This document shows, piece after piece, positions 1 through 64,000 of a stretch of 64,000 bases of DNA. A model generated the notes under the pieces. The model was not told where the DNA came from, did not search any database, and worked only from the letters and a program-made list of their open reading frames with translations. The number at the start of each line of letters is the position of its first letter. Positions within the stretch are counted from its first letter, which is position 1. The translations under genes were made by a program, and so were the position numbers. Source of the DNA: Yuukianura sp. NJ FZ-2021 (lineage: Eukaryota); NCBI GenBank assembly GCA_046563655.1, contig CM102283.1, positions 5,518,001 to 5,582,000 of the forward strand, given 5' to 3'.

Positions 1-449
1 TGATCCTCCGTTTATCTGGTCATCCCTATCATGGTTATTTTTTGGATTGTGACCTGGTGGAGGTCACTATGATGAAGTAGGACTCTTCTAACACAACTTT
101 ACATCGTATTGCAATTCGGTATACATGTCACCGTATACGCAGAGAAAGAACTCAGTTATTTAACTTACGTAAGCCAAGCTACTACTAATTAGATTTCTGT
201 GAAACCATGTTAAATATTCTTTAGAAGTGTACCATTAGAATGTGTCCGCACTACTTCAATTTTTTGTTTCTAGCTGACAGATAGCGAAAGTGGATTCTCC
301 GAACAAAACCCTATCTGTCGTGTTGGTGTGGCAAATTTAATTCCACTAATTTATTGGCTTAATTCAAGGACCTTGATTCTCAAATCCAAAAATCGATCGA
401 TCGTAAGCTTCTTGTCGTCCAGCATTTGCGACAAGTTGGAAAGGGCAAT

Positions 450-1070
450 ATGCCGCTACCTTCCATATTTGGGTCAGACAAAGGAATGTATCCGGACAAA
501 TTCCCGAAACCTCCGACATCCAGAGAAATGCTGGAAGATATTGAAGCCATGACATCTGATGATCCCATTGTTGCGTTCGCGGCTGCCCTTCTGCGAAAAG
601 GTATTGCTATTTTGTTTGAATTCTGAATTGGATTGACGATTATAAATTCAGAATAAGACTCTACTTGTAAATTGTTTGTTGGAAAACTTGCAGGGACAGG
701 CAACGATTCTTTATCATCCACGTCATTTGACGATATCAATGCAACGGGCTTGGATCAACTTGAAGACGAGCCACCAAATACTACCAGCAATGTCCACGAT
801 TGGATCATCGACTCGCTGGCAGTAACCATTGCACGAGACATAAAACGAACTCATCACAGTCCTAGAAGTCCTACCAGTAGTGTATCCAAGGATCAGCTTC
901 CTAACATGTCTGCAATTGATGATCCATCCGATACTCATTCAAGGCTAAAAGCATTTTCATCAATCTGCTCCAAAGGTGAAGAGCTAATCGGAAATGTCGA
1001 AGTACGACTAAGAGACATGGAACTCCACTGTCAGTCTGTGATAAAGGACGACAATCCACAAATAAACTAA
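450..1070 (+). CDS. UPF0449 / C19orf25-like protein (exons 450-600, 694-1070)
   Basis: GT-AG phase-1 intron joins ORFs 426..626 and 672..1070 in frame. N-terminal FPKPPTSREMLEDIEAMTSDDPIV resembles the UPF0449 motif PxPPTxEQILEDVxxAxxEDPVF, followed by a C-terminal coiled-coil-like segment. Confidence 0.7.
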
Positions 1071-1509
1071 GGAAATTGCCATTTTGTAAATCATTTTAAT
1101 ACGATATAATCATTTATACTTTGCTCTCACAATTAAAATATAATAGTTATATAGTTTGTATATCTTCATTTTATATAATTTCTTAACTCTGGGAATCAGG
1201 CAAATTGAACATAAGAAATGAAAATGAAGACTCCCTTGTGTGGTCATTGTCTTAACAAAAAAAAACAACAAACAGAAACCTTGTCAAAATATAGTTAAAT
1301 ATTTCATTCTCGTAGTAAATATTTAACGATCAGAGATTTTCAATAAGTTTCTCAAAGACCATTTTTCTCATGCTTAAATCAGAATTAGCCTTCTAAATTG
1401 ATGCAATATCACATTTATGTACATTTAACGTAACGTAGTGTAGACCAGAAGTAAGGGCCTTCTGCCAACTGGACGACGACACTTGACCAATTACAATTCA
1501 TACTTGACC

Positions 1510-4500
1510 TTACTCTGGAAATGGGAAACCAATAGCATCGAAATCAGGTACTTGCGTCGTCTGCTGCTGCGCCGACGGAACATTTGACGTACGTGCACCC
1601 ACCATTGCTCTCAACTCTTGTCGCACAAAGTCACTCCCAACTTTAGAACAAAACAAACATCAATTAGTTATAATTACATAACACAATTAATTAACGATTA
1701 ATTATGTCCAAGATTAGTTAGTGTTACCTTGACCCTGTTGGATGCTTGAGCTTCCTTGACTCAAGAGGTTGTTGAGCGTAGAGTTTTGCTGCCTCATCCG
1801 GTAGTCGTACTGAGGTACTGGCCCACGATTTGATAGGACTGACTGCTGCAAACCACCGTTCCCAAAAGACGCCTGCCGCAAACACACATTAGTTCAATTA
1901 ATTACAATTAACTTGTATCTACATTCTAATTCTAAACTATTGTACATTCTTTATGTATACTACATATTCTATCAGGCTATATTCCAAATATTACAAATAC
2001 TCTAACGGTAATAGTTGCTTACAGCCAACTGTGCATTCAGCATCGGGTTCTGCACTTGGATGTTGTTCTGCTGGATTGTCTGCTGCATGTTGACAGAATT
2101 CTGCATTGCCACTGCTGTGCTCGTGGTCTAAACGAATCGTTACCTCTTATACAGTGCTCGTGCTCAATAATCGACAAATTGTATGGTAATGTTATCCTAC
2201 CTGTGGAATTCTCCAAAGTCTCTGCGGTGGGAACTGAAGGTTCTGCTGCTGTGCCCTCAACTGCTGATTCTGATTCATTCGGTTCGGTTGTGGAGGGATT
2301 GTCACGTTTGGTGGTCCCTGGTTCAGCAACGTGTCCAAACTCATCGCCGGTCGTTGACCAGGATCTGTAAATCAAACCATTCTTTTTAGCTCAAAGTACT
2401 TCAACTATGATTGATAACTATGATAACTATGAAGAGCCGAAGAGCGTATGCTAAAAGTGAGTAGCACTTCTTTACGTTGTTGCTGCTGAGGAGAGAGTTG
2501 TGGAGAGTGTTGCTGCTGCTGTTGTTGTTGCTGCTGTTGTTGCAGCATGTGCAGCTGTTGTTGTTGTTGCTGTTGCTGCTGCTGCTGAGCCTGAAGATGG
2601 GCCTGAAGCTAAATAGGAGTACAAAAAAACACTTTAGTAATCGATACCGATGAAATATGAAACGTAATCTGAAATGTGAATCTACCTAAAGTAGAACCTA
2701 CCTGCAACTGCTTCCTGCGGAGCAACTGAGCCGCCTGTTGCTGTTGAAGCTGACTATTCTGAATGAGGTGTTGTTGCTGACCATTGTTAGCAAGCTGAAC
2801 ATTTCTCCCCACCACTCCCACCCCAACATTGTTCAGATTCGTGTTTCCTGCTGCTCGAAACCGTGTCATGGTTGTTGTCGTAGTAGTCGTACGTTGAATA
2901 TATAAAGGTTGAGCATCTGGACCTGAACAAATGAAAAATACAAATGTAATTGCTGTAACCTACAGTTGTTTGTAAAACCGTATATTATCCGTACCTCTCT
3001 GAAGGTAAACAGACTGGTGCGGATAGTTGGGAGGAGGTTGTGCCATAACGAGAGAATTGTTTTCATACTGCATGAGTTCTTTTTGAATGGCATTGATCAT
3101 TGCCAGTTCCGTGTTAGTCTCCAAAGGTTGATGGAGGAGAGGGGTTGTCGGAGGAGGAGTTGGAGGTTCATCGCTCATGTCAGGTACAATGTCGATTACT
3201 TGTTCCAAGATGGTATCCAGGAGCTCATCTGATGCTGGAATCGACAGCGCATGTTGCTGCTGCTGTTGTGCAGCATGGACATATTGTGGAGGAGGAGTCT
3301 GTTGCAACAGAGAGTGTTGCTGTTGCTGGGGCGAAGGAGAGCTGTGGTGGGATTGAAGGAGAAGATGCTGTTGCAGTTGCTGCGGAGAGTGAAGCGGGTG
3401 ATTTTGTTGTTGAAGAAGGTGCGGCGGCGGAGTCTGAGGAGAATTCTGCTGAAGAATCTGTGAATGATGCATTGATTGTTGATTCTGCAGAGCCTGATTT
3501 TGGATTGATTGTTGTTGTTGTTGCAAAAGGTGTTGTTGCTGGGTCTTCGTACTTTGTATGAATCGTTCACTTGGTTGTGCTGAAATCAGGGACGTTGGCA
3601 CCTAAGATATACACATAAAAATCGATATTACAGCTGATCAAAACTGAAATTGATCGTAAGTTCTTTTAAATCCAATCCGTTACCTGTGGAACTGAAATAT
3701 CCTTCGCTTGTTGGCTAAGAAGGTGGACCAACTGCGGGTTCTTCTTGCATAAGTCTCCCGGTTTCGCTTTGGCAGCGGCTTGTTGCTGCTGCTTGTGAAA
3801 AGCGGCTTGTGCTGCATCCTCTTCCCGCCTGGATCCACTAACATCATTGCTCAACATGTACAATAGTTCTGTGCTTGAATGTTTAGTGTCCTCTGCTTTG
3901 TCATTCAGGAGCTTGATGAGCATGTTGTTATCAGATTGGACTGCAGTTGATTGCGAACTGCCTTCGTCGTCAGACGCCAACAGACCTTCAATCGGCAGAA
4001 ATGAGTGAGTGAAGTAAATGAAGATTAGTGTGGCTGTTTCGTTGAATGCTTACCTTTCAAAATTCGGTTCTCAGAGCCCGATCTGCTGGTAAGGAGCATC
4101 CTTAATTTGTCTCCATCGTTGGGAGATGTTTGCTGTTCTGCTGAAGGGGGCGGTTGGGGAACCTGTTGATGCGACTGGAGTTGTAGAAGAGGAGGAGGAG
4201 GTTGTTGATGCGGTTGGGACCACGGACTTTGACCCCCTGTTCCACCAGCCACGCTCAAAGTCGGGTCTTCTTCCTCCATCATTCCCCACGCAAAGTCATT
4301 GTAGTCATAGTCACTACTTGAGTTACTGGCCGCATGCAAACTGTGAATTTATACAATTAACGGATTAATTAAAAAATATATTAAAAAACTGAACTTCAAT
4401 TAAATGCTAAATCTTCTTTAAAGAAACGAGCAGAAACAAAAACACATCCACCAACCACCAAGTTTAGAAAATTAAAAAGTTGACCAAAGCTGCTAGATTT

Positions 4501-6685
4501 TTCCGGTGTCTGGAAGCCATTTGTAAGCTGCTCATACTTAAATTGAGTAATTACTCACCTAAATGTTGTGAATTCTGCTGCCGATTCGTTGTTGTTTGTA
4601 TCTGGAGGAGCTGCAAAAGAAAAAGATGTAAACATTTTCACTTCAGAGTCAAAGGGAGCTATGAATTGTCAAAGAAAAAAAAACATTTTTACTTACATGT
4701 GGGTGGGAGTGTTTGTGGGTGAGGGGAAGCGATGGATGTGGACGTTGCAGGAGAAGTTGGATTCGTCGTGGATGGACTTCTAGAATCATAAAGAGTTATT
4801 ATATATTTATACACTAAAAATATTTTGTCATGGTCAGCTCTTGATCGGACTTATATAATCACATTTTCGGTTATTTCAGTGCCACTCTGTGGCTGTTAGA
4901 AGTGAGTCATGGCCATTTAATGACTTTCCTTATTGACTTACCCAATGATTGTGTGCGTAGCCATAATGAAATCTGGTTCCGTATTTGGATTGAAGGCAAA
5001 GAGCTTGGATTTGGTCGTAACCTGAATGTACTTTTCACCCAAATGGATTCTGTAAATGGGTGAAGTAGATGAACCTGCTGACAGTGTTTCCTTTAAATGC
5101 GAGTTTAATTTGGGCAGATCCAGAGGATGACAGAGGTCTTGGAGCAAAGAACCGATCAAATCCTAAGAGATTATTAATATTTAGTTTTTTATAATCGTAA
5201 TGTTAATCTTCGACACTACAAGCACATGAATCATGAAATTGCAATCTATAATCTATCAGGAAGCTTTTACATCAACAAAAACTCATTTCATTCACATAAG
5301 AATCGAACCTTTCCAATCTTATCCTTGACCGCAGCACTGACCCCGGAGTTATCAACTCCGATTAGCTGGCCGTTAATGAGTAGTTTAGTTGTAAACTGCT
5401 CAATTGTTCCTCCTAGAAAAGTAACACCAAAAGTAATGTAACGGGTGACATTGGTAATTTATTTCATTTCAATCTTTTGAAATTATAAATCCATTAATAC
5501 TCACCCGGAAGCCGTTCGTTCGGTGGGAGTCTTCTGGCAATACAGACGAGGCTTGTGACGTTAGAATTCGTGGGAGTCAGAATTGAACTGATTTGCATGT
5601 TCTCGTACGAGTTTCCATCATCCGATTTTATGGACAAACGTATATTGAAGGAACGCTGAAGTCGAGGGGAGGGTGAATTTGGATTTGAAGTGCTCGCTGA
5701 AGTTGTTGCTACTGCTGATTGCCATCCTTTAGAAGAAAAAAAAACGTCAGGCGAGGCCTTTACAACAAACTTAAGTCAAAGTTAACAGTGTCTTACCGGC
5801 ACTCATCGGCAGGAGAATAGAGCTGAATTTTCCATGATCGTTGAGATGGATGTAGTTGTAGATAGATTGATTGATCAGTTCAGTCGAGCAATAATTGACA
5901 AATAATTGGACGTTTTCGCTTACATATTCGATAAGTCCGTCTGAGTTGACAATGAAGAGGAATCCATCGAGAGCTTCGAGAACCAGCGGACAGAGAATTT
6001 CGTTAGCAAGGATGTTGGTCGTGGAGCTACTAACTTCACCCTGCTGAATTGTATTATCCTCCTGCTTAATCCGTCGTATTTGATTTACAGTTTCCTATTA
6101 GATTAGGTCAGAACACTTTTAGTACAAACTACAATAAAGGAAGATCGATGTAAACGTTGGAAGAAATGGGAGTGAACTTTTGACATACCTGAAGAATAGC
6201 ACATTTGTCGGGTTTTACGGATAGATTTGCGGACATGTCCGCAATTGATGCAGAGATGAGTTCGGCTAATTCTTCAATGTAAATGTTCTCCTGCTCTCGA
6301 CGTCGCTTCTCATTGAGGCACTTATTACTGGAAAAAATATAAACAGACCACGATCAAATTAATTCTTTAGCAATATTACACCCCCAATAAGCTACTCTAA
6401 AGTTAATTTTCGTTAAAATAAAGCTACGGAATATGGAATCAAGGCATATGTTCCAAGTCCAGAAAGATTAATGATAGGGCATGGCACGCTGACAGCATGT
6501 ATCCAGTCGGGAGCAAAATTCTTTTTCAATTAGACTAATGGTTCAGTCATGGAGTGTTATTTAGTTAAATACTAAACCCAATGCGAAACATTACGTTAAT
6601 AATATTTTAGAACTTACATCTGACTCTGGGGTTTGCTATCCAGTTTTCTCTTCTTTGTGCTTGTGTTATTGTTAACTTTCGACAT
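1510..6685 (-). CDS. tai: Taiman / steroid receptor coactivator (bHLH-PAS, LxxLL motifs, polyQ), multi-exon
   Basis: ATG at 6685: [49 protein letters not shown]...KPDKCAILQ (bHLH). [19 protein letters not shown]...YIHLNDH and PAS-B exon near 4940-5160. LxxLL motifs LRMLL, LKGLL, LIKLL, LVHLL, LDTLL; polyQ tracts; C-terminal [18 protein letters not shown] at 1510-1512 overlaps a possible donor, so a further exon is not excluded. Confidence 0.93.
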
Positions 6686-8880
6686 GATTCGTTTTGTACA
6701 CCATTTATACCATTTTTAAAGGGTTACCGTAGCCTGTGACCTAACGTAATTATAAATCAACTTAAACGTGTCATGGACGGATGAATTACGTTGTTACTTC
6801 ATATAAATAAATCCCAGTTACTTGGGATTGAATATACTGCCGTATAATGGCAGTAGTCGTAGTACAAAATCAAACTTGAAGTCTTGTAGTAGAGTAATTA
6901 AATGGCGTTAACTTTGTTTACATGGACTCCACTAATCCACCACACCACCGTAGCAAGTCCAACTTCTCTCTTCCAACGAGTTAAAAAAACAACTGACTCT
7001 GACAGGCCGATTCCCCTCGGATTTGGATCTTTGCCGATCGTCTAAAAGACTATCCAGATCCAGAACGTCGCCGTTACGATGGCTATATCTGGATATCCGG
7101 AGGTAGTAATGAATGGTCACACAGTTAATGTTCTTAATTAGCTGAGTACAGTGATCACTGGATGATGGGGATAACTGGCGGATTGGTTGATTGGTTGTCG
7201 TCTTGTGTATAGTTTTTAATGACGTTGTAAAAATGTCTCTTTGATTCCACTTGCTTGGCCTTGAAAGTTGAGATGGGATCTATGACCAAGTTTTTTTAAC
7301 TGCAACTTTCCTACTTTATCACGAGATGGCCCAGTCAATCGCTCTTTTTCTGCTGAGGGAAGCTTCCCATGGTCTCATTTTCCTTCAACTTGTGCAAAAT
7401 ATTGCAAATTGCATCTCTGCAACTTGCAATTTTGAGGCAACAAGTGCAATTTTTGGCGCAACAATGAGATCTCTTCAGGCCAAGGCGTAGGACCCACTCC
7501 TCAGCATACTCTTGGCTACTGTACTGCCCACTCAGGGTGTAGTAGGTGAGAAATAAAGTTGGTAGCACTGAGCAGTAGAGTACTGCCAGTAGTAGCCTAA
7601 TCAGTCAGTATTTGTTGGCAAGTGCCAAGTTTGTTGTGTGCCTCGTCAATTCAATCCTATTTCTTAAGCCACCAATCTCCAATCCAATCGTCGTCACGGT
7701 TGGCAGACGTTGATTGTTCTTGGCAACAATAGACCCCTACCCTTTGTGTAAAAAATCCAACCATATCTAATGCATGGAGGAATTGGACGACCCCTTAGAA
7801 GGCACCCTGGGCGTAGAATGCTAAATTTTGCAGTGTTGAGATTTATTAAAGGAGGGAGATCTCTTTACTAAAGTCTTATTATCTCAGACAGACACCTTCC
7901 CTCTCGTTTTCAGTTTGGATTTGGGTAGTAGTGTGCCTTGATAAGTCAGTTTGGAGTGAGCAGTCACTAGTAGTAGTGTGAGCAATTAACACTAGTGGAC
8001 TACTGCTACCAATTTGCCAATCCACCCAATCCCACGGAATTGCATAGTGCCAACAATTAGATCAACTTCACTCTCGTTCGAATCACTTCAAGCTCCATTT
8101 AATTCTTTGTTCTTTTACTTTTTGCACAGAAAGTGAAAAAAAATTGCAAGGATTTAAGTGATCTCGGGTCAGATTTCCTGAAAATTGCAAATAAATTTTG
8201 CAGCCTGACAGCCTGAGGGATTTTCGCTTTTGGAAATTTGGATATGTGATTTATTTCAATTAAATTTTTAGTACTTGAGAATTATTGATGAACGTAGTTT
8301 GCAGAAACCTACATCTTCCAATTATTGGTTGTTAAACATCGTGAATTGTGTGTAAACTCGTGACTATTCCGTTCTGCATCTTGTGCCATTCCGCATCATC
8401 TGCATCTTATAAGTATCTCCTTTCTCTTCCCAAGGTTACCTTTGCCTTTAATTGGGCTTCCTTCGCCCTGGTTTCACCCCAAAAAATCCCTTCGCATTCA
8501 ACATTACATTACTTACAACTTGGAGCCAAGGACGTACAGGCATAGAAATTTGAAGCAAATTTTGGTCACGGTGACACACCATCGTCACTGCTCGTGTGGC
8601 TTCTAGGGCAGGAGACTCCAGTTCGATTCTCGCGCCCAGAGTCACCATGGCCCTACGCTTCGTCACACTCTTTGTTCTCATCTCTTCATGGTCCAGTTGT
8701 GGTAAGAAAAAACATCACTTTCGCTTTTTTCTTCAATTTCACTTGAAATCTGAAGGTCTTTCAGGTTATTAGGTTAAAAGATTTGTTCCGATTAGATTGG
8801 CTAGGTTAAGCGAGATTGGTTCCGCTAAACAAGCTTTAATTCGGCTAAGCGTCGTGATTTCCGTTAAGCGAAGTTAGTCT

Positions 8881-8984
8881 GGTTAAGCGCGGAGATGTTT
8901 AAGTTTGGTTAAGCGCGGAGATGTTTAAGTTTGGTTAAGCGCGGAGATGTTTAAGTTTGATTAAGCGCGGAGATGTTTAAGTTT
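8881..8984. repeat. 26-bp tandem repeat x4 (GGTTAAGCGCGGAGATGTTTAAGTTT) inside a degenerate GGTTA/TTAGG-rich tract (~8763-9093)
   Basis: Units start at 8881, 8907, 8933 and 8959; the fourth has one substitution. Confidence 0.9.
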
Positions 8985-10168
8985 GGTTGAGGTTAGTTTA
9001 TTGGTTAAGCGAATTTAGTTCGGTTAGGCAAGGAAGTGAGTTCGGTTAAGCGAGGCTGTTTTGGTTAAACTATGTTTTGTAGATTGGGTTAAGTTTGTTT
9101 GTGGTTTGCTACGAGTGATTGGACTACTTCTGAAGTGACGAATTGCACAAGCCCCATTTATTTTTGAGTCTTTGTTTCAGTCCAAGGTTTTACGCAATCA
9201 CCAAAACCCAAAATCATGAAAAAACTTACAACAACCCCCACTCTAGAGATATTTTCCAATATGCAAATTTTTTGCAATATGGAGCTTGTTGGTTAGTGTT
9301 TTGAAGGCTCCTTTTAAAGTTTTATTAAAGTTAGTGTTAAAAGTCTACTGTGTTTGTGTGCCAGAAAGGAATTGGCTTAGTTTGGGCGTGGTGGGAAGGT
9401 ATTATGATTTTTGGTTTCTTCATAACCTTGGTAAATTCTAACAACCTAAAAGGATTTCCTCAACCAACCTGAAAACTTTAACATTTTCTTAATGGAAGTA
9501 ACTCAAAGTGTTTGATTTCCTAGCCGATACGATACATTACACGTCAGGTCGTGTCACATCCGGAACTTTTTTATGTTGTTCCCATAACTCACCTTAGGCA
9601 CAGTAATACGGAACGAACTTATCGATTCTTACCTTCAAAGGCTTTGCGCCTGCGTAGTGCTAACTTCCAAGCCTTTGAGAATGTGAATTGTCCTGTAGGC
9701 CTTCTGTATTATGCTGTTCGTCGTCCCCCTTGGGGCTACGGTTGGTGACCGTGACGAAGCTAAAGAATTGAGCCCTAAACATACACCAATTACATCAATT
9801 ACTAACGATCTGACACACGCCTACCCCTTGTCTTTTGCTTAATCTCATTTCGACGAAAGTTATCCCAGAGGCCACGCCCTGTTAAAGATCTCTTTTCGTT
9901 CACACTTTCTTACATCGGCTCCAAATTATGCCAAATTACGCCTAAGCCAACACATTTTTGACCTCCGCCGCTGCAATAGATTTTTCGATTTCGTGATTTC
10001 CTAATTCCTACTACTGATGGCCACTTTGGTTTAGAATTTGCCGTGACAATGGGCCCGCGCCAAGGTTTAAATTTTTCTGTAAATTACTTAGGTTAGGGGG
10101 TGGCTTTTGTTGACTTTCAGATTCAAATGGCTTGAAGGTCTAAACTTATCTGATGCTGGTTTTTAAAG

Positions 10169-13100
10169 GTCCCGCGTTGGTCAACTGCTCAACGGAGACG
10201 GACTTTGTTTGTCCAGAAGAGTTTGGATACTACGCCCATCCTACTGACTGTACGCTCTACTACGTCTGCGTATTCGGTGGATCCCTGCTGGAATCATGTT
10301 CCGGTGGCCTCATGTACTCAAACACCCTCCAGACATGTGACTGGCCCAGGAACGTCGAGTGTATCAACGGAACTCCAGTCTGGACCAATTCAACTGCAGC
10401 GCCACCTACACAGATCCAGAAGCAACCTGCACCGCCGCCGCAGATCCAGAAACAACCTGCACCACAATCCGCGCCCCCGGCGCGTCAAGCTCAAATTCAA
10501 GCTCCGGATTTAGCGAGTTCGACGATAGAGGAGTATCCACAGCAGAGGTTGAGTCGGAGCTACGCAGGGGCACAACCCAGTTTCAAAAATTATGAAGAAG
10601 AGCAGGCAGTGCCCAATGGAAGGCGAGTCAAGAGACAAATGTATCATGAGTATTTGCGCCAGCTAGGACATGGGACAGAGTCAACGCAAAAGTTGAAGGG
10701 CAATGACTACTATTACTATGACGACGCCGAACAGGAACCGATTACTGACACTCGATCAATCACGACTGGACGCGGACATTTACTAACTGACTCATCAGAC
10801 TTCCACCTTCCACAACAAACTGTTGGACACAAGTATGGTTATTAATTGACACAAACAAAATTGATTAGGCTACGGACACTTCCGTGTCTTTAGCGGAAAA
10901 TTTGAAACCACCCAGAAAAAAAATGTCCAGGACAACAGTCCTCTGGACAAAAAAAAATTGGAATTATGAACTTTTTTTTCTATTTCGACGGTTTTTACTT
11001 TCGATACTTTGATTTTTCATTGGACAAACCAACTTTTAGGCGAGTCTGTGAGACGTGTCAAATGAAAGTGGGATAAGGTTAACATTTCATTGCGATATTG
11101 CAAATCCCCCCAAATGCACAGAGGTTGAGGCAGGAACGACTTGTGACATGCGCGTAGGAGTCTTCTTCATCTTCCATCAGTGTTAAAATTCTAAACTTTT
11201 ATGATTATTGTTGTTAGATCCATTTCAAGCAAATTGGTCCAAGTTCAGCGAGTGACTCCGCAACATTCAACTGACGACTACGAAGACGATTACATCAACC
11301 AGAGATATGCTGCTAATATTAGCAACAAAGTGGACCCACAGCCACAGCCACAAGCACAACCTTCAAAAGACTACGAGTACTACTATGACTACGAAGGTAA
11401 GCATCTTCTGCTAACAGTCCTTAGTGTCGTGTTTCCTCGATTATTAATTAGTTACAAATATTTATGTGATTGGGTTACAAATACCAAGGTACACAAATCT
11501 AGTCTCACTTTGCCCCATTTGACCTAGTACAGCGTCAGTCCGCCACTCCTGATTATGGGCGTGTCAAATCTCAACTTTCCTGTTCCGTGCATAACTAAAA
11601 GTTAGATCAAACAAAAATTTATTCAGTTTTGACTCCAAATTGTAATTTTTATACGATACTCCAAAGTATCGTTTAAAAAAAATGCGGGAAAAAATTCGTG
11701 GAAATTATAACACATCCAAGATTTTATCGTTTTGTGCCCAATGTTTTATATCCTCAAGGTTTTGTCTAAAAATAGATCAAAATTCGTTAGAAAACAAAGT
11801 ATCACTATTTTTTCAAAGTTTTTGAAAATTTCTTAATTTTTTTTAATTTGTCCGAGGACAAGTTGCGTAGCGCAACTCGCATATTACAGTTGACATTTCC
11901 AATTACCCCGCCCCTCACTGCCCTGAAGACATATTTGTGAAGTGTTAATTAAACTGCGTCCCTCCCTCATACGTCCGTTGAATTTAAATTTTGGCGCTCT
12001 CATAGGAGTTGTTGACATGTTGTTTCAGATCCTCAGCCAGTTGACGCCACGACGACATCGACGACGACGACCACCCCGAAGCCCATTCCTGTCATCCGTC
12101 ATCACATTACGCAACAACCGCAACCCCCTCCGCGCCGACGCCCAGGCATCAAACCCACGCTCCTGCCCCCCGCTGCGCAAATTGTCAAGGGAGCTTCGAC
12201 CAGTGTCAGAAACATTTTTGTTGACCCGCCCTCTCGCCCTGACCCTGTTTACGCAACTCCCGAACCAAACTCACCAGCAACCAAATGTCACCGCTCCACT
12301 TGCGTCATTCCAGACTGTAACTGCGGAGGAAAAGACATTCCTGGAGGACTTGATGTCAACAATACTCCACAACTTGTGATTTTGACCTTTGACGACAGTG
12401 TGAATGACCTCAACAAGAATTTGTACAAGGACTTATTTGAAGTCGGCAGGAAAAACCCGAACGGATGTCCGATCAGTGCCACTTTTTACGTTTCTCACGA
12501 ATGGACAGACTACAGCCAAGTACAGAACTTGGCAGCGGATGGACATGAAATTGCGAGCCACAGCGTATCGTAAGACACTGCTTTTTTTTTTAAATATATT
12601 TTTGGGTTTTTTTTTGAAAAACTAGGAGCTGTCAAGGTTCCTTAACAACGAAGAGTGATTTTTCTTTAACAGGTTGAGTACTACCCCGCTTATTGACAAA
12701 AAATGAAAAAAAAACAACAAAACAAAAATTGGTACCAATCCAAAAAATTACTAGTACCAACTCATATGTAAAATTTGAAAACTTCGGCTGTAGTTGAGAC
12801 TACGATGCCCGGAAATGAAAGGACATTTTTTTTTGAAAAATCGAAAAAACATGAGTATTACTCAACCTGTTAAAGAAAATCAAAGTCAACAAGCCTTGAG
12901 TAGTTGTGTTAATATTTTTCAGGCACTCTTTTGGAGAACAATTTGGAACCTCAAAATGGATGAAAGAGATCAACGGACAGCGTGAGATACTGGCAGCATA
13001 CGGAGGTGTCAAACTGAGCTCAGTTCGGGGCATGCGCGCTCCCTTCCTCGCCATTGGTGGAAACAACATGTTCAAAATGCTGTACGATTCCAACTTTACA

Positions 13101-13938
13101 TACGACTCTTCCATGCCTGTCTACGAAAACAATCCGCCATCTTGGCCGTACACTCTGGACTACAAGATTTTCCATCAGTGCATGATTCCACCGTGTCCCA
13201 GCAAATCTTTCCCTGGAGTTTGGGAGGTTCCCATGGTGATGTGGCAGGATCTCAAGGTCAGTGCCCCAGTTTTCAAATCATGTTCAAAATTCAATCTCAA
13301 AAAAATTTAGGGCGGAAGATGTTCGATGGGCGACGCGTGTTCGAATCCACCCACGGCACAAGGAGTCTATGAAATGCTGGTGAAGAACTTTGAGCGTCAC
13401 TACACGACGAATCGAGCTCCATTTGGACTGTACTACCACGCAGCTTGGTTTACACAGGCGCATCACAAGGAAGGATTTGAATCATTTCTGGACGTTTTGG
13501 TGTCGATGGACGACGTTTGGTTGGTGACGAACTGGCAGGCGATTCAGTGGATTCGAAATCCAGTGGGAATCGACCAAGGTGTTTTGAATTTCCCGCCTTT
13601 CGACTGTCATAGCAAAGAGTACAAGGCGGTAAGTTCAAAATTTCAAAATTTCAAACTACCGATTAACAGCATTTTGTTAAAAAAAATATTTAAAAAAAAT
13701 TTTGTTCAGAACTTGCCAAAGCGTTGTACTTCAGCTCGTGTCTGCAACTTATGGTGAGACAAAAACATATCATATACTATATATTAATTAATTAATCTAA
13801 ATACGTATTAATTAATATAAATAGGTATTAATTAATATATATTTTATGTTTTTAAGGCACAAGTCTGGAGTGAGATACATGAAAACTTGCCAAAACTGCC
13901 CGGAGGCGTATCCATGGACTGGTTCAACCGGAGTTTGA
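10169..13938 (+). CDS. Cda5: Chitin deacetylase-like 5 (CBM14 domain + low-complexity linker + polysaccharide deacetylase); first exon uncertain (candidate ATG 8288)
   Basis: CBM14 CPEEFGYYAHPTDCTLYYVCVFGGSLLESCSGGLMYSNTLQTCDWPRNVEC matches the Cda5 N-terminus. Catalytic motifs TFDD, HSVSH, RAPFL, DSSM and LYYH are intact. Ends CNLW|HKSGVRYMKTCQNCPEAYPWTGSTGV* (TGA 13936-13938). Confidence 0.9.
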
Positions 13939-14832
13939 AAAATTCTTAACTTCTGTCGTTCCTTTTCATAATTTAAAAAAATTACGAAACGAAATCCATC
14001 GAAACCGAATTTCGAAAAACGAAAATATTTTTTTCTGCCAAAATCTTGCGCTCTTCTGTTTTAAATTAGTTTTTTAAATAACATAAAGCCTCTCTTTTTT
14101 AATCACACCAAAAATAAATATAAGACCTCAGTTTACTTTGTATTTTCCACGCCACAAAACCGAAAAACGGGTTTAGTCGTTTTATTACGTTCCTTACTTC
14201 TCTTTTTAACATCGAAATTTGATAAACTTTATACACAAAAAATATATTGGATCAATTTCTATATAATATTTTTGTAGAGGTGATTTTTCTTTACGATAGC
14301 ACACAACATTAGTTCACCATTTGTAGGTAATCAATTATGTACAACAGCGTTTGAATTTAAATAGGTTCATGTCTCTCTTAAACCTACTCTCTTAAACTTT
14401 AAAATATCATCAACCTTCTGACACTTCTTGCTTGGCTTGGCTTCTACCATTTAGCACCACACACCAAAAAAAAATTCAATAAATTAGCAACTAACTAGCC
14501 TAAATTAAAATTAAAAAAAAAACACCATTTCTAAGTTACTTTTCCAGAGTTGATGGATGACGAGACGGGGAAAATCAAAAATGGAAAAATAATTACAAGA
14601 ATTCCACAACTCGTAAATAGCACACACAAAAAACTTAAAAACAAAACAAAAGTGATTGGCGGTAGTACTTAAAAACAAACGAAACTAACAAACGGTATGA
14701 CACATTGATTTGACAATGAGGATGCCTAAAGGATAATGATTTTTGGAGACTGGCCTCTACGTTATAGCACACACAATCCATTGAATCTGGCGCAGGAGGA
14801 GCAGGAGTGGAGGTCAAAAGTTCTTAGTGTGG

Positions 14833-16279
14833 CTAAGTCCACTCACTGTTGTTCCCGCTATTAGCAGCACCCATGATTAAGTTAAACTTTGGACGTTTGA
14901 GTGGCGGTTGGTTTTGATTTGCAGAAGGTGAGAGTGGGGGATGTTGAGGTGGCTGGACAGCATGTGGAGACAAGTTAGCTTGCAAGTATTCCTGCAGGGC
15001 CGCCCCTGCCCCGCCGTCCCCTCCCGGTTCCGCTTTGATTTTTAAGCTTCCCGCGTTTGACGTCCAGGAATGAAAATCTCCTGGCACGGACTGATTGAAG
15101 GTCGTGGGAGCACCGTAGTAGGACTGTCGATAGGAAGGAGGTTGCGGAGAGTGGGAAGGAGAAGAATCGTAGTTTGTGATGATCGGATGAGAAGTCGTCG
15201 TCAAGTTACAACCGTCGCCTGAGAAAAAGAGAAAATTCAAAATTTAAATCAATCTCTGAACAATCCACGACTGAATTTCGAAATTTTGAACTCTGTGGAA
15301 TACTGATTGTTTACCTGTGTCATCGTTGGAGCTGATCGACCTTGCTGCAGCCGTGGTCCCACCTTGATTTTGCTGAGGTGGGTTTGGTCCAGAAGCGCTG
15401 AGGGTGGGTCCTCCACCGACTCCGTGTGTATCAGGAGGACTCGGCTGAATAACTTGGATTTGTGGGTCCAAGTAGTAGTTCCTGCTGAGTAAGTTTCCTG
15501 TTCGGAGGAGAAGGTTGAAATCTGTGGCGGCGGCGGTAGCAGTTTGGGCGTCTGAGGCTGGCGGATGAGTCGGGGGCTGAGTATTGAAATCATCGTCTAT
15601 CAAATCCTCTTCAATGGTTGGACCAGGCGACGGAGTGTCCTCTTCCGAGTGACCTACAACCAAAACAACCGCCATTTAGTTGAACAGCCAATCAAAATCA
15701 ATGAATCAAATCACAAATTTAAATCCGAGCCATTTAGTACCATTCTTGTGTTCCTTTTTACTGAGGGCTTCGATTATATTCTTATTCGTCAGACTCTCGT
15801 GCGGCTCATTGTACTCCGTGTACTTTAGTAATACTTTATCCATATCGGTTGAAGCGTACTACAAAAAATAAAAGAATCATCAACATCAATTGAATCAATC
15901 AACTTACAATTTCAACTTGAAAACTTTAAACATAACAAGATAACTGACCTGATATAATTTATTACTGGATGAAAATATAATCAGTGCAATCTCGCAGTCA
16001 CAAAGAACGCTTAGCTCGTACGCCTTTTTCATTACACCGAATTTCCTCTTGTTGAATGTCACCTGAAAATAACAAAAAACAATTCCGCATTCTAGTTAAC
16101 TCTCCAACATAAAAAATACCACGAATTTTTAAAAAATATCACAAATGTTAAGAAAATAAAGCCAATGTTCATAAAAAACCGAATGTTCAGAAATCACCGC
16201 GGAAGTTCAAAAATTCGAATCTTACCTGACGATTCCGCTCATCAGTGATGCGACTAATTTGGATTTTCTTTCGTCCCAT
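14833..16279 (-). CDS. Mef2: Myocyte enhancer factor 2, 336 aa (exons 16279-16226, 16062-15949, 15858-15741, 15653-15315, 15218-14833)
   Basis: [81 protein letters not shown] is a MADS+MEF2 domain, missed by the ORF track because the exons are short. IKAE SUMO motif and KRPK..W C-terminus; exon phases are consistent. Confidence 0.96.
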
Positions 16280-16629
16280 GTTGATTCCTTTAGTCTTATT
16301 GATTCCAATCCAGAGCCCTTAAATCAAAAAGACGTAGGTACTTAGAAATTTGTGTGAATCTCACAGAGAAACAGGAACGACTTCAAAGACAGTTCTTGTC
16401 TATGGATGGACTTTGTTCTCGAACAAAAAATTTGTGTGTTTTAAAAAATGGTGGACGTTTAGTTTCTTCCTGGTCCTTTGTCGACGTCTTAATTTTTGAG
16501 CAGGGAAGGGATTCAATACTGTAGAGCTTAACCAAAAAGGAGGAGAAGCTCTTTGTAAAATTTCCAACCAACAACGTTTCTATGCTTGTTTCCCCCGAAC
16601 GGGTAAAAATCTACTAATACTTCTAAACT

Positions 16630-16902
16630 CTAAAAATAACTTTCCTAAAAGGCTTTTCGGTTTCTAAAAATAAGAAACACAAGACAGAATAGAAGGGAGG
16701 GAGGGAAGGCTGCCCTACGACTGCTACCTAGCTTTCAACTGTTTCAAAACTACCTTGTTCAAATGAACTTTACATTATATGTACTACGACCCCCCTTTTC
16801 CCCGTTTCCCGTGCTTTTTCGGGGTTTTCGGAGCAGACGATTGCTCATGGATTCTGACGTGCTTGCGTTTCCCCGGGTGATAAAAGGTTACAACTTACGT
16901 CA
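16630..16902. promoter_or_regulatory. Two MEF2 consensus sites (CTAAAAATAA at 16630 and 16664) plus CRE-like sites (TGACGT 16855, TTACGTCA 16895) upstream of the Mef2 ATG
   Basis: Exact YTA(A/T)4TAR matches 350-400 bp upstream of the ATG. Function is inferred only. Confidence 0.5.
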
Positions 16903-18998
16903 GAAGAAATCGGAGAGGAAGAGGAGGAGAAAGCCCGGGTAGGTTCTATACCTCCACCAGCACACAATTCGGACCAACACAGACACGATCTTAGGTTTCT
17001 CCGACTAACTTAGTTGCACGACCATCAGACCAAGATTTTGTAAAACTAAGATGACAGAATGCAAGGGGGAAGATGGGAAGAAGGAAGATTCCTCAGTTGT
17101 GAGTCTGCGGAATTTAAGATGAAGGAAACTGAAAAAACCGAGGTTAGCTGATGATGGTGACTTTGCTGACTCTCCTGGTCCATTTGCACAACACAAAAAC
17201 TAGTTTCCGTCTAATTTCAAACCGGTTTCCTTAAACTTATTTTCCTTAGTACTATAACATAAGAGATGCGTTTTAGCAGGAGCAGAACAAGGGAGTAGCA
17301 GATGGGGATTAAATGGAACCACAAAAAATAACAATTCCAAATGGCAAAAGGGAACAATAACCTCTGAGGATGCCTTGAAGAAAACCTAATCGAGAGACAC
17401 GGGAGCCAAAATTACAAACAACGCTTAACCCTCTATCTCCAAAAAACACAAATCCATCAACACAAAAAAGGTTTTTTCAAAATGCTTTCAAAAGTTTCAT
17501 TTTTCCAAGAAAATGGACAATGAATAAGGCCAAAAGTTCCCCCAAAACGAAATTTCTTAAACCTTTAAATGTTAAACCTGAAGAGTTTCGAGTCAAACTT
17601 TAAGAAAATGCTAAGCCTTTCATAAATTTTTAAAAATCTTTAATCCTAAAACTGTTGGAAATTTCCTGCATTTTAAACAACGACCCTTGACCCCTACACA
17701 TTTGACAAAAAAAAAACTCCTTGGAGCATTTCCTTCACGCTTCCGTTCCTCTTGCTACTAAATCTCAAAATTTTCGGTGTTCTGAACCATGAAACCCGAA
17801 AATCCAGCTGGAAGATGCTGGAAGTACCTAGGGGAAAAGGAAGATGCTGCGGAAGTAAGTGTAGAAACCAGGCAAACTTCATTCACACGTGCTGAGCCAC
17901 ATGCATATTCATTTCCTTACATTTCCACCCTTCCATAGTCGTAACGAGACACTTATGAACGGAAACTGGTATGGACGAGCATCTTTACGGACGGGTACGG
18001 GGTACTTCCCCACCTAAATTCTTATGGACGTTGTTACACTTATGGACGTTTACGTTTGCATATTTGAGGTTAGGTTCTTGGCGTCATAAGACTAATGTGC
18101 AAAAGCAAATCTGCCAAAAATATTTAGTTCTCATGCCTCTAATGTTAATCAATATTTCGGCTCTTTTGGTTACTAAATATTTATTTATTTACCCAATACC
18201 CATGCCCTTAATCTTAAGTTCGTAAATATTTCGAGGTTTTTCAGTAAACATTGTATTTACTTAAATATCTCGCTGGTTTTAGTAAATATTTTTGACAGAC
18301 CTGGATGCACAAAGTGCCATCTATAGAAATCACTGGTGAATAAGTTACCGCCCTTAACAACATTGGTCTTAACAACCATCACCATCAATATGATCTGGTC
18401 AGTGAGTGACCGCACAGGAGAGTCGGAGAAACGGAGGTCCCCTCATCTGTTTCTGGTTGTTTTGGGGCCAGAAGGGGTGTGTGTGGCAGCGTCATTTCGG
18501 TTAAATCATCAATTCACAACCGGTTTTTAATAATGCCGACCATGAAAATAGACGTTTTCCATATGCAAACGCAGGGCGGGTTTTCAACTTATCATTTTAT
18601 GCGAATCACCCAAAGCACAACTATAGTTAACCACTAATGAGATCCCGATTTCCAAATAAGTCAATTTAAATCAATATCATATTGACGAATTGACTCTCAG
18701 CCCGCCAAACATTAAAGTTCAGAAATTGGGAAATTCAAGGAAATCGTTTCGTCAACGATCACAAGGAAGGAGTTGGACGTAAAACCGCAGAGCGGTAAAA
18801 ACAAAACGTCAATCTGGCTGTTTTGAAAACGTCAGTGGGAGGAAATAACAAAGGATTTCAAGGATAGCAGAGACCTTTTGTGTGCGACTTTCCTTAAGTT
18901 CTGGAGAATTGTGGCTCAAGTTCAGGCGAAAATGGAAATCGATGGTATTTACCTGTTCGTGTTTCTCCAGAGACCTCGGTAGGATCATTTTGGCATTA

Positions 18999-19141
18999 CC
19001 GTAAACCTCCAAGTAATGCCCCACTCCCAAGTAGCGCCCAGTACCCCCAAAAGTAGTACCCGGGTGGGTATTAGTACCCCTCCGCCAAAAATCTACGGAG
19101 GAAATTTAGTACCCTGGGGGTACTTAACTGGAGATTTACGG
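18999..19141. mobile_element. MITE, Tc1/mariner-pogo type
   Basis: Imperfect TIRs CCGTAAACCTCCAAGTAATGCCCC / GGGGTACTTAACTGGAGATTTACGG flanked by TA on both sides. Confidence 0.7.
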
Positions 19142-21559
19142 TATTGAAAGGTAAGGTAGGAAAGTGTGCCAAATTGTGAGTGACACAAGGCCGAGCCTAG
19201 GCTACTTTACCTTACAACTCCAACCTTTCTCCTCAGAGTTCCAGGAAACAATCAATAAATTTCTCCAGAGGAACTGGAGTTGACGTTGTTCTTTGAACCA
19301 GATATCCATCCAATCAAACACACGAATTCAATTGAATTAACTTTTAAGACATAGATAATTGGACTAGAGCTCAATTACTTCCACTAATCATAAAAATCCT
19401 AGATTCTTCCCTAGAAGATTCCAAGAAAACCCTGCGAAAATAACAATTCATTTGTCATCTGCACAGTTTCAAATTTCAGAGTCAAAAAATACTTGAACAA
19501 ATCATGTTTCATCCCTGTCAAAGTCAAATTTTGTGCTTAATTGCAATTTCTTACTTTCTTTTTGGCAATTAACACCTCCAGAAGTGGAGTCTCGAATGAG
19601 ACTTTCCAATTAATCCCCCTACGCTTTGGACTTTGGATGAAAGTCCTTCACCAAACATGTGCTTTTTAACATTACGTCAAAGAATATGCTATAACGTGCT
19701 AAGCTCCCGATTTTGATTTTCCTTTTTCATAACTCACTTACATTTTTGAGCTAAAAATACTAAAAAATATTGTACCAAATTAGTACAATATGAGACTACC
19801 CCTGACAATTTTTTTTTTATTCTATTCGTGAATTGTAAATGCAGCATGCACGTCGGTGCTCCGCAAAGCAGACGTCACTAAAAGCGTCGTTAAATTTAAA
19901 TTTGCCAATTTGGGCATTATAATTTTAACTTTGCCTTTTAACTCCACTGACACAATAACTAATACCATCAAGTTAAGTTAATAAGCTCCTCTATGATCAT
20001 CATTCTGTTAAGTCTTATTAGTAGTTTTCACTAGCTCGTCTGGACTAGTGTACAAATTGAAAAGAGGGGAATACAAATGCGAAAATAATGGCACTTTAAA
20101 TTGAATTGTGGAGATGATCAAAATGGCAAATGCTTCCGATCTGTATCTCTTTCCAGGAAAATTTAAATCTATAACTTGTATGTAATTCGCAACTTAAGTT
20201 GTAGGTCGTGGAATAAATTTGCAACTTCTATTCAATCTTTCCTATTACGCAACATAGAAGGAGGGTGTTCCTGCCCTTGTGACCTTGACGTTTTCAGCAA
20301 ACACACACTTCGATAAGCGTTATACGGAACAAGAGATCAGCGGGTCTTATGTTTATTCAACAAATATGAGTCGTTATTATTAATAGGATAAAAGCATTCA
20401 AACAAGCTGTCTGATGTGTAGCAACCACTTATGTAAACGAATTCCGCGAATGTTCTTCAACAAAAACAATGCTTGAACGATTTGAGCAATTACTTACTAT
20501 GTTATGTATGATGTAGTATGACTCGTTGTAGTAATGACGTAAATAGTAGTAGTAAGATAAGTAGTAATTCACCGTGGATAACCCTTCCTTCCATGTCGAT
20601 ATCCTTGACCTTGACCTAACCCAACATAGCAAATTTTAACCAAACTGGTAAATTCAAAATAAAGTTTTTGTTCTACTATAGGAATCAAATCAAACTACCG
20701 AAATGGAAATGGTAAGTTAAGTAAACAGAAACATTTCCCGGTATGCTCCTTTACCGTGGACTATAAGTACATCTACAGGGTTATGCCAAATCTAAGTTAA
20801 TTGTTAATCAAACACACAGATTGCACCAAAGTTAGTAATCCAAATATTACTCTAACCGATCGTACCGAGGATTCAGGAAGAGGAACAGCAGGAAGCAGTA
20901 AATTGGCAACTCTTGTACTACGCCATTTGCCAGCATTTCGCTCCGAACTGGGTAAACTCTGTACACTTTACCAGGTTAGTTAGTAAATAAACCAAGCTTA
21001 CCTAATTAATCTCAGTGTTGTTGATGATGTTTGTGACGACAACTGAAGATGAAGATTTCCCGACGCCTTGATGTAGCTGAATTCATAAAGTTGTGATTGA
21101 TTACTGTAGATTGAAGAGTCTCATTTGGATTAAGGTACAGATTGCTGGCACGGAAGCTAAGACTTGACTGGGTTTGGTGTGTACAAAATAACTACTAATT
21201 GCATTCAAGTACTCAACTAAATTAATGAACTTAATTAACAAAATGTTGGATGTTCTTCTGAAGAAAAAGGGAGAAAAGAAACGGGTTTTTGAGATTCTTC
21301 ATTTGGGTGCGGAAGTTCCATAAACAACAAAAAAAAAAACGGGAGGAGCAAATGGCGGGGGAAACCGGCAGAGGACAGGAGGAGTCCATGGCATAGATTT
21401 GTGTTGTGTAGCGTTCTTGGAGAGGTGGCGTTCTACACGATCCACTTAGGAATTCGGCTTGTGTGAAGAACTGTGTGACGAGCTCAATGTTGAGCGTTTT
21501 ATATATCTTTTATCATGTTTTATGTTTAATTCATGAATAATTTAATATATTTTAATATA

Positions 21560-21794
21560 CAGTGCCGCCGAATAGGATTGCAACGCTTTCAACGAAAGTT
21601 GATTTTTAAATCGTTCTTTCAGAAATACTGGACAACAAAATCTTTAGACCGAACATTACTAGACGAAGCTGGTTCGTGTTGTAGATGATGGCAATACTTT
21701 TACTTCTGAGATTTTAATTAACAATTACCTGTGAAAGCAAGATTTAAAAATCAACTTCCGGTGAAAGCATTGCAGCCTTTTCCGACTGCCCTTG
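21560..21794. mobile_element. MITE with ~65-bp imperfect terminal inverted repeats
   Basis: Left arm ...TTGCAACGCTTTCAACGAAAGTTGATTTTTAAATC pairs with right arm GATTTAAAAATCAACTTCCGGTGAAAGCATTGCA...; TA flanks both ends. Confidence 0.7.
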
Positions 21795-24445
21795 TACAGA
21801 GCTAATGGTGATATTTGTATACGTTAGCTAAACCTTGTATGGAGTGAGTGTTAGCCCAGTATTTGAGGATAACATTCGTTGGTTTTTCAATGGTCTATGA
21901 ATTTTAAAGTTTTATCATGGAAATTTGATATCCTTCTTGAAAATTTCCGCTTCTCCTCGTTGTTTTGAAAAATCATATTTTGTTTTTGTATGTTTTAACA
22001 CTATTATGTTAGGAAATGTTACTCTCGTTAGGAATCCCTTTCCACAAAAAATACAGTTATCTTTATTTTGAGATGTTCAAATTAATTGTGGCATGTAAGT
22101 GTGTGAAGTGTTTTGTACCTTGACACTTTTGATTTTGACAAGAACTTATTGTGACATTTCGACATTTGTGATTGATAATTGTTCGTCTCAAATTCCTTGT
22201 CCCTTAAAACAGCTCGAATCTTATAGCCCAAACCCTTCCGTAATAACGATGTCCAACGGAATCGTCGCTCTGAACAAAATTTTTGTATGCTCTACTTCAC
22301 AGCAATCTTTAAACTACGGTGTTGCTCCAATGAATTCCTTAAGAAAAAGTTTCAAAATCGTTGGAAAGTATAAGCAAAAGATTTTTTTATGTGCTGTTGG
22401 ATTAGTTCCTAGGAAAAAGGTAAATTGTGAGATGCTTTGTTTTTTAAAGTCGTAAAATTTTGAAATTACAAGCAAATTTCGTCAACCCTCAGTCAAAGAA
22501 TCTGTTCGGGTTAAATTCACTGAAAGAATTTGTTTTCTGCCTGGAAATCCATGAAAACAAAATAAAATTGGCAAGTGAGCTGAGAAAATAACTTAACTTT
22601 CACCTAATAGGTGAAAGGTTTGGTTCAAAAGTTTTGGTTTTGGTTTAAAAGTAAAAGTCATTGGTCAACTTGACCAATTTGAACTGTAGTGAAAAAATTT
22701 CAGCTTGACACTCGATATATTTGGATGAAAGGTTTCAAAGAAAAGTCGTGTGGCTTATGCGTCGCACATTTATGAATATAAATCAAATGAAATGAAAAAT
22801 TTTAGCATGCCAGAATCAAACAATTTTGGAGTAGTACTATGATTTCCGCCGCAAACTTACAGGCAATGCTTCCCAGCGACTTTCTATAAACGGTAGAATG
22901 TCACAGTGGTTCCATTCTATTGTATCACTCTATCAACTGTCATTGTATCAACTGAATTGTCTCAAATGGAATTGCATCAACGTTCAGCAGTGACAACGGC
23001 TACTTGCATCACCGCACCTAATGAAACCTAACCTCGGCTCAATTAAGCTACACGCACGTTAAAACTATAAGCCGTTGACACAGTTAACCAGTTGACACAA
23101 TTTCAGTCGAAACAAGGCAATTTATCTCGCACAATTCAATAGACGCTTTCGCACATTTTGTGCATTTTTCCGGTGTGAAAACGGTTGTAAAAAAAATTGT
23201 ACAGAATCCTCAAACTTTTCTGTACACTTTTATTTCAACTTTGATTTAATTTTAGAAGCTTCATCCAAACCAAATTCTTTCTGGTCAATAAACCTCAATT
23301 TCGACTGAATTTCATAAAGCAAATGTATAAAATGTATCATTCGCAAGAAATGAAATCAAGCTAACCGCAGCAAATCTTGACAAATTACTAATTAAAAATT
23401 ACAAAGACAAATTGCAAAAAAAAACTAAAAGCTCACATATCACATTTTGTTTGAGTTCCACAGAAAAGGACCCACATGGTGATAATTTATAGCCAAATCC
23501 AAGACAATTTTAGCACGACTCCATGCTAGGCGTTGTGCTACGGATATTTAAAAAGTGCAAAATTTTAACTTGCGGGTGGAATTGATTAGTTGACGTTAGG
23601 TACTTATGTCGAAGTGGAGCAAAGCGGAACATCCTCTTGTCTATAAATCAGAAGACAAGACTTCAATGACACTCTTGGGCAAAGAAAGGTGATCCCATAA
23701 ATGTTTTGTAGAACGCCAAATCGTTGAGTCATCTTCTGACTCCCATTGTTTCCTGGTGGAGACGACCAGTCTCTCATGTCGTGCAAACTCCACAGTCATC
23801 CTGGTCGTCGTGAGAGACGTGAATCTGACTTTACCAGGGTATTCTGGACTCTGATCCCAAGGATCCTCTATCCTAAATCATCTCGCAAATCTTAATTATG
23901 GATCTGCTGAGAAGATGCTGCAGGAGGGTGGAGTGGGAACTTAAGTCTTCTCTCTCGTAAAGTCTCATCCTTGATCTCTGGGATCGTGGGAAAGTGTGGA
24001 GGGATGATTATGAAAACATTATGGACTCACTCCCTCAACACTTTGGATCCTCTTCAAAAATTCATCACGATAGACCAAATTAGCATAGAGAGCGGAGAGG
24101 GCGGAGTCACTATCTACTGGCTCCACCTCCCCACCAACTGCCCCACCCTGTTCTCCGCTCCAAGTGAAGCAGAAGCGCGGACAGGGGCTGCCTCTGCCTC
24201 AGGAGCACCCACTCAACTGGATCCACCGTACTTGGAGCCCTGGGATCGAACCCCGCTTCCTTCAACTGCCGTCCGGCTACTCCTCTTTCATCGTAAAAAA
24301 GTGAAGCAGTTCCCACTGAACTACCACAACTACTGCACCGCCGGAGCTACCTTAACCATCTACACACACCTACACAACAATAGGCGACGTTTAAAGTTTC
24401 TTGGAACAACAAGCCACCAACAGTGACACAGGACAATCAACCCAA

Positions 24446-26369
24446 ATGGACTTCACGACACGTAAGTCAAGTCGCCCACACTTGTGACTCACCTTTACAA
24501 GCTTGATTGTCGCCCTAGTTTCAATTTACAAGGAAAAGCATTTTTGGTGTACCTATTTCACTGAATTTACATAAATTGTCCTTTCACTTTTTCGAAATTT
24601 TGTCCTCCATTTCAAAATTTGAATTTCTAAGATCACTGTCTTGGCAAAGCAGGAAGAGAAAAATTTAAAAGAGGTAGAATTGGACCCTACGGTGGGTTTT
24701 ATGGTTTGAAGGAATTTGAACTGCAGGGTGGTTTTCACAGGGTAGTAAAAATTAAACTTGAAAATTAGTGTGATTACAGAAAGTAAAATTACGCACGAAA
24801 AAAATTCATTTTGAAAAAAAAAACAAGAAAATTTTGTTGTGGTGAAAGTTGACTTTCTCCAATGAGAACTTTTGAAGAAATTTCGTTCCATGCTTTGAGT
24901 TCTTTAATGTTAAGTTAGGTTTTTTAAAATTTTCAAATTTGAAATTCGTAAGAAACGTTAGGATTTCTTTCTACAAAAATTAACGTTTTTGTAGTTTCTG
25001 GAAACCAAGACGAGAAGCTGGAGACGCTAAACGCTGTTTCCGTCCAGAGCGCAGAATCCAGTTCATCTTCAGCAGTCGTCAATGGCCAGTTTCCGGCGGT
25101 TCCGCAGCACTCGGCCCTCTGGACTCAGCTTCTTCTGCTCCAGCAGCAGCATCAAACCCCCCTCCACCCCCAGCAGCATCTCTTCAACCCCCTTACGCAG
25201 TTCCTCCTCACAAGTATCTACTTGAACCACCTCAACCACCACCGACAACCCACCGATTTGTCTAAGAAGCAGACCCATGCCCCGCCGGCCCCACCGTCGT
25301 CCCACCACCCGGCTCCGCCTGCGCAGCGGTCGTCCAGGCCCAAGAAGCAGTTTATCTGCAAGTACTGCCAGCGTCAGTTCACCAAGAGTTACAATTTACT
25401 TATCCATGAGCGTACGCATACTGACGAGCGTCCCTACTCCTGCGACATTTGTAACAAGGCTTTCAGGAGACAAGATCATCTCAGAGATCACAGGTACGGA
25501 AATTCAGAAAAAACAATTGTTTTAACTTTTTTTATAATATAAAAAGCCACTCCTCGTCCACAGTGCAGGTAATGTGACCCACAAATTAGAGGGCGACAGC
25601 GCAGGCGCTAATCTCCGAATCTTAATTGCTCCCCAGTGGAATTAGGAAAGTAGGATTTACATCCTAATGGATCCTAACTTCTCGGGTTACAGGCATCCTT
25701 AACGTCTCCATTCCTTACAAGGCAAAAACCAACCCACACACAGGCACACGCAAACATTTAAACAAAAAGCCTCTCGTACAACTCTAATTAGACACACAAA
25801 ACTTACAAAATCACAAAAGTCACAAGAGTAAAAACAAAAAACAAAAAGCAGAGAGAAGATTTGAGAGAAAAAATTAACCCATTTTCATCCCCATTTCCAC
25901 CCCAAAACACAAACCACAGCAGAGTTTTTAAAGTCCAAAGAGATTTTAAACTTTGGAGAGAAATTTTGAAAACGAAGTTTGAGAAAATTTTTGTAAACGT
26001 TCTTGTAGGTACATCCACTCCAAGGAGAAGCCGTTCAAATGTACAGACTGTGGCAAAGGTTTTTGCCAGTCGCGAACGTTAGCGGTGCACAAGATTCTGC
26101 ACATGGACGAATCGCCGCACAAATGCCCCGTCTGTAGCCGATCTTTCAACCAACGCTCCAACCTCAAAACGCATCTTCTGACCCACACTGACCTCAAACC
26201 ATTTGTATGTCACTCCTGCAGTAAAGTATTTCGACGCAACTGTGATCTCCGGAGACACACGAGCGGAAATTGCGACAAAATGACTGCCCTCTGCACCTCA
26301 CATGGAAAACCATCACAGACTTCCAGTGCATCCTCGTCCTCTTTCCTCATCCGCGACTTGATTCAATAA
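24446..26369 (+). CDS. Odd-skipped family zinc-finger protein, gene A (odd/sob/bowl-like; exons 24446-24461, 24995-25493, 26009-26369)
   Basis: [65 protein letters not shown]... signature. Five fingers, the fifth ending H-x4-C; C-terminal eh1-like FLIRDLIQ. Exon phases are consistent. Exact orthology is not resolvable. Confidence 0.93.
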
Positions 26370-29300
26370 GTTATGAAAAAGAAAACAAACAACAAATTCT
26401 TTAAAAAGTTCTTTTCAGTTTAATTTATGTGTGTTTAATTATTCATCAATTCTGAAATTTGGGGTATCTTATTGGGAACTGTAAATAAATCGCTAGCCTT
26501 CTGGAAAATGATTGAGTCCAGATGCCGCGAATGTTTTCTGGGAACAAATTCAGTTTAAAAAGAAACTTCTTTTAAAAAAAAAGTGAGGGTGGGGAGTATA
26601 TTTGGACTTTATGAATGTATGTAGTATTTAGTACTTAGTATTTTGTTTGAAAATGATCTTGTTTGGTGGGGGCGGGGGAGTGAGTAGTGGTTCTGGAGTG
26701 ACCAGAAGATCAATTACATGCAGTATGTATAGGAAGATTGGGTTACGTAACATGAGAATACATAGGCTCGGCGGTCGTTGAAATCAAAGAAGTGAAAGAA
26801 AAAAGTGGTGTGCACACACGAGAGCTCCATTTTTCACACCACTGTTAACACGAACACTTTTTTCTGCAGAATTGCAAAAAGTGAAAGAATGTCGCTGTCA
26901 TCATTCAACTTTTTTTTCCTGTTCATTCAACTTGTGTGCAAAATGAGGAGCCAGTTGGATTTGAAGATAAAAAAAAGTAGTTGGGCAAACAGCTCAATTT
27001 GTTTTATGAGAAAACATGTCCATTTAAAGTGACTGTTGTCAATTTGTAGACCACAACTCAGAAGACAACTCCCACCAAATTGTTTTTACTTGTTTCACCT
27101 TTTTCAAAAAAGAACAATCTGCACGACGAAGCCAATTAAATCTGTCCTCAAGCCAAAAACCAGATTTTGGCACAACAAACTTCTGCAGTCAATTCTGCGA
27201 AGTGATTTTGCAATGCATGTCGAATTTCACAATGCAAGGAATTCATAATCAAAACTTTATAAAAGAAGAAACTTTAAAATGACAAAAAGAACTTTGAAAA
27301 CGAGAACCCAAATTGAAAACCGTCCATGAGAGTTAAAAATCAAAATTGGAAACCAAAATTAAAAACAAAAATTGGAAATTAATATTAAAGTTGAAGTTGA
27401 AAAAGTTCAAATGCATGAAAAAAATTTGAAATTGTTATATCACAGTTATGGAAAATGCTGCAGTTTCCAGTTCATCTTTGTTTGGATGAGAATTTGCAGA
27501 AGACAGTTACAAAATTCGAAAAAAAAAATGTAAATCTTTTGTTAGCGTAGAAACTTAATTATGAAAACGAAAAAGTTGAACTAGCTGAAAATCATGCAAA
27601 GAAAATGAAGCCGAAAAAAAATCGAGGTGGGAGGAAGTTACAAAACAAAATTTGTCAAAAAAAGTGGATAAAAAACAAAAGTCAAAATCTAAAAAAAAAT
27701 GAATGTTTCAAAATAAAAAAAAAAGTTGTGATGCTAGGAATCGTTGGAATTGCAGTGCGGGGGAAGAAAAGTTGCAGAAAACTAAAAATTGAAAACTCCA
27801 GCAATGATAATAATTGGAAACCGAAAAAAAAAACATTCGTAGGTTGAAAAACTTTTTTAAAAAAGAAGAAGAATGAAGCGATGAGTTGTTGAATTTATGC
27901 TGGAGTCTGGAGACGAAGAATTTTTTGAAAACGACCCCCTTCTGATTTGGAATGGACCTAGTGAAATCAAAGGTCAATTGACATGAAAAGGGAAACGTCC
28001 ATGGGGGGAGGACACGGTGCAGTCTACAACTTCTGTACCTGACACATTTCATTTCTCCTAATTTATCTCTTGTCTAAAATTTTAAAAAACTATTTTTTTT
28101 AAAAAAGAAGTTACAGTAAGACTCCAATAAATCCCAGAAGAAGCTCCTTTTTCGTTTTTCTGGTTGGTTTCCTTAATTTGTGGGGGTGATTGTTCATAAA
28201 CGGTGGCAGCATGACGTCCTTTTTTTCAAAACTACATTCCATGAGATGGAAAAATTCAAAGTCTCAGGTCACCCCAACCAGCACATCCAGCATAATCCCC
28301 ACACTTCACACCCAGAACGAAAAAGTCAGCAGGAGATAACATGCACAAGTCCATTGTCACCTCATCATGCGCAGTATGAATGGCAGTTGCCAACGGCACT
28401 ACCGCGTCTGCGCAAAACTCGTTTCTTGCAGAATTACATGAGTAACAAGTACTAAAGTAGGAATTTATGAGTCGTATGTCCCGAGTCAAAATAATTGACA
28501 AAGTTACCTTTGTTAAAGTTGGACAGGTTTTGGCAAAGGAGTGAAATAAATTGAAATTTTTTAATGGGTTTAGTACTAGTACAAAATGAGTAACTACTCA
28601 AAGTCTGAGCAAGATTTAGGGAGGAAAATTCAAAAAAAGGAGAGGATTATTACGGCTACTGACTTTTGACTTTTGTGGGCGCACCTTCTTCTGTTTTTTG
28701 AAACTGGATTTTTGGTGGGATGATTGACGGAGGCAGAGGGGGTACTTGGAAGGGACTCTTTCTGTCTCTTGTGAAGATCCTTGTAAGTTTTGAGGTAAGA
28801 ATGTGAGCAATCCTAATTAGAGAGCTAAGGTAGCCAAGAAGGAAGAAAAGTGATCTGTTGGGATGGTGAGGGTTTTTGGTGATTTGTGTAACGAGAGAGA
28901 GTCTCCTCGAGGCACACACCCTCAGGAACGACTAGCGTCCAGAGGTCAAGTCTCGGAATTCACCTGGATCCTTAATTTCTTGCTGTTTGGGAGAGGAGAG
29001 GTCGTGACCCCTTGGTTCTTTTCCCATGGTTCCCAGACATTCCAGAGGGAGTGAGGGGTGGGGGGAGGTCCAGTACACACGAGTCTCCCTTAGAATGCTC
29101 CAGTGTGGGGTTTGGTGATGACAAGTGGAACACAATGGGCATAGTGCACTTGGTACAATGGGAAGACTTGAAGGGAGCGGGGCCCTTTAGAGTGGTTGTG
29201 CCGCCTCGACATTCCTTATACAGAGAGACTCCTTTTTCCCACGCACAACAGCTCCAGAGGAATTATACACACACGCCTTTTTAAGTGGGTGGATCCCAAA

Positions 29301-29681
29301 GAGCAGGCAAAGGAGATCTCATGCAGTTTTTGAACAAACCGCGTACTTTATTTTCATTATGAAAACAAAACCGCAAAACGCCCATCTTCAAGTCCATTTA
29401 ACTCTGTCATAAACTTTCTTCGGTTTCAGCACGTCCCTTCCCTGCATTCTAAAACTTAAACGAACCCAAGAACCCTGAGAGCACGGAAATTTTGAGAAAA
29501 GTTTGAATGTACAAAATCGTCAAAAAAAAAACAACTTAGAATTGACATGCGTGTAAATATTTTGCGGAGATGGCGTACCGACAATATGAGTTGGCGTGAT
29601 TTGCTTTACTTTTATGCTACGATTTAAAAAAAAAACCAAAATTATTCGAAAAACAAACTCTTTGAGGGAAAATCAAAACTT

Positions 29682-29764
29682 GAGGAAATCTAAGGTTTTC
29701 TTTAGAGGAAGTGAGAGAAAGTGACTTTCCCTCACTTTTTCTAAAGAAAACCTTAGATTTCCTC
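29682..29764. repeat. 83-bp quasi-palindrome (40-bp arms, 3 mismatches)
   Basis: GAGGAAATCTAAGGTTTTCTTTAGAGGAAGTGAGAGAAAG-TGA-CTTTCCCTCACTTTTTCTAAAGAAAACCTTAGATTTCCTC. Confidence 0.9.
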
Positions 29765-30120
29765 CACTTATTGTTAAACCCTGGGCTCACAGACGGTTTT
29801 CGGATGTGTTGACCGCGGCTTTTGCGTGTGCGTGGCTAAGATGAGAGCTCTCATAAGGATCAGTTGGTCGTGTGTTGTAGTTGTATTGTTGTTTTGTGTG
29901 GGTGATGATTGTGGGGATGCTGGGGAAGATGAAATCCTGACTTGAGAGAGTGTCCCTTTTGACCTTTCCTTTTTAATGCATTGTCTCCTGGGCAGGTGAT
30001 GAGAAGAAACAGGGGAATTCAGAATGCCAGAGGATAAGGCATCAGGGGGCCATTCCTTCTTCTGTCATCTCATCATGTCACTCCCTCCAAATAATCCAAG
30101 TCCACCTAAACATCTCACAC

Positions 30121-30446
30121 TGGGTCAAAAAAGTCAAGGTACATTACCAAAAAAATACTGTGGAGTGGGTCAAAAAAGTCCAAAGTTAGAAAAACTCTGT
30201 GGTAAAAAAACCCAAACTACAAAAACCCGCCAAAAAAGTCAAAGTACAAAACAAATCAGTTCGAAGCGGGTCAAAAAAGTCAAAAGTACAAAAACGCTCG
30301 GTTGGGTTTTTAAAGTTTTCGAACCAAAATTTCTCAAAATTAGTCACCGTGCCACTGGAGCGGGTCAAAAAAAAGTCAGAGTACAAAAGTGGGTCAAAAA
30401 AGTCAAAAGTACGAAACAAATCAGTTCGAAGTGGGTTAAAAACGGT
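30121..30446. repeat. Irregular array of ~6-7 GGGTCAAAAAAGTCAAAAGTAC-type units
   Basis: Units near 30121, 30166, 30228, 30268, 30361 and 30390; two are followed by AAACAAATCAGTTCGAAG. Confidence 0.8.
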
Positions 30447-33400
30447 TAAAAACGACTTTAAGTAAAAGTACATAAAAGTTGGAAGTAAAAGTCCAAAAAA
30501 GTGGTGCGTCTTGGCGTCGTTAATTGAGGCTGTGACATTTAATTTGTACGTTGGTTGTGTTTTGGGTTGAGTGGGTTCTTGTCACCTAACCTTAACACTG
30601 GAACTTACCCTAGTGAGCTGGATGCTGAAGGTGTGTCTGTTGGATGTTGAGGTGTTGGGACCACTTAAGCTTGTGTGAGGTCCAAGTGGACCCATAAACC
30701 CCGCTTCCCCCTTCTTCTGCAGCCTCTTAAGCTGCGTGTGTCGTCGTGTGTCCACCTTATCTTCCATCGCAAGAACATCTTCTGCGTGGCGTGTGGCACA
30801 GAGCCAGTGTCAACCTAAAACCATTATTACACACAGGAATTCAACTGCAACAATTTATACTACCAAACACAACAAACAACTCCATTTCAAACACATTTCC
30901 AAATAAAAACGTTATTCTCTTTTTTAACTACGGTCGTTTCAGTAGCCTCCTCCATAAATTGTTTTTGTTTTTACGAAGCAAGGAAATTCATAAATTTTAA
31001 GTTTTTCGAAAAACGAGACAGGAAAGGTAAAGAGAAGAAGATATGTTTTTTTTTCTTTAAAAAAACAACTTGGAAGATTTTTGACCCGATTTAAAAAAAA
31101 TGTAGTCCGAGCAGTTGCTCTGAATTTGTTTGTTACTTGGGTAGAGTAGAAATAAATTCTGAACAAAAAAATTTTAATTCACGTACCTCCTGTTTCATTT
31201 ACATGACTAATTTCGAAAAAAAAAAAACTTCTAAAATTCAAAATCAAAATGTAAGTTTAAAAAAAATCAAAATCTTTGGAAAGACAGTTAGACCGAGGAG
31301 CCTGTCTTTTTTTTTGCTGGTCAGGCCAAAAATGAAATTCTGAAGACAATGAAGATTTTTGTTTTTATTTTCTTTCGTTTTGCTTACTAATTTCAAAAAA
31401 AGAGATTCTGCTAAAATTCTACTGTATTTTAATACGAATACGAAATAATAAATACATAATAATAATACAGTATACTAAATACATTGTTGAGTTTCTAGAA
31501 ACCACTCAGTAATTTTGAGAAAAAAGAAATTCAACTGAGGAGTTTGTACTATCAGTTAGGAGGTTTAACAGTAGTTCGGTATTGCTTGGGCTGAAGGAAA
31601 ATTCTGGAGAAATCGAAAATCTGTGTCAACCATATTTTCAAAATTGTCTCTGCTCAAAGTCTAGCCTATTTTTTTTTAAATCAAAATTTTAAAATGTAAA
31701 ACAATCAAAAAGCAGATGAATAAATTTAAAAAAGTGAACAAGATTAAGTGTAGTGACGCATGAGGGATGATGGTGAGAAGACAAAAGGAGAATTGACGTT
31801 TGTGAGGATTGGAAATCCGACGTTAGAAGATGACACTAAAGTGATGTGAAGTTTTGAACGGTTCGTCCCCCTGGGGGATAAGCCCTTATACAACTGACTC
31901 CCACTCTCAAGGGCCTCAGTGGGCCCTTAACTTTTTAAAGTCACTTGTCAATTTGTGGTTCACGTGGCGTGTTAATTCCTTTTAATTCAGGTGACCAAAT
32001 ATGAAGTTCTGTTCGGATTTTTACTGAGGATGTCACTGGGGTTGCATAGAAGAATGCATCTCTAATCATTCCGATTTCACTCGGTTCTCTGGGCTGCCAC
32101 ACACGGCGGGAGATTAAAATCCCGCAGACACCTCCTCACTCGTCCATTCCGAACAATAAAGTCCGATGACAACAACATTCCCCAACAGACTCAGTGTCGA
32201 CGCGTGCGGCCTCAGCCGAGCACCAGAGATGGACACAGAATGCAGAGATGGGCATCGAATGGACTTTAGATGGGCAGGGACTTTGGCTTGGGAATGTTCC
32301 TGGAGATAGGATCAAAGGCACAGTTGCCGCTCCACTCAAGATTCAAAGTGACACGGAGATGAGTTTGGCGCATTTACAATCTCCAACTATCTTTAGTAGC
32401 ACCGTCATAACCTAATTAACATAACAAACCCAACGGAACAATTACCAGGCCTCAGTCATGTCATCCAGTGGGTGGAGATGGTCACGGGAACGATCCTCAC
32501 TTTCGGTTTTTTTCTTTTTTGGATTCGACACTTTATGGTTTCTTACTTTACGAATCTTTTGTTCCTTTGGAATTCCTCGGATCATCCTGACACTTTGTAC
32601 AAATTCGATTCAATTGTTGAGCTCAATTGAACAAACTGTTCTGGAATTCACCTGTTGCCTACACCACTTCATCTGTTCCGTACTCGCAGGGGGCTTTATA
32701 TCCTCAGGTTCAAAGTTCATCTTACAAACAACTTCCAAAATTCAAAAATTCAGATTCCTCAAAATTCCAGTTTCATTTTAACATTTTCATCCAATCCTTC
32801 CGAAAATTCCAGTTTTTAATTTTCTACTCCATTTCAAGAAGGAAATTACAGCAACTTATTTTCAAAATTGTTGTGTGTTTTCAGAACTAATTTTTGTTGT
32901 TTGGAGTTTCGAAGCTCGTGAAAGTTTAACTTCTGAAATTCAATTTGAATTTCAAAATTTTGAATTTGCTTTTTGGAAGTTGAGATGGTAAGACTTCTCT
33001 GAAGTTCAAAACACAAAAGAGAAAGTTTTTGGTTTTGGCCAAACGTTAAATGTGTTTTGGTGGTAATTGAACAGCTCAATTTAGCAATCACCTCGGAGCG
33101 TTTCTGTTCCTTTGTAAAAGGCAATTCCGAAGGAGCAATTCTGAGATGTTAGCCTAATTTCACACTGTAATTGATGCTAAGGGTACCCAGTGCCCTTATA
33201 TGTAAGGTACTGAAAATGATCCTCTGAAGATGAAACTGAAGTGCAACGTGGGAAATTACAGAGGCAGTTAATAGTTCTGAGCTTACTTTATTACGTACAT
33301 TTCAGATGCATTCGTAGTTCAAAGATTAGTTTTCTAATGCTGCTTTCACACCTCGAATCACCTTAATCTCTACATGAAATTGAAGAAACACAAATTTAGT

Positions 33401-34643
33401 AAGATCAGAAAAGCAATAATTTTGAAGATGTGAGCAAAAATTTAACATGAATTTTGCATTACATTTTTAACAGATTGTTGACTTTCTCTGAAGTATCAAG
33501 CACTTGAATTAAGATTTTGAGTTTTTTTTGTTCAAATTAACTAACTTTTTTTTTCATGTTCCTTTTTCGTTTCTTTTTATTTGAAATCCTTTCAATATAT
33601 TTTTTTGAATCATCCATATGAACAAAGTACCATAATTTTTTCTCGGCTTCTGAAATCATGGTGCGATGGAGCAAGTAAAAGGGACGCGCCCACTGTAATT
33701 GTTTTTGATGGTTTTGCTGCCTCATCCTCCGCATCCTTCCGTCACTGTTTTCCCCCCACAATTACACAATTCTTTGAGCAAACTTCCACTTTCCGCCTCT
33801 GTCACTTCGTGCTGAATTGGGTACAGACACAGATTACTTGGGACAGATCACACAGGAAAAGATCTCTGTTGATCTGGGGATTTAATTAAAAGCAAACACA
33901 AGATCATAAAAGTTAATTGCAACGGACAGCATTTTCAAATGCCCCACCTTTGACCTTTCCCCTGCCTTCTCTTTTGAAACTTCCCGATGGAATCTTTAGA
34001 ACTTACACAGTATAGGCGAAATTCGGACAAGATTTCTCTTTGAATTACGAGACGACACGATGGATGGACAGAGCTATGAAACAGACGGAGTCAGTTTTAC
34101 TTCAAATTTGAATTTTGGATCCCAAAAAAATTTGGAATTTGAAAGAGTCAAATTTCAAGCAGATCCCCACCCATAAGGAAAATTTTTGACGTGGAAATTG
34201 ATGCCAAAAGTTGTCCAAGTGCCAATCATCGTCTCTTTTTTGTTATGTGCAATTTGAGAATTTTCGTACGCCTTCTGAAAGTCTTGCTGACATCAGCCAA
34301 TGCCTACTCGTCAAAAATTGAATAATTTTTCCAAATCCTGCAATTTGAGTCTGTAAAATGTTTGTTGCCAAAGAAGGCGTGGTTGGATTTTGTGAATCGT
34401 AAAACGAGTTTTATTTATTATTTTATTTATTTATTTATTATTGCACTCAAATAAATTCCGTTTTATTTCAAAAGACGCTCTTTATAAATGCTCTATGTAG
34501 TACGGTTATTTGCTACTTTTTACATGGTTATAATTCTGGTGCGGTAAGAATGAGGAAGCAGAGGGACCCTGTGTGCAGTTAGGAAAAAGCGGCAAAAGTT
34601 GAGGAGATGCGACACTGCAAAAGTGTTGAAAGATGCGACATTT

Positions 34644-35196
34644 TTAGTAGAACTGCGTCGGTGATGATGAGGAAGATGAAGAAGATGAGGAGGAAGACGA
34701 TTCGGATGAAGTGCTCGGACTGTGTTGGGCTCTGGAAAATAAAGACATAAAAATTCAAAATTTTAATTTTGGATTGTTTTTCAACTGCCAACTTTCAAAT
34801 TTCCAATCATTTTGGAGTTTGAAGTTTATGGACCACGTTTTATGAGTTTGAGACTCAAAAAGGAAAAGGATGAGCAATTTGTGTCGTTTGAAATTTTTTT
34901 TTCCAAGTTTTTTTCGTTCCTTTTTTGGAAGTGATTTTGACCTGTTTCAAGTTTCAAGATTCAAAAAGTTCATCAATTACTCACCTATGGATGAGGAGTG
35001 AGTCCTTGGACTTGTAGCTCTTGTAACAGAGGTCACAGACGTGTGAATGATGTGACCTTTCATGGATCATGAGGTTGTAGCTTTTGTTGAAGATGCGGGA
35101 GCAGTAGCCACAGTAGTACTCGTATTTGATTGGATTTCGAATGTACCGAGTACTTGGCTTCCGTACAAACTCAACTTGTTTTAGTATAGTGTACAT
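34644..35196 (-). CDS. drm: Drumstick-like two-finger odd-skipped family microprotein, 99 aa (exons 35196-34985, 34731-34644)
   Basis: MYTILKQVEFVRKP...YEYYCGYCSRIFNKSYNLMIHERSH-HSHVCDLCYKSYKSKDSLLIHR|AQH, then poly-Ser. Short two-finger architecture and YNLMIHER are drm hallmarks. The phase-2 intron is at the same HR position as in the two paralogs. Confidence 0.8.
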
Positions 35197-37224
35197 TTTG
35201 TTTTGAATCTTTAGCAAAGTGTAAAGTTCACAAAAAGTCACACTTTCTTACACCCAATTAACTTTTTTTTGTGAGTTGCAAAATTGGAAAGTTTTAATTA
35301 CAAAATTAAACACACCCGCCGTCGCACAACCTGCAATTAGGCTCCCAATTTGCAAATTTTTGCAACTGCGTAGTCGTTTTTATGCCAAACCCTAATTTTG
35401 GTATGTCAGAGTCGTAAGTGGGTTGAAGATGAAGCGTCGATGGAACCTAAAACAATACTAATCCCAGCGGAGATCTCAAATAAAGGAAATTTCAGTTTGT
35501 GTGGCTTTTTGAGAGCGTCTTCAAGTACGGCACACCACGAAAAACGTTTCAACTCCCCTTGACTATTTGAAGTTACAGAAAAGAGGAGGGAAGATTCAAA
35601 AGTTAGTCGACGGAAGGCTGTGTCCTGTTTACATTAGGGGTGGAGCCTCAGCTAACAGCGGATGACGTCCCACTCTTATATGCCCTGAAGTGACCACACC
35701 CATCCGCTTTTGTTCTTTTGATTAAAATTAAAGTGTTACAAAAACAGAAATTAAAAAAGTTTCAAGTTGGTAAAGCTTTTTGGTAAAAACTATTTTCATG
35801 GAAAAGTAATTTTTACACAAGGTGAACAAATCTGTGCTGTCTGGGGAGGGTTGAAACTTTCAACTTGAAAGAAGATTTTGGAACGGAAATGTGATCATCT
35901 CACTTTCGGAAAGACAAACATCCCGTTTTGTACATTTTCAACACATTTCCCACTTCCTTTTGTTGACACGTTGATGTCAAAGTCAAAGTGGAATTTGAAG
36001 TTCTCGTGTCTCCCGCCTTTTTTGGTGACTTGTGATAAAAAACGATTCCGAAATTCAATTACTCCCGCCCAGATTAGATTTTTCGTCGTAGTGCCGTTAT
36101 CATTCTGCTCCATCACCCCCACCTTCTGCTGCTTTTAGACAGGGGAAAAGTCAATTTGGGGTTTTGTACCCCCGGGGGTTAGTTTTCCCCTTTGACCTTT
36201 GCTGTTTGAAGCGCACCATCTCATTTCCGTGTGTCTTGTTTCCTATTTGCATGATGGAGTTGTGTCTTTGATCATGCCAAAATAACAATCGACTCTTGTG
36301 CAAAAGCCCTTAAGCCAAAATCCATCCGTGTCAATTTGAAAAGCCTTTGAAAGTTTGGTTGAAGATTTACGATTATGGGAACAATTATTATCGATCAGGA
36401 GGAATCACTTTGATCGTCACGATCATAAGTTCTGGCGACCCAATGGGGTCAAACTCAACTTCATTTTATGCAAATTCAAAATTTTGATGGCAAGAGAAAG
36501 TTGTTCAAGATTCGACTTTTCTGAAATTACGTTGTTAGTAATTTGCTCTTGTTAATTGATGTTGATCGAAGATCTTTGGTACAGAACCAAACGTGAAGCT
36601 CCTTCAAATTTATATACGAAATTGTTTTTACAACGACAACAGTTGTAAAGAAATTTGCGCAACTTCTGAAAATCCCATTTTAAAGTTCCTGTTCATTCCA
36701 CTTGCAATTTGCAATTTAAAATGAAAAATTCCAATCATTTCGTGTTGTATGGTTCAAAAATTTGGCAAAAAAAAAATTACTTTCCCCAGTTCTTCTGCTG
36801 TTGTGTGTTACAGAATTGGGGAAAGCAGATTTGTATATCCGTAAAAAGCCATTATCTCCTTCAAAAATGCCTTGTAACTAACGAAATATCTTAAAAAAAA
36901 GAAGAATATCTCGATTTCAACAGGTTTCGGATATTTAGTCGAGTTTTTGATTTATCCAGGTATTTTTAGCGAAAGCAAATGCTTCACTATGGTCATTTCA
37001 TCTTCTTCATGTTTTTAGTTCACAGATTGTGAGTACATCACAATTTCACAATTTGTGAATGCTTCGATGAAGTGATCTTCGCGGTAAAGGCAACAGATGA
37101 AATGTGCCTGTGTCACCCTCTATGAAGCCAGAATCTTAACGCTTCAATACACTTTACACTGTAAACACCTACTCTACTGCTATAGTACCACCTTTGTTAT
37201 TAGATTGAAACCAACTTATTCATT

Positions 37225-37238
37225 TGACCTTTTGACCT
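37225..37238 (-). promoter_or_regulatory. Perfect nuclear-receptor DR2 (AGGTCA-aa-AGGTCA) ~0.8 kb upstream of the OATP ATG
   Basis: + strand TGACCTTTTGACCT. Function is not demonstrated. Confidence 0.4.
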
Positions 37239-38017
37239 TGTCGTCTGTTTCCTAATTCCCACTAATTTTTACTTGTTAACGATACAACAATACCAGGATA
37301 TTCCCAATTTCGTCTCTAAAGGGAATCGACGTAATACATGCTACATGCGTTTAATTTGTCAGAAATAAAAATCCCAGGTCTGCGTCTGACGCTTTCACTT
37401 TATAAAGATACTCCCTCGAAAGTCCAATGTTCTGGAAGTGGAGTAACGAAATTCATTTCAATCCATATCTAACAAATACATCTTGAATTCTTTGCATCGG
37501 GCTCTTATAAAGTGTTATATTAGAGCATAATAAGAATTCAGAGAAATTGAACACTTAAGAATGAATAGACTGCGTAAAGTGTCTCCCACTCTTTTTTGTG
37601 CCCATCTACTTCGTATTTATGAAAATATGAATAGGACATGACCACATGAGTCTCCTTAGTTCTCCTTGTGGCTTTTGGAACTGGTTGTTGTTGGTTCGAT
37701 TGATGGAGATGGAATTAATCGACTTGCACGATTCGCGAAATGAGGGTTGACGCTTGATCCAGCTAACGACGGACACCAACGACGACAACCAGGATTTTGT
37801 AGAGTCGACGCAGGAACAACATTTCCAGGAACCAACAGGTTGGTTGCTACATGCATTATAAGAAAATTGCAACTAGTGCTATAGGAAAACTAAGTTTTGA
37901 TTTGTCAATGATAGCCAAATCAACAAAACGTACAAGACTGGCGTTGCGAGATTCGTGGTGGACGTCGTTTAGTCCGTTTTCCATGTCGTGACAAAACTCG
38001 GAGATAACTGCAACAAG

Positions 38018-41000
38018 ATGACCAAGTTACAGGCGGATGAGCCAGAACCCGACACGAATGTTGCTGCACAGGAGCTCACTGCGTTCATCAAACCCGTTTC
38101 GCTTCCGGTTAAGCATGAGGTATGACTGGAAAATTTTAGATTGATTGGTCCTGTTAAAAATTTTGTTTCATCCTTCCAGCCGTACGGATGGGCTGGATTT
38201 TCTTCTGGAGGAATTGCACCAGCCTGGATCCAATTCCTCAATAATAAGAAGGCTTTTCTTATAGGTACGTTGATCATACACGTTTCTTATAGGTACTATT
38301 TAACTTCAGCTGTTGGGGCCGAAGTGTTTCTAACGATGTCATCTGTATTAATTTGAATTTTGTATTTTTACAGTTTACTCTCTAACGACTGTTCTTCAAG
38401 GAACTTTCCACACTTATTTTGTATCTGTCATCACAACTCTCGAAAAACTATTTTCGATTCCATCAAGAACAACTGGCATACTTATGGCCACCACTGAAAT
38501 TGGACAGGTACTGATATCCGAGGCAGTGAAAGTTTCAATCTTTGAATGTAGAAGAAAGATCATGAGATCCTCATATTCATTCATTCATCTCAGAAGTATT
38601 TCCGGAATTTTAGGTCTCCTCGTCACTTCTCCTGCCATATTTTATCTCGTCTGGTCATCGTCCGCGTTGGATGGGATTTGGCACTGTTGTTTTTGCTTCA
38701 GCAACGTTGTTAACGGCATCTCTCCACTTGATTTTACCTCCGGTGATTTCCGGTCCAGCTCCGGAGAAGGACTTCTGTTTACATGACGACTCACAATGCA
38801 AGGAAGAAGCATCTACGAATGTCCTATTATATCTTATCCTCAGCATATCTCTTCTGTCTATTGGATTTGGCCAAACAGCAGGTACGAACATACATTTGAC
38901 GTTAACATTTTGTTTAACCTAACCTTAATTTACTAACTAAATGAAGTTCGTTTGGTGTGAAGTTTACACCCTTGGAATACCATATCTGGACGACAACGTT
39001 GGGAACCGTGACAGTCCGGTCTATTTTTGTGAGTTTCCTCATCATATTACGCAATTATGAATTCGATACACGATTTTTACGAATTTCGTTTACAGCAATT
39101 ACTATTGGAGTCCGAATTCTTGGCCCGGTAATGGGATTTATCCTTGGATCTTTTACAACAAGGCTTTACATTTATCCATTGATTGATCCAGGCTACGATC
39201 AGTCAAATCCACACTGGTTAGGTACGTCAAAACTCAAGAACTTTTGGAATTGGTTGTCATTTACTTATAATTTCGTTTGATTCTGTTCAGGTGCTTGGTG
39301 GCTAGGAATGCTGATAATTAGTGTTCTGCTTTTTATGATCGCCATATTCCTATCCGGATTCCCCAAAGTTTTAAAAACATCGAAGTCACACGTCCATGAA
39401 AATGAGGCCAAGGGACAACAAGAGTTTGCTTTAGGAGTTAAGGGGCCAACGTTATCCATGGAGTTGATACCACCCATTGAGCAGGATGTTGCTAATGGAG
39501 AGGCATCAGAAATTAAGGGGAACGGAACTTCAAATGAAGCTCCTGGCGATCCAGAATCCACTGAGAAGTCTGGAATGCTGTGCAGCATTGAGGAAGGTGT
39601 TTCCAAGGAACCGGGGAAGGTGCTCGACACTAGCAAGACTGACAGTGGCCGTCCCTCCCTTCGAAACTTTCCAGCAGCTATTAAAAGACTACTTTTAAAT
39701 CGTACGTCAAGTTAACTTAACCAGTGAAATACTTTGTAAACTAATTGCAGTGTTGTGTTTCAGGAATTCTCATGTTAAGAACACTTTCAAGTGTGTTTCA
39801 TCTACTGCCTATCAGCGGACTCTACACATTCCTCCCGAAATATCTGGAGTCGCAATTTCAACTGACTGCTGCAGATGCTGCCATGCTTACGGGGATACTT
39901 GGTAAGTATTCTCGTGTGTAATAGGTGACCAATGACAATCCTGAACTTAAGACGCTGTTTTTCTAGGTATTCTTGTGATGGGTCTTGGCATCTTGGGTAG
40001 TGGCTGGTTCATCCGTCGATGGTTGCCAAGTCCCAAGGGACTCGCTATGTGGGTTGCAGTTGCCGCTGGGATTTATGCCGTCGGCATGTTTGGTCTCGTT
40101 TTTGTAGGTTGTGACGGAAATCAAGTCGTCGGTGGCGGAGATTTCGAATCGATTTCACCTGGGTACTGCATCTATCAAATGTGGCATTGATTAAATCCTA
40201 ACTGTAATAAGCGTTTCTTTATGATTCCAGTGCTTCCTGTCAGCCATGTAATTGCAGCCAGACTGATTACATGCCACTATGTGGATCTGACAACATACTG
40301 TACGTCTCTCCGTGCCATGCAGGGTGCACTGTTGCTCTTAACAACGGAAGCGTGGAGGTATTCGACTTAATTATAAACGGAAAGGACCATGTCATTCCTA
40401 TTCTTGTTGACAGTACAAAGATTGCAGTTGTGTCGTCACCGCTCCACATTCAGCCACGCCATCACTCTGCCCCCTCAACTGCTCTAGATCAAATCTGGTC
40501 ATCTACTTTGTCATCTTCATAACGATTGTGCTCGTCCATTCGACCTCAGAAGTGGGATCTATGCTCCTGACACTGCGATGTGTTGACAAGCAAGACAAGG
40601 CGATGGCACTGGGATTGGTTCAGTTCTCGATCGGACTGTTTGGAAACGTCCCTTGTCCCATTCTGTACGGATGGCTGGTGGATAGGAACTGCTCTCTCTG
40701 GGGCAAAGACTGCCATATGAACAGCGAAAATTGTTGGCTCTATGATAACAGAGGCTTTCGAGAAGTATTTCATGGTGGGTAAAAATTCAATTACAGTGAA
40801 ACCTCTCATTCAAAAACTTCGTTTTCGTGGCTGCTAAAATTGAGGGAATGCCAACGTTAGACGCACGAGCTGTTGATGCTATGGGTGGACCAATGCCTCA
40901 AAAGCACTGCGCTCAGAAAGATTACGGTAGGCGCGAAAAACTTGAAAGAAGAAACCTATGAGAGAGAGTTTCTGAATGAGAGGTTTTGCTGTAACTTTTT

Positions 41001-41149
41001 TAACTTATTTCAATTTTTCAATAGCGAAATGACATTGCTAACTTTCTAATTTTCTGGACTGTATAGGAACCACAGCGGCGCTGATGTTTGTCGCGTTTTT
41101 CTTCGACCTTGTAATCTACTACTTGGCGGATGACATTCAGTTCGAATGA
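38018..41149 (+). CDS. Oatp74D: Organic anion transporting polypeptide, Oatp74D / Ecdysone Importer-like, multi-exon
   Basis: TYFVSVITTLEKLF, GHRPRW, GQTAVYTLGIPYLDDNV, RILGP, WLGAWWLG, RTLSSVFHLLPISGLYTFLPKYLESQF, a Kazal-like PLCGSD...SPCHAGC, and VHSTSEVGSMLLTLRC...GLFGNVPCPILYG all match the Oatp74D clade as I recall it. Stop TGA at 41147-41149. Confidence 0.88.
40794..40991. mobile_element. MITE (Tc1/pogo-type) in the last intron of the OATP gene
   Basis: TIRs CAGTGAAACCTCTCATTCAAAAACT / AGTTTCTGAATGAGAGGTTTTGCTG with a TA target-site duplication. Confidence 0.85.
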
Positions 41150-41567
41150 ACGTTTCTTTTAAATGGTGCCCATGACCAGTGTCACGTGTGATAAAGTGAA
41201 ATACGTTTTCAATTGAGAGCTTTATTATTTCAACAAAACGAACCGGTATCTTAAATATTTTAATCTATTTTATTAAAAACTTGTTTTATCCTTTTGACTC
41301 AATTTATAAATACCTTACAATTCCTAAACATGATTGTTTGTCGCCGTCAACAGATTCAACCTTTGGCAAATATTCAACAGTTTTCCTAACACTGGACGAA
41401 ATTCCTAACCTGACTGTTGACCCCTTCATCCCCACGAAAAGTTAAACTTAAATTCTAAGTATACAAGGTTACTTTTCTAAAAGCGAGTGATTGTCCAAGT
41501 CTTAAACCCTGAAAATGTAACAATTTAGGGAGAATGGCACTGAAAGTCTGTTCGTTCTCTTTCCGTT

Positions 41568-42466
41568 TTACCGCCTCATGATTTCGTCTATGCTAAATCC
41601 TAGTTTGGCACTACTGGACCCAGTTGGAGCTACTTCAGCTTCCGGAACGGACGGTTCTTCACTGTCTTCAGCATCTCCGCCTCCAACAACGTCAATTTCA
41701 TCTTCCTCGGCAATGGAGTGCGTGAGAAGGTGTCTCCGGAGATCACAGTTGCGTCGAAATACTTTACTGCACGAGTGACACTCAAATGGTTTGAGGTCAG
41801 TGTGGGTCAGAAGATGCGTTTTGAGGTTGGAGCGTTGGTTGAAAGATCGGCTACAGACGGGGCATTTGTGCGGCGATTCGTCCATGTGCAGAATCTTGTG
41901 CACCGCTAACGTTCGCGACTGGCAAAAACCTTTGCCGCAGTCTGTACATTTGAACGGCTTCTCCTTGGAGTGGATGTACCTACAAGGAAAAATTCAAGGT
42001 CATTTCAAAGTTTTATTTTTGGAGTTTGAATTTTGAAAATTTTGTATTTTTTTTTTAGATTTTCGTACCTGTGGTCTCTGAGGTGATCTTGTCTCCTGAA
42101 AGCCTTGTTGCAGATGTCGCAGGAGTAGGGACGCTCGTCCGTATGTGTACGCTCATGGATAAGTAAATTGTAGCTCTTGGTGAATTCTCTTGTACAGTAT
42201 TTACAAATGAACTGTTTCTTAGGTCTGGAGGAGGGACGTGAAATGGGTTGTGGAAGACTGGCAGTAGTTGGTGGGACAGCGGTGGAAGATCCCGGTGGAG
42301 CTATGAATCCGTAGTAGAGGTAGTGCAGTTTCTCGGACTCCATGACATTTGAAATGGACGGTGGCGCTGGTGGCTGTGGTTGAAGGATTTTGGAAGAATG
42401 CGGATGATGAAACGCTGAAACATGGCTGGTCCCACCGGGACTTCTGGAAGAATTCAGTGGAAACAT
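41568..42466 (-). CDS. Odd-skipped family zinc-finger protein, gene B (sob/odd-like; exons 42466-42069, 41979-41568)
   Basis: Five intact C2H2 fingers with the odd-family signature and a C-terminal eh1 motif [11 protein letters not shown] typical of Sob/Odd. An in-frame stop upstream of ATG 42466 supports that start unless there is an unseen upstream exon. Confidence 0.93.
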
Positions 42467-43419
42467 GTCAACTTCCTGGACGCCTCTTCACGAACTTTTC
42501 CTACGCCGTACTGCTTCGACTCTTCAATGAAGAAAACAAAGGAGGAAACTTGGAATGTAGCTCCGTTTGTTGCTCGGATCCGCCAAAGTAAACTCAAGAC
42601 TCGTTTGATGACTTTTGAAGCTGCTCCAATGGCACTGCTCACTTCTCCCAAAGTGACAATGACAAAGTGGACGGTGGATCAATTAGACTTTGAGTGTTAT
42701 TTGTGTAATTAATTAGGAGTGCCTGATGCAGAAGAAGCAAGAACAACTCTGGCCTGGCCTTGATGAATTGTTCTGTGGACCAACCTGTCCTCTTTGTCTG
42801 ATGGCGATGGGAGAAACAAGAAGCCACCAGAAGATGCACCTTAAGAAGATGATCCATCCCCGTTGGATTCCTTCGGATGGATTCCAATCCTCTTTTTGCT
42901 CCTCCGTCTTTGGCTCCTGGGTAAAATCCTAACTTTTTTATGATCTCTGCATCCACTACAGGTAGCATTCCTTCCCATTCTTATAATGGCAAGTAGCAGG
43001 AGCCAGAGAAGCTACCTTAACAGATTTCAATAGGAAGCCAAACCACCACAAAAACTAACCACACCTTGACTCTCGTCTTCTCGAACAAGTCCAAAGATCC
43101 ACAAGGAACTTACTATGCTCCAATGTCCAAACAATGGGGAAATCAACCCTACATCCAAGAAAGTTACTTCGTTCCACGTTCGACGTTCACCCACAACCGA
43201 ATCCAACCTTACAAAAACAAAACAGGTACACCGGAATGTCGATAAGTAGCGATAGATTAGCCGCAATGCACCGTTAAAAGCGGTAACTATGCACAACCAT
43301 TGTGAAACGGCTGACGAAGAAGTTAACCTGTGACCCAGCAGGCCACATAGCTTACACGAAAGTTCGTTTCGAAATCTACGAACTTTTGTATATGTCACTT
43401 TCCGTGTTACCGGGAATGA

Positions 43420-43610
43420 AACCGGCTGACCTTGACCTTTAACCCATCTGGGTACTACTCAATGATGGTCAACTGGAGTTAACAACAACATCCTGAGGTC
43501 AACCGGAGTTAAACGGTGAAAGTAATCCCGGAAATGTTGAACCGATTCCGAGATAATTGCGCTAACGGACGGCCAGACAGACACACACGGTCGATTCATA
43601 ATGTAGATTT
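43420..43610 (+). mobile_element. Probable non-autonomous Helitron/Helentron-derived element (HINE/DINE-1-like) fragment
   Basis: TGACCTTGACCTTT repeat, CCGAGATAATTGCGCTAACGGACGG followed by a CAGA/CA microsatellite and an ...ATAATGTAGATT end, an architecture typical of these elements. Confidence 0.5.
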
Positions 43611-43910
43611 AGCTTTCGCTACTTAAAGATTCGAGGTATGGTGTAACACGTTCCGTTGACGACAAACATTTAATTGGAAATCACTCATTTCATTGAAACA
43701 CAAAAAATAAGTATCGGCTCAAAAATAATAACTTACGACGTTAAGGCTAATGACACTAATTGCTTTGGATGGATTAAATAAAGGAACCGTCTTGTTCTGT
43801 TGAAAACGAGGCGCGTGCGCAGTGGGAGAAGAAAACACAAGAGTGAGAGATAAATTGTTAGTAAAGCTGGCGGTAGTTCCGACTACAGCGATTTCTGGAG
43901 TATAAGCTCA

Positions 43911-46900
43911 TCATTTCCGTTTCGGATGATTCTGGACTGGTCCAAGAAATGATAGCAGGACGGGAAGAAAAACAAGACCGTGCAGAGCTCCAAGGACTAC
44001 GATGCCAAGGTACATTCGGAAGTAGAAGATACTGAAGATGGAACTCTTCGAGAATCCCAAAACGACGATTCCTCCAAATTTTGTCAAAGTGATGCCGCTG
44101 AGGACGTTGGATCCCATGGTAACCAGAGAATCGTAGGCCTTGGCACCCTTCGTCAGTTTCTTTGAGCCCAGATAAGAATGGACGATATGAGAACAAAACT
44201 CAACTGAGATCCCGACAGCCTAAAAAAAAGTTCAAAGATGATGTCGAATATTTCATCCCAAGGTTTAAAGTAGTTTAAAGCTTAAAAAATCTCACCATAA
44301 CGAGGTTCACAAGGCTGATAGCATTGAGACTAATTGACCACCAATACATGAGTCCTCCCAAATTTGTAAGAATCATCATAATCGTCAGAATTACAATTCC
44401 AGCGGCTTGAAACTGAAATCCCGTCAGCACAACCGTCACAACGAATATGGCTGAGATCGAAATTGCCAGCGACTTGAGCGTATCCTCCCACATCGTCAAA
44501 TACTGTTCGTAAAAGACGTAGAAAATAGAGTATGGAAAAACGCTTGTCGTCAAATTCGTCTCTGCAATAACAAAAACAAATCAACTTTAACATAGAACAG
44601 TAATTTACATGTGCTTCGAACTTTTTTTGTCCAGTACCTTTCTGGATGGTATTTGTAATATTTTCAGCGATGACCCGTGCTTCCCTGAGGGCATTTGTAT
44701 AGTCTGCTGAATTCTTCAGGATGGTATGGTAAGTAAGAAAATAGTTTGCCCCAACAGAGTTATGCGGTTCTAGAAGATTGACTCCACCGCCATACGCAGC
44801 ATGACCTGCCTTGGGACACTCTTGACTTGGGTTATCCATCAGAAACCATGGCAAATATTCATCAAAATCAGCAGGTAAAACTTCTCCTCCAACATAGTGG
44901 AATTCACATTTGTCACAAAGTGATCCTGGAGACTGATTGGGACAGAAGGCATGTGTGGTTTTGTTGTACTTGCAACAGCTCGGATTGTGAATCCAATCTT
45001 CGTAGTCATCAATCCATGACGAAGCAGGTTTCGCAATATAGGAAGTATTGGACTTTGATGCGGAGAAGATTTGTGACACCAAGCTCGAAGGATTTGATCC
45101 ACCACGAATCAAATTTTGAGTGATAGGATCAGAGTAATTGAATCCCTGGGACTTCACGACGAAATAAACTGGCGGGCCAATTGAAAGGTACTGGAACAAA
45201 GCTCTACAAAAACAAAATTTTAAAACTTCAGTTGCTAAAAATCCTGAATTTTTTAAACCATTTGTTACCTGAAGTATTCCAAAACATAAGAATCTTTGGG
45301 CATAGACAACTCTTGATCTAATCCAACATCAATATAGGGTAACACGCTGAATGAAGAGCAAATCCATCCCAAGAAAACTATCAATACAGCCACTCGAACT
45401 TCAAATTTGAATAGAAATGGTGCATAGACTTCCCGGAAAACGCGGTACAAGAGTCCTGGACTCCGTTCGCCGACTTCCCTCTTCTTTCCTTGAATGCTAA
45501 AAGTAAACATGTTCATTAACGTTATATCAAACTTATACGTGATAACGAATTCTGATTTGCCTTACCAGCAAAGAATGTCAACGCGGCTTCGTTCTTGTCT
45601 CTTGAAGTCTAGACTCATCAGACTGACGAAGCAAGTGATTTGCAAAAGAAAGTCAATCAGAAGAGCCATTCCAGCGTAGAAAGCAAAGGCACGGACGGCA
45701 GGCATGTCACTCAAACCCCCGAGAAAGAAGCAAGTCGATTCGGACACTGAGCTGAGGAGCATTGAAGGAGCCACTTGACCAACAACTCTTCCAACATGTT
45801 GCGGATGGGACTCTTTCGGTAGCTTTGTGGATCTCTGGAACGTTTGAACCAGGATGAATATGTTGTCAACCCCAACAGCCAAAACGAGGAACGGGATGAC
45901 TTCAATGATAATCAGAGTTGCTGGAATTTGAAGGTAGCCGAAAATTCCAATCGCTGACGACACGGATAACAGCACAATTGTGACTCCAGATAACCCCAGA
46001 GTAATTTTGGAATCAATCTACAAGGAAAAAAACAATTTTATATGCAAACCAACCTTAAGTTTTTTCTTCAACCTTAAACTTTGCTTACGAAAAGTCTCCC
46101 TAAGTCGTTAACTTCTCCTAACGCTACTGCGATGTAGAGAAACATGATGGAGTAGCTGACGACGATAGTCGACACTTCTCCTTCACTTTCTCGCTTCAAT
46201 TCATCCTCAATTGATCGTTCAGAGTTGAAGGCTATTGAAAAGTACGAAGGCATTGCATGAGCTCTGTAGTTCTTCATAAAGTCGATGAAGCCTGACTCCC
46301 AGTCTTCGGCCAATTCGTTCTCTTTTTTGTCATATCTGAAACGAAACAAAATCGAAATGTTAAATTTTTTGCGAAATTAAATAATCTTAAAGTTCATTAC
46401 GAAATTTTGATCAAACGAAATTCACCTGTTGTTGACGATAACCGTTATAATGGCGGTATCTGCGTCTTTGTATGGCACCGGAACAGGAGGATTTCTCGGA
46501 TCCTTCAGGAATCCTCCAAGGACAACACTGGGATCAATGGTACCTCCGTACTCTCCCAAGCATCCTAATCCGAGTGCGTCTTTTGGTGCTCCAGGATTAC
46601 GCGAACAAAACAGAAAGTGATCCAAATAGTTGAGGTCGTCCGCCGTCAGATGCAGATTGTCCCAGTTATTTTGAAACCATCCAAGCGGTGAAAATACAGT
46701 ACAGTTGTTATTCGTAGGCGACAGCGGTTTGAAGCAAACTTGGGACAATGTGGTGTTAAACTTCGGTCCAACGACATTCTCAACAATCTGTTGTCTGAGA
46801 TGGAGTAAGCTTTCCAAAAACTTCATGTTCCAAACTGGACCAAACTCTTCCAATCCATCGGTCGTGTTATGATAGACTTTGCCCAAGCCCACGGCGGTGA

Positions 46901-49679
46901 CAATGACTTGCTCTGTGCGGTAGAATGGTTGGAAGTGGGAGTCATAATAATCTTTTTCAATCCGAGACCGAGAATTCGGACTTGCCCAAAGTTCCACAGG
47001 ATTTGTTGTGATTTGGAGCCAGTAAATTCCACAGGAGAGAAGAATTGTAATTAGAATGCCGGGAAACAGAATTAGGCACGGATGTCTGGAGCAAAATTCT
47101 CCAAGGGCCGTGAATAAAGTCTGAATGCTGGTTTCAAAGGAATGTCCAAGGGAATCCAAGAGAGATGATCTTTCCACTGATACAGTTTCTGACGCGTCCC
47201 GCCCACCTCCTGGAAGGGGACTCCCTGTCGTGACAAAAAACAACAAAACTTTAACTTTGTTATTTCAATTCAATGGATTTACCAAACGAAACAATAGCAC
47301 CAGCTAAAAAGTAATAACAAAAACAAAGGTCGAAAAGCTGCAACTAAACAAAGTAACAAAGTCAAGCTCAAAGTCTGTGTGCAAAAAAGGTGTAAAAACG
47401 GGCAAAGTGAACAAAGAAATCCAAAACGACTAAAATAGCGCAACTACAATGAAGGCATTGGCTTAAAAAAGTAAGAGCGAACGAAAGAATTGATTAAACC
47501 CGTAAAAGTCAATTCGTGCGTGACTCACTGTCGTCTTCGTCATGTAACAACCGATCAATACTAGGCGGTTGTTGATATTCGTCGCCTGAAACTAAACAAC
47601 GCGTAAAAGTCTGTGATTAGTTACCGTCTTATTGTCCAGTACTTTTCTTTTGGTTATTAGATGACTGAAAAGAAAATTTTGTAAAGTGAGGGTGAAGGGC
47701 ATACCATCTCTTCCGTGTCGTTTGGACTTCTCGTCTACTCCCAATGCCAATGCAACTATTATCAAGGTCCCAAGGACAAAGACACCAAAGAAAATCACAG
47801 CGAATCCATCATGTCCGAATAAAACAAAGGGCTTTGGTTGTGGTTTTGGTGGCGGCGGAGCTGGGCAGGAATCGGCGCAGTCCACACAGCTACAAGCGTT
47901 AGTATCGTTCTGAAAAATCAAGGCATTTGTAAGGTAAATCATGTAAATCGTCGAATCTTAACTTTGAGTTAAAAAAATACAATGATGTACGACATACGGT
48001 TAATGCTTGGCTGCACTTGAAGGTAGTAACGTCGAAAGGTGTGATTGAGGAAGGTACTTCACTGGACTCATTGACATACTGGTACAGAATGTCGAATGGA
48101 CTGACGCCATTACTAGTTGAACCCATGTAGTCAAACCAACGATGTGGCGTACATCGATAGGAACCCCATTCACCACACAGAAGATCCATAACTGGGCCGT
48201 TAGTACTGGACATGATGACATTCGCACAACTGTTGAAGGTCGCTTGAACATAGGCCTCTGTTACCCAGGCATGGAGCTCTTTTACTAGAGGTATTTCTAG
48301 ATCAATAAAAACGAACATTAATCGATTGCATTTTTATCGAAGCAACGATCATTCACACCACACCAACAAGTATTAATTGAGAAAACGTGTACTGTGTCAT
48401 AAAAAATTACTTTTCTTTGGCTCCACCACAGTTTTGCTAACGTTGACCCATGTAGACTGTACAGGAGAGCATGCTAGTTCGCAGAAGGCTTGACGGAAGT
48501 TGTAATAGCAACTTGGACATCTACTAATGATGGATTTAGGCAAGGCAAGGTTGTTACTCAAATCGAAGATTTGACTTTGCGAACAACAAAGGTGATTCCC
48601 GTGGTTCGCAACAAGTTCAGGACAAAACTGTTCCAATGTGTGGAGATCATCATCGTTGACATGTTGCGGTGGTATGTGAACAGCACATGGCAGTTCGCTC
48701 CCGGTGTCTGGATCGGAGCCGCATTTGTCGAACATGACACAGTGCGGCTGACTAGGATCGGCAGTAGGCAAGGCACTGAAATCGACAGGGTTATGCTGGT
48801 CTTTATGATCATCATTCGAGGTTTCGTCATAATCTTCTTCATCTTCTTCACTGTATTCCTGTGAAAAAAATAAAGCGTATTTAGTGATGACCGTAATGAC
48901 CCGCGCTGAATTCAGCTGAAATTACATCGGCTTAAGCTTGTTCTTTAGAACGTTTGCTTCCTCATTAATAAAAAAGAATAGTGATTGATTGTTTTCTTAA
49001 ATAATTAAATATAACTTCTGAGAATTCTAAGAAATGAAAAAGGCGTTTTGGAAAAGCCGAAATGGATGGACACGCTAATGGCTTAATAATTATCAGCTTC
49101 ATGGAAGTGAAACATCATATTCAGAACTGTTATGCTAAAAGTGTATGCCCGGCTTAAATCAATACATATCTCTGCATAACAAATCTAGAACTGCGTATAA
49201 TTGGAAATCAATGCGCGCATATAGCTTCACTACTGAAAAAACAGAAAACAGCTCTTGACCTTGACCTCTTACAACAAGAAAATCAAGAGAGCTACTCCTT
49301 AAACTCGTTTATGAAAAACACTTCGTCTCAAGAGCAAGTTGCAGTGCCAAAAGGGGTCAAAGTAGTTAGGATAGGTGGGTGGGGTTGGTTAGGAATTCAA
49401 GTTGGCAAACGATTTTAAGTATGCATTTCAGCACAACAAAATTCGCGTAATGTCAATCAATTAAATTAAGAAAACCAAATTCAAAAAAATAACTTAAAAA
49501 AGAACAAATAATTGTTGATTGCATTGCAAACTGACCTGATTTTCGTGGTAATCGTCTTGTTGGTGGTGGTCCGTTGTAGTCACATCTTTGGATGGTTCCG
49601 TGGTGGTAATTTCTGCCGAAGTAGCAGTAGCAGTCATTGCCACGAAGGCGATGAGTAGTAACACATATAGTATCTTCAT
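43911..49679 (-). CDS. Npc1: Niemann-Pick C1 cholesterol transporter, multi-exon
   Basis: Signal-peptide exon 49679-49536. Cys-rich NTD (HCVMFDKCG...[20 protein letters not shown]), [25 protein letters not shown] ([19 protein letters not shown]...MPAVRAF), [46 protein letters not shown]. Stop at 43911-43913. Confidence 0.96.
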
Positions 49680-52600
49680 TGCTGGTAATTGAATAAACCG
49701 GGTAATGGACGGCTACCAACTCCAAATTAATTGGAGGAGTAGATGCGTATATAAATAAGTGGTGATTGCTCTTTTGTTGTCTAATTGTGACTGAAGTAGA
49801 AGTAGAAATTGTATCTGAAGATGAAGTTGATTGGTGTTGTTTAGGATGTGTGTAGTGTAGCCGTTGGTTTAGTAGTTTTGTTGGGTAGTTGATGAATTCG
49901 TTGAACGAGTTATCGTCCCAGACAAGGTCATGCGAGTCGTCCAAACCCAATATAATCCAAGAGTTCCTGCTCCTGTTCCTATCCTACTGGGTCCGGAAGG
50001 AAAAGGAAGGTCAAACAAGGTAAGACGTAAGAGTGACCAATAGTAAAAGTATAGTAGGTTATGTAATTACCAAGTCGAAATTAAGTAGATGATTACAACT
50101 GCGAGGAGGTTCTTACTGACTTTGACTCATGACATGTGTAAGCGATATGTGGATGTCCATGGCGTAACAGTCACTGTATTAATTAGCGGACACCTTTTCA
50201 GATTGGATTAAGTACTGCGTTTGATGGTAAGATCCTCCAGAGACTGAGCTCCCACTCTAAGTTGACGGTAAGTAAGTAACGTGTATGAGGAGGTATGATA
50301 CGATGGTACTGCGAGTAGTTGTATGGACTAAAATAAACACTGACTACGGACTAAAAAGTGATTTGATTACTCTAGCACCAACCATGAGGAAAAGTGGAGC
50401 TTAAAAAGTGACGTCTGCCTGCCGCTGTCACTTCTTCCTAGGATGGGTGGGAACAGACTGTTTATTCGCAAACTCACACTAAACCATGAGGGGAAGTACA
50501 TCGCATAAAATTTCACAACATTTATTTTCCAAATTTAGTGCAATTCCGAAAAATTAGAATAGATTAACTCCAGAAGTTGTTATTTTAGCAATTAGTGCTC
50601 TTTCTCCATATTGTTTCTATGTTATTTTCTATCACGGGATCAAGTGGCGGAAAAATTCCATTAATTAGTATGGAAGTTAGCATAAAGTCGTCATTATTTA
50701 GGCGCGAAAGATGTAACACCTCTCATTATTAGGCGTTGGGAACCTGTATCAATTTAACTAAATCGTGGAATTCCCTTGAAATTCCCTTGTGAATATTTTT
50801 TTAGGTTTAAATTTCGACAGTTATCCTTTATGATCATAACCCTTGTTTAAGAATTTGGGTAGAGTAGGGTAGAAATTTACTTCGCACAAACAACTTAAAA
50901 TATTTAAGTATGCTTACAATATTCGTAATATTTAAGCTTCTGGAAAACAGCAGAATGAATGTCCACTTGAGTTTACTGTTATTAGATAAGAAACCTTCGA
51001 CGATTGACAAATGCAATTGTCATATGACGAGCCATGGCATGTCATGTGAGTCATAGTTTATTTAGCTCATTGCCTGAGGAAGCTGCGGTAATCAGAAGTT
51101 AGCTTTTAGGACACTCCATTTCCACTGTTTTCAAATTGTAACATGGCAGATAATTTTTGTCGCCAAACATTTTGGAACTTAATACAAACCAACTTTTACG
51201 ACGTAATGGCATAAGTGGCTAACGAGGAGTGGCTTTCAATGGCTTCTCAAAACAACTAAAATTCTGTGAATTGCAACACGTTTCTTATAATTAAAAAGAA
51301 ATTTTGGCACTAACGTAAGTAAGTTTGATTTGCGAACGGGATTAGAAATTATGCCTATACGTGGAATCGAACCCTCAGTCATGGCGGTTTTTTTAAAGTT
51401 CTCAAATGGTTAATTAAAACGTTAAAAAAAATAGAAAGCTTATTAAGTGGACCTGGGTTTCACATATAAAAGAAATTGAAATGAATTTTGAGTTTTTGAT
51501 TCACACTGATACGTAGCCGTTTACGTTTGAAAAAAAATTAACGCGTAAATTGCGCTCGCTGGGGTTAGATTCCATGAAGGGACGTAAAATTTTTTCGAGC
51601 TAACAAATCAAATTAGTCCCAGGAAAAATTTTCAATGATAAAATTCTTTGCCATCAACCGAATTGCTTTGTGGAAACAGTTGAAAGCCACTCCTCGTAAG
51701 TTAAGTTGGGGTGCGCATCCGAAAAAAAAATTGTGTGGCTACAAATGGCGTAGAAGTTTGATCACTTCAATTTTTTGCCAATTGTAATTAATGTAACAAA
51801 TGTTAATTCTTTTCCAAACTAAAAGCAGTGTTAATGTAATTGAACATGGTGATAGGCCCAGGGTGGCCTTGATTGACCATTCCCTTGAACTTGAGTAAAC
51901 AAGTTGACCTTTCAAATTCCGCTATTTTCCAATAGAATTTTCAAGTTCAATGTTTCCGGAAACTTATTGTCATACGGCTTCCTACAAAAAAGAAGATGAC
52001 CTCGAAAAGAGGTGTTCATAATTCCTATTTGCAACGGCTCACAACAGATCATGAACGAACTGTTTTTATGTCCCACTTTGTTTTCTGTTAGCTTGCATTC
52101 TTTTGATCAATTCCCAAAAGTTTGCATTTTATAAATCAAATTTACGTGTGACACTTCAGGAGTCACTGTTTGTGTTTCCTGATGCCCATGAACAAGCGCT
52201 CGTCAATTTCCACTACTCACTCCAAAAGAACCCCTCAAACACTCAAGGCCATTTGTAATTAACTAGTAATCAATTAACCAATCCAAATTCACAGGTCATC
52301 CGTATCCAAGTTATTCCAATGACATTGACTTGTCCAGCAATCGATTTACATGATTCTTTCCTCTTTTCAACTTCTTGTTTCGACAGAACACTTTGAATTT
52401 ATTCAACAATTTCTAAGAATGTTAGATCACTCGGCAGATTTCCCAGCATCATTCGTGCCTTTTTTTTTGTTGTAGTGTCAATTTTTACATTTATTCAAAA
52501 ATGTTCATGGTATCAAGCAAAGTACAAAGGGATGCTGACGTGCAAAGTTTAGAATTAGAAATGGAAATTCCACTTTTGATGTTGTTAGCTGACGTGACGC

Positions 52601-54090
52601 CAACGCTTTTCCTTTAAGAAGATTTTAGGTGTGATTTGTAGGTAGGTTAACTTAAGTTTTAAATAAATTTCGCAAGAGATTGTTGCTCTTGAAATTACAG
52701 CTTTTCTTCTTTTTTCGTAATCTTGTAAATCTCAAATTTGTGAACTTCCAACACAAAAGACCAAAATTTTCCAAATCGGCTTATGGGGAGAAACCAGTTG
52801 CGAAACACAAGGAAAGTGAAACTACTTTTCATATTTCCCGAACAACATCAATTAACAAAATATAATTTGATTCACGTTTTCACCTTCAACCGAGGAAAAT
52901 GCATTTACAAGGTTAAAACGTAAATCGGACTGATTTTGTAACATTACACTGGCAAATAGATATCACCGACTTATGTTTCGGTTATAACTTTGGCTGGAGT
53001 TTATACACTGAATCTGATGAGATAACCTATATCCTTATGTAGCCCTGTGATCTGATTGGCACACTTATCTATGTTGCAATTACTAAAAGTTAACTAGGTT
53101 CAAGTTCAACGGATAAGAGACGTTTCGCAGTAGCTCATTTGCAAAATTAGTTGCTGCATATATTAAAAAAATTTAAGAATCAAGATCTTCTGTTGGCGTA
53201 CGAGTAAATTTTTTTGTAGTAATTTTTTTTAGTAATTAACTGGAAAGTTGACGCCACTTTGAAGCGTGTCCGGATCGAAACGCTTTTGTACGATTTAACG
53301 ATGAAAATGTAAAAACTGAATGAAAATGAAACTTTTTATAGGCTTCAATAACCTTGACATGAAAACATGAAAATAGAAAACACGTAATACCCTAATACCC
53401 AGCTCAAATTAATTCCGTACATCCGGTTCCATTCCGATCCGACTGTGTTCCCCAAAACCTAACATTTTTGATAAACCTAATAATTATCAGTGCAGTGTTA
53501 TTTTTGCAGAACAAAACAAAAACTTTATTGTTGACATTTTTTCTAAAATGTTGCATGTAAACACTATTGAGAACGTATAATTTCCTTTGTAGTGTTTTGT
53601 ATTTACACTTATTTCGTTAGTTATATTTTCTAAACGATAAAAATCCAGGTACTTTTGTGGTCAGATTGGGGAATTTATTGTTCAGAATTTGTGCTTTGCT
53701 GGTAAGTGCCGTATCAGAGGATGTGAAATTCCATTGTGGTTTTTCACTCGAAAGTGGATCTTTTGTTTGAAAACTAAACACAAACAGCAAAAAGAGCAAA
53801 CAGGGATATCCGTTCTACCTCGGGTGGATTCAACGGAGAAGGCATTACTCATCATCTGGTGTTTCTTGTTCACGTCTTCAATCAATCGAACATGAATCAT
53901 CACTTCATCACACCTTACTCAGGTAGGGTCCATAGGTGACATAACCCTGGTCACCTCCCTTAGTCGCCCTGTCGCCAGCAACTGGGCAAGAAGTGACAGC
54001 GACAAGCTGGACTGGACACACGGACACAGGTCAGTTTATACTTGGAATTGGAATCTACTGGACATCTCCACATAAATTAGTGGGACAACG

Positions 54091-57000
54091 ATGCCCAGTA
54101 AACATCCGCATTACCAGCAACAGTCAACCACCGACGAAGCTCCCCTGCTGTTTGATGACGAGGCATTCCAGAATGGAATTACCTTCAATGTTAAGGTTAA
54201 CATTCTTAATCTGTTATTGAGTGAAGCTGGAAAATAATGTATAATTATCACATGTTGATTTCATGATTAAGTTATTGATTGAATTCGATTGTATTGTTTC
54301 ATTACAGCTGATTGGATCAATGGATATTCCAAGACCAATGAGCAGGGTCGAGATTGTCGCGGCCATGAGAAGAGTCAGGGTAAGTAATTGCAAAAGCCAC
54401 TGAAACCTGTTAAACTAACCGTTGTTTACCTCTTGTCATTTGTTTACATTTGGTGTTAGCTGGAGTACAAGTCCAAGGGAGTCAAGAAGCGGAAGGTTGT
54501 CTTGTCTGTGGGGGTCAACGGGGTCAAAACTTCGTTGAAAATTAAGAAGAAACGGGTATCGAAGAACTCAATACTAACCGTTTAAAACCTACTTATATTT
54601 AAAACTGCTTGTCGATGCGAATAGTTCCTGGGAATTATCTGACCAATATAAAGTCAGTGTCATTAAATGTTTAATTATGGTTGTCAAACTGACTTTCAGA
54701 GACAGGTATTACTTTTTCAAGTTGGTATTGATTGTGATACACTGTACTTTTGGTAGGTTCAGGCCACAGCTGTAGGAGACTGAGACATCCAATAGTACAT
54801 AGTTCCTGGAACGATATGGCTTTGTTTACTAATGTCATTGTTTTATTGTATTTTTCAGAAGCATCATCTCAAATACCGAAATAATTCACAGCAACGGGAC
54901 GAGATAACACTCCAGCACCATCCAATTTACAGGTACGATTATGAAGCAGCTTACTTCTACCGATATCTCAAATGGTTATCGCACAACCGATCAAGATTCA
55001 ATGACACAGCTTTTCATATATTTGTTTTTGAGAGTGCTGAATACGAATTGTTAAAATAATTCCATGTATTTTCTGTGTGTTTCTAGGATTTTTTACGTGT
55101 CACATGATTCGCAGGATGTAAAAGTGTTCAGTTACATCGCTCGCGAGAGTTCTTCCAATGTGTTCCATTGTTGTGTGTTCAAAGCAAATAAGAAGGTGAG
55201 TAAAAAATCTTGGCTCATTTCCTACTTGCTATATTTTATATAATTAATTATGAATTCGGTGTGTCCTTGATTCTTGAGTGAGTGGAGACTGTCGCCGGGC
55301 GTGGAAGATTTATCATTCGCAAGGCTAATTTACAGATCATTTACTGAGTTCAATCTTTGACTTATCATTTTCCATCTGTGCGAAATCCTTCCTCTCCATC
55401 GTCCTCCATTTTATTCCACTTCCTTGGCTCTATCTTCATCTGATCCTATTCTTTGCGTCGCAGAAATAATGAATGCAAAAATGGAGACATGCCAAAAAAG
55501 ATTTTCGAGTTTATTAATAATCCCACTACGACTGCACAACAGATTTTAAGTTACAGTCGTTCAGTATTTTTAGAACGTCTCATCTACCAACAACAAATCA
55601 ACAATGCATTCGATTCTCTACAAACAACATAAAACACGACAATCTGTGACACAAGAACACTCCAGTTCCAGTAGCAAGTCCCAAGGTCCGCAGCATCCTG
55701 TGCACTCGTCCTTTAGTTTCAACAGTAAACAACAACTATCGCAACAGAATTCGGAGTCACTCCGGGAAAAGTCACAAACACTGCCTCATCAGCGGACAAC
55801 GAAGACACCATTGCTCCAGCATGAATTAAGTCTGGACAAGTTCCTTCAAGTCCAACAACAATCAAATACAAAATCCCAGTCACAAAACCATAACCAAGCA
55901 CAGAAAAGCCCAAGCGCTAAGACACAACAACGTGAATTGAGCCCTCGTCCAGATAAAAGTCCTAAAAAATCAAGTCCAAGATCGCACTCGCAGTCACACT
56001 TCGAACAGCTTTTTTCAAAACCAAATGCTCAATCGCAGCATGAAGACAATTTGGAAAAATTTCTCCAGAGTCAACAAGCTCGAAGCCCAACGAAAACACA
56101 TGGAGGAAAGTCTCAATCGCAGCACGAATTAAATTTAGAAAAGTTTCTGCAAGGGCAGCAATCAAATGCAAAATCAGAACAGCAACAAAGAAAGAAAATT
56201 TCTTTTGAACCTCAAGGCAACGAAACTCTTCATCCAAGTCCAAGTCCAGGCTCCAAGGAATCCGATGTTAGTTTTACTAAAGGGCAAACGACTTAGGTCT
56301 TGCGTTGCAAAACGTTTTTGTTACGTCGTCGCGTTATTTGATATTTTCTTGCTTGCGTCGCTGCTGTGTAGCCGTTGATCATAATATGATAGTAAATTTT
56401 GTTTTGGTTTCAGAAACAAGCCCTCCGGATTGTAAGGACTATTGGTCAAGGTAATGCCGAGGCGATTTAGCGTTTTAAATTCATGTGCTAAATGTGTAAT
56501 GTAAAGATCAAAGTGTGCTCAACTTAGCATTTCGTTTGTATTTCAGCTTTCGAAGTTTCTCACAAATTGAATTCTCCTGCCGGTGTAGAGGAGGAAAATG
56601 GGCAAAGGACGACGACGGAATCACCGAATGAAGGTAACGATTTCAAAATAACGATAATTTTATGTCGATTCGATGATTTGAAGCATAAATTGGCTACTTT
56701 CCATTATATTTACATCGTTTTTTCAATTCACTAGGTTCCGAGTCGTCGCAGCGCGTTGAAAATTCTCCAATACTTGCAGGTTCAAAGAAACCGCTTATCT
56801 CAACCCTGTCTTCCAAACATCGTCCACCAGCTTTACAGGTAGATCGAATTTTAAGTAACGGTTCGAATTTGGCACTGCTTTTTTAATCATATTTCATGTC
56901 AAAAATTACTTACTATGCCAAAATTTTACAGAATACGTGGGCCAAGCAGGCAACAGATTCGCCGACTGAATTTAAATCGCATGATCATCAGCTCCAACTG

Positions 57001-57915
57001 CTAAGGGAGCAACTGGAACAAGAGGCTCTGAATACTCAGGCAGCTATGAGTCAGCTAAACCTACTACGCGAACAACTTAGCACGGAAATGAGTGCACGGA
57101 TTGAGGCTGAAAACAGGAACAAGCAGCTACTGAATCACAACAAGGAACTGCTGAACCATCTCCATGTTCTTGTGTCTCACATTCAGGAACTGGAAGGGAG
57201 GCCAAGAGACTTTGCTCAATTGCCTTCCACCAAAGGATCAACATCAGGATCACCACAGGTAAATACTTGCCAGTATTTTCTAGAAGTGGGTGTGAACTTA
57301 CTTATTCCGCTCACAATGCATGCACACTACCAGATTTGTGTGGTTATTTTAATTCCTTAATGTATTAATTTGGTAAACATCCGGCATGTAATACGGAATG
57401 TCGATGTACCCGCAATTGCGCAAACTTCCGGTTATGCTTCCAATGCGGAAGTATTGCTTCCGTTTGTGACCTTTAACCTCATATGATTTTGCGTTTGTGT
57501 TTTGCTGAATTTTTGGTGAAATGCTTTGACGAGTGCCGAAGTTAACTCGAAATAGAGTCTTTGGTTTCATAAATTTCAGAACCCGTCGCCCGGTCCGCAT
57601 CAGCATCAACCAACAGCTCTCACTCCCTCGTCATCTCTCCTCCTACAGTCCAGTTTACTGGAGCTAATCGAGTCTCAGCTTCATCGTTTCTACAACAGTC
57701 CAAATCTAGTCGTTGGCAATCAGCATCTCGAAGCCGGAAGTGCAACAACTCCTGTCCACAAAAGCGTCAAGTTGCCAGCAGAGCTGCTGAAACCTCCTGA
57801 GAATGTTTCCCAAGTCAAGAGTGCTCTCATAAGTCGCTCTGTCAGTGAAAAGTGTCACAGGGAACTACCACAACTGGAAAGAACGAGCGCCTGGATGCGA
57901 CACACTACAAAATAA
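54091..57915 (+). CDS. NOS1AP: CAPON / NOS1AP / DYC-1-like PTB adaptor, multi-exon
   Basis: MPSK...[37 protein letters not shown]|...[25 protein letters not shown]...[16 protein letters not shown] (CAPON PTB). Coiled coil [12 protein letters not shown]...EMSARIEAE; terminal exon 57580-57915 ends SRSVSEK...WMRHTTK*. Confidence 0.92.
55604..56266 (+). CDS. Putative alternative first exon of CAPON (Q/S/K-rich, three QHExxL(E/D)KFLQ repeats)
   Basis: 230-codon ORF in a CAPON intron. Inr-like TCAGTA at 55561; phase-0 donor GTTAGT at 56267 matches the phase-0 exon at 56414. Confidence 0.55.
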
Positions 57916-58331
57916 CGTCCTAAACCTACCTCTACTGTTATTCCCTATGCCTAGGTCTAACTCTTTAGAACTTATAACGGCCTTTGCGACTATAAATATC
58001 GAAAGTGACTCTCTGCTTTAATCTATTCTCGCCACAAACAGAAATTAATAAGGTAGACGTTCGGGGCGTGGTTATTATGCCAGTGCCAACTCGCGCAAAC
58101 CGTAATAACTCTCAAATCCAAAACCGTACAACCTCTACTTTTTTGAATAAAAACGACGACGAATGATTTTAAACATAAGTCGACTAATCTTAAGGTCACA
58201 AACGGAAAAATAAGAATTTACACGATGCTATGATGCTAAGCTACTTCTAAGAAAAGTCCGAAATTTTGACTCGTTTTAGAATTTTTTTTTAGTTTGAATT
58301 TGAAATCAACTTTTTTTGTTTTGTTTTTTAG

Positions 58332-58547
58332 TTGACGCCTCGTTCAAAAGTTGAGCGCTGGTTTGTTCTGTCGAGTGGAGGACCGTTTGAGACGCCTGAA
58401 GAGGTCAAAGGTGACAAAAGGCGTCAAATGTCCACTGAATCGGGATTTGTATCACAGCGAAACATTCTCACTTCTCTCTGGAAGAGGGTCAAGATGAGGA
58501 GACGCAGAATCCGAAAATGGCGCCAACGGTCGGTCGTCACCGTTTGA
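58332..58547 (+). CDS. Putative alternative terminal exon of CAPON
   Basis: Strong polypyrimidine tract and AG at 58330-58331. Phase 0, like exon 57580; 71-codon open frame ending RSVVTV*. Confidence 0.5.
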   Translation: MTPRSKVERWFVLSSGGPFETPEEVKGDKRRQMSTESGFVSQRNILTSLWKRVKMRRRRIRKWRQRSVVTV

Positions 58548-59568
58548 ACAATCCGACAGTTGCTTATTACTCTATCCGTACCAGCATCCAGCTAAATACT
58601 ACCAATTACATCGACTGATGATCACTGAAAACGACATGTTTTCAATTTTCAAATGAAGCGCTGCGCAATCCTAGTGAAGAATCCTACTGGACTCTTGTTG
58701 TTTGAAGCTTTAACTTACATAATTTGCATTTTTGTTAAGTTTGTAAACATTTTTAATTATTGTGAACAACGTTGTTATAACTCATTATGCTAAATCTTTG
58801 CTACTTTTTATATGCTTTACAAAAGTTACACCTTGCTGCCTTTTTGACTTTTTAGTAAACTGTGAATTTTCTAGATTTCAAAAAGTAGAGTACGTTTTTT
58901 AGGTTGCTGTTTGACCATCAAGGTCACCTACATTAAGCTCAAGCTAGTTTAACTCGAAATTTTGTTTACTTTTTCTTAACAGGTTACACTATAACTCCTT
59001 GTTTCTCAAATTTTCAAACTTTTTGAACCGCACATCTGATACTGCTCCGTTGCCTTTAACAATTGAAATTCAAAACTATGATTCAGCAAGGTGCAAATTA
59101 AAAAATTTCAAAAAACTATTGTGAAAATCAACAAAATTTGGTACAAAAGTTGTTTTTTCGTGTTTAAAAAAACTCGGAGTTATGACATAACCTGTAAAAG
59201 CATTTGTATGAATGGTCGCTATTGCAAACCTTGACAAAGATGCTCAATGTAGTTTACAACTGTTGCATAAACCATTTTTCCGATTTCCACAAAAAAATAC
59301 TTAAACTTGATCTTTCACCCTGAAGTTGTCCACAATTTACCTTTCGGAACAATTTACTTTTAGGAGGAATTGGTTTGGTGGCAATACATTTGGAGCATTT
59401 TCATTCTGTTTACTAACTTTAACTCTAGTTTAAGGAAAATTATGGAATTAGTGGATAGTCGAATACACTGGAATAATTTATTAATAATTGCATAGGGAGG
59501 GGTTTAGAGAGAGATGTAATTGGGGTGGAGATGATGCTGGGAATTTGGGTGTGAAATGTGGATGTATC

Positions 59569-61933
59569 CGTGGGAACTAATTTTTTTGGTGTGAATTCTT
59601 GTGTCCTTTTCCCTATGCATTATCATTTAGTCTCTCTTTTCTTCAACCGGATGACCTCATCTTTCGCATTTCTCACACGCATATCCCAATCCCAATTCCC
59701 AGGGAATAACTAAAGATGAGGTTGGATGGTGGTGGGTCCCACCCAAGTTCCCATGGGATCTCTTCTGCTCAATAACCACCTCATCACCCCTCTTCTTCTT
59801 CATCTTCTCAAGTCCAACTTGGAAGAAATAGAACGGGATTCGGGTGTCGGAGGATAAAAAAGTTCTGGAGATGCCAAGGAGACCTTGCCTCTCATTCTCC
59901 CCTGTCTTTTGCCTAACTTTTAGTACTGAGGAGCCCAACTTCAACTAAAAGACCGGGATGAAGAAGATTCTAGCGTGGGAAAATCTCAACGACGACCTTT
60001 CATCCCAAATTCAAAACCAAGGAATTCCATCCCATCATTCTCCCAAAAAATAAGAAGACGAAGGAACCAAGAAAAAACCACCAAAACAAAATGAAAATAA
60101 AGAAATGTAGGAATAAAGGATTCCTTTTGAGAGTTGCGTCGTCCGGCTTAAGGGCCTCTCTTTTTGAGTAGTGGTCAAAGGACAACGAAGTCCAAGGGCC
60201 CTCCTACTTCAAAATTTTGAAAGAAAAGGAAACATAGCTCTACTTTTACAGAAAATATTACTTGGGAACAAATGACCTTCGACCTCCATGAATCTTAGGT
60301 TTTTCGGTATTAGTGAAAGTTCCATGAGAATGAATCGAATTTTATTTCGTAATCGTGTAAAGTCTTGTGAGTTACCTCTTTTGCTATAACTTATTCTGGA
60401 GCAGGAAACTAATTATGTCTGAATTACCCGAGTAGGCGGCTATATCTGAAAAAAATTTAAAAAAAACTCGATTAGTTTCATTTTTTGGATTAAGTGTAGA
60501 CTTAAATTAGAGGATTTACGGTAAATTTTATAAGTTTAAAACATTTTTGAGCAAATTTTAAAACTTACGAAGCGGACTCCAGCCGTCGCGATTTGCCAAG
60601 GTCACGTTTGCTCCTAAATTGATCAGTAGCTGAACCTGAAAAAGAAAATTATCAAAAATTTAAGTACAGCGCCGATAATGCATTTTGAGAATGAAAAATA
60701 TTAAATTCGGAAACTTTTTAAAAAACTTAAAATTTTGAAAACTGTTAGCAGAAACTGCGGCTGAATTTTCTACGACTTTTTCATGCGCTAGATATTTTAG
60801 TGGATGAGATTTTTTAGTAACTTTAAATTTTTACTCAAAGTTGCGTTTAAAGTTTGAAATTGTACTTGAATCATGTTTATGTTTGAAATCGTGAACCAAA
60901 CTTACTATTTCAATTCGATTTGCGAGAATTGCGAGATGAAGCAAAGTGTGTCCACGTTCGTCCATTGAGTCAATCTTCTGTCTATTCCGTTTCAACAATT
61001 CTTCAAGACGACTAATGTTCACGGACTGAAGCCACTGCGACGGATCCTACAAATCAAAAATATTTAGTGACGAATCTATCTCAAACAAGTTTTACTTCCT
61101 AAAAAATTGAATTTGTTTCACTTCAAAATTGCAGTTTTAATAAATTTTCTGAAATTTTAATTTAATTTGAATTCACCTGTAGCTCTCCTGCAGCGATCCA
61201 GTTGTGAAGAAAGAAATGATGATTGTTTTGTTGTGCAGAGACAGAAGACGGTGAAGATGAAGATGGTGAAGATTGTGGAGGTTGTGAGGATGAGTTTGTT
61301 GATGATGATTTTTCCATCAAGTGATTCCGGATACACTTCATTGCTTAAACTCGTGACTAAATTGCGGAATGATTGCAACGACTCTCTGATTGTTTCTACT
61401 GGCCAAAGGTCAAAGGTCAAGTGTGGATGGTTTAAGTCTTTAGTTCAGTCTTGATGAGGCCATGCCTTGAGGCCTCTTCGGATGATCTTTCCCACACACC
61501 TTCCTCTGTGGAGGGCCAGAGAATGAATGAAATTGAGTTTGGTCCAATGCAATTTAAGGCTCCTCATCTTCAGCCCAATTTCATCCCCACATTCCCAAGC
61601 GCATCTTCACTTCTCACACTCTCCCCCTCTCAGTCAATCGCTACAATTTACTTTTTGTTCAATTAAATAACAACAACAATTAATTCAATTCAAATTATTT
61701 ACATTTTCAAATTGCACATGCTCTGAGGGTATAATAACCCGCCTGTCAAAAATATTTACTTCAAACGATGAAAATCCTGATAAAAAATTAATTAAAAATC
61801 TCTTCTTTTTTTTTTCGTAAATCGTCCAAATATTTACTTGTTTAGCATTATAAGGGCATAAATAAATACTAAAATAAATACCTTAGTTAAGTAGAAAAAA
61901 AAATTAAAAATATTAATATTACCGGCGTGAGAA
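59569..61933. promoter_or_regulatory. Cluster of six Su(H)/CSL sites (YGTGRGAA) flanking Nrarp, plus a perfect DR1 at 61407-61419
   Basis: CGTGGGAA 59569 and 59974; TTCTCACA 59670 and 61611; TTCCCACA 61489; CGTGAGAA 61926; AGGTCAAAGGTCA 61407. Confidence 0.65.
60384..61317 (-). CDS. Nrarp: Notch-regulated ankyrin repeat protein-like, 136 aa (exons 61317-61177, 61046-60906, 60635-60569, 60445-60384)
   Basis: Small three-ankyrin protein. GHTLLHLAILANRIEIVQLLINLGANVTLANRDGWSPLHIAAYSGNSDIISFLL matches vertebrate NRARP (LANRDGWSALHIAAFGGHQDIVLYLI). Exon lengths sum to 411 nt in frame. Confidence 0.82.
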
Positions 61934-62469
61934 AATCTAAAAATATCTGGTTAGCAAAAAAAAACATCCGAAAACATTTTGAGTGAGAAGATTTAATATT
62001 TTTGACACGTCTGATAATCACTTTACTAAAAACAATGTTGTTTTTATGAGTTCTTTAGCTTTAAGGCATAACACCATTCGACATTTTCATGGTCGGAAAG
62101 TTCATATACTTCCAAAACTCTGAAAAACATTTTAAACATATCGAAAAATATTTTTTTTTTACAGAATGATAGTCTTTCTTAACCCAATTTTTCTTTGAAG
62201 CCTTCGTTATTCAATTATACTTATCCATTCTCACTTCCCGTTCTCACCCCAATCAATTGGTTTTGTGAAAGAGATGGAGAACAATTGAAATATTGCGGCT
62301 TTCCCATGCATCTCTCCCCATGTTAAAACTTTCAAAGTTTTGAATGAACATGGTTTTGAAGGTCGTTGGCCGTTGGTTTAGTTTTGTAATACTCAAAACC
62401 GTCCGTTTCCCATGGAACACTTTCAGGATTTTGCCAACGGACAACAATTTAGCAGACGAAAAAGAGAGA

Positions 62470-62533
62470 GGGTTGCAGGATTCGAACCCTCACCCCTCTT
62501 CATGAGAACGGACACGTAGAACCAGAAGACAAC
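62470..62533 (-). mobile_element. Possible tRNA-derived SINE head
   Basis: B-box GGTTCGAATCC (minus strand, 62478-62488) in a tRNA-sized segment without a convincing cloverleaf. Confidence 0.35.
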
Positions 62534-63246
62534 GGAAAGACACGCGACAGAAACAACAAAGACTCAATCACAATGATTGACCCACCACGTGCCCCACCAA
62601 CAAAGACTCAATCAGATCCACCACATGCCCCACCAAATGTGACAATGAAAGCGTCTCACCGCTTGATTACTCGCTTTATTTCCTTCTATCAAAGGTGTTT
62701 TAGTGGAGCAGACTCTGTTCTACTACATTCTAAAAATATTTGTTATACAGTTATACGTTTTCTTTAAGCTTATTCTTATCCCCTTCATTTAGTTAGCATG
62801 AAATGGAACTGTCATTCGTAAAGAATAACTGCGTCGGTGTCGCCCTTTGGAAGACTAAAAACTGCTTGACAGTGACAATTTCTGGATTCTTTGTTTTAAA
62901 AGCCATGGTTTGCATTTCTCCCCGATTTGAGCAAAAATTAGACTTTGTTTTTGCGCGAATAGTTGTATTTTTTTCGTGTGTAGGATTTAAATAGTATTTC
63001 ATCCCTTTCGTTTTTATAATATTTTCTTTAGTTACTCTTGACGTATTTGGAATTTATATTTTTAGTTAGGTACTCTCATCGCTCTCTCTAAAATGTAAAG
63101 CAGGATTATCCGCATCCCAAGTAATTTGTCGACTAGAAATTCCCGCCCTGACAAGAACTGCCCTTGCGTGACGAAAAGCGTAGTAAGGAGCCTCATTCAA
63201 CGAGGCGCGAAGATTGGCAGAGGTTCACAAATGACTCTTTTTAAAT

Positions 63247-63987
63247 TCAAAGCCCCACGCCAAATGCCCAGCACTCGATCGTCCGAACTACGAAATCCTT
63301 TTCATCTACCAGCGGTGGGTTTCCGTAGGTTCCGCATGTCTCAGTGTGTCCCGCGTTCAAATCTCCATCAAACCAGAGACCAAATTTCCCACTACAAAAT
63401 ACAGATTAAGTCAGGAATTAATTTACATTCAAAAGTTGTACTCTAGGGAACTCTAATTCCAGAAAAGCTTACTCTCCAGCACCAATTGACAGGCTCTCTG
63501 CGTTTCCTTTGATGAAGTACATGTTTTCTCCAGTCCATTTGAAAGTTTGAAAGTCCGGTTTGAGTCGAAAGAGAAAGGACTGGCCTGTGCCATAAAAGTG
63601 GTCAGATACGCGCAGTGGTGTTGAAACCAAACTGCCAAATACCTGAAAACAAACCAAAAATCCAAACAAATAAATACTTAGCACTTCGTTGTCATTATTG
63701 GATAAATTCACTTAAAAACTTACCCTGCCTCTCGTATCTTGTATGACGATAAGAATAGGACTCTCATCCAGTTCCTCCATCTTTCTGTACACCGTATTGA
63801 GACTGAATCCATCTCGCGACGTTGAGAACACTAGAAACCACGGGTATCCTTCGGCCCTTGCAGTGAGATGTCTCGAGATGACTTTGACATCCTCAGTGTC
63901 CAGGATCTCACTGACCCCCAAAAGCTCTGGAATGTATTCGTCCGATCCATAGAGAGCTTTCCTTAGCTCCTCTGACATTGACACCAC
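63247..63987 (-). CDS. mtd: 3' exons of a TLDc-domain gene (mustard/OXR1/NCOA7), continuing beyond the window (exons 63987-63724, 63642-63473, 63391-63247)
   Basis: LTARAEGYPWFLVFSTSRDGFSLNTVYRKM...|VFGSLVSTPLRVSDHFYGTGQSFLF...WTGENMYFIKG...IGAG|DGKFGLWFDGDLNAGHTETCGTYGNPPL...IECWAF. Confidence 0.92.
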
Positions 63988-64000
63988 CTGAAACAACACA

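Follow-up and report, generated by a model that had tools for sequence, protein, structure and literature searches.

The window, a stretch of 64,000 nt, contains two predicted C2H2 zinc-finger genes of the Odd-skipped family, called A and B below, which are convergent (tail-to-tail) with ~15.2 kb between their stop codons (Table 1). Pfam zf-C2H2 matches were found in all four exons of the two genes. Their best named homologues are the insect 'sister of odd and bowel' and 'bowel', with at most 94% identity in the finger part, and identity of the finger block to full-length metagenome loci is 82-91%. The whole predicted protein of gene B has 269 aa and five canonical fingers. The 5' limit of the gene A exon at 24995..25493 is provisional (acceptor AG at 24993-24994), and tblastn of 120 homologues lands on this exon. 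Its open frame lacks an ATG, hence at least one further exon is expected upstream. The 120 homologues match the window only at three zinc-finger places, none of them upstream of 24950. We considered a 171-aa open frame (23911-24426) as the upstream exon and rejected it, given its lack of a Pfam match and its non-coding look.

Table 1. Coordinates of the genes and of the tracts shared by A and B (positions in the window).
Feature	Position	Strand	Partner	Remarks
Gene A exon, A-specific N-terminal region and fingers 1-2	24995..25493	+		Frame open from 24952; Pfam zf-C2H2 E 1.9e-08; tblastn matches
Gene A intron, between fingers 2 and 3	25494..26008	+		515 nt, GT..AG, phase 2
Gene A last exon, fingers 3-5 and short Ser-rich tail	26009..26369	+		Stop TAA 26367-26369
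Gene B exon 1, N-terminal region with Tyr-rich motif, fingers 1-2	42069..42466	-		ATG at 42466
Gene B intron	41980..42068	-		89 nt, position and phase as in gene A
Gene B exon 2, fingers 3-5 (canonical), acidic DEIDVVG motif	41568..41979	-		Stop 41568-41570
Third gene exon 1, one canonical finger and start of a second	34985..35196	-		ATG at 35196; donor AG/GTGAGT
Third gene candidate exon 2, completes finger 2 (H-x3-H), adds poly-Ser tail	34644..34731	-		Prediction
Homologous, apparently unconverted start of finger region	25330..25377	+	42185-42232	16/48 nt differ
Older homogenised tract, end of finger 1-2 exon	25378..25493	+	42069..42184 (-)	7 synonymous differences, dS 0.43
Young, probably converted tract	26002..26258	+	41730..41986 (-)	253/257 identical, dS 0.059
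Perfectly identical core	26052..26205	+	41783-41936	154 nt, 0 differences

The phase-2 intron between fingers 2 and 3 lies at the same residue (DH/R) in A, B, and the metagenome loci L003, L011, L013, L017-L019, L023, L024, and L037. The Ser-rich tail of gene A and the C-terminus of gene B both end in an eh1-like stretch of ten residues (FLIRDLI-Q and FSIDEIM-RR, respectively), and the pattern F-x-I-x-x-[IL]-[ILM] occurs within the last 30 residues of 54 of the 88 family homologues. Bowl is described as carrying an eh1 motif that recruits Groucho (PMC5402979, citing Goldstein et al. 2005), and those of A and B are putative Groucho-recruiting motifs. Proteins of the Bowl/Sob type have five complete fingers. 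Finger 5 of gene A misses its last His (RRHTSGNC) and has a Cys at H+5 in its place. This His is present in 81 of 82 homologues, the exception being the Orchesella protein P0048, which also has a Cys slightly later. Judging from the fingers, the phase-2 intron, and the eh1-like motif, A and B belong to the Odd-skipped (Odd/Sob/Bowl/Osr) family of C2H2 repressors. We infer that both are expressed and functional, on gene models and splicing that are predicted.

A third, smaller zinc-finger gene lies between A and B. The donor of its first exon is at the conserved intron position of the family, and a pattern scan of the 6 kb downstream returned a sole candidate for exon 2, resulting in a predicted product of ~99 aa with two complete fingers. 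It is 33.7% identical to fingers 1-2 of gene B (E 4e-11). A word search revealed no homologue of this gene, and the 7270 matches of a HMMER search were mostly long poly-finger proteins. Drm is a two-finger protein of ~81 aa, and the third gene (34644-35196, minus strand) is a candidate for a Drumstick-like small Odd-family protein.

A repeat search of the window identified two inverted repeats joining A and B, one of 257 nt at 98% identity (26002-26258 / 41730-41986) and one of 184 nt at 85% (25330-25513 / 42049-42232). A previous sequence-only reading had proposed stepwise gene conversion between the two genes, and our base-by-base counts reproduce the observations on which it was built. The plus strand of the first arm is the reverse complement of the second with 4 mismatches in 257 nt (26051, 26206, 26207, and 26216), and the longest perfect run spans the 154 nt from 26052 to 26205. 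The arm includes the splice acceptor, with 7 nt of the intron end, and beyond both of its ends the identity breaks off sharply. At the end of the preceding exon (25378-25498 vs 42064-42184), 7 of 121 nt differ (25389, 25416, 25422, 25449, 25452, 25479, and 25488), each in a third codon position, with no change in the protein. In the 12 residues upstream of 25378, 8 codons differ synonymously between A and B. The N-termini, introns (515 nt at 25494-26008 in gene A, 89 nt at 41980-42068 in gene B), and C-tails are unalignable, again as claimed. Comparisons by blastn gave only chance-level matches between the two introns (the best being 43 nt at 72%) and between the 3-kb flanks (15-17 nt). A recent duplication of the whole gene was rejected on the unalignable introns and flanks and on the unlike GC3 of the unique parts.

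The divergence between A and B changes in steps along the shared finger region. The dS (Nei-Gojobori) goes from saturation to 0.43 and then to 0.059, with zero differences in the core (34.7 synonymous sites in 26052-26204). Codons are identical at identical degenerate residues in 4 of 14 comparable cases among the first 16 finger codons (25330..25377, saturated at synonymous sites), which is the background level, in 28 of 34 in the rest of exon 1, and in 78 of 80 in exon 2. The young tract starts 7 nt within the intron and ends within finger 5, at the end of homology. We tested the clustering of the differences with our own GENECONV-type permutation test on 130 comparable codons, 19 of which differ. 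The longest stretch without a difference comprises 52 codons (p = 0.00045), and the observed one-change-point likelihood ratio was reached in 0 of 20000 permutations. An even spread of the differences is thus rejected. The step between the exon-1 and exon-2 tracts, split a priori at the intron, has a Fisher p of 0.0085 for codons and 0.011 for third positions, and only 0.04 for all nucleotides; it rests on few sites (7 differences vs 3-4). The best change-point falls after 26051, away from the intron.

To place these values, we compared finger DNA among 30 gene copies (392 pairs). Where two sequences have the same residue, they use the same codon in a median share of 0.40 of cases (95th percentile 0.55), whereas the A-B pair reaches 110/128 = 0.86, a value exceeded only in pairs resembling one species sampled twice. 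In another organism, two Odd-family genes (L008/L021) that are inverted neighbours within a 110-kb contig agree in 45 of 103 codons. A scan of metagenome contigs yielded 46 loci. The best of them aligns over the full query with 68% protein identity, so that no sister species is among them.

Near-identity of this kind could also arise if selection acted on the nucleotide sequence itself (through an exonic enhancer, an RNA structure, a miRNA site, or extreme codon bias) and no exchange had taken place. The fingers indeed rank with the best-conserved parts of the family, and in the shared parts the two genes have a similar, intermediate GC3. It is 0.53-0.66 there, compared with 0.72-0.88 in the N-terminal part and first finger codons of gene A, 0.56 in its tail, and 0.38-0.44 in the unique parts of gene B. 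However, the adjoining 16 finger codons encode a near-identical protein and are nevertheless synonymously saturated, none of 28 outside sequences has more than about half of its codons (at most ~0.55) in common with either gene, and 7 intron nucleotides are common to both copies. We therefore regard such selection as extremely improbable. The same GC3 values give no clear signal of GC-biased conversion, since those of the shared parts lie between the native values of the two genes.

In a tree of the finger-exon DNA, built against distant metagenome sequences, A and B are sisters (SH-aLRT 95), at a distance of 0.022 from each other and of at least 0.86 from any other sequence. This bears out the earlier expectation that odd/sob/bowl phylogenies drawn from the fingers would be misled. 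A and B also have in common four residues (D, F, H, and S at alignment positions 67, 119, 122, and 125) that are rare in 26 other sequences. The tails, which are too short for a tree, are of different ortholog types. The ten residues ending the gene A tail match the locus L009 and two collembolan proteins, P0064 (Allacma fusca) and P0048 (Orchesella dallaii), while the DVDVVG motif and the ten terminal residues of gene B match L001, L002, L008, and P0037. A word search of longer proteins for orthologs of the A tail (residues 76-119 of the last exon) returned three candidates, none significant. L009, an A-type locus, clusters in the finger tree with L001-L003, which are of the B type (96), so that no finger signal mirrors the orthology given by the tails.

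One may ask whether the two copies are truly this similar, or whether mis-mapped reads made more diverged copies alike during polishing. The 257 nt are within or about the span of a short-read pair, and short-read polishing could have erased a few true differences inside the tract. Yet 4 differences persist in the young tract and 7 in the older one, and polishing cannot turn the background divergence (~40% identical codons) into 98% identity. Moreover, the locus with both genes is covered by Logan contigs from four independent DNA runs of two studies. Contigs of the runs X2 and X3 have their starts at 26235 and 26223, near the 3' end of the repeat, as expected of shared sequence in a de Bruijn assembly, which is a weak point in the same direction. 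Among the 15 of 28 joints listed for the contigs of X1-X4 (24900-42600), none changes strand between the two arms. An assembly or polishing artefact is thus very improbable.

The best explanation, and in our view a probable one, is interlocus gene conversion that left two or more tracts differing in age. A and B have a near-identity tract that includes synonymous sites and is flanked by diverged homologous sequence. The three parts of the earlier interpretation are upheld. The paralogs appear old, with saturated first 16 finger codons, unalignable introns and tails, and tails of two conserved ortholog types. Their finger exons appear homogenised, given the codon share of 0.86 against a median of 0.40, the clustered differences, the low dS, and the pairing in the finger tree. 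The tracts would differ in age, with at least two levels of divergence (dS 0.43 in exon 1, 0.06 in exon 2; Fisher p ~0.009). By contrast, the suggestion that conversion keeps DNA specificity shared is unneeded: the finger residues are 82-91% identical to those of distant taxa anyway, which points to purifying selection as what maintains the shared specificity. Conversion is more likely a by-product of finger conservation.

The repair mechanism, and the number and order of events, may be pictured as follows. Strong purifying selection on the five fingers would keep the coding DNA of A and B alike enough for pairing, and double-strand breaks in one copy would have been repaired at least twice without crossover, with the other copy as template. 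An older event would have made A and B alike at the end of the exon for fingers 1-2 (25378-25493 / 42069-42184), now at a dS of ~0.43, and one or more recent events would have done so in that part of the next exon which encodes fingers 3-5 (26002-26258 / 41730-41986), at a dS of ~0.06. The tracts would be limited by the absence of homology, that is, by the unalignable introns and by the point in finger 5 where the A tail leaves the family pattern, so that promoters, N-termini, introns, and C-terminal tails have been kept separate. Conversion templated by cDNA was ruled out, since the intron that separates the two converted exons is retained in A as well as in B.

Instead of homology-driven repair, a single recent structural event (a partial duplication or exon replacement) could have copied the exon of fingers 3-5 from one gene into the other, perhaps preceded by a similar copying of the end of exon 1. 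Its outcome would be hard to tell apart from that of gene conversion. The young tract is exon-sized, from the splice acceptor to the start of the difference in the A tail, which would suit such an event. Against it, the position and phase of the intron are ancestral for the family in both genes and are found in many metagenome loci, neither junction scars nor flanking duplicated DNA were found in the 3-kb flanks and introns, and the two levels of divergence would demand two events. We find this explanation improbable.

Gene conversion could, more speculatively, be ongoing and polymorphic, and belong to a concerted evolution that the finger exons of the Odd family have long undergone in this hexapod lineage. 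Among the 40 of 976 differences listed, contigs from other individuals (X1, X3, and part of X4) carry the letters of gene B in gene A at 25332, 25338, and 25353. These three sites are synonymous, span 22 nt, and sit at the 5' border of the homologous block. X2, which shares its sample with X3 and X4, shows the letters of the window there. The grouping of L009, an A-type locus of another organism, with B-type loci was also counted towards this idea, which we hold to be rather unlikely.

The pattern has precedents in other families. In Capitella teleta, the tail-to-tail linked and otherwise divergent Dlxa and Dlxb are reported to be nearly identical, silent sites included, only in the region coding for the DNA-binding domain, in a mosaic pattern ascribed to gene conversion, and other species with the same arrangement are described there as lacking this near-identity (McDougall et al. 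2011, BMC Evol Biol 11:241, PMC3199776). As in our case, inverted tail-to-tail transcription factor paralogs are alike in the DNA-binding domain only, and the likeness extends into the intron (12 nt in Dlx, 7 nt in A/B). The differences are that the domain is a homeobox there and C2H2 fingers in A/B, that one level of identity is reported there instead of a three-step profile, and that A and B have a third family member in between and a spacing of ~15 kb. The same article cites the same kind of pattern for hexapod engrailed/invected (PMC3199776). These are likewise inverted developmental transcription factor paralogs in hexapods, of another gene family. Work by Peel, Telford, and Akam from 2006 reportedly found that the conserved domains of these inverted genes are homogenised within hexapod lineages, which is said to have confused orthology assignment.

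In Drosophila, drm, sob, and odd are clustered in the genome. Together with bowl they form one gene family (PMC5402979). As at our locus, Odd-family genes are neighbours there, including a very small two-finger member, and an eh1-type motif is present. No conversion among the fly odd-family genes was found in the literature searched, which consisted mostly of titles and abstract openings.

Gene conversion is a known kind of event, and in the literature searched it was previously undescribed for the odd-skipped family. The case brings no new mechanism, the pattern being already published for Dlx and engrailed/invected. It provides a clean and quantifiable example of conversion limited to the exons of the DNA-binding domain of developmental transcription factor paralogs, with nested tracts of different age. 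The orthology of odd, sob, bowl, and drm across arthropods is usually judged from the very fingers that appear converted here. Trees of the finger block, or reciprocal-best-hit orthology, would pair A and B as a false 'recent, lineage-specific duplication', and tails, introns, and synteny are preferable for assigning their orthology. If conversion were indeed ongoing and polymorphic, the borders of the tracts would shift within populations and finger-based odd/sob/bowl orthology would be systematically unreliable in these taxa.

Genes A and B, two C2H2 genes of the Odd-skipped family lying about 15 kb apart, are convergent and stand tail to tail in a window with 39.7% G+C and zero N. A repeat search over positions 24000-44000 found two relevant inverted pairs between them. 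Counted base by base, the longer pair has mismatches at 26051, 26206, 26207 and 26216 and a perfect run of 154 nt; the shorter pair has 27 differences. Over the 121 nt of 25378-25498, gene A differs from gene B at 7 positions between 25389 and 25488, all of them third codon positions. Outside the 257-nt arm, at either end, the letters of A and B agree at chance level. The repeat search and the base count reproduced all the sequence figures of the sequence-only reading.

Pfam zf-C2H2 matches every exon of both genes. Since the predicted exon of gene A has no in-frame ATG, an upstream exon is absent from its model. A word-indexed protein search with the first exon of gene B gave 2002 significant matches among 2440 candidates. 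Among the 120 matches listed, the specific names were "sister of odd and bowel" or "bowel" (from insects, springtails, an ostracod and a barnacle), and none was a protein near-identical to the non-finger part of this exon. These 120 homologues match the window at three places only: A, B and a site near 35 kb. The last is a third, small predicted zinc-finger gene between A and B. Exon 1 of this gene shows 34% identity with fingers 1-2 of gene B, and its donor (AG|GTGAGT) falls at the conserved intron position of the Odd family. The candidate exon 2, beyond a predicted intron of 253 nt, would complete finger 2 (H-x3-H) and add a poly-Ser tail, for a predicted product of about 99 aa. Word and HMMER searches demonstrated no homologue of this gene, whose predicted architecture we take to be Drumstick-like. 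Elsewhere in the window, open frames at 44330-49983 (-) encode the N-terminal and middle luminal domains of NPC1, and those at 10144-12573 (+) a chitin-binding domain of the peritrophin-A type together with a polysaccharide deacetylase domain; these neighbours are in keeping with an arthropod source. The interval between A and B also holds a near-perfect 46-nt inverted repeat able to form a hairpin (29677-29769, 89% complementary, 1-nt spacer).

Inverted pairs, divergence segments and predicted gene parts (window positions; segments on gene A coordinates; dS after Nei-Gojobori)
Feature	Position	Strand	Remarks
Longer inverted pair	26002-26258 / 41730-41986		257 nt, 98%
Shorter inverted pair	25330-25513 / 42049-42232		184 nt, 85%
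Segment: first 16 codons	25330-25377		identical codons 4/14; dS saturated; 16 A/B-diagnostic sites
Segment: rest of exon 1			identical codons 28/34; dS 0.43 (7 synonymous differences / 21.3 sites)
Segment: exon 2	up to 26258		identical codons 78/80; dS 0.059 (3 / 53 sites)
Segment: core	26052-26204		0 differences at 34.7 synonymous sites
Gene A, predicted exon	open from 24952, likely acceptor 24993-24994, donor after 25493	+	from open frame and splice sites
Gene A, intron		+	515 nt
Gene A, last exon	26009-26366 + TAA	+	
Gene B, predicted exon 1	ATG 42466 to 42069	-	
Gene B, intron		-	89 nt
Gene B, exon 2	41979-41571 + stop	-	protein of 269 aa
Third zinc-finger gene	34644-35196	-	predicted
Third gene, exon 1	34985-35196, ATG 35196	-	one canonical finger and first half of second
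Third gene, candidate exon 2	34644-34731	-	sole acceptor in a pattern scan over 6 kb beyond exon 1

The divergence between A and B changes in steps along the alignable finger block, where we counted the codons at which A and B encode one and the same degenerate residue. At the protein level the block differs only by Q/T at codon 14, Q/E at codon 16 and V/E in finger 5. Of 130 comparable codons 19 differ, and the longest identical run spans 52 codons (permutation p = 0.00045). The likelihood ratio of a one-change-point model was matched by none of 20000 permutations. Under the best model with two change points, the differing codons number 10/14, 8/49 and 1/67 in the successive segments, and the second change lies after 26051, not at the intron. 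With an a priori split at the intron, the exon-1 and exon-2 tracts differ with Fisher p values of 0.0085 for codons, 0.011 for third positions and 0.04 for all nucleotides. Given these permutation, change-point and Fisher results, the first step (codons 1-16 against the rest) is very secure, and the second (exon-1 against exon-2 tract) moderately secure.

Such similarity could reflect chance or a general constraint on silent sites. We compared finger-coding DNA from 46 metagenome-contig loci, yielding 30 gene copies including A and B, and 392 comparable pairs. The share of identical codons has a median of 0.40 and a 95th percentile of 0.55 over these pairs, and is 0.86 for A/B. The only pairs above A/B are among the loci L017/L018, L004/L005 and L016/L017/L018, which look like one species sampled repeatedly. 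Neither A nor B shares more than about 0.55 of its codons with any outside sequence in the set. This low sharing shows that the silent sites of finger DNA are not generally held constant. Adjacency alone does not homogenise finger DNA either: in another organism, two inverted (head-to-head) Odd-family genes with about 7 kb between them, both on a single metagenome contig of 110 kb (L008 and L021), have 45 of 103 codons identical, which is the background level, with no homogenisation.

A recent duplication would also leave two similar copies, and we rejected it because introns and flanks cannot be aligned and the codon composition of the unique parts differs. Between the two introns there are only weak A-rich matches, the best of 43 nt at 72%, and between the 3-kb flanks no match above 15-17 nt. 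GC3 is 0.72-0.88 in the N-terminal part and first finger codons of gene A and 0.56 in its tail, against 0.38-0.44 in the unique parts of gene B; the parts common to both are intermediate (0.53-0.66).

Judged by the types of their C-terminal tails, A and B are old paralogs, as the sequence-only reading had held, since the two tails match different sets of homologues. Gene B ends with an acidic motif, D-[VI]-D-V-x-G, and a terminal G-F-[ST]-I-D-E-I-M-R-R, and both recur in L001, L002, L008 and the homologous protein P0037. The tail of gene A lacks the acidic motif, and its ending (10 residues) is most like those of L009 (…SSFLISDIMK) and of proteins from Allacma fusca (P0064, …NFLISDIIKN) and Orchesella dallaii (P0048, …GFLINDII…), springtails of different orders. 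Of 88 family homologues, 54 have an eh1-type pattern within their final 30 residues, and the endings of A and B both fit it; Bowl carries an eh1 repressive motif, according to a PLoS Genetics paper (PMC5402979) that cites Goldstein et al. 2005. Finger 5 of gene A (26241-26282) has lost the last zinc-binding His, retained in 81 of 82 homologues, and has instead a Cys five residues past the first His. As the sole other exception, Orchesella P0048, also has a nearby Cys, this finger may be a C2HC variant.

A quick maximum-likelihood search on the finger DNA of exon 2, aligned in 26 rows and 246 columns, gave a tree in which A and B are sisters with an SH-aLRT of 95. For the fingers, the pairing that the sequence-only reading had proposed to look for is present in this comparison with distant metagenome sequences. 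The A-B distance is 0.022 substitutions per site and the nearest other sequence lies at 0.86; four residues common to A and B are rare among 26 other sequences. In the same tree the A-type L009 groups beside the B-type L001-L003 (96), so that the finger block of that group carries no A-versus-B orthology signal either. This may reflect old homogenisation in that group too, or a duplication younger than the tails suggest.

The step profile fits homogenisation of the finger exons in tracts of different ages, and interlocus gene conversion between the linked inverted paralogs, with at least two such tracts, is the probable explanation. An older tract would cover the end of exon 1 (25378-25493), after the first 16 finger codons, and a younger one exon 2 up to 26258, each confined to its exon because the introns supply no homology. 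The 257-nt tract stops exactly where A-specific sequence starts, and its 3' border is therefore the limit of homology. A cDNA template is unlikely, as both genes retain the intron. Crossover between the inverted copies would invert the 15-kb interval rather than delete it, and no inversion-type joint between the copies was among the joints listed for the contigs of four public DNA runs (X1-X4) over 24900-42600.

Our search of public runs matched five DNA runs from two studies (word shares 0.15-0.47) and no RNA run. The X1-X4 contigs cover all of 24900-42600 with many differences from the window, and the runs therefore come from other individuals or close relatives. This comparison used contigs only, and the site calls are drawn from the 40 differences listed out of 976. 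All four runs have T rather than C at 26002, where the repeat begins. At three synonymous sites of gene A within 22 nt (25332, 25338 and 25353), X1, X3 and part of X4 carry the letters of the window's gene B, and X2, a run of the sample that also gave X3 and X4, carries the window's letters. These B-like letters, at the border of the homologous block, are either variation inherited from an ancestor or a patch left by conversion. At 32940-32975, many contigs of all four runs break or run into unrelated sequence, and there are several skipping joints; a dispersed repeat of low complexity is the probable cause.

The closest precedent found is Dlxa/Dlxb of Capitella teleta, likewise tail-to-tail and otherwise divergent. 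In PMC3199776, their homeobox is described as identical up to and including 12 nt into the intron, with an overall identity of 98.4%; GENECONV was applied to the case, other species have the same arrangement without the pattern, and hexapod engrailed/invected is cited as a further case. A literature search for odd-skipped with gene conversion or concerted evolution found nothing on the Odd family, judged mostly from titles and abstracts. The feature is real and was rightly interpreted from the sequence, and the probable conversion between A and B adds a further case to a process already known rather than revealing a new one. The suggestion that conversion keeps DNA specificity shared is not required, since finger residues are 82-91% identical to those of distant taxa and selection therefore already maintains it. 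It is more likely that finger conservation keeps the DNA similar enough for conversion.
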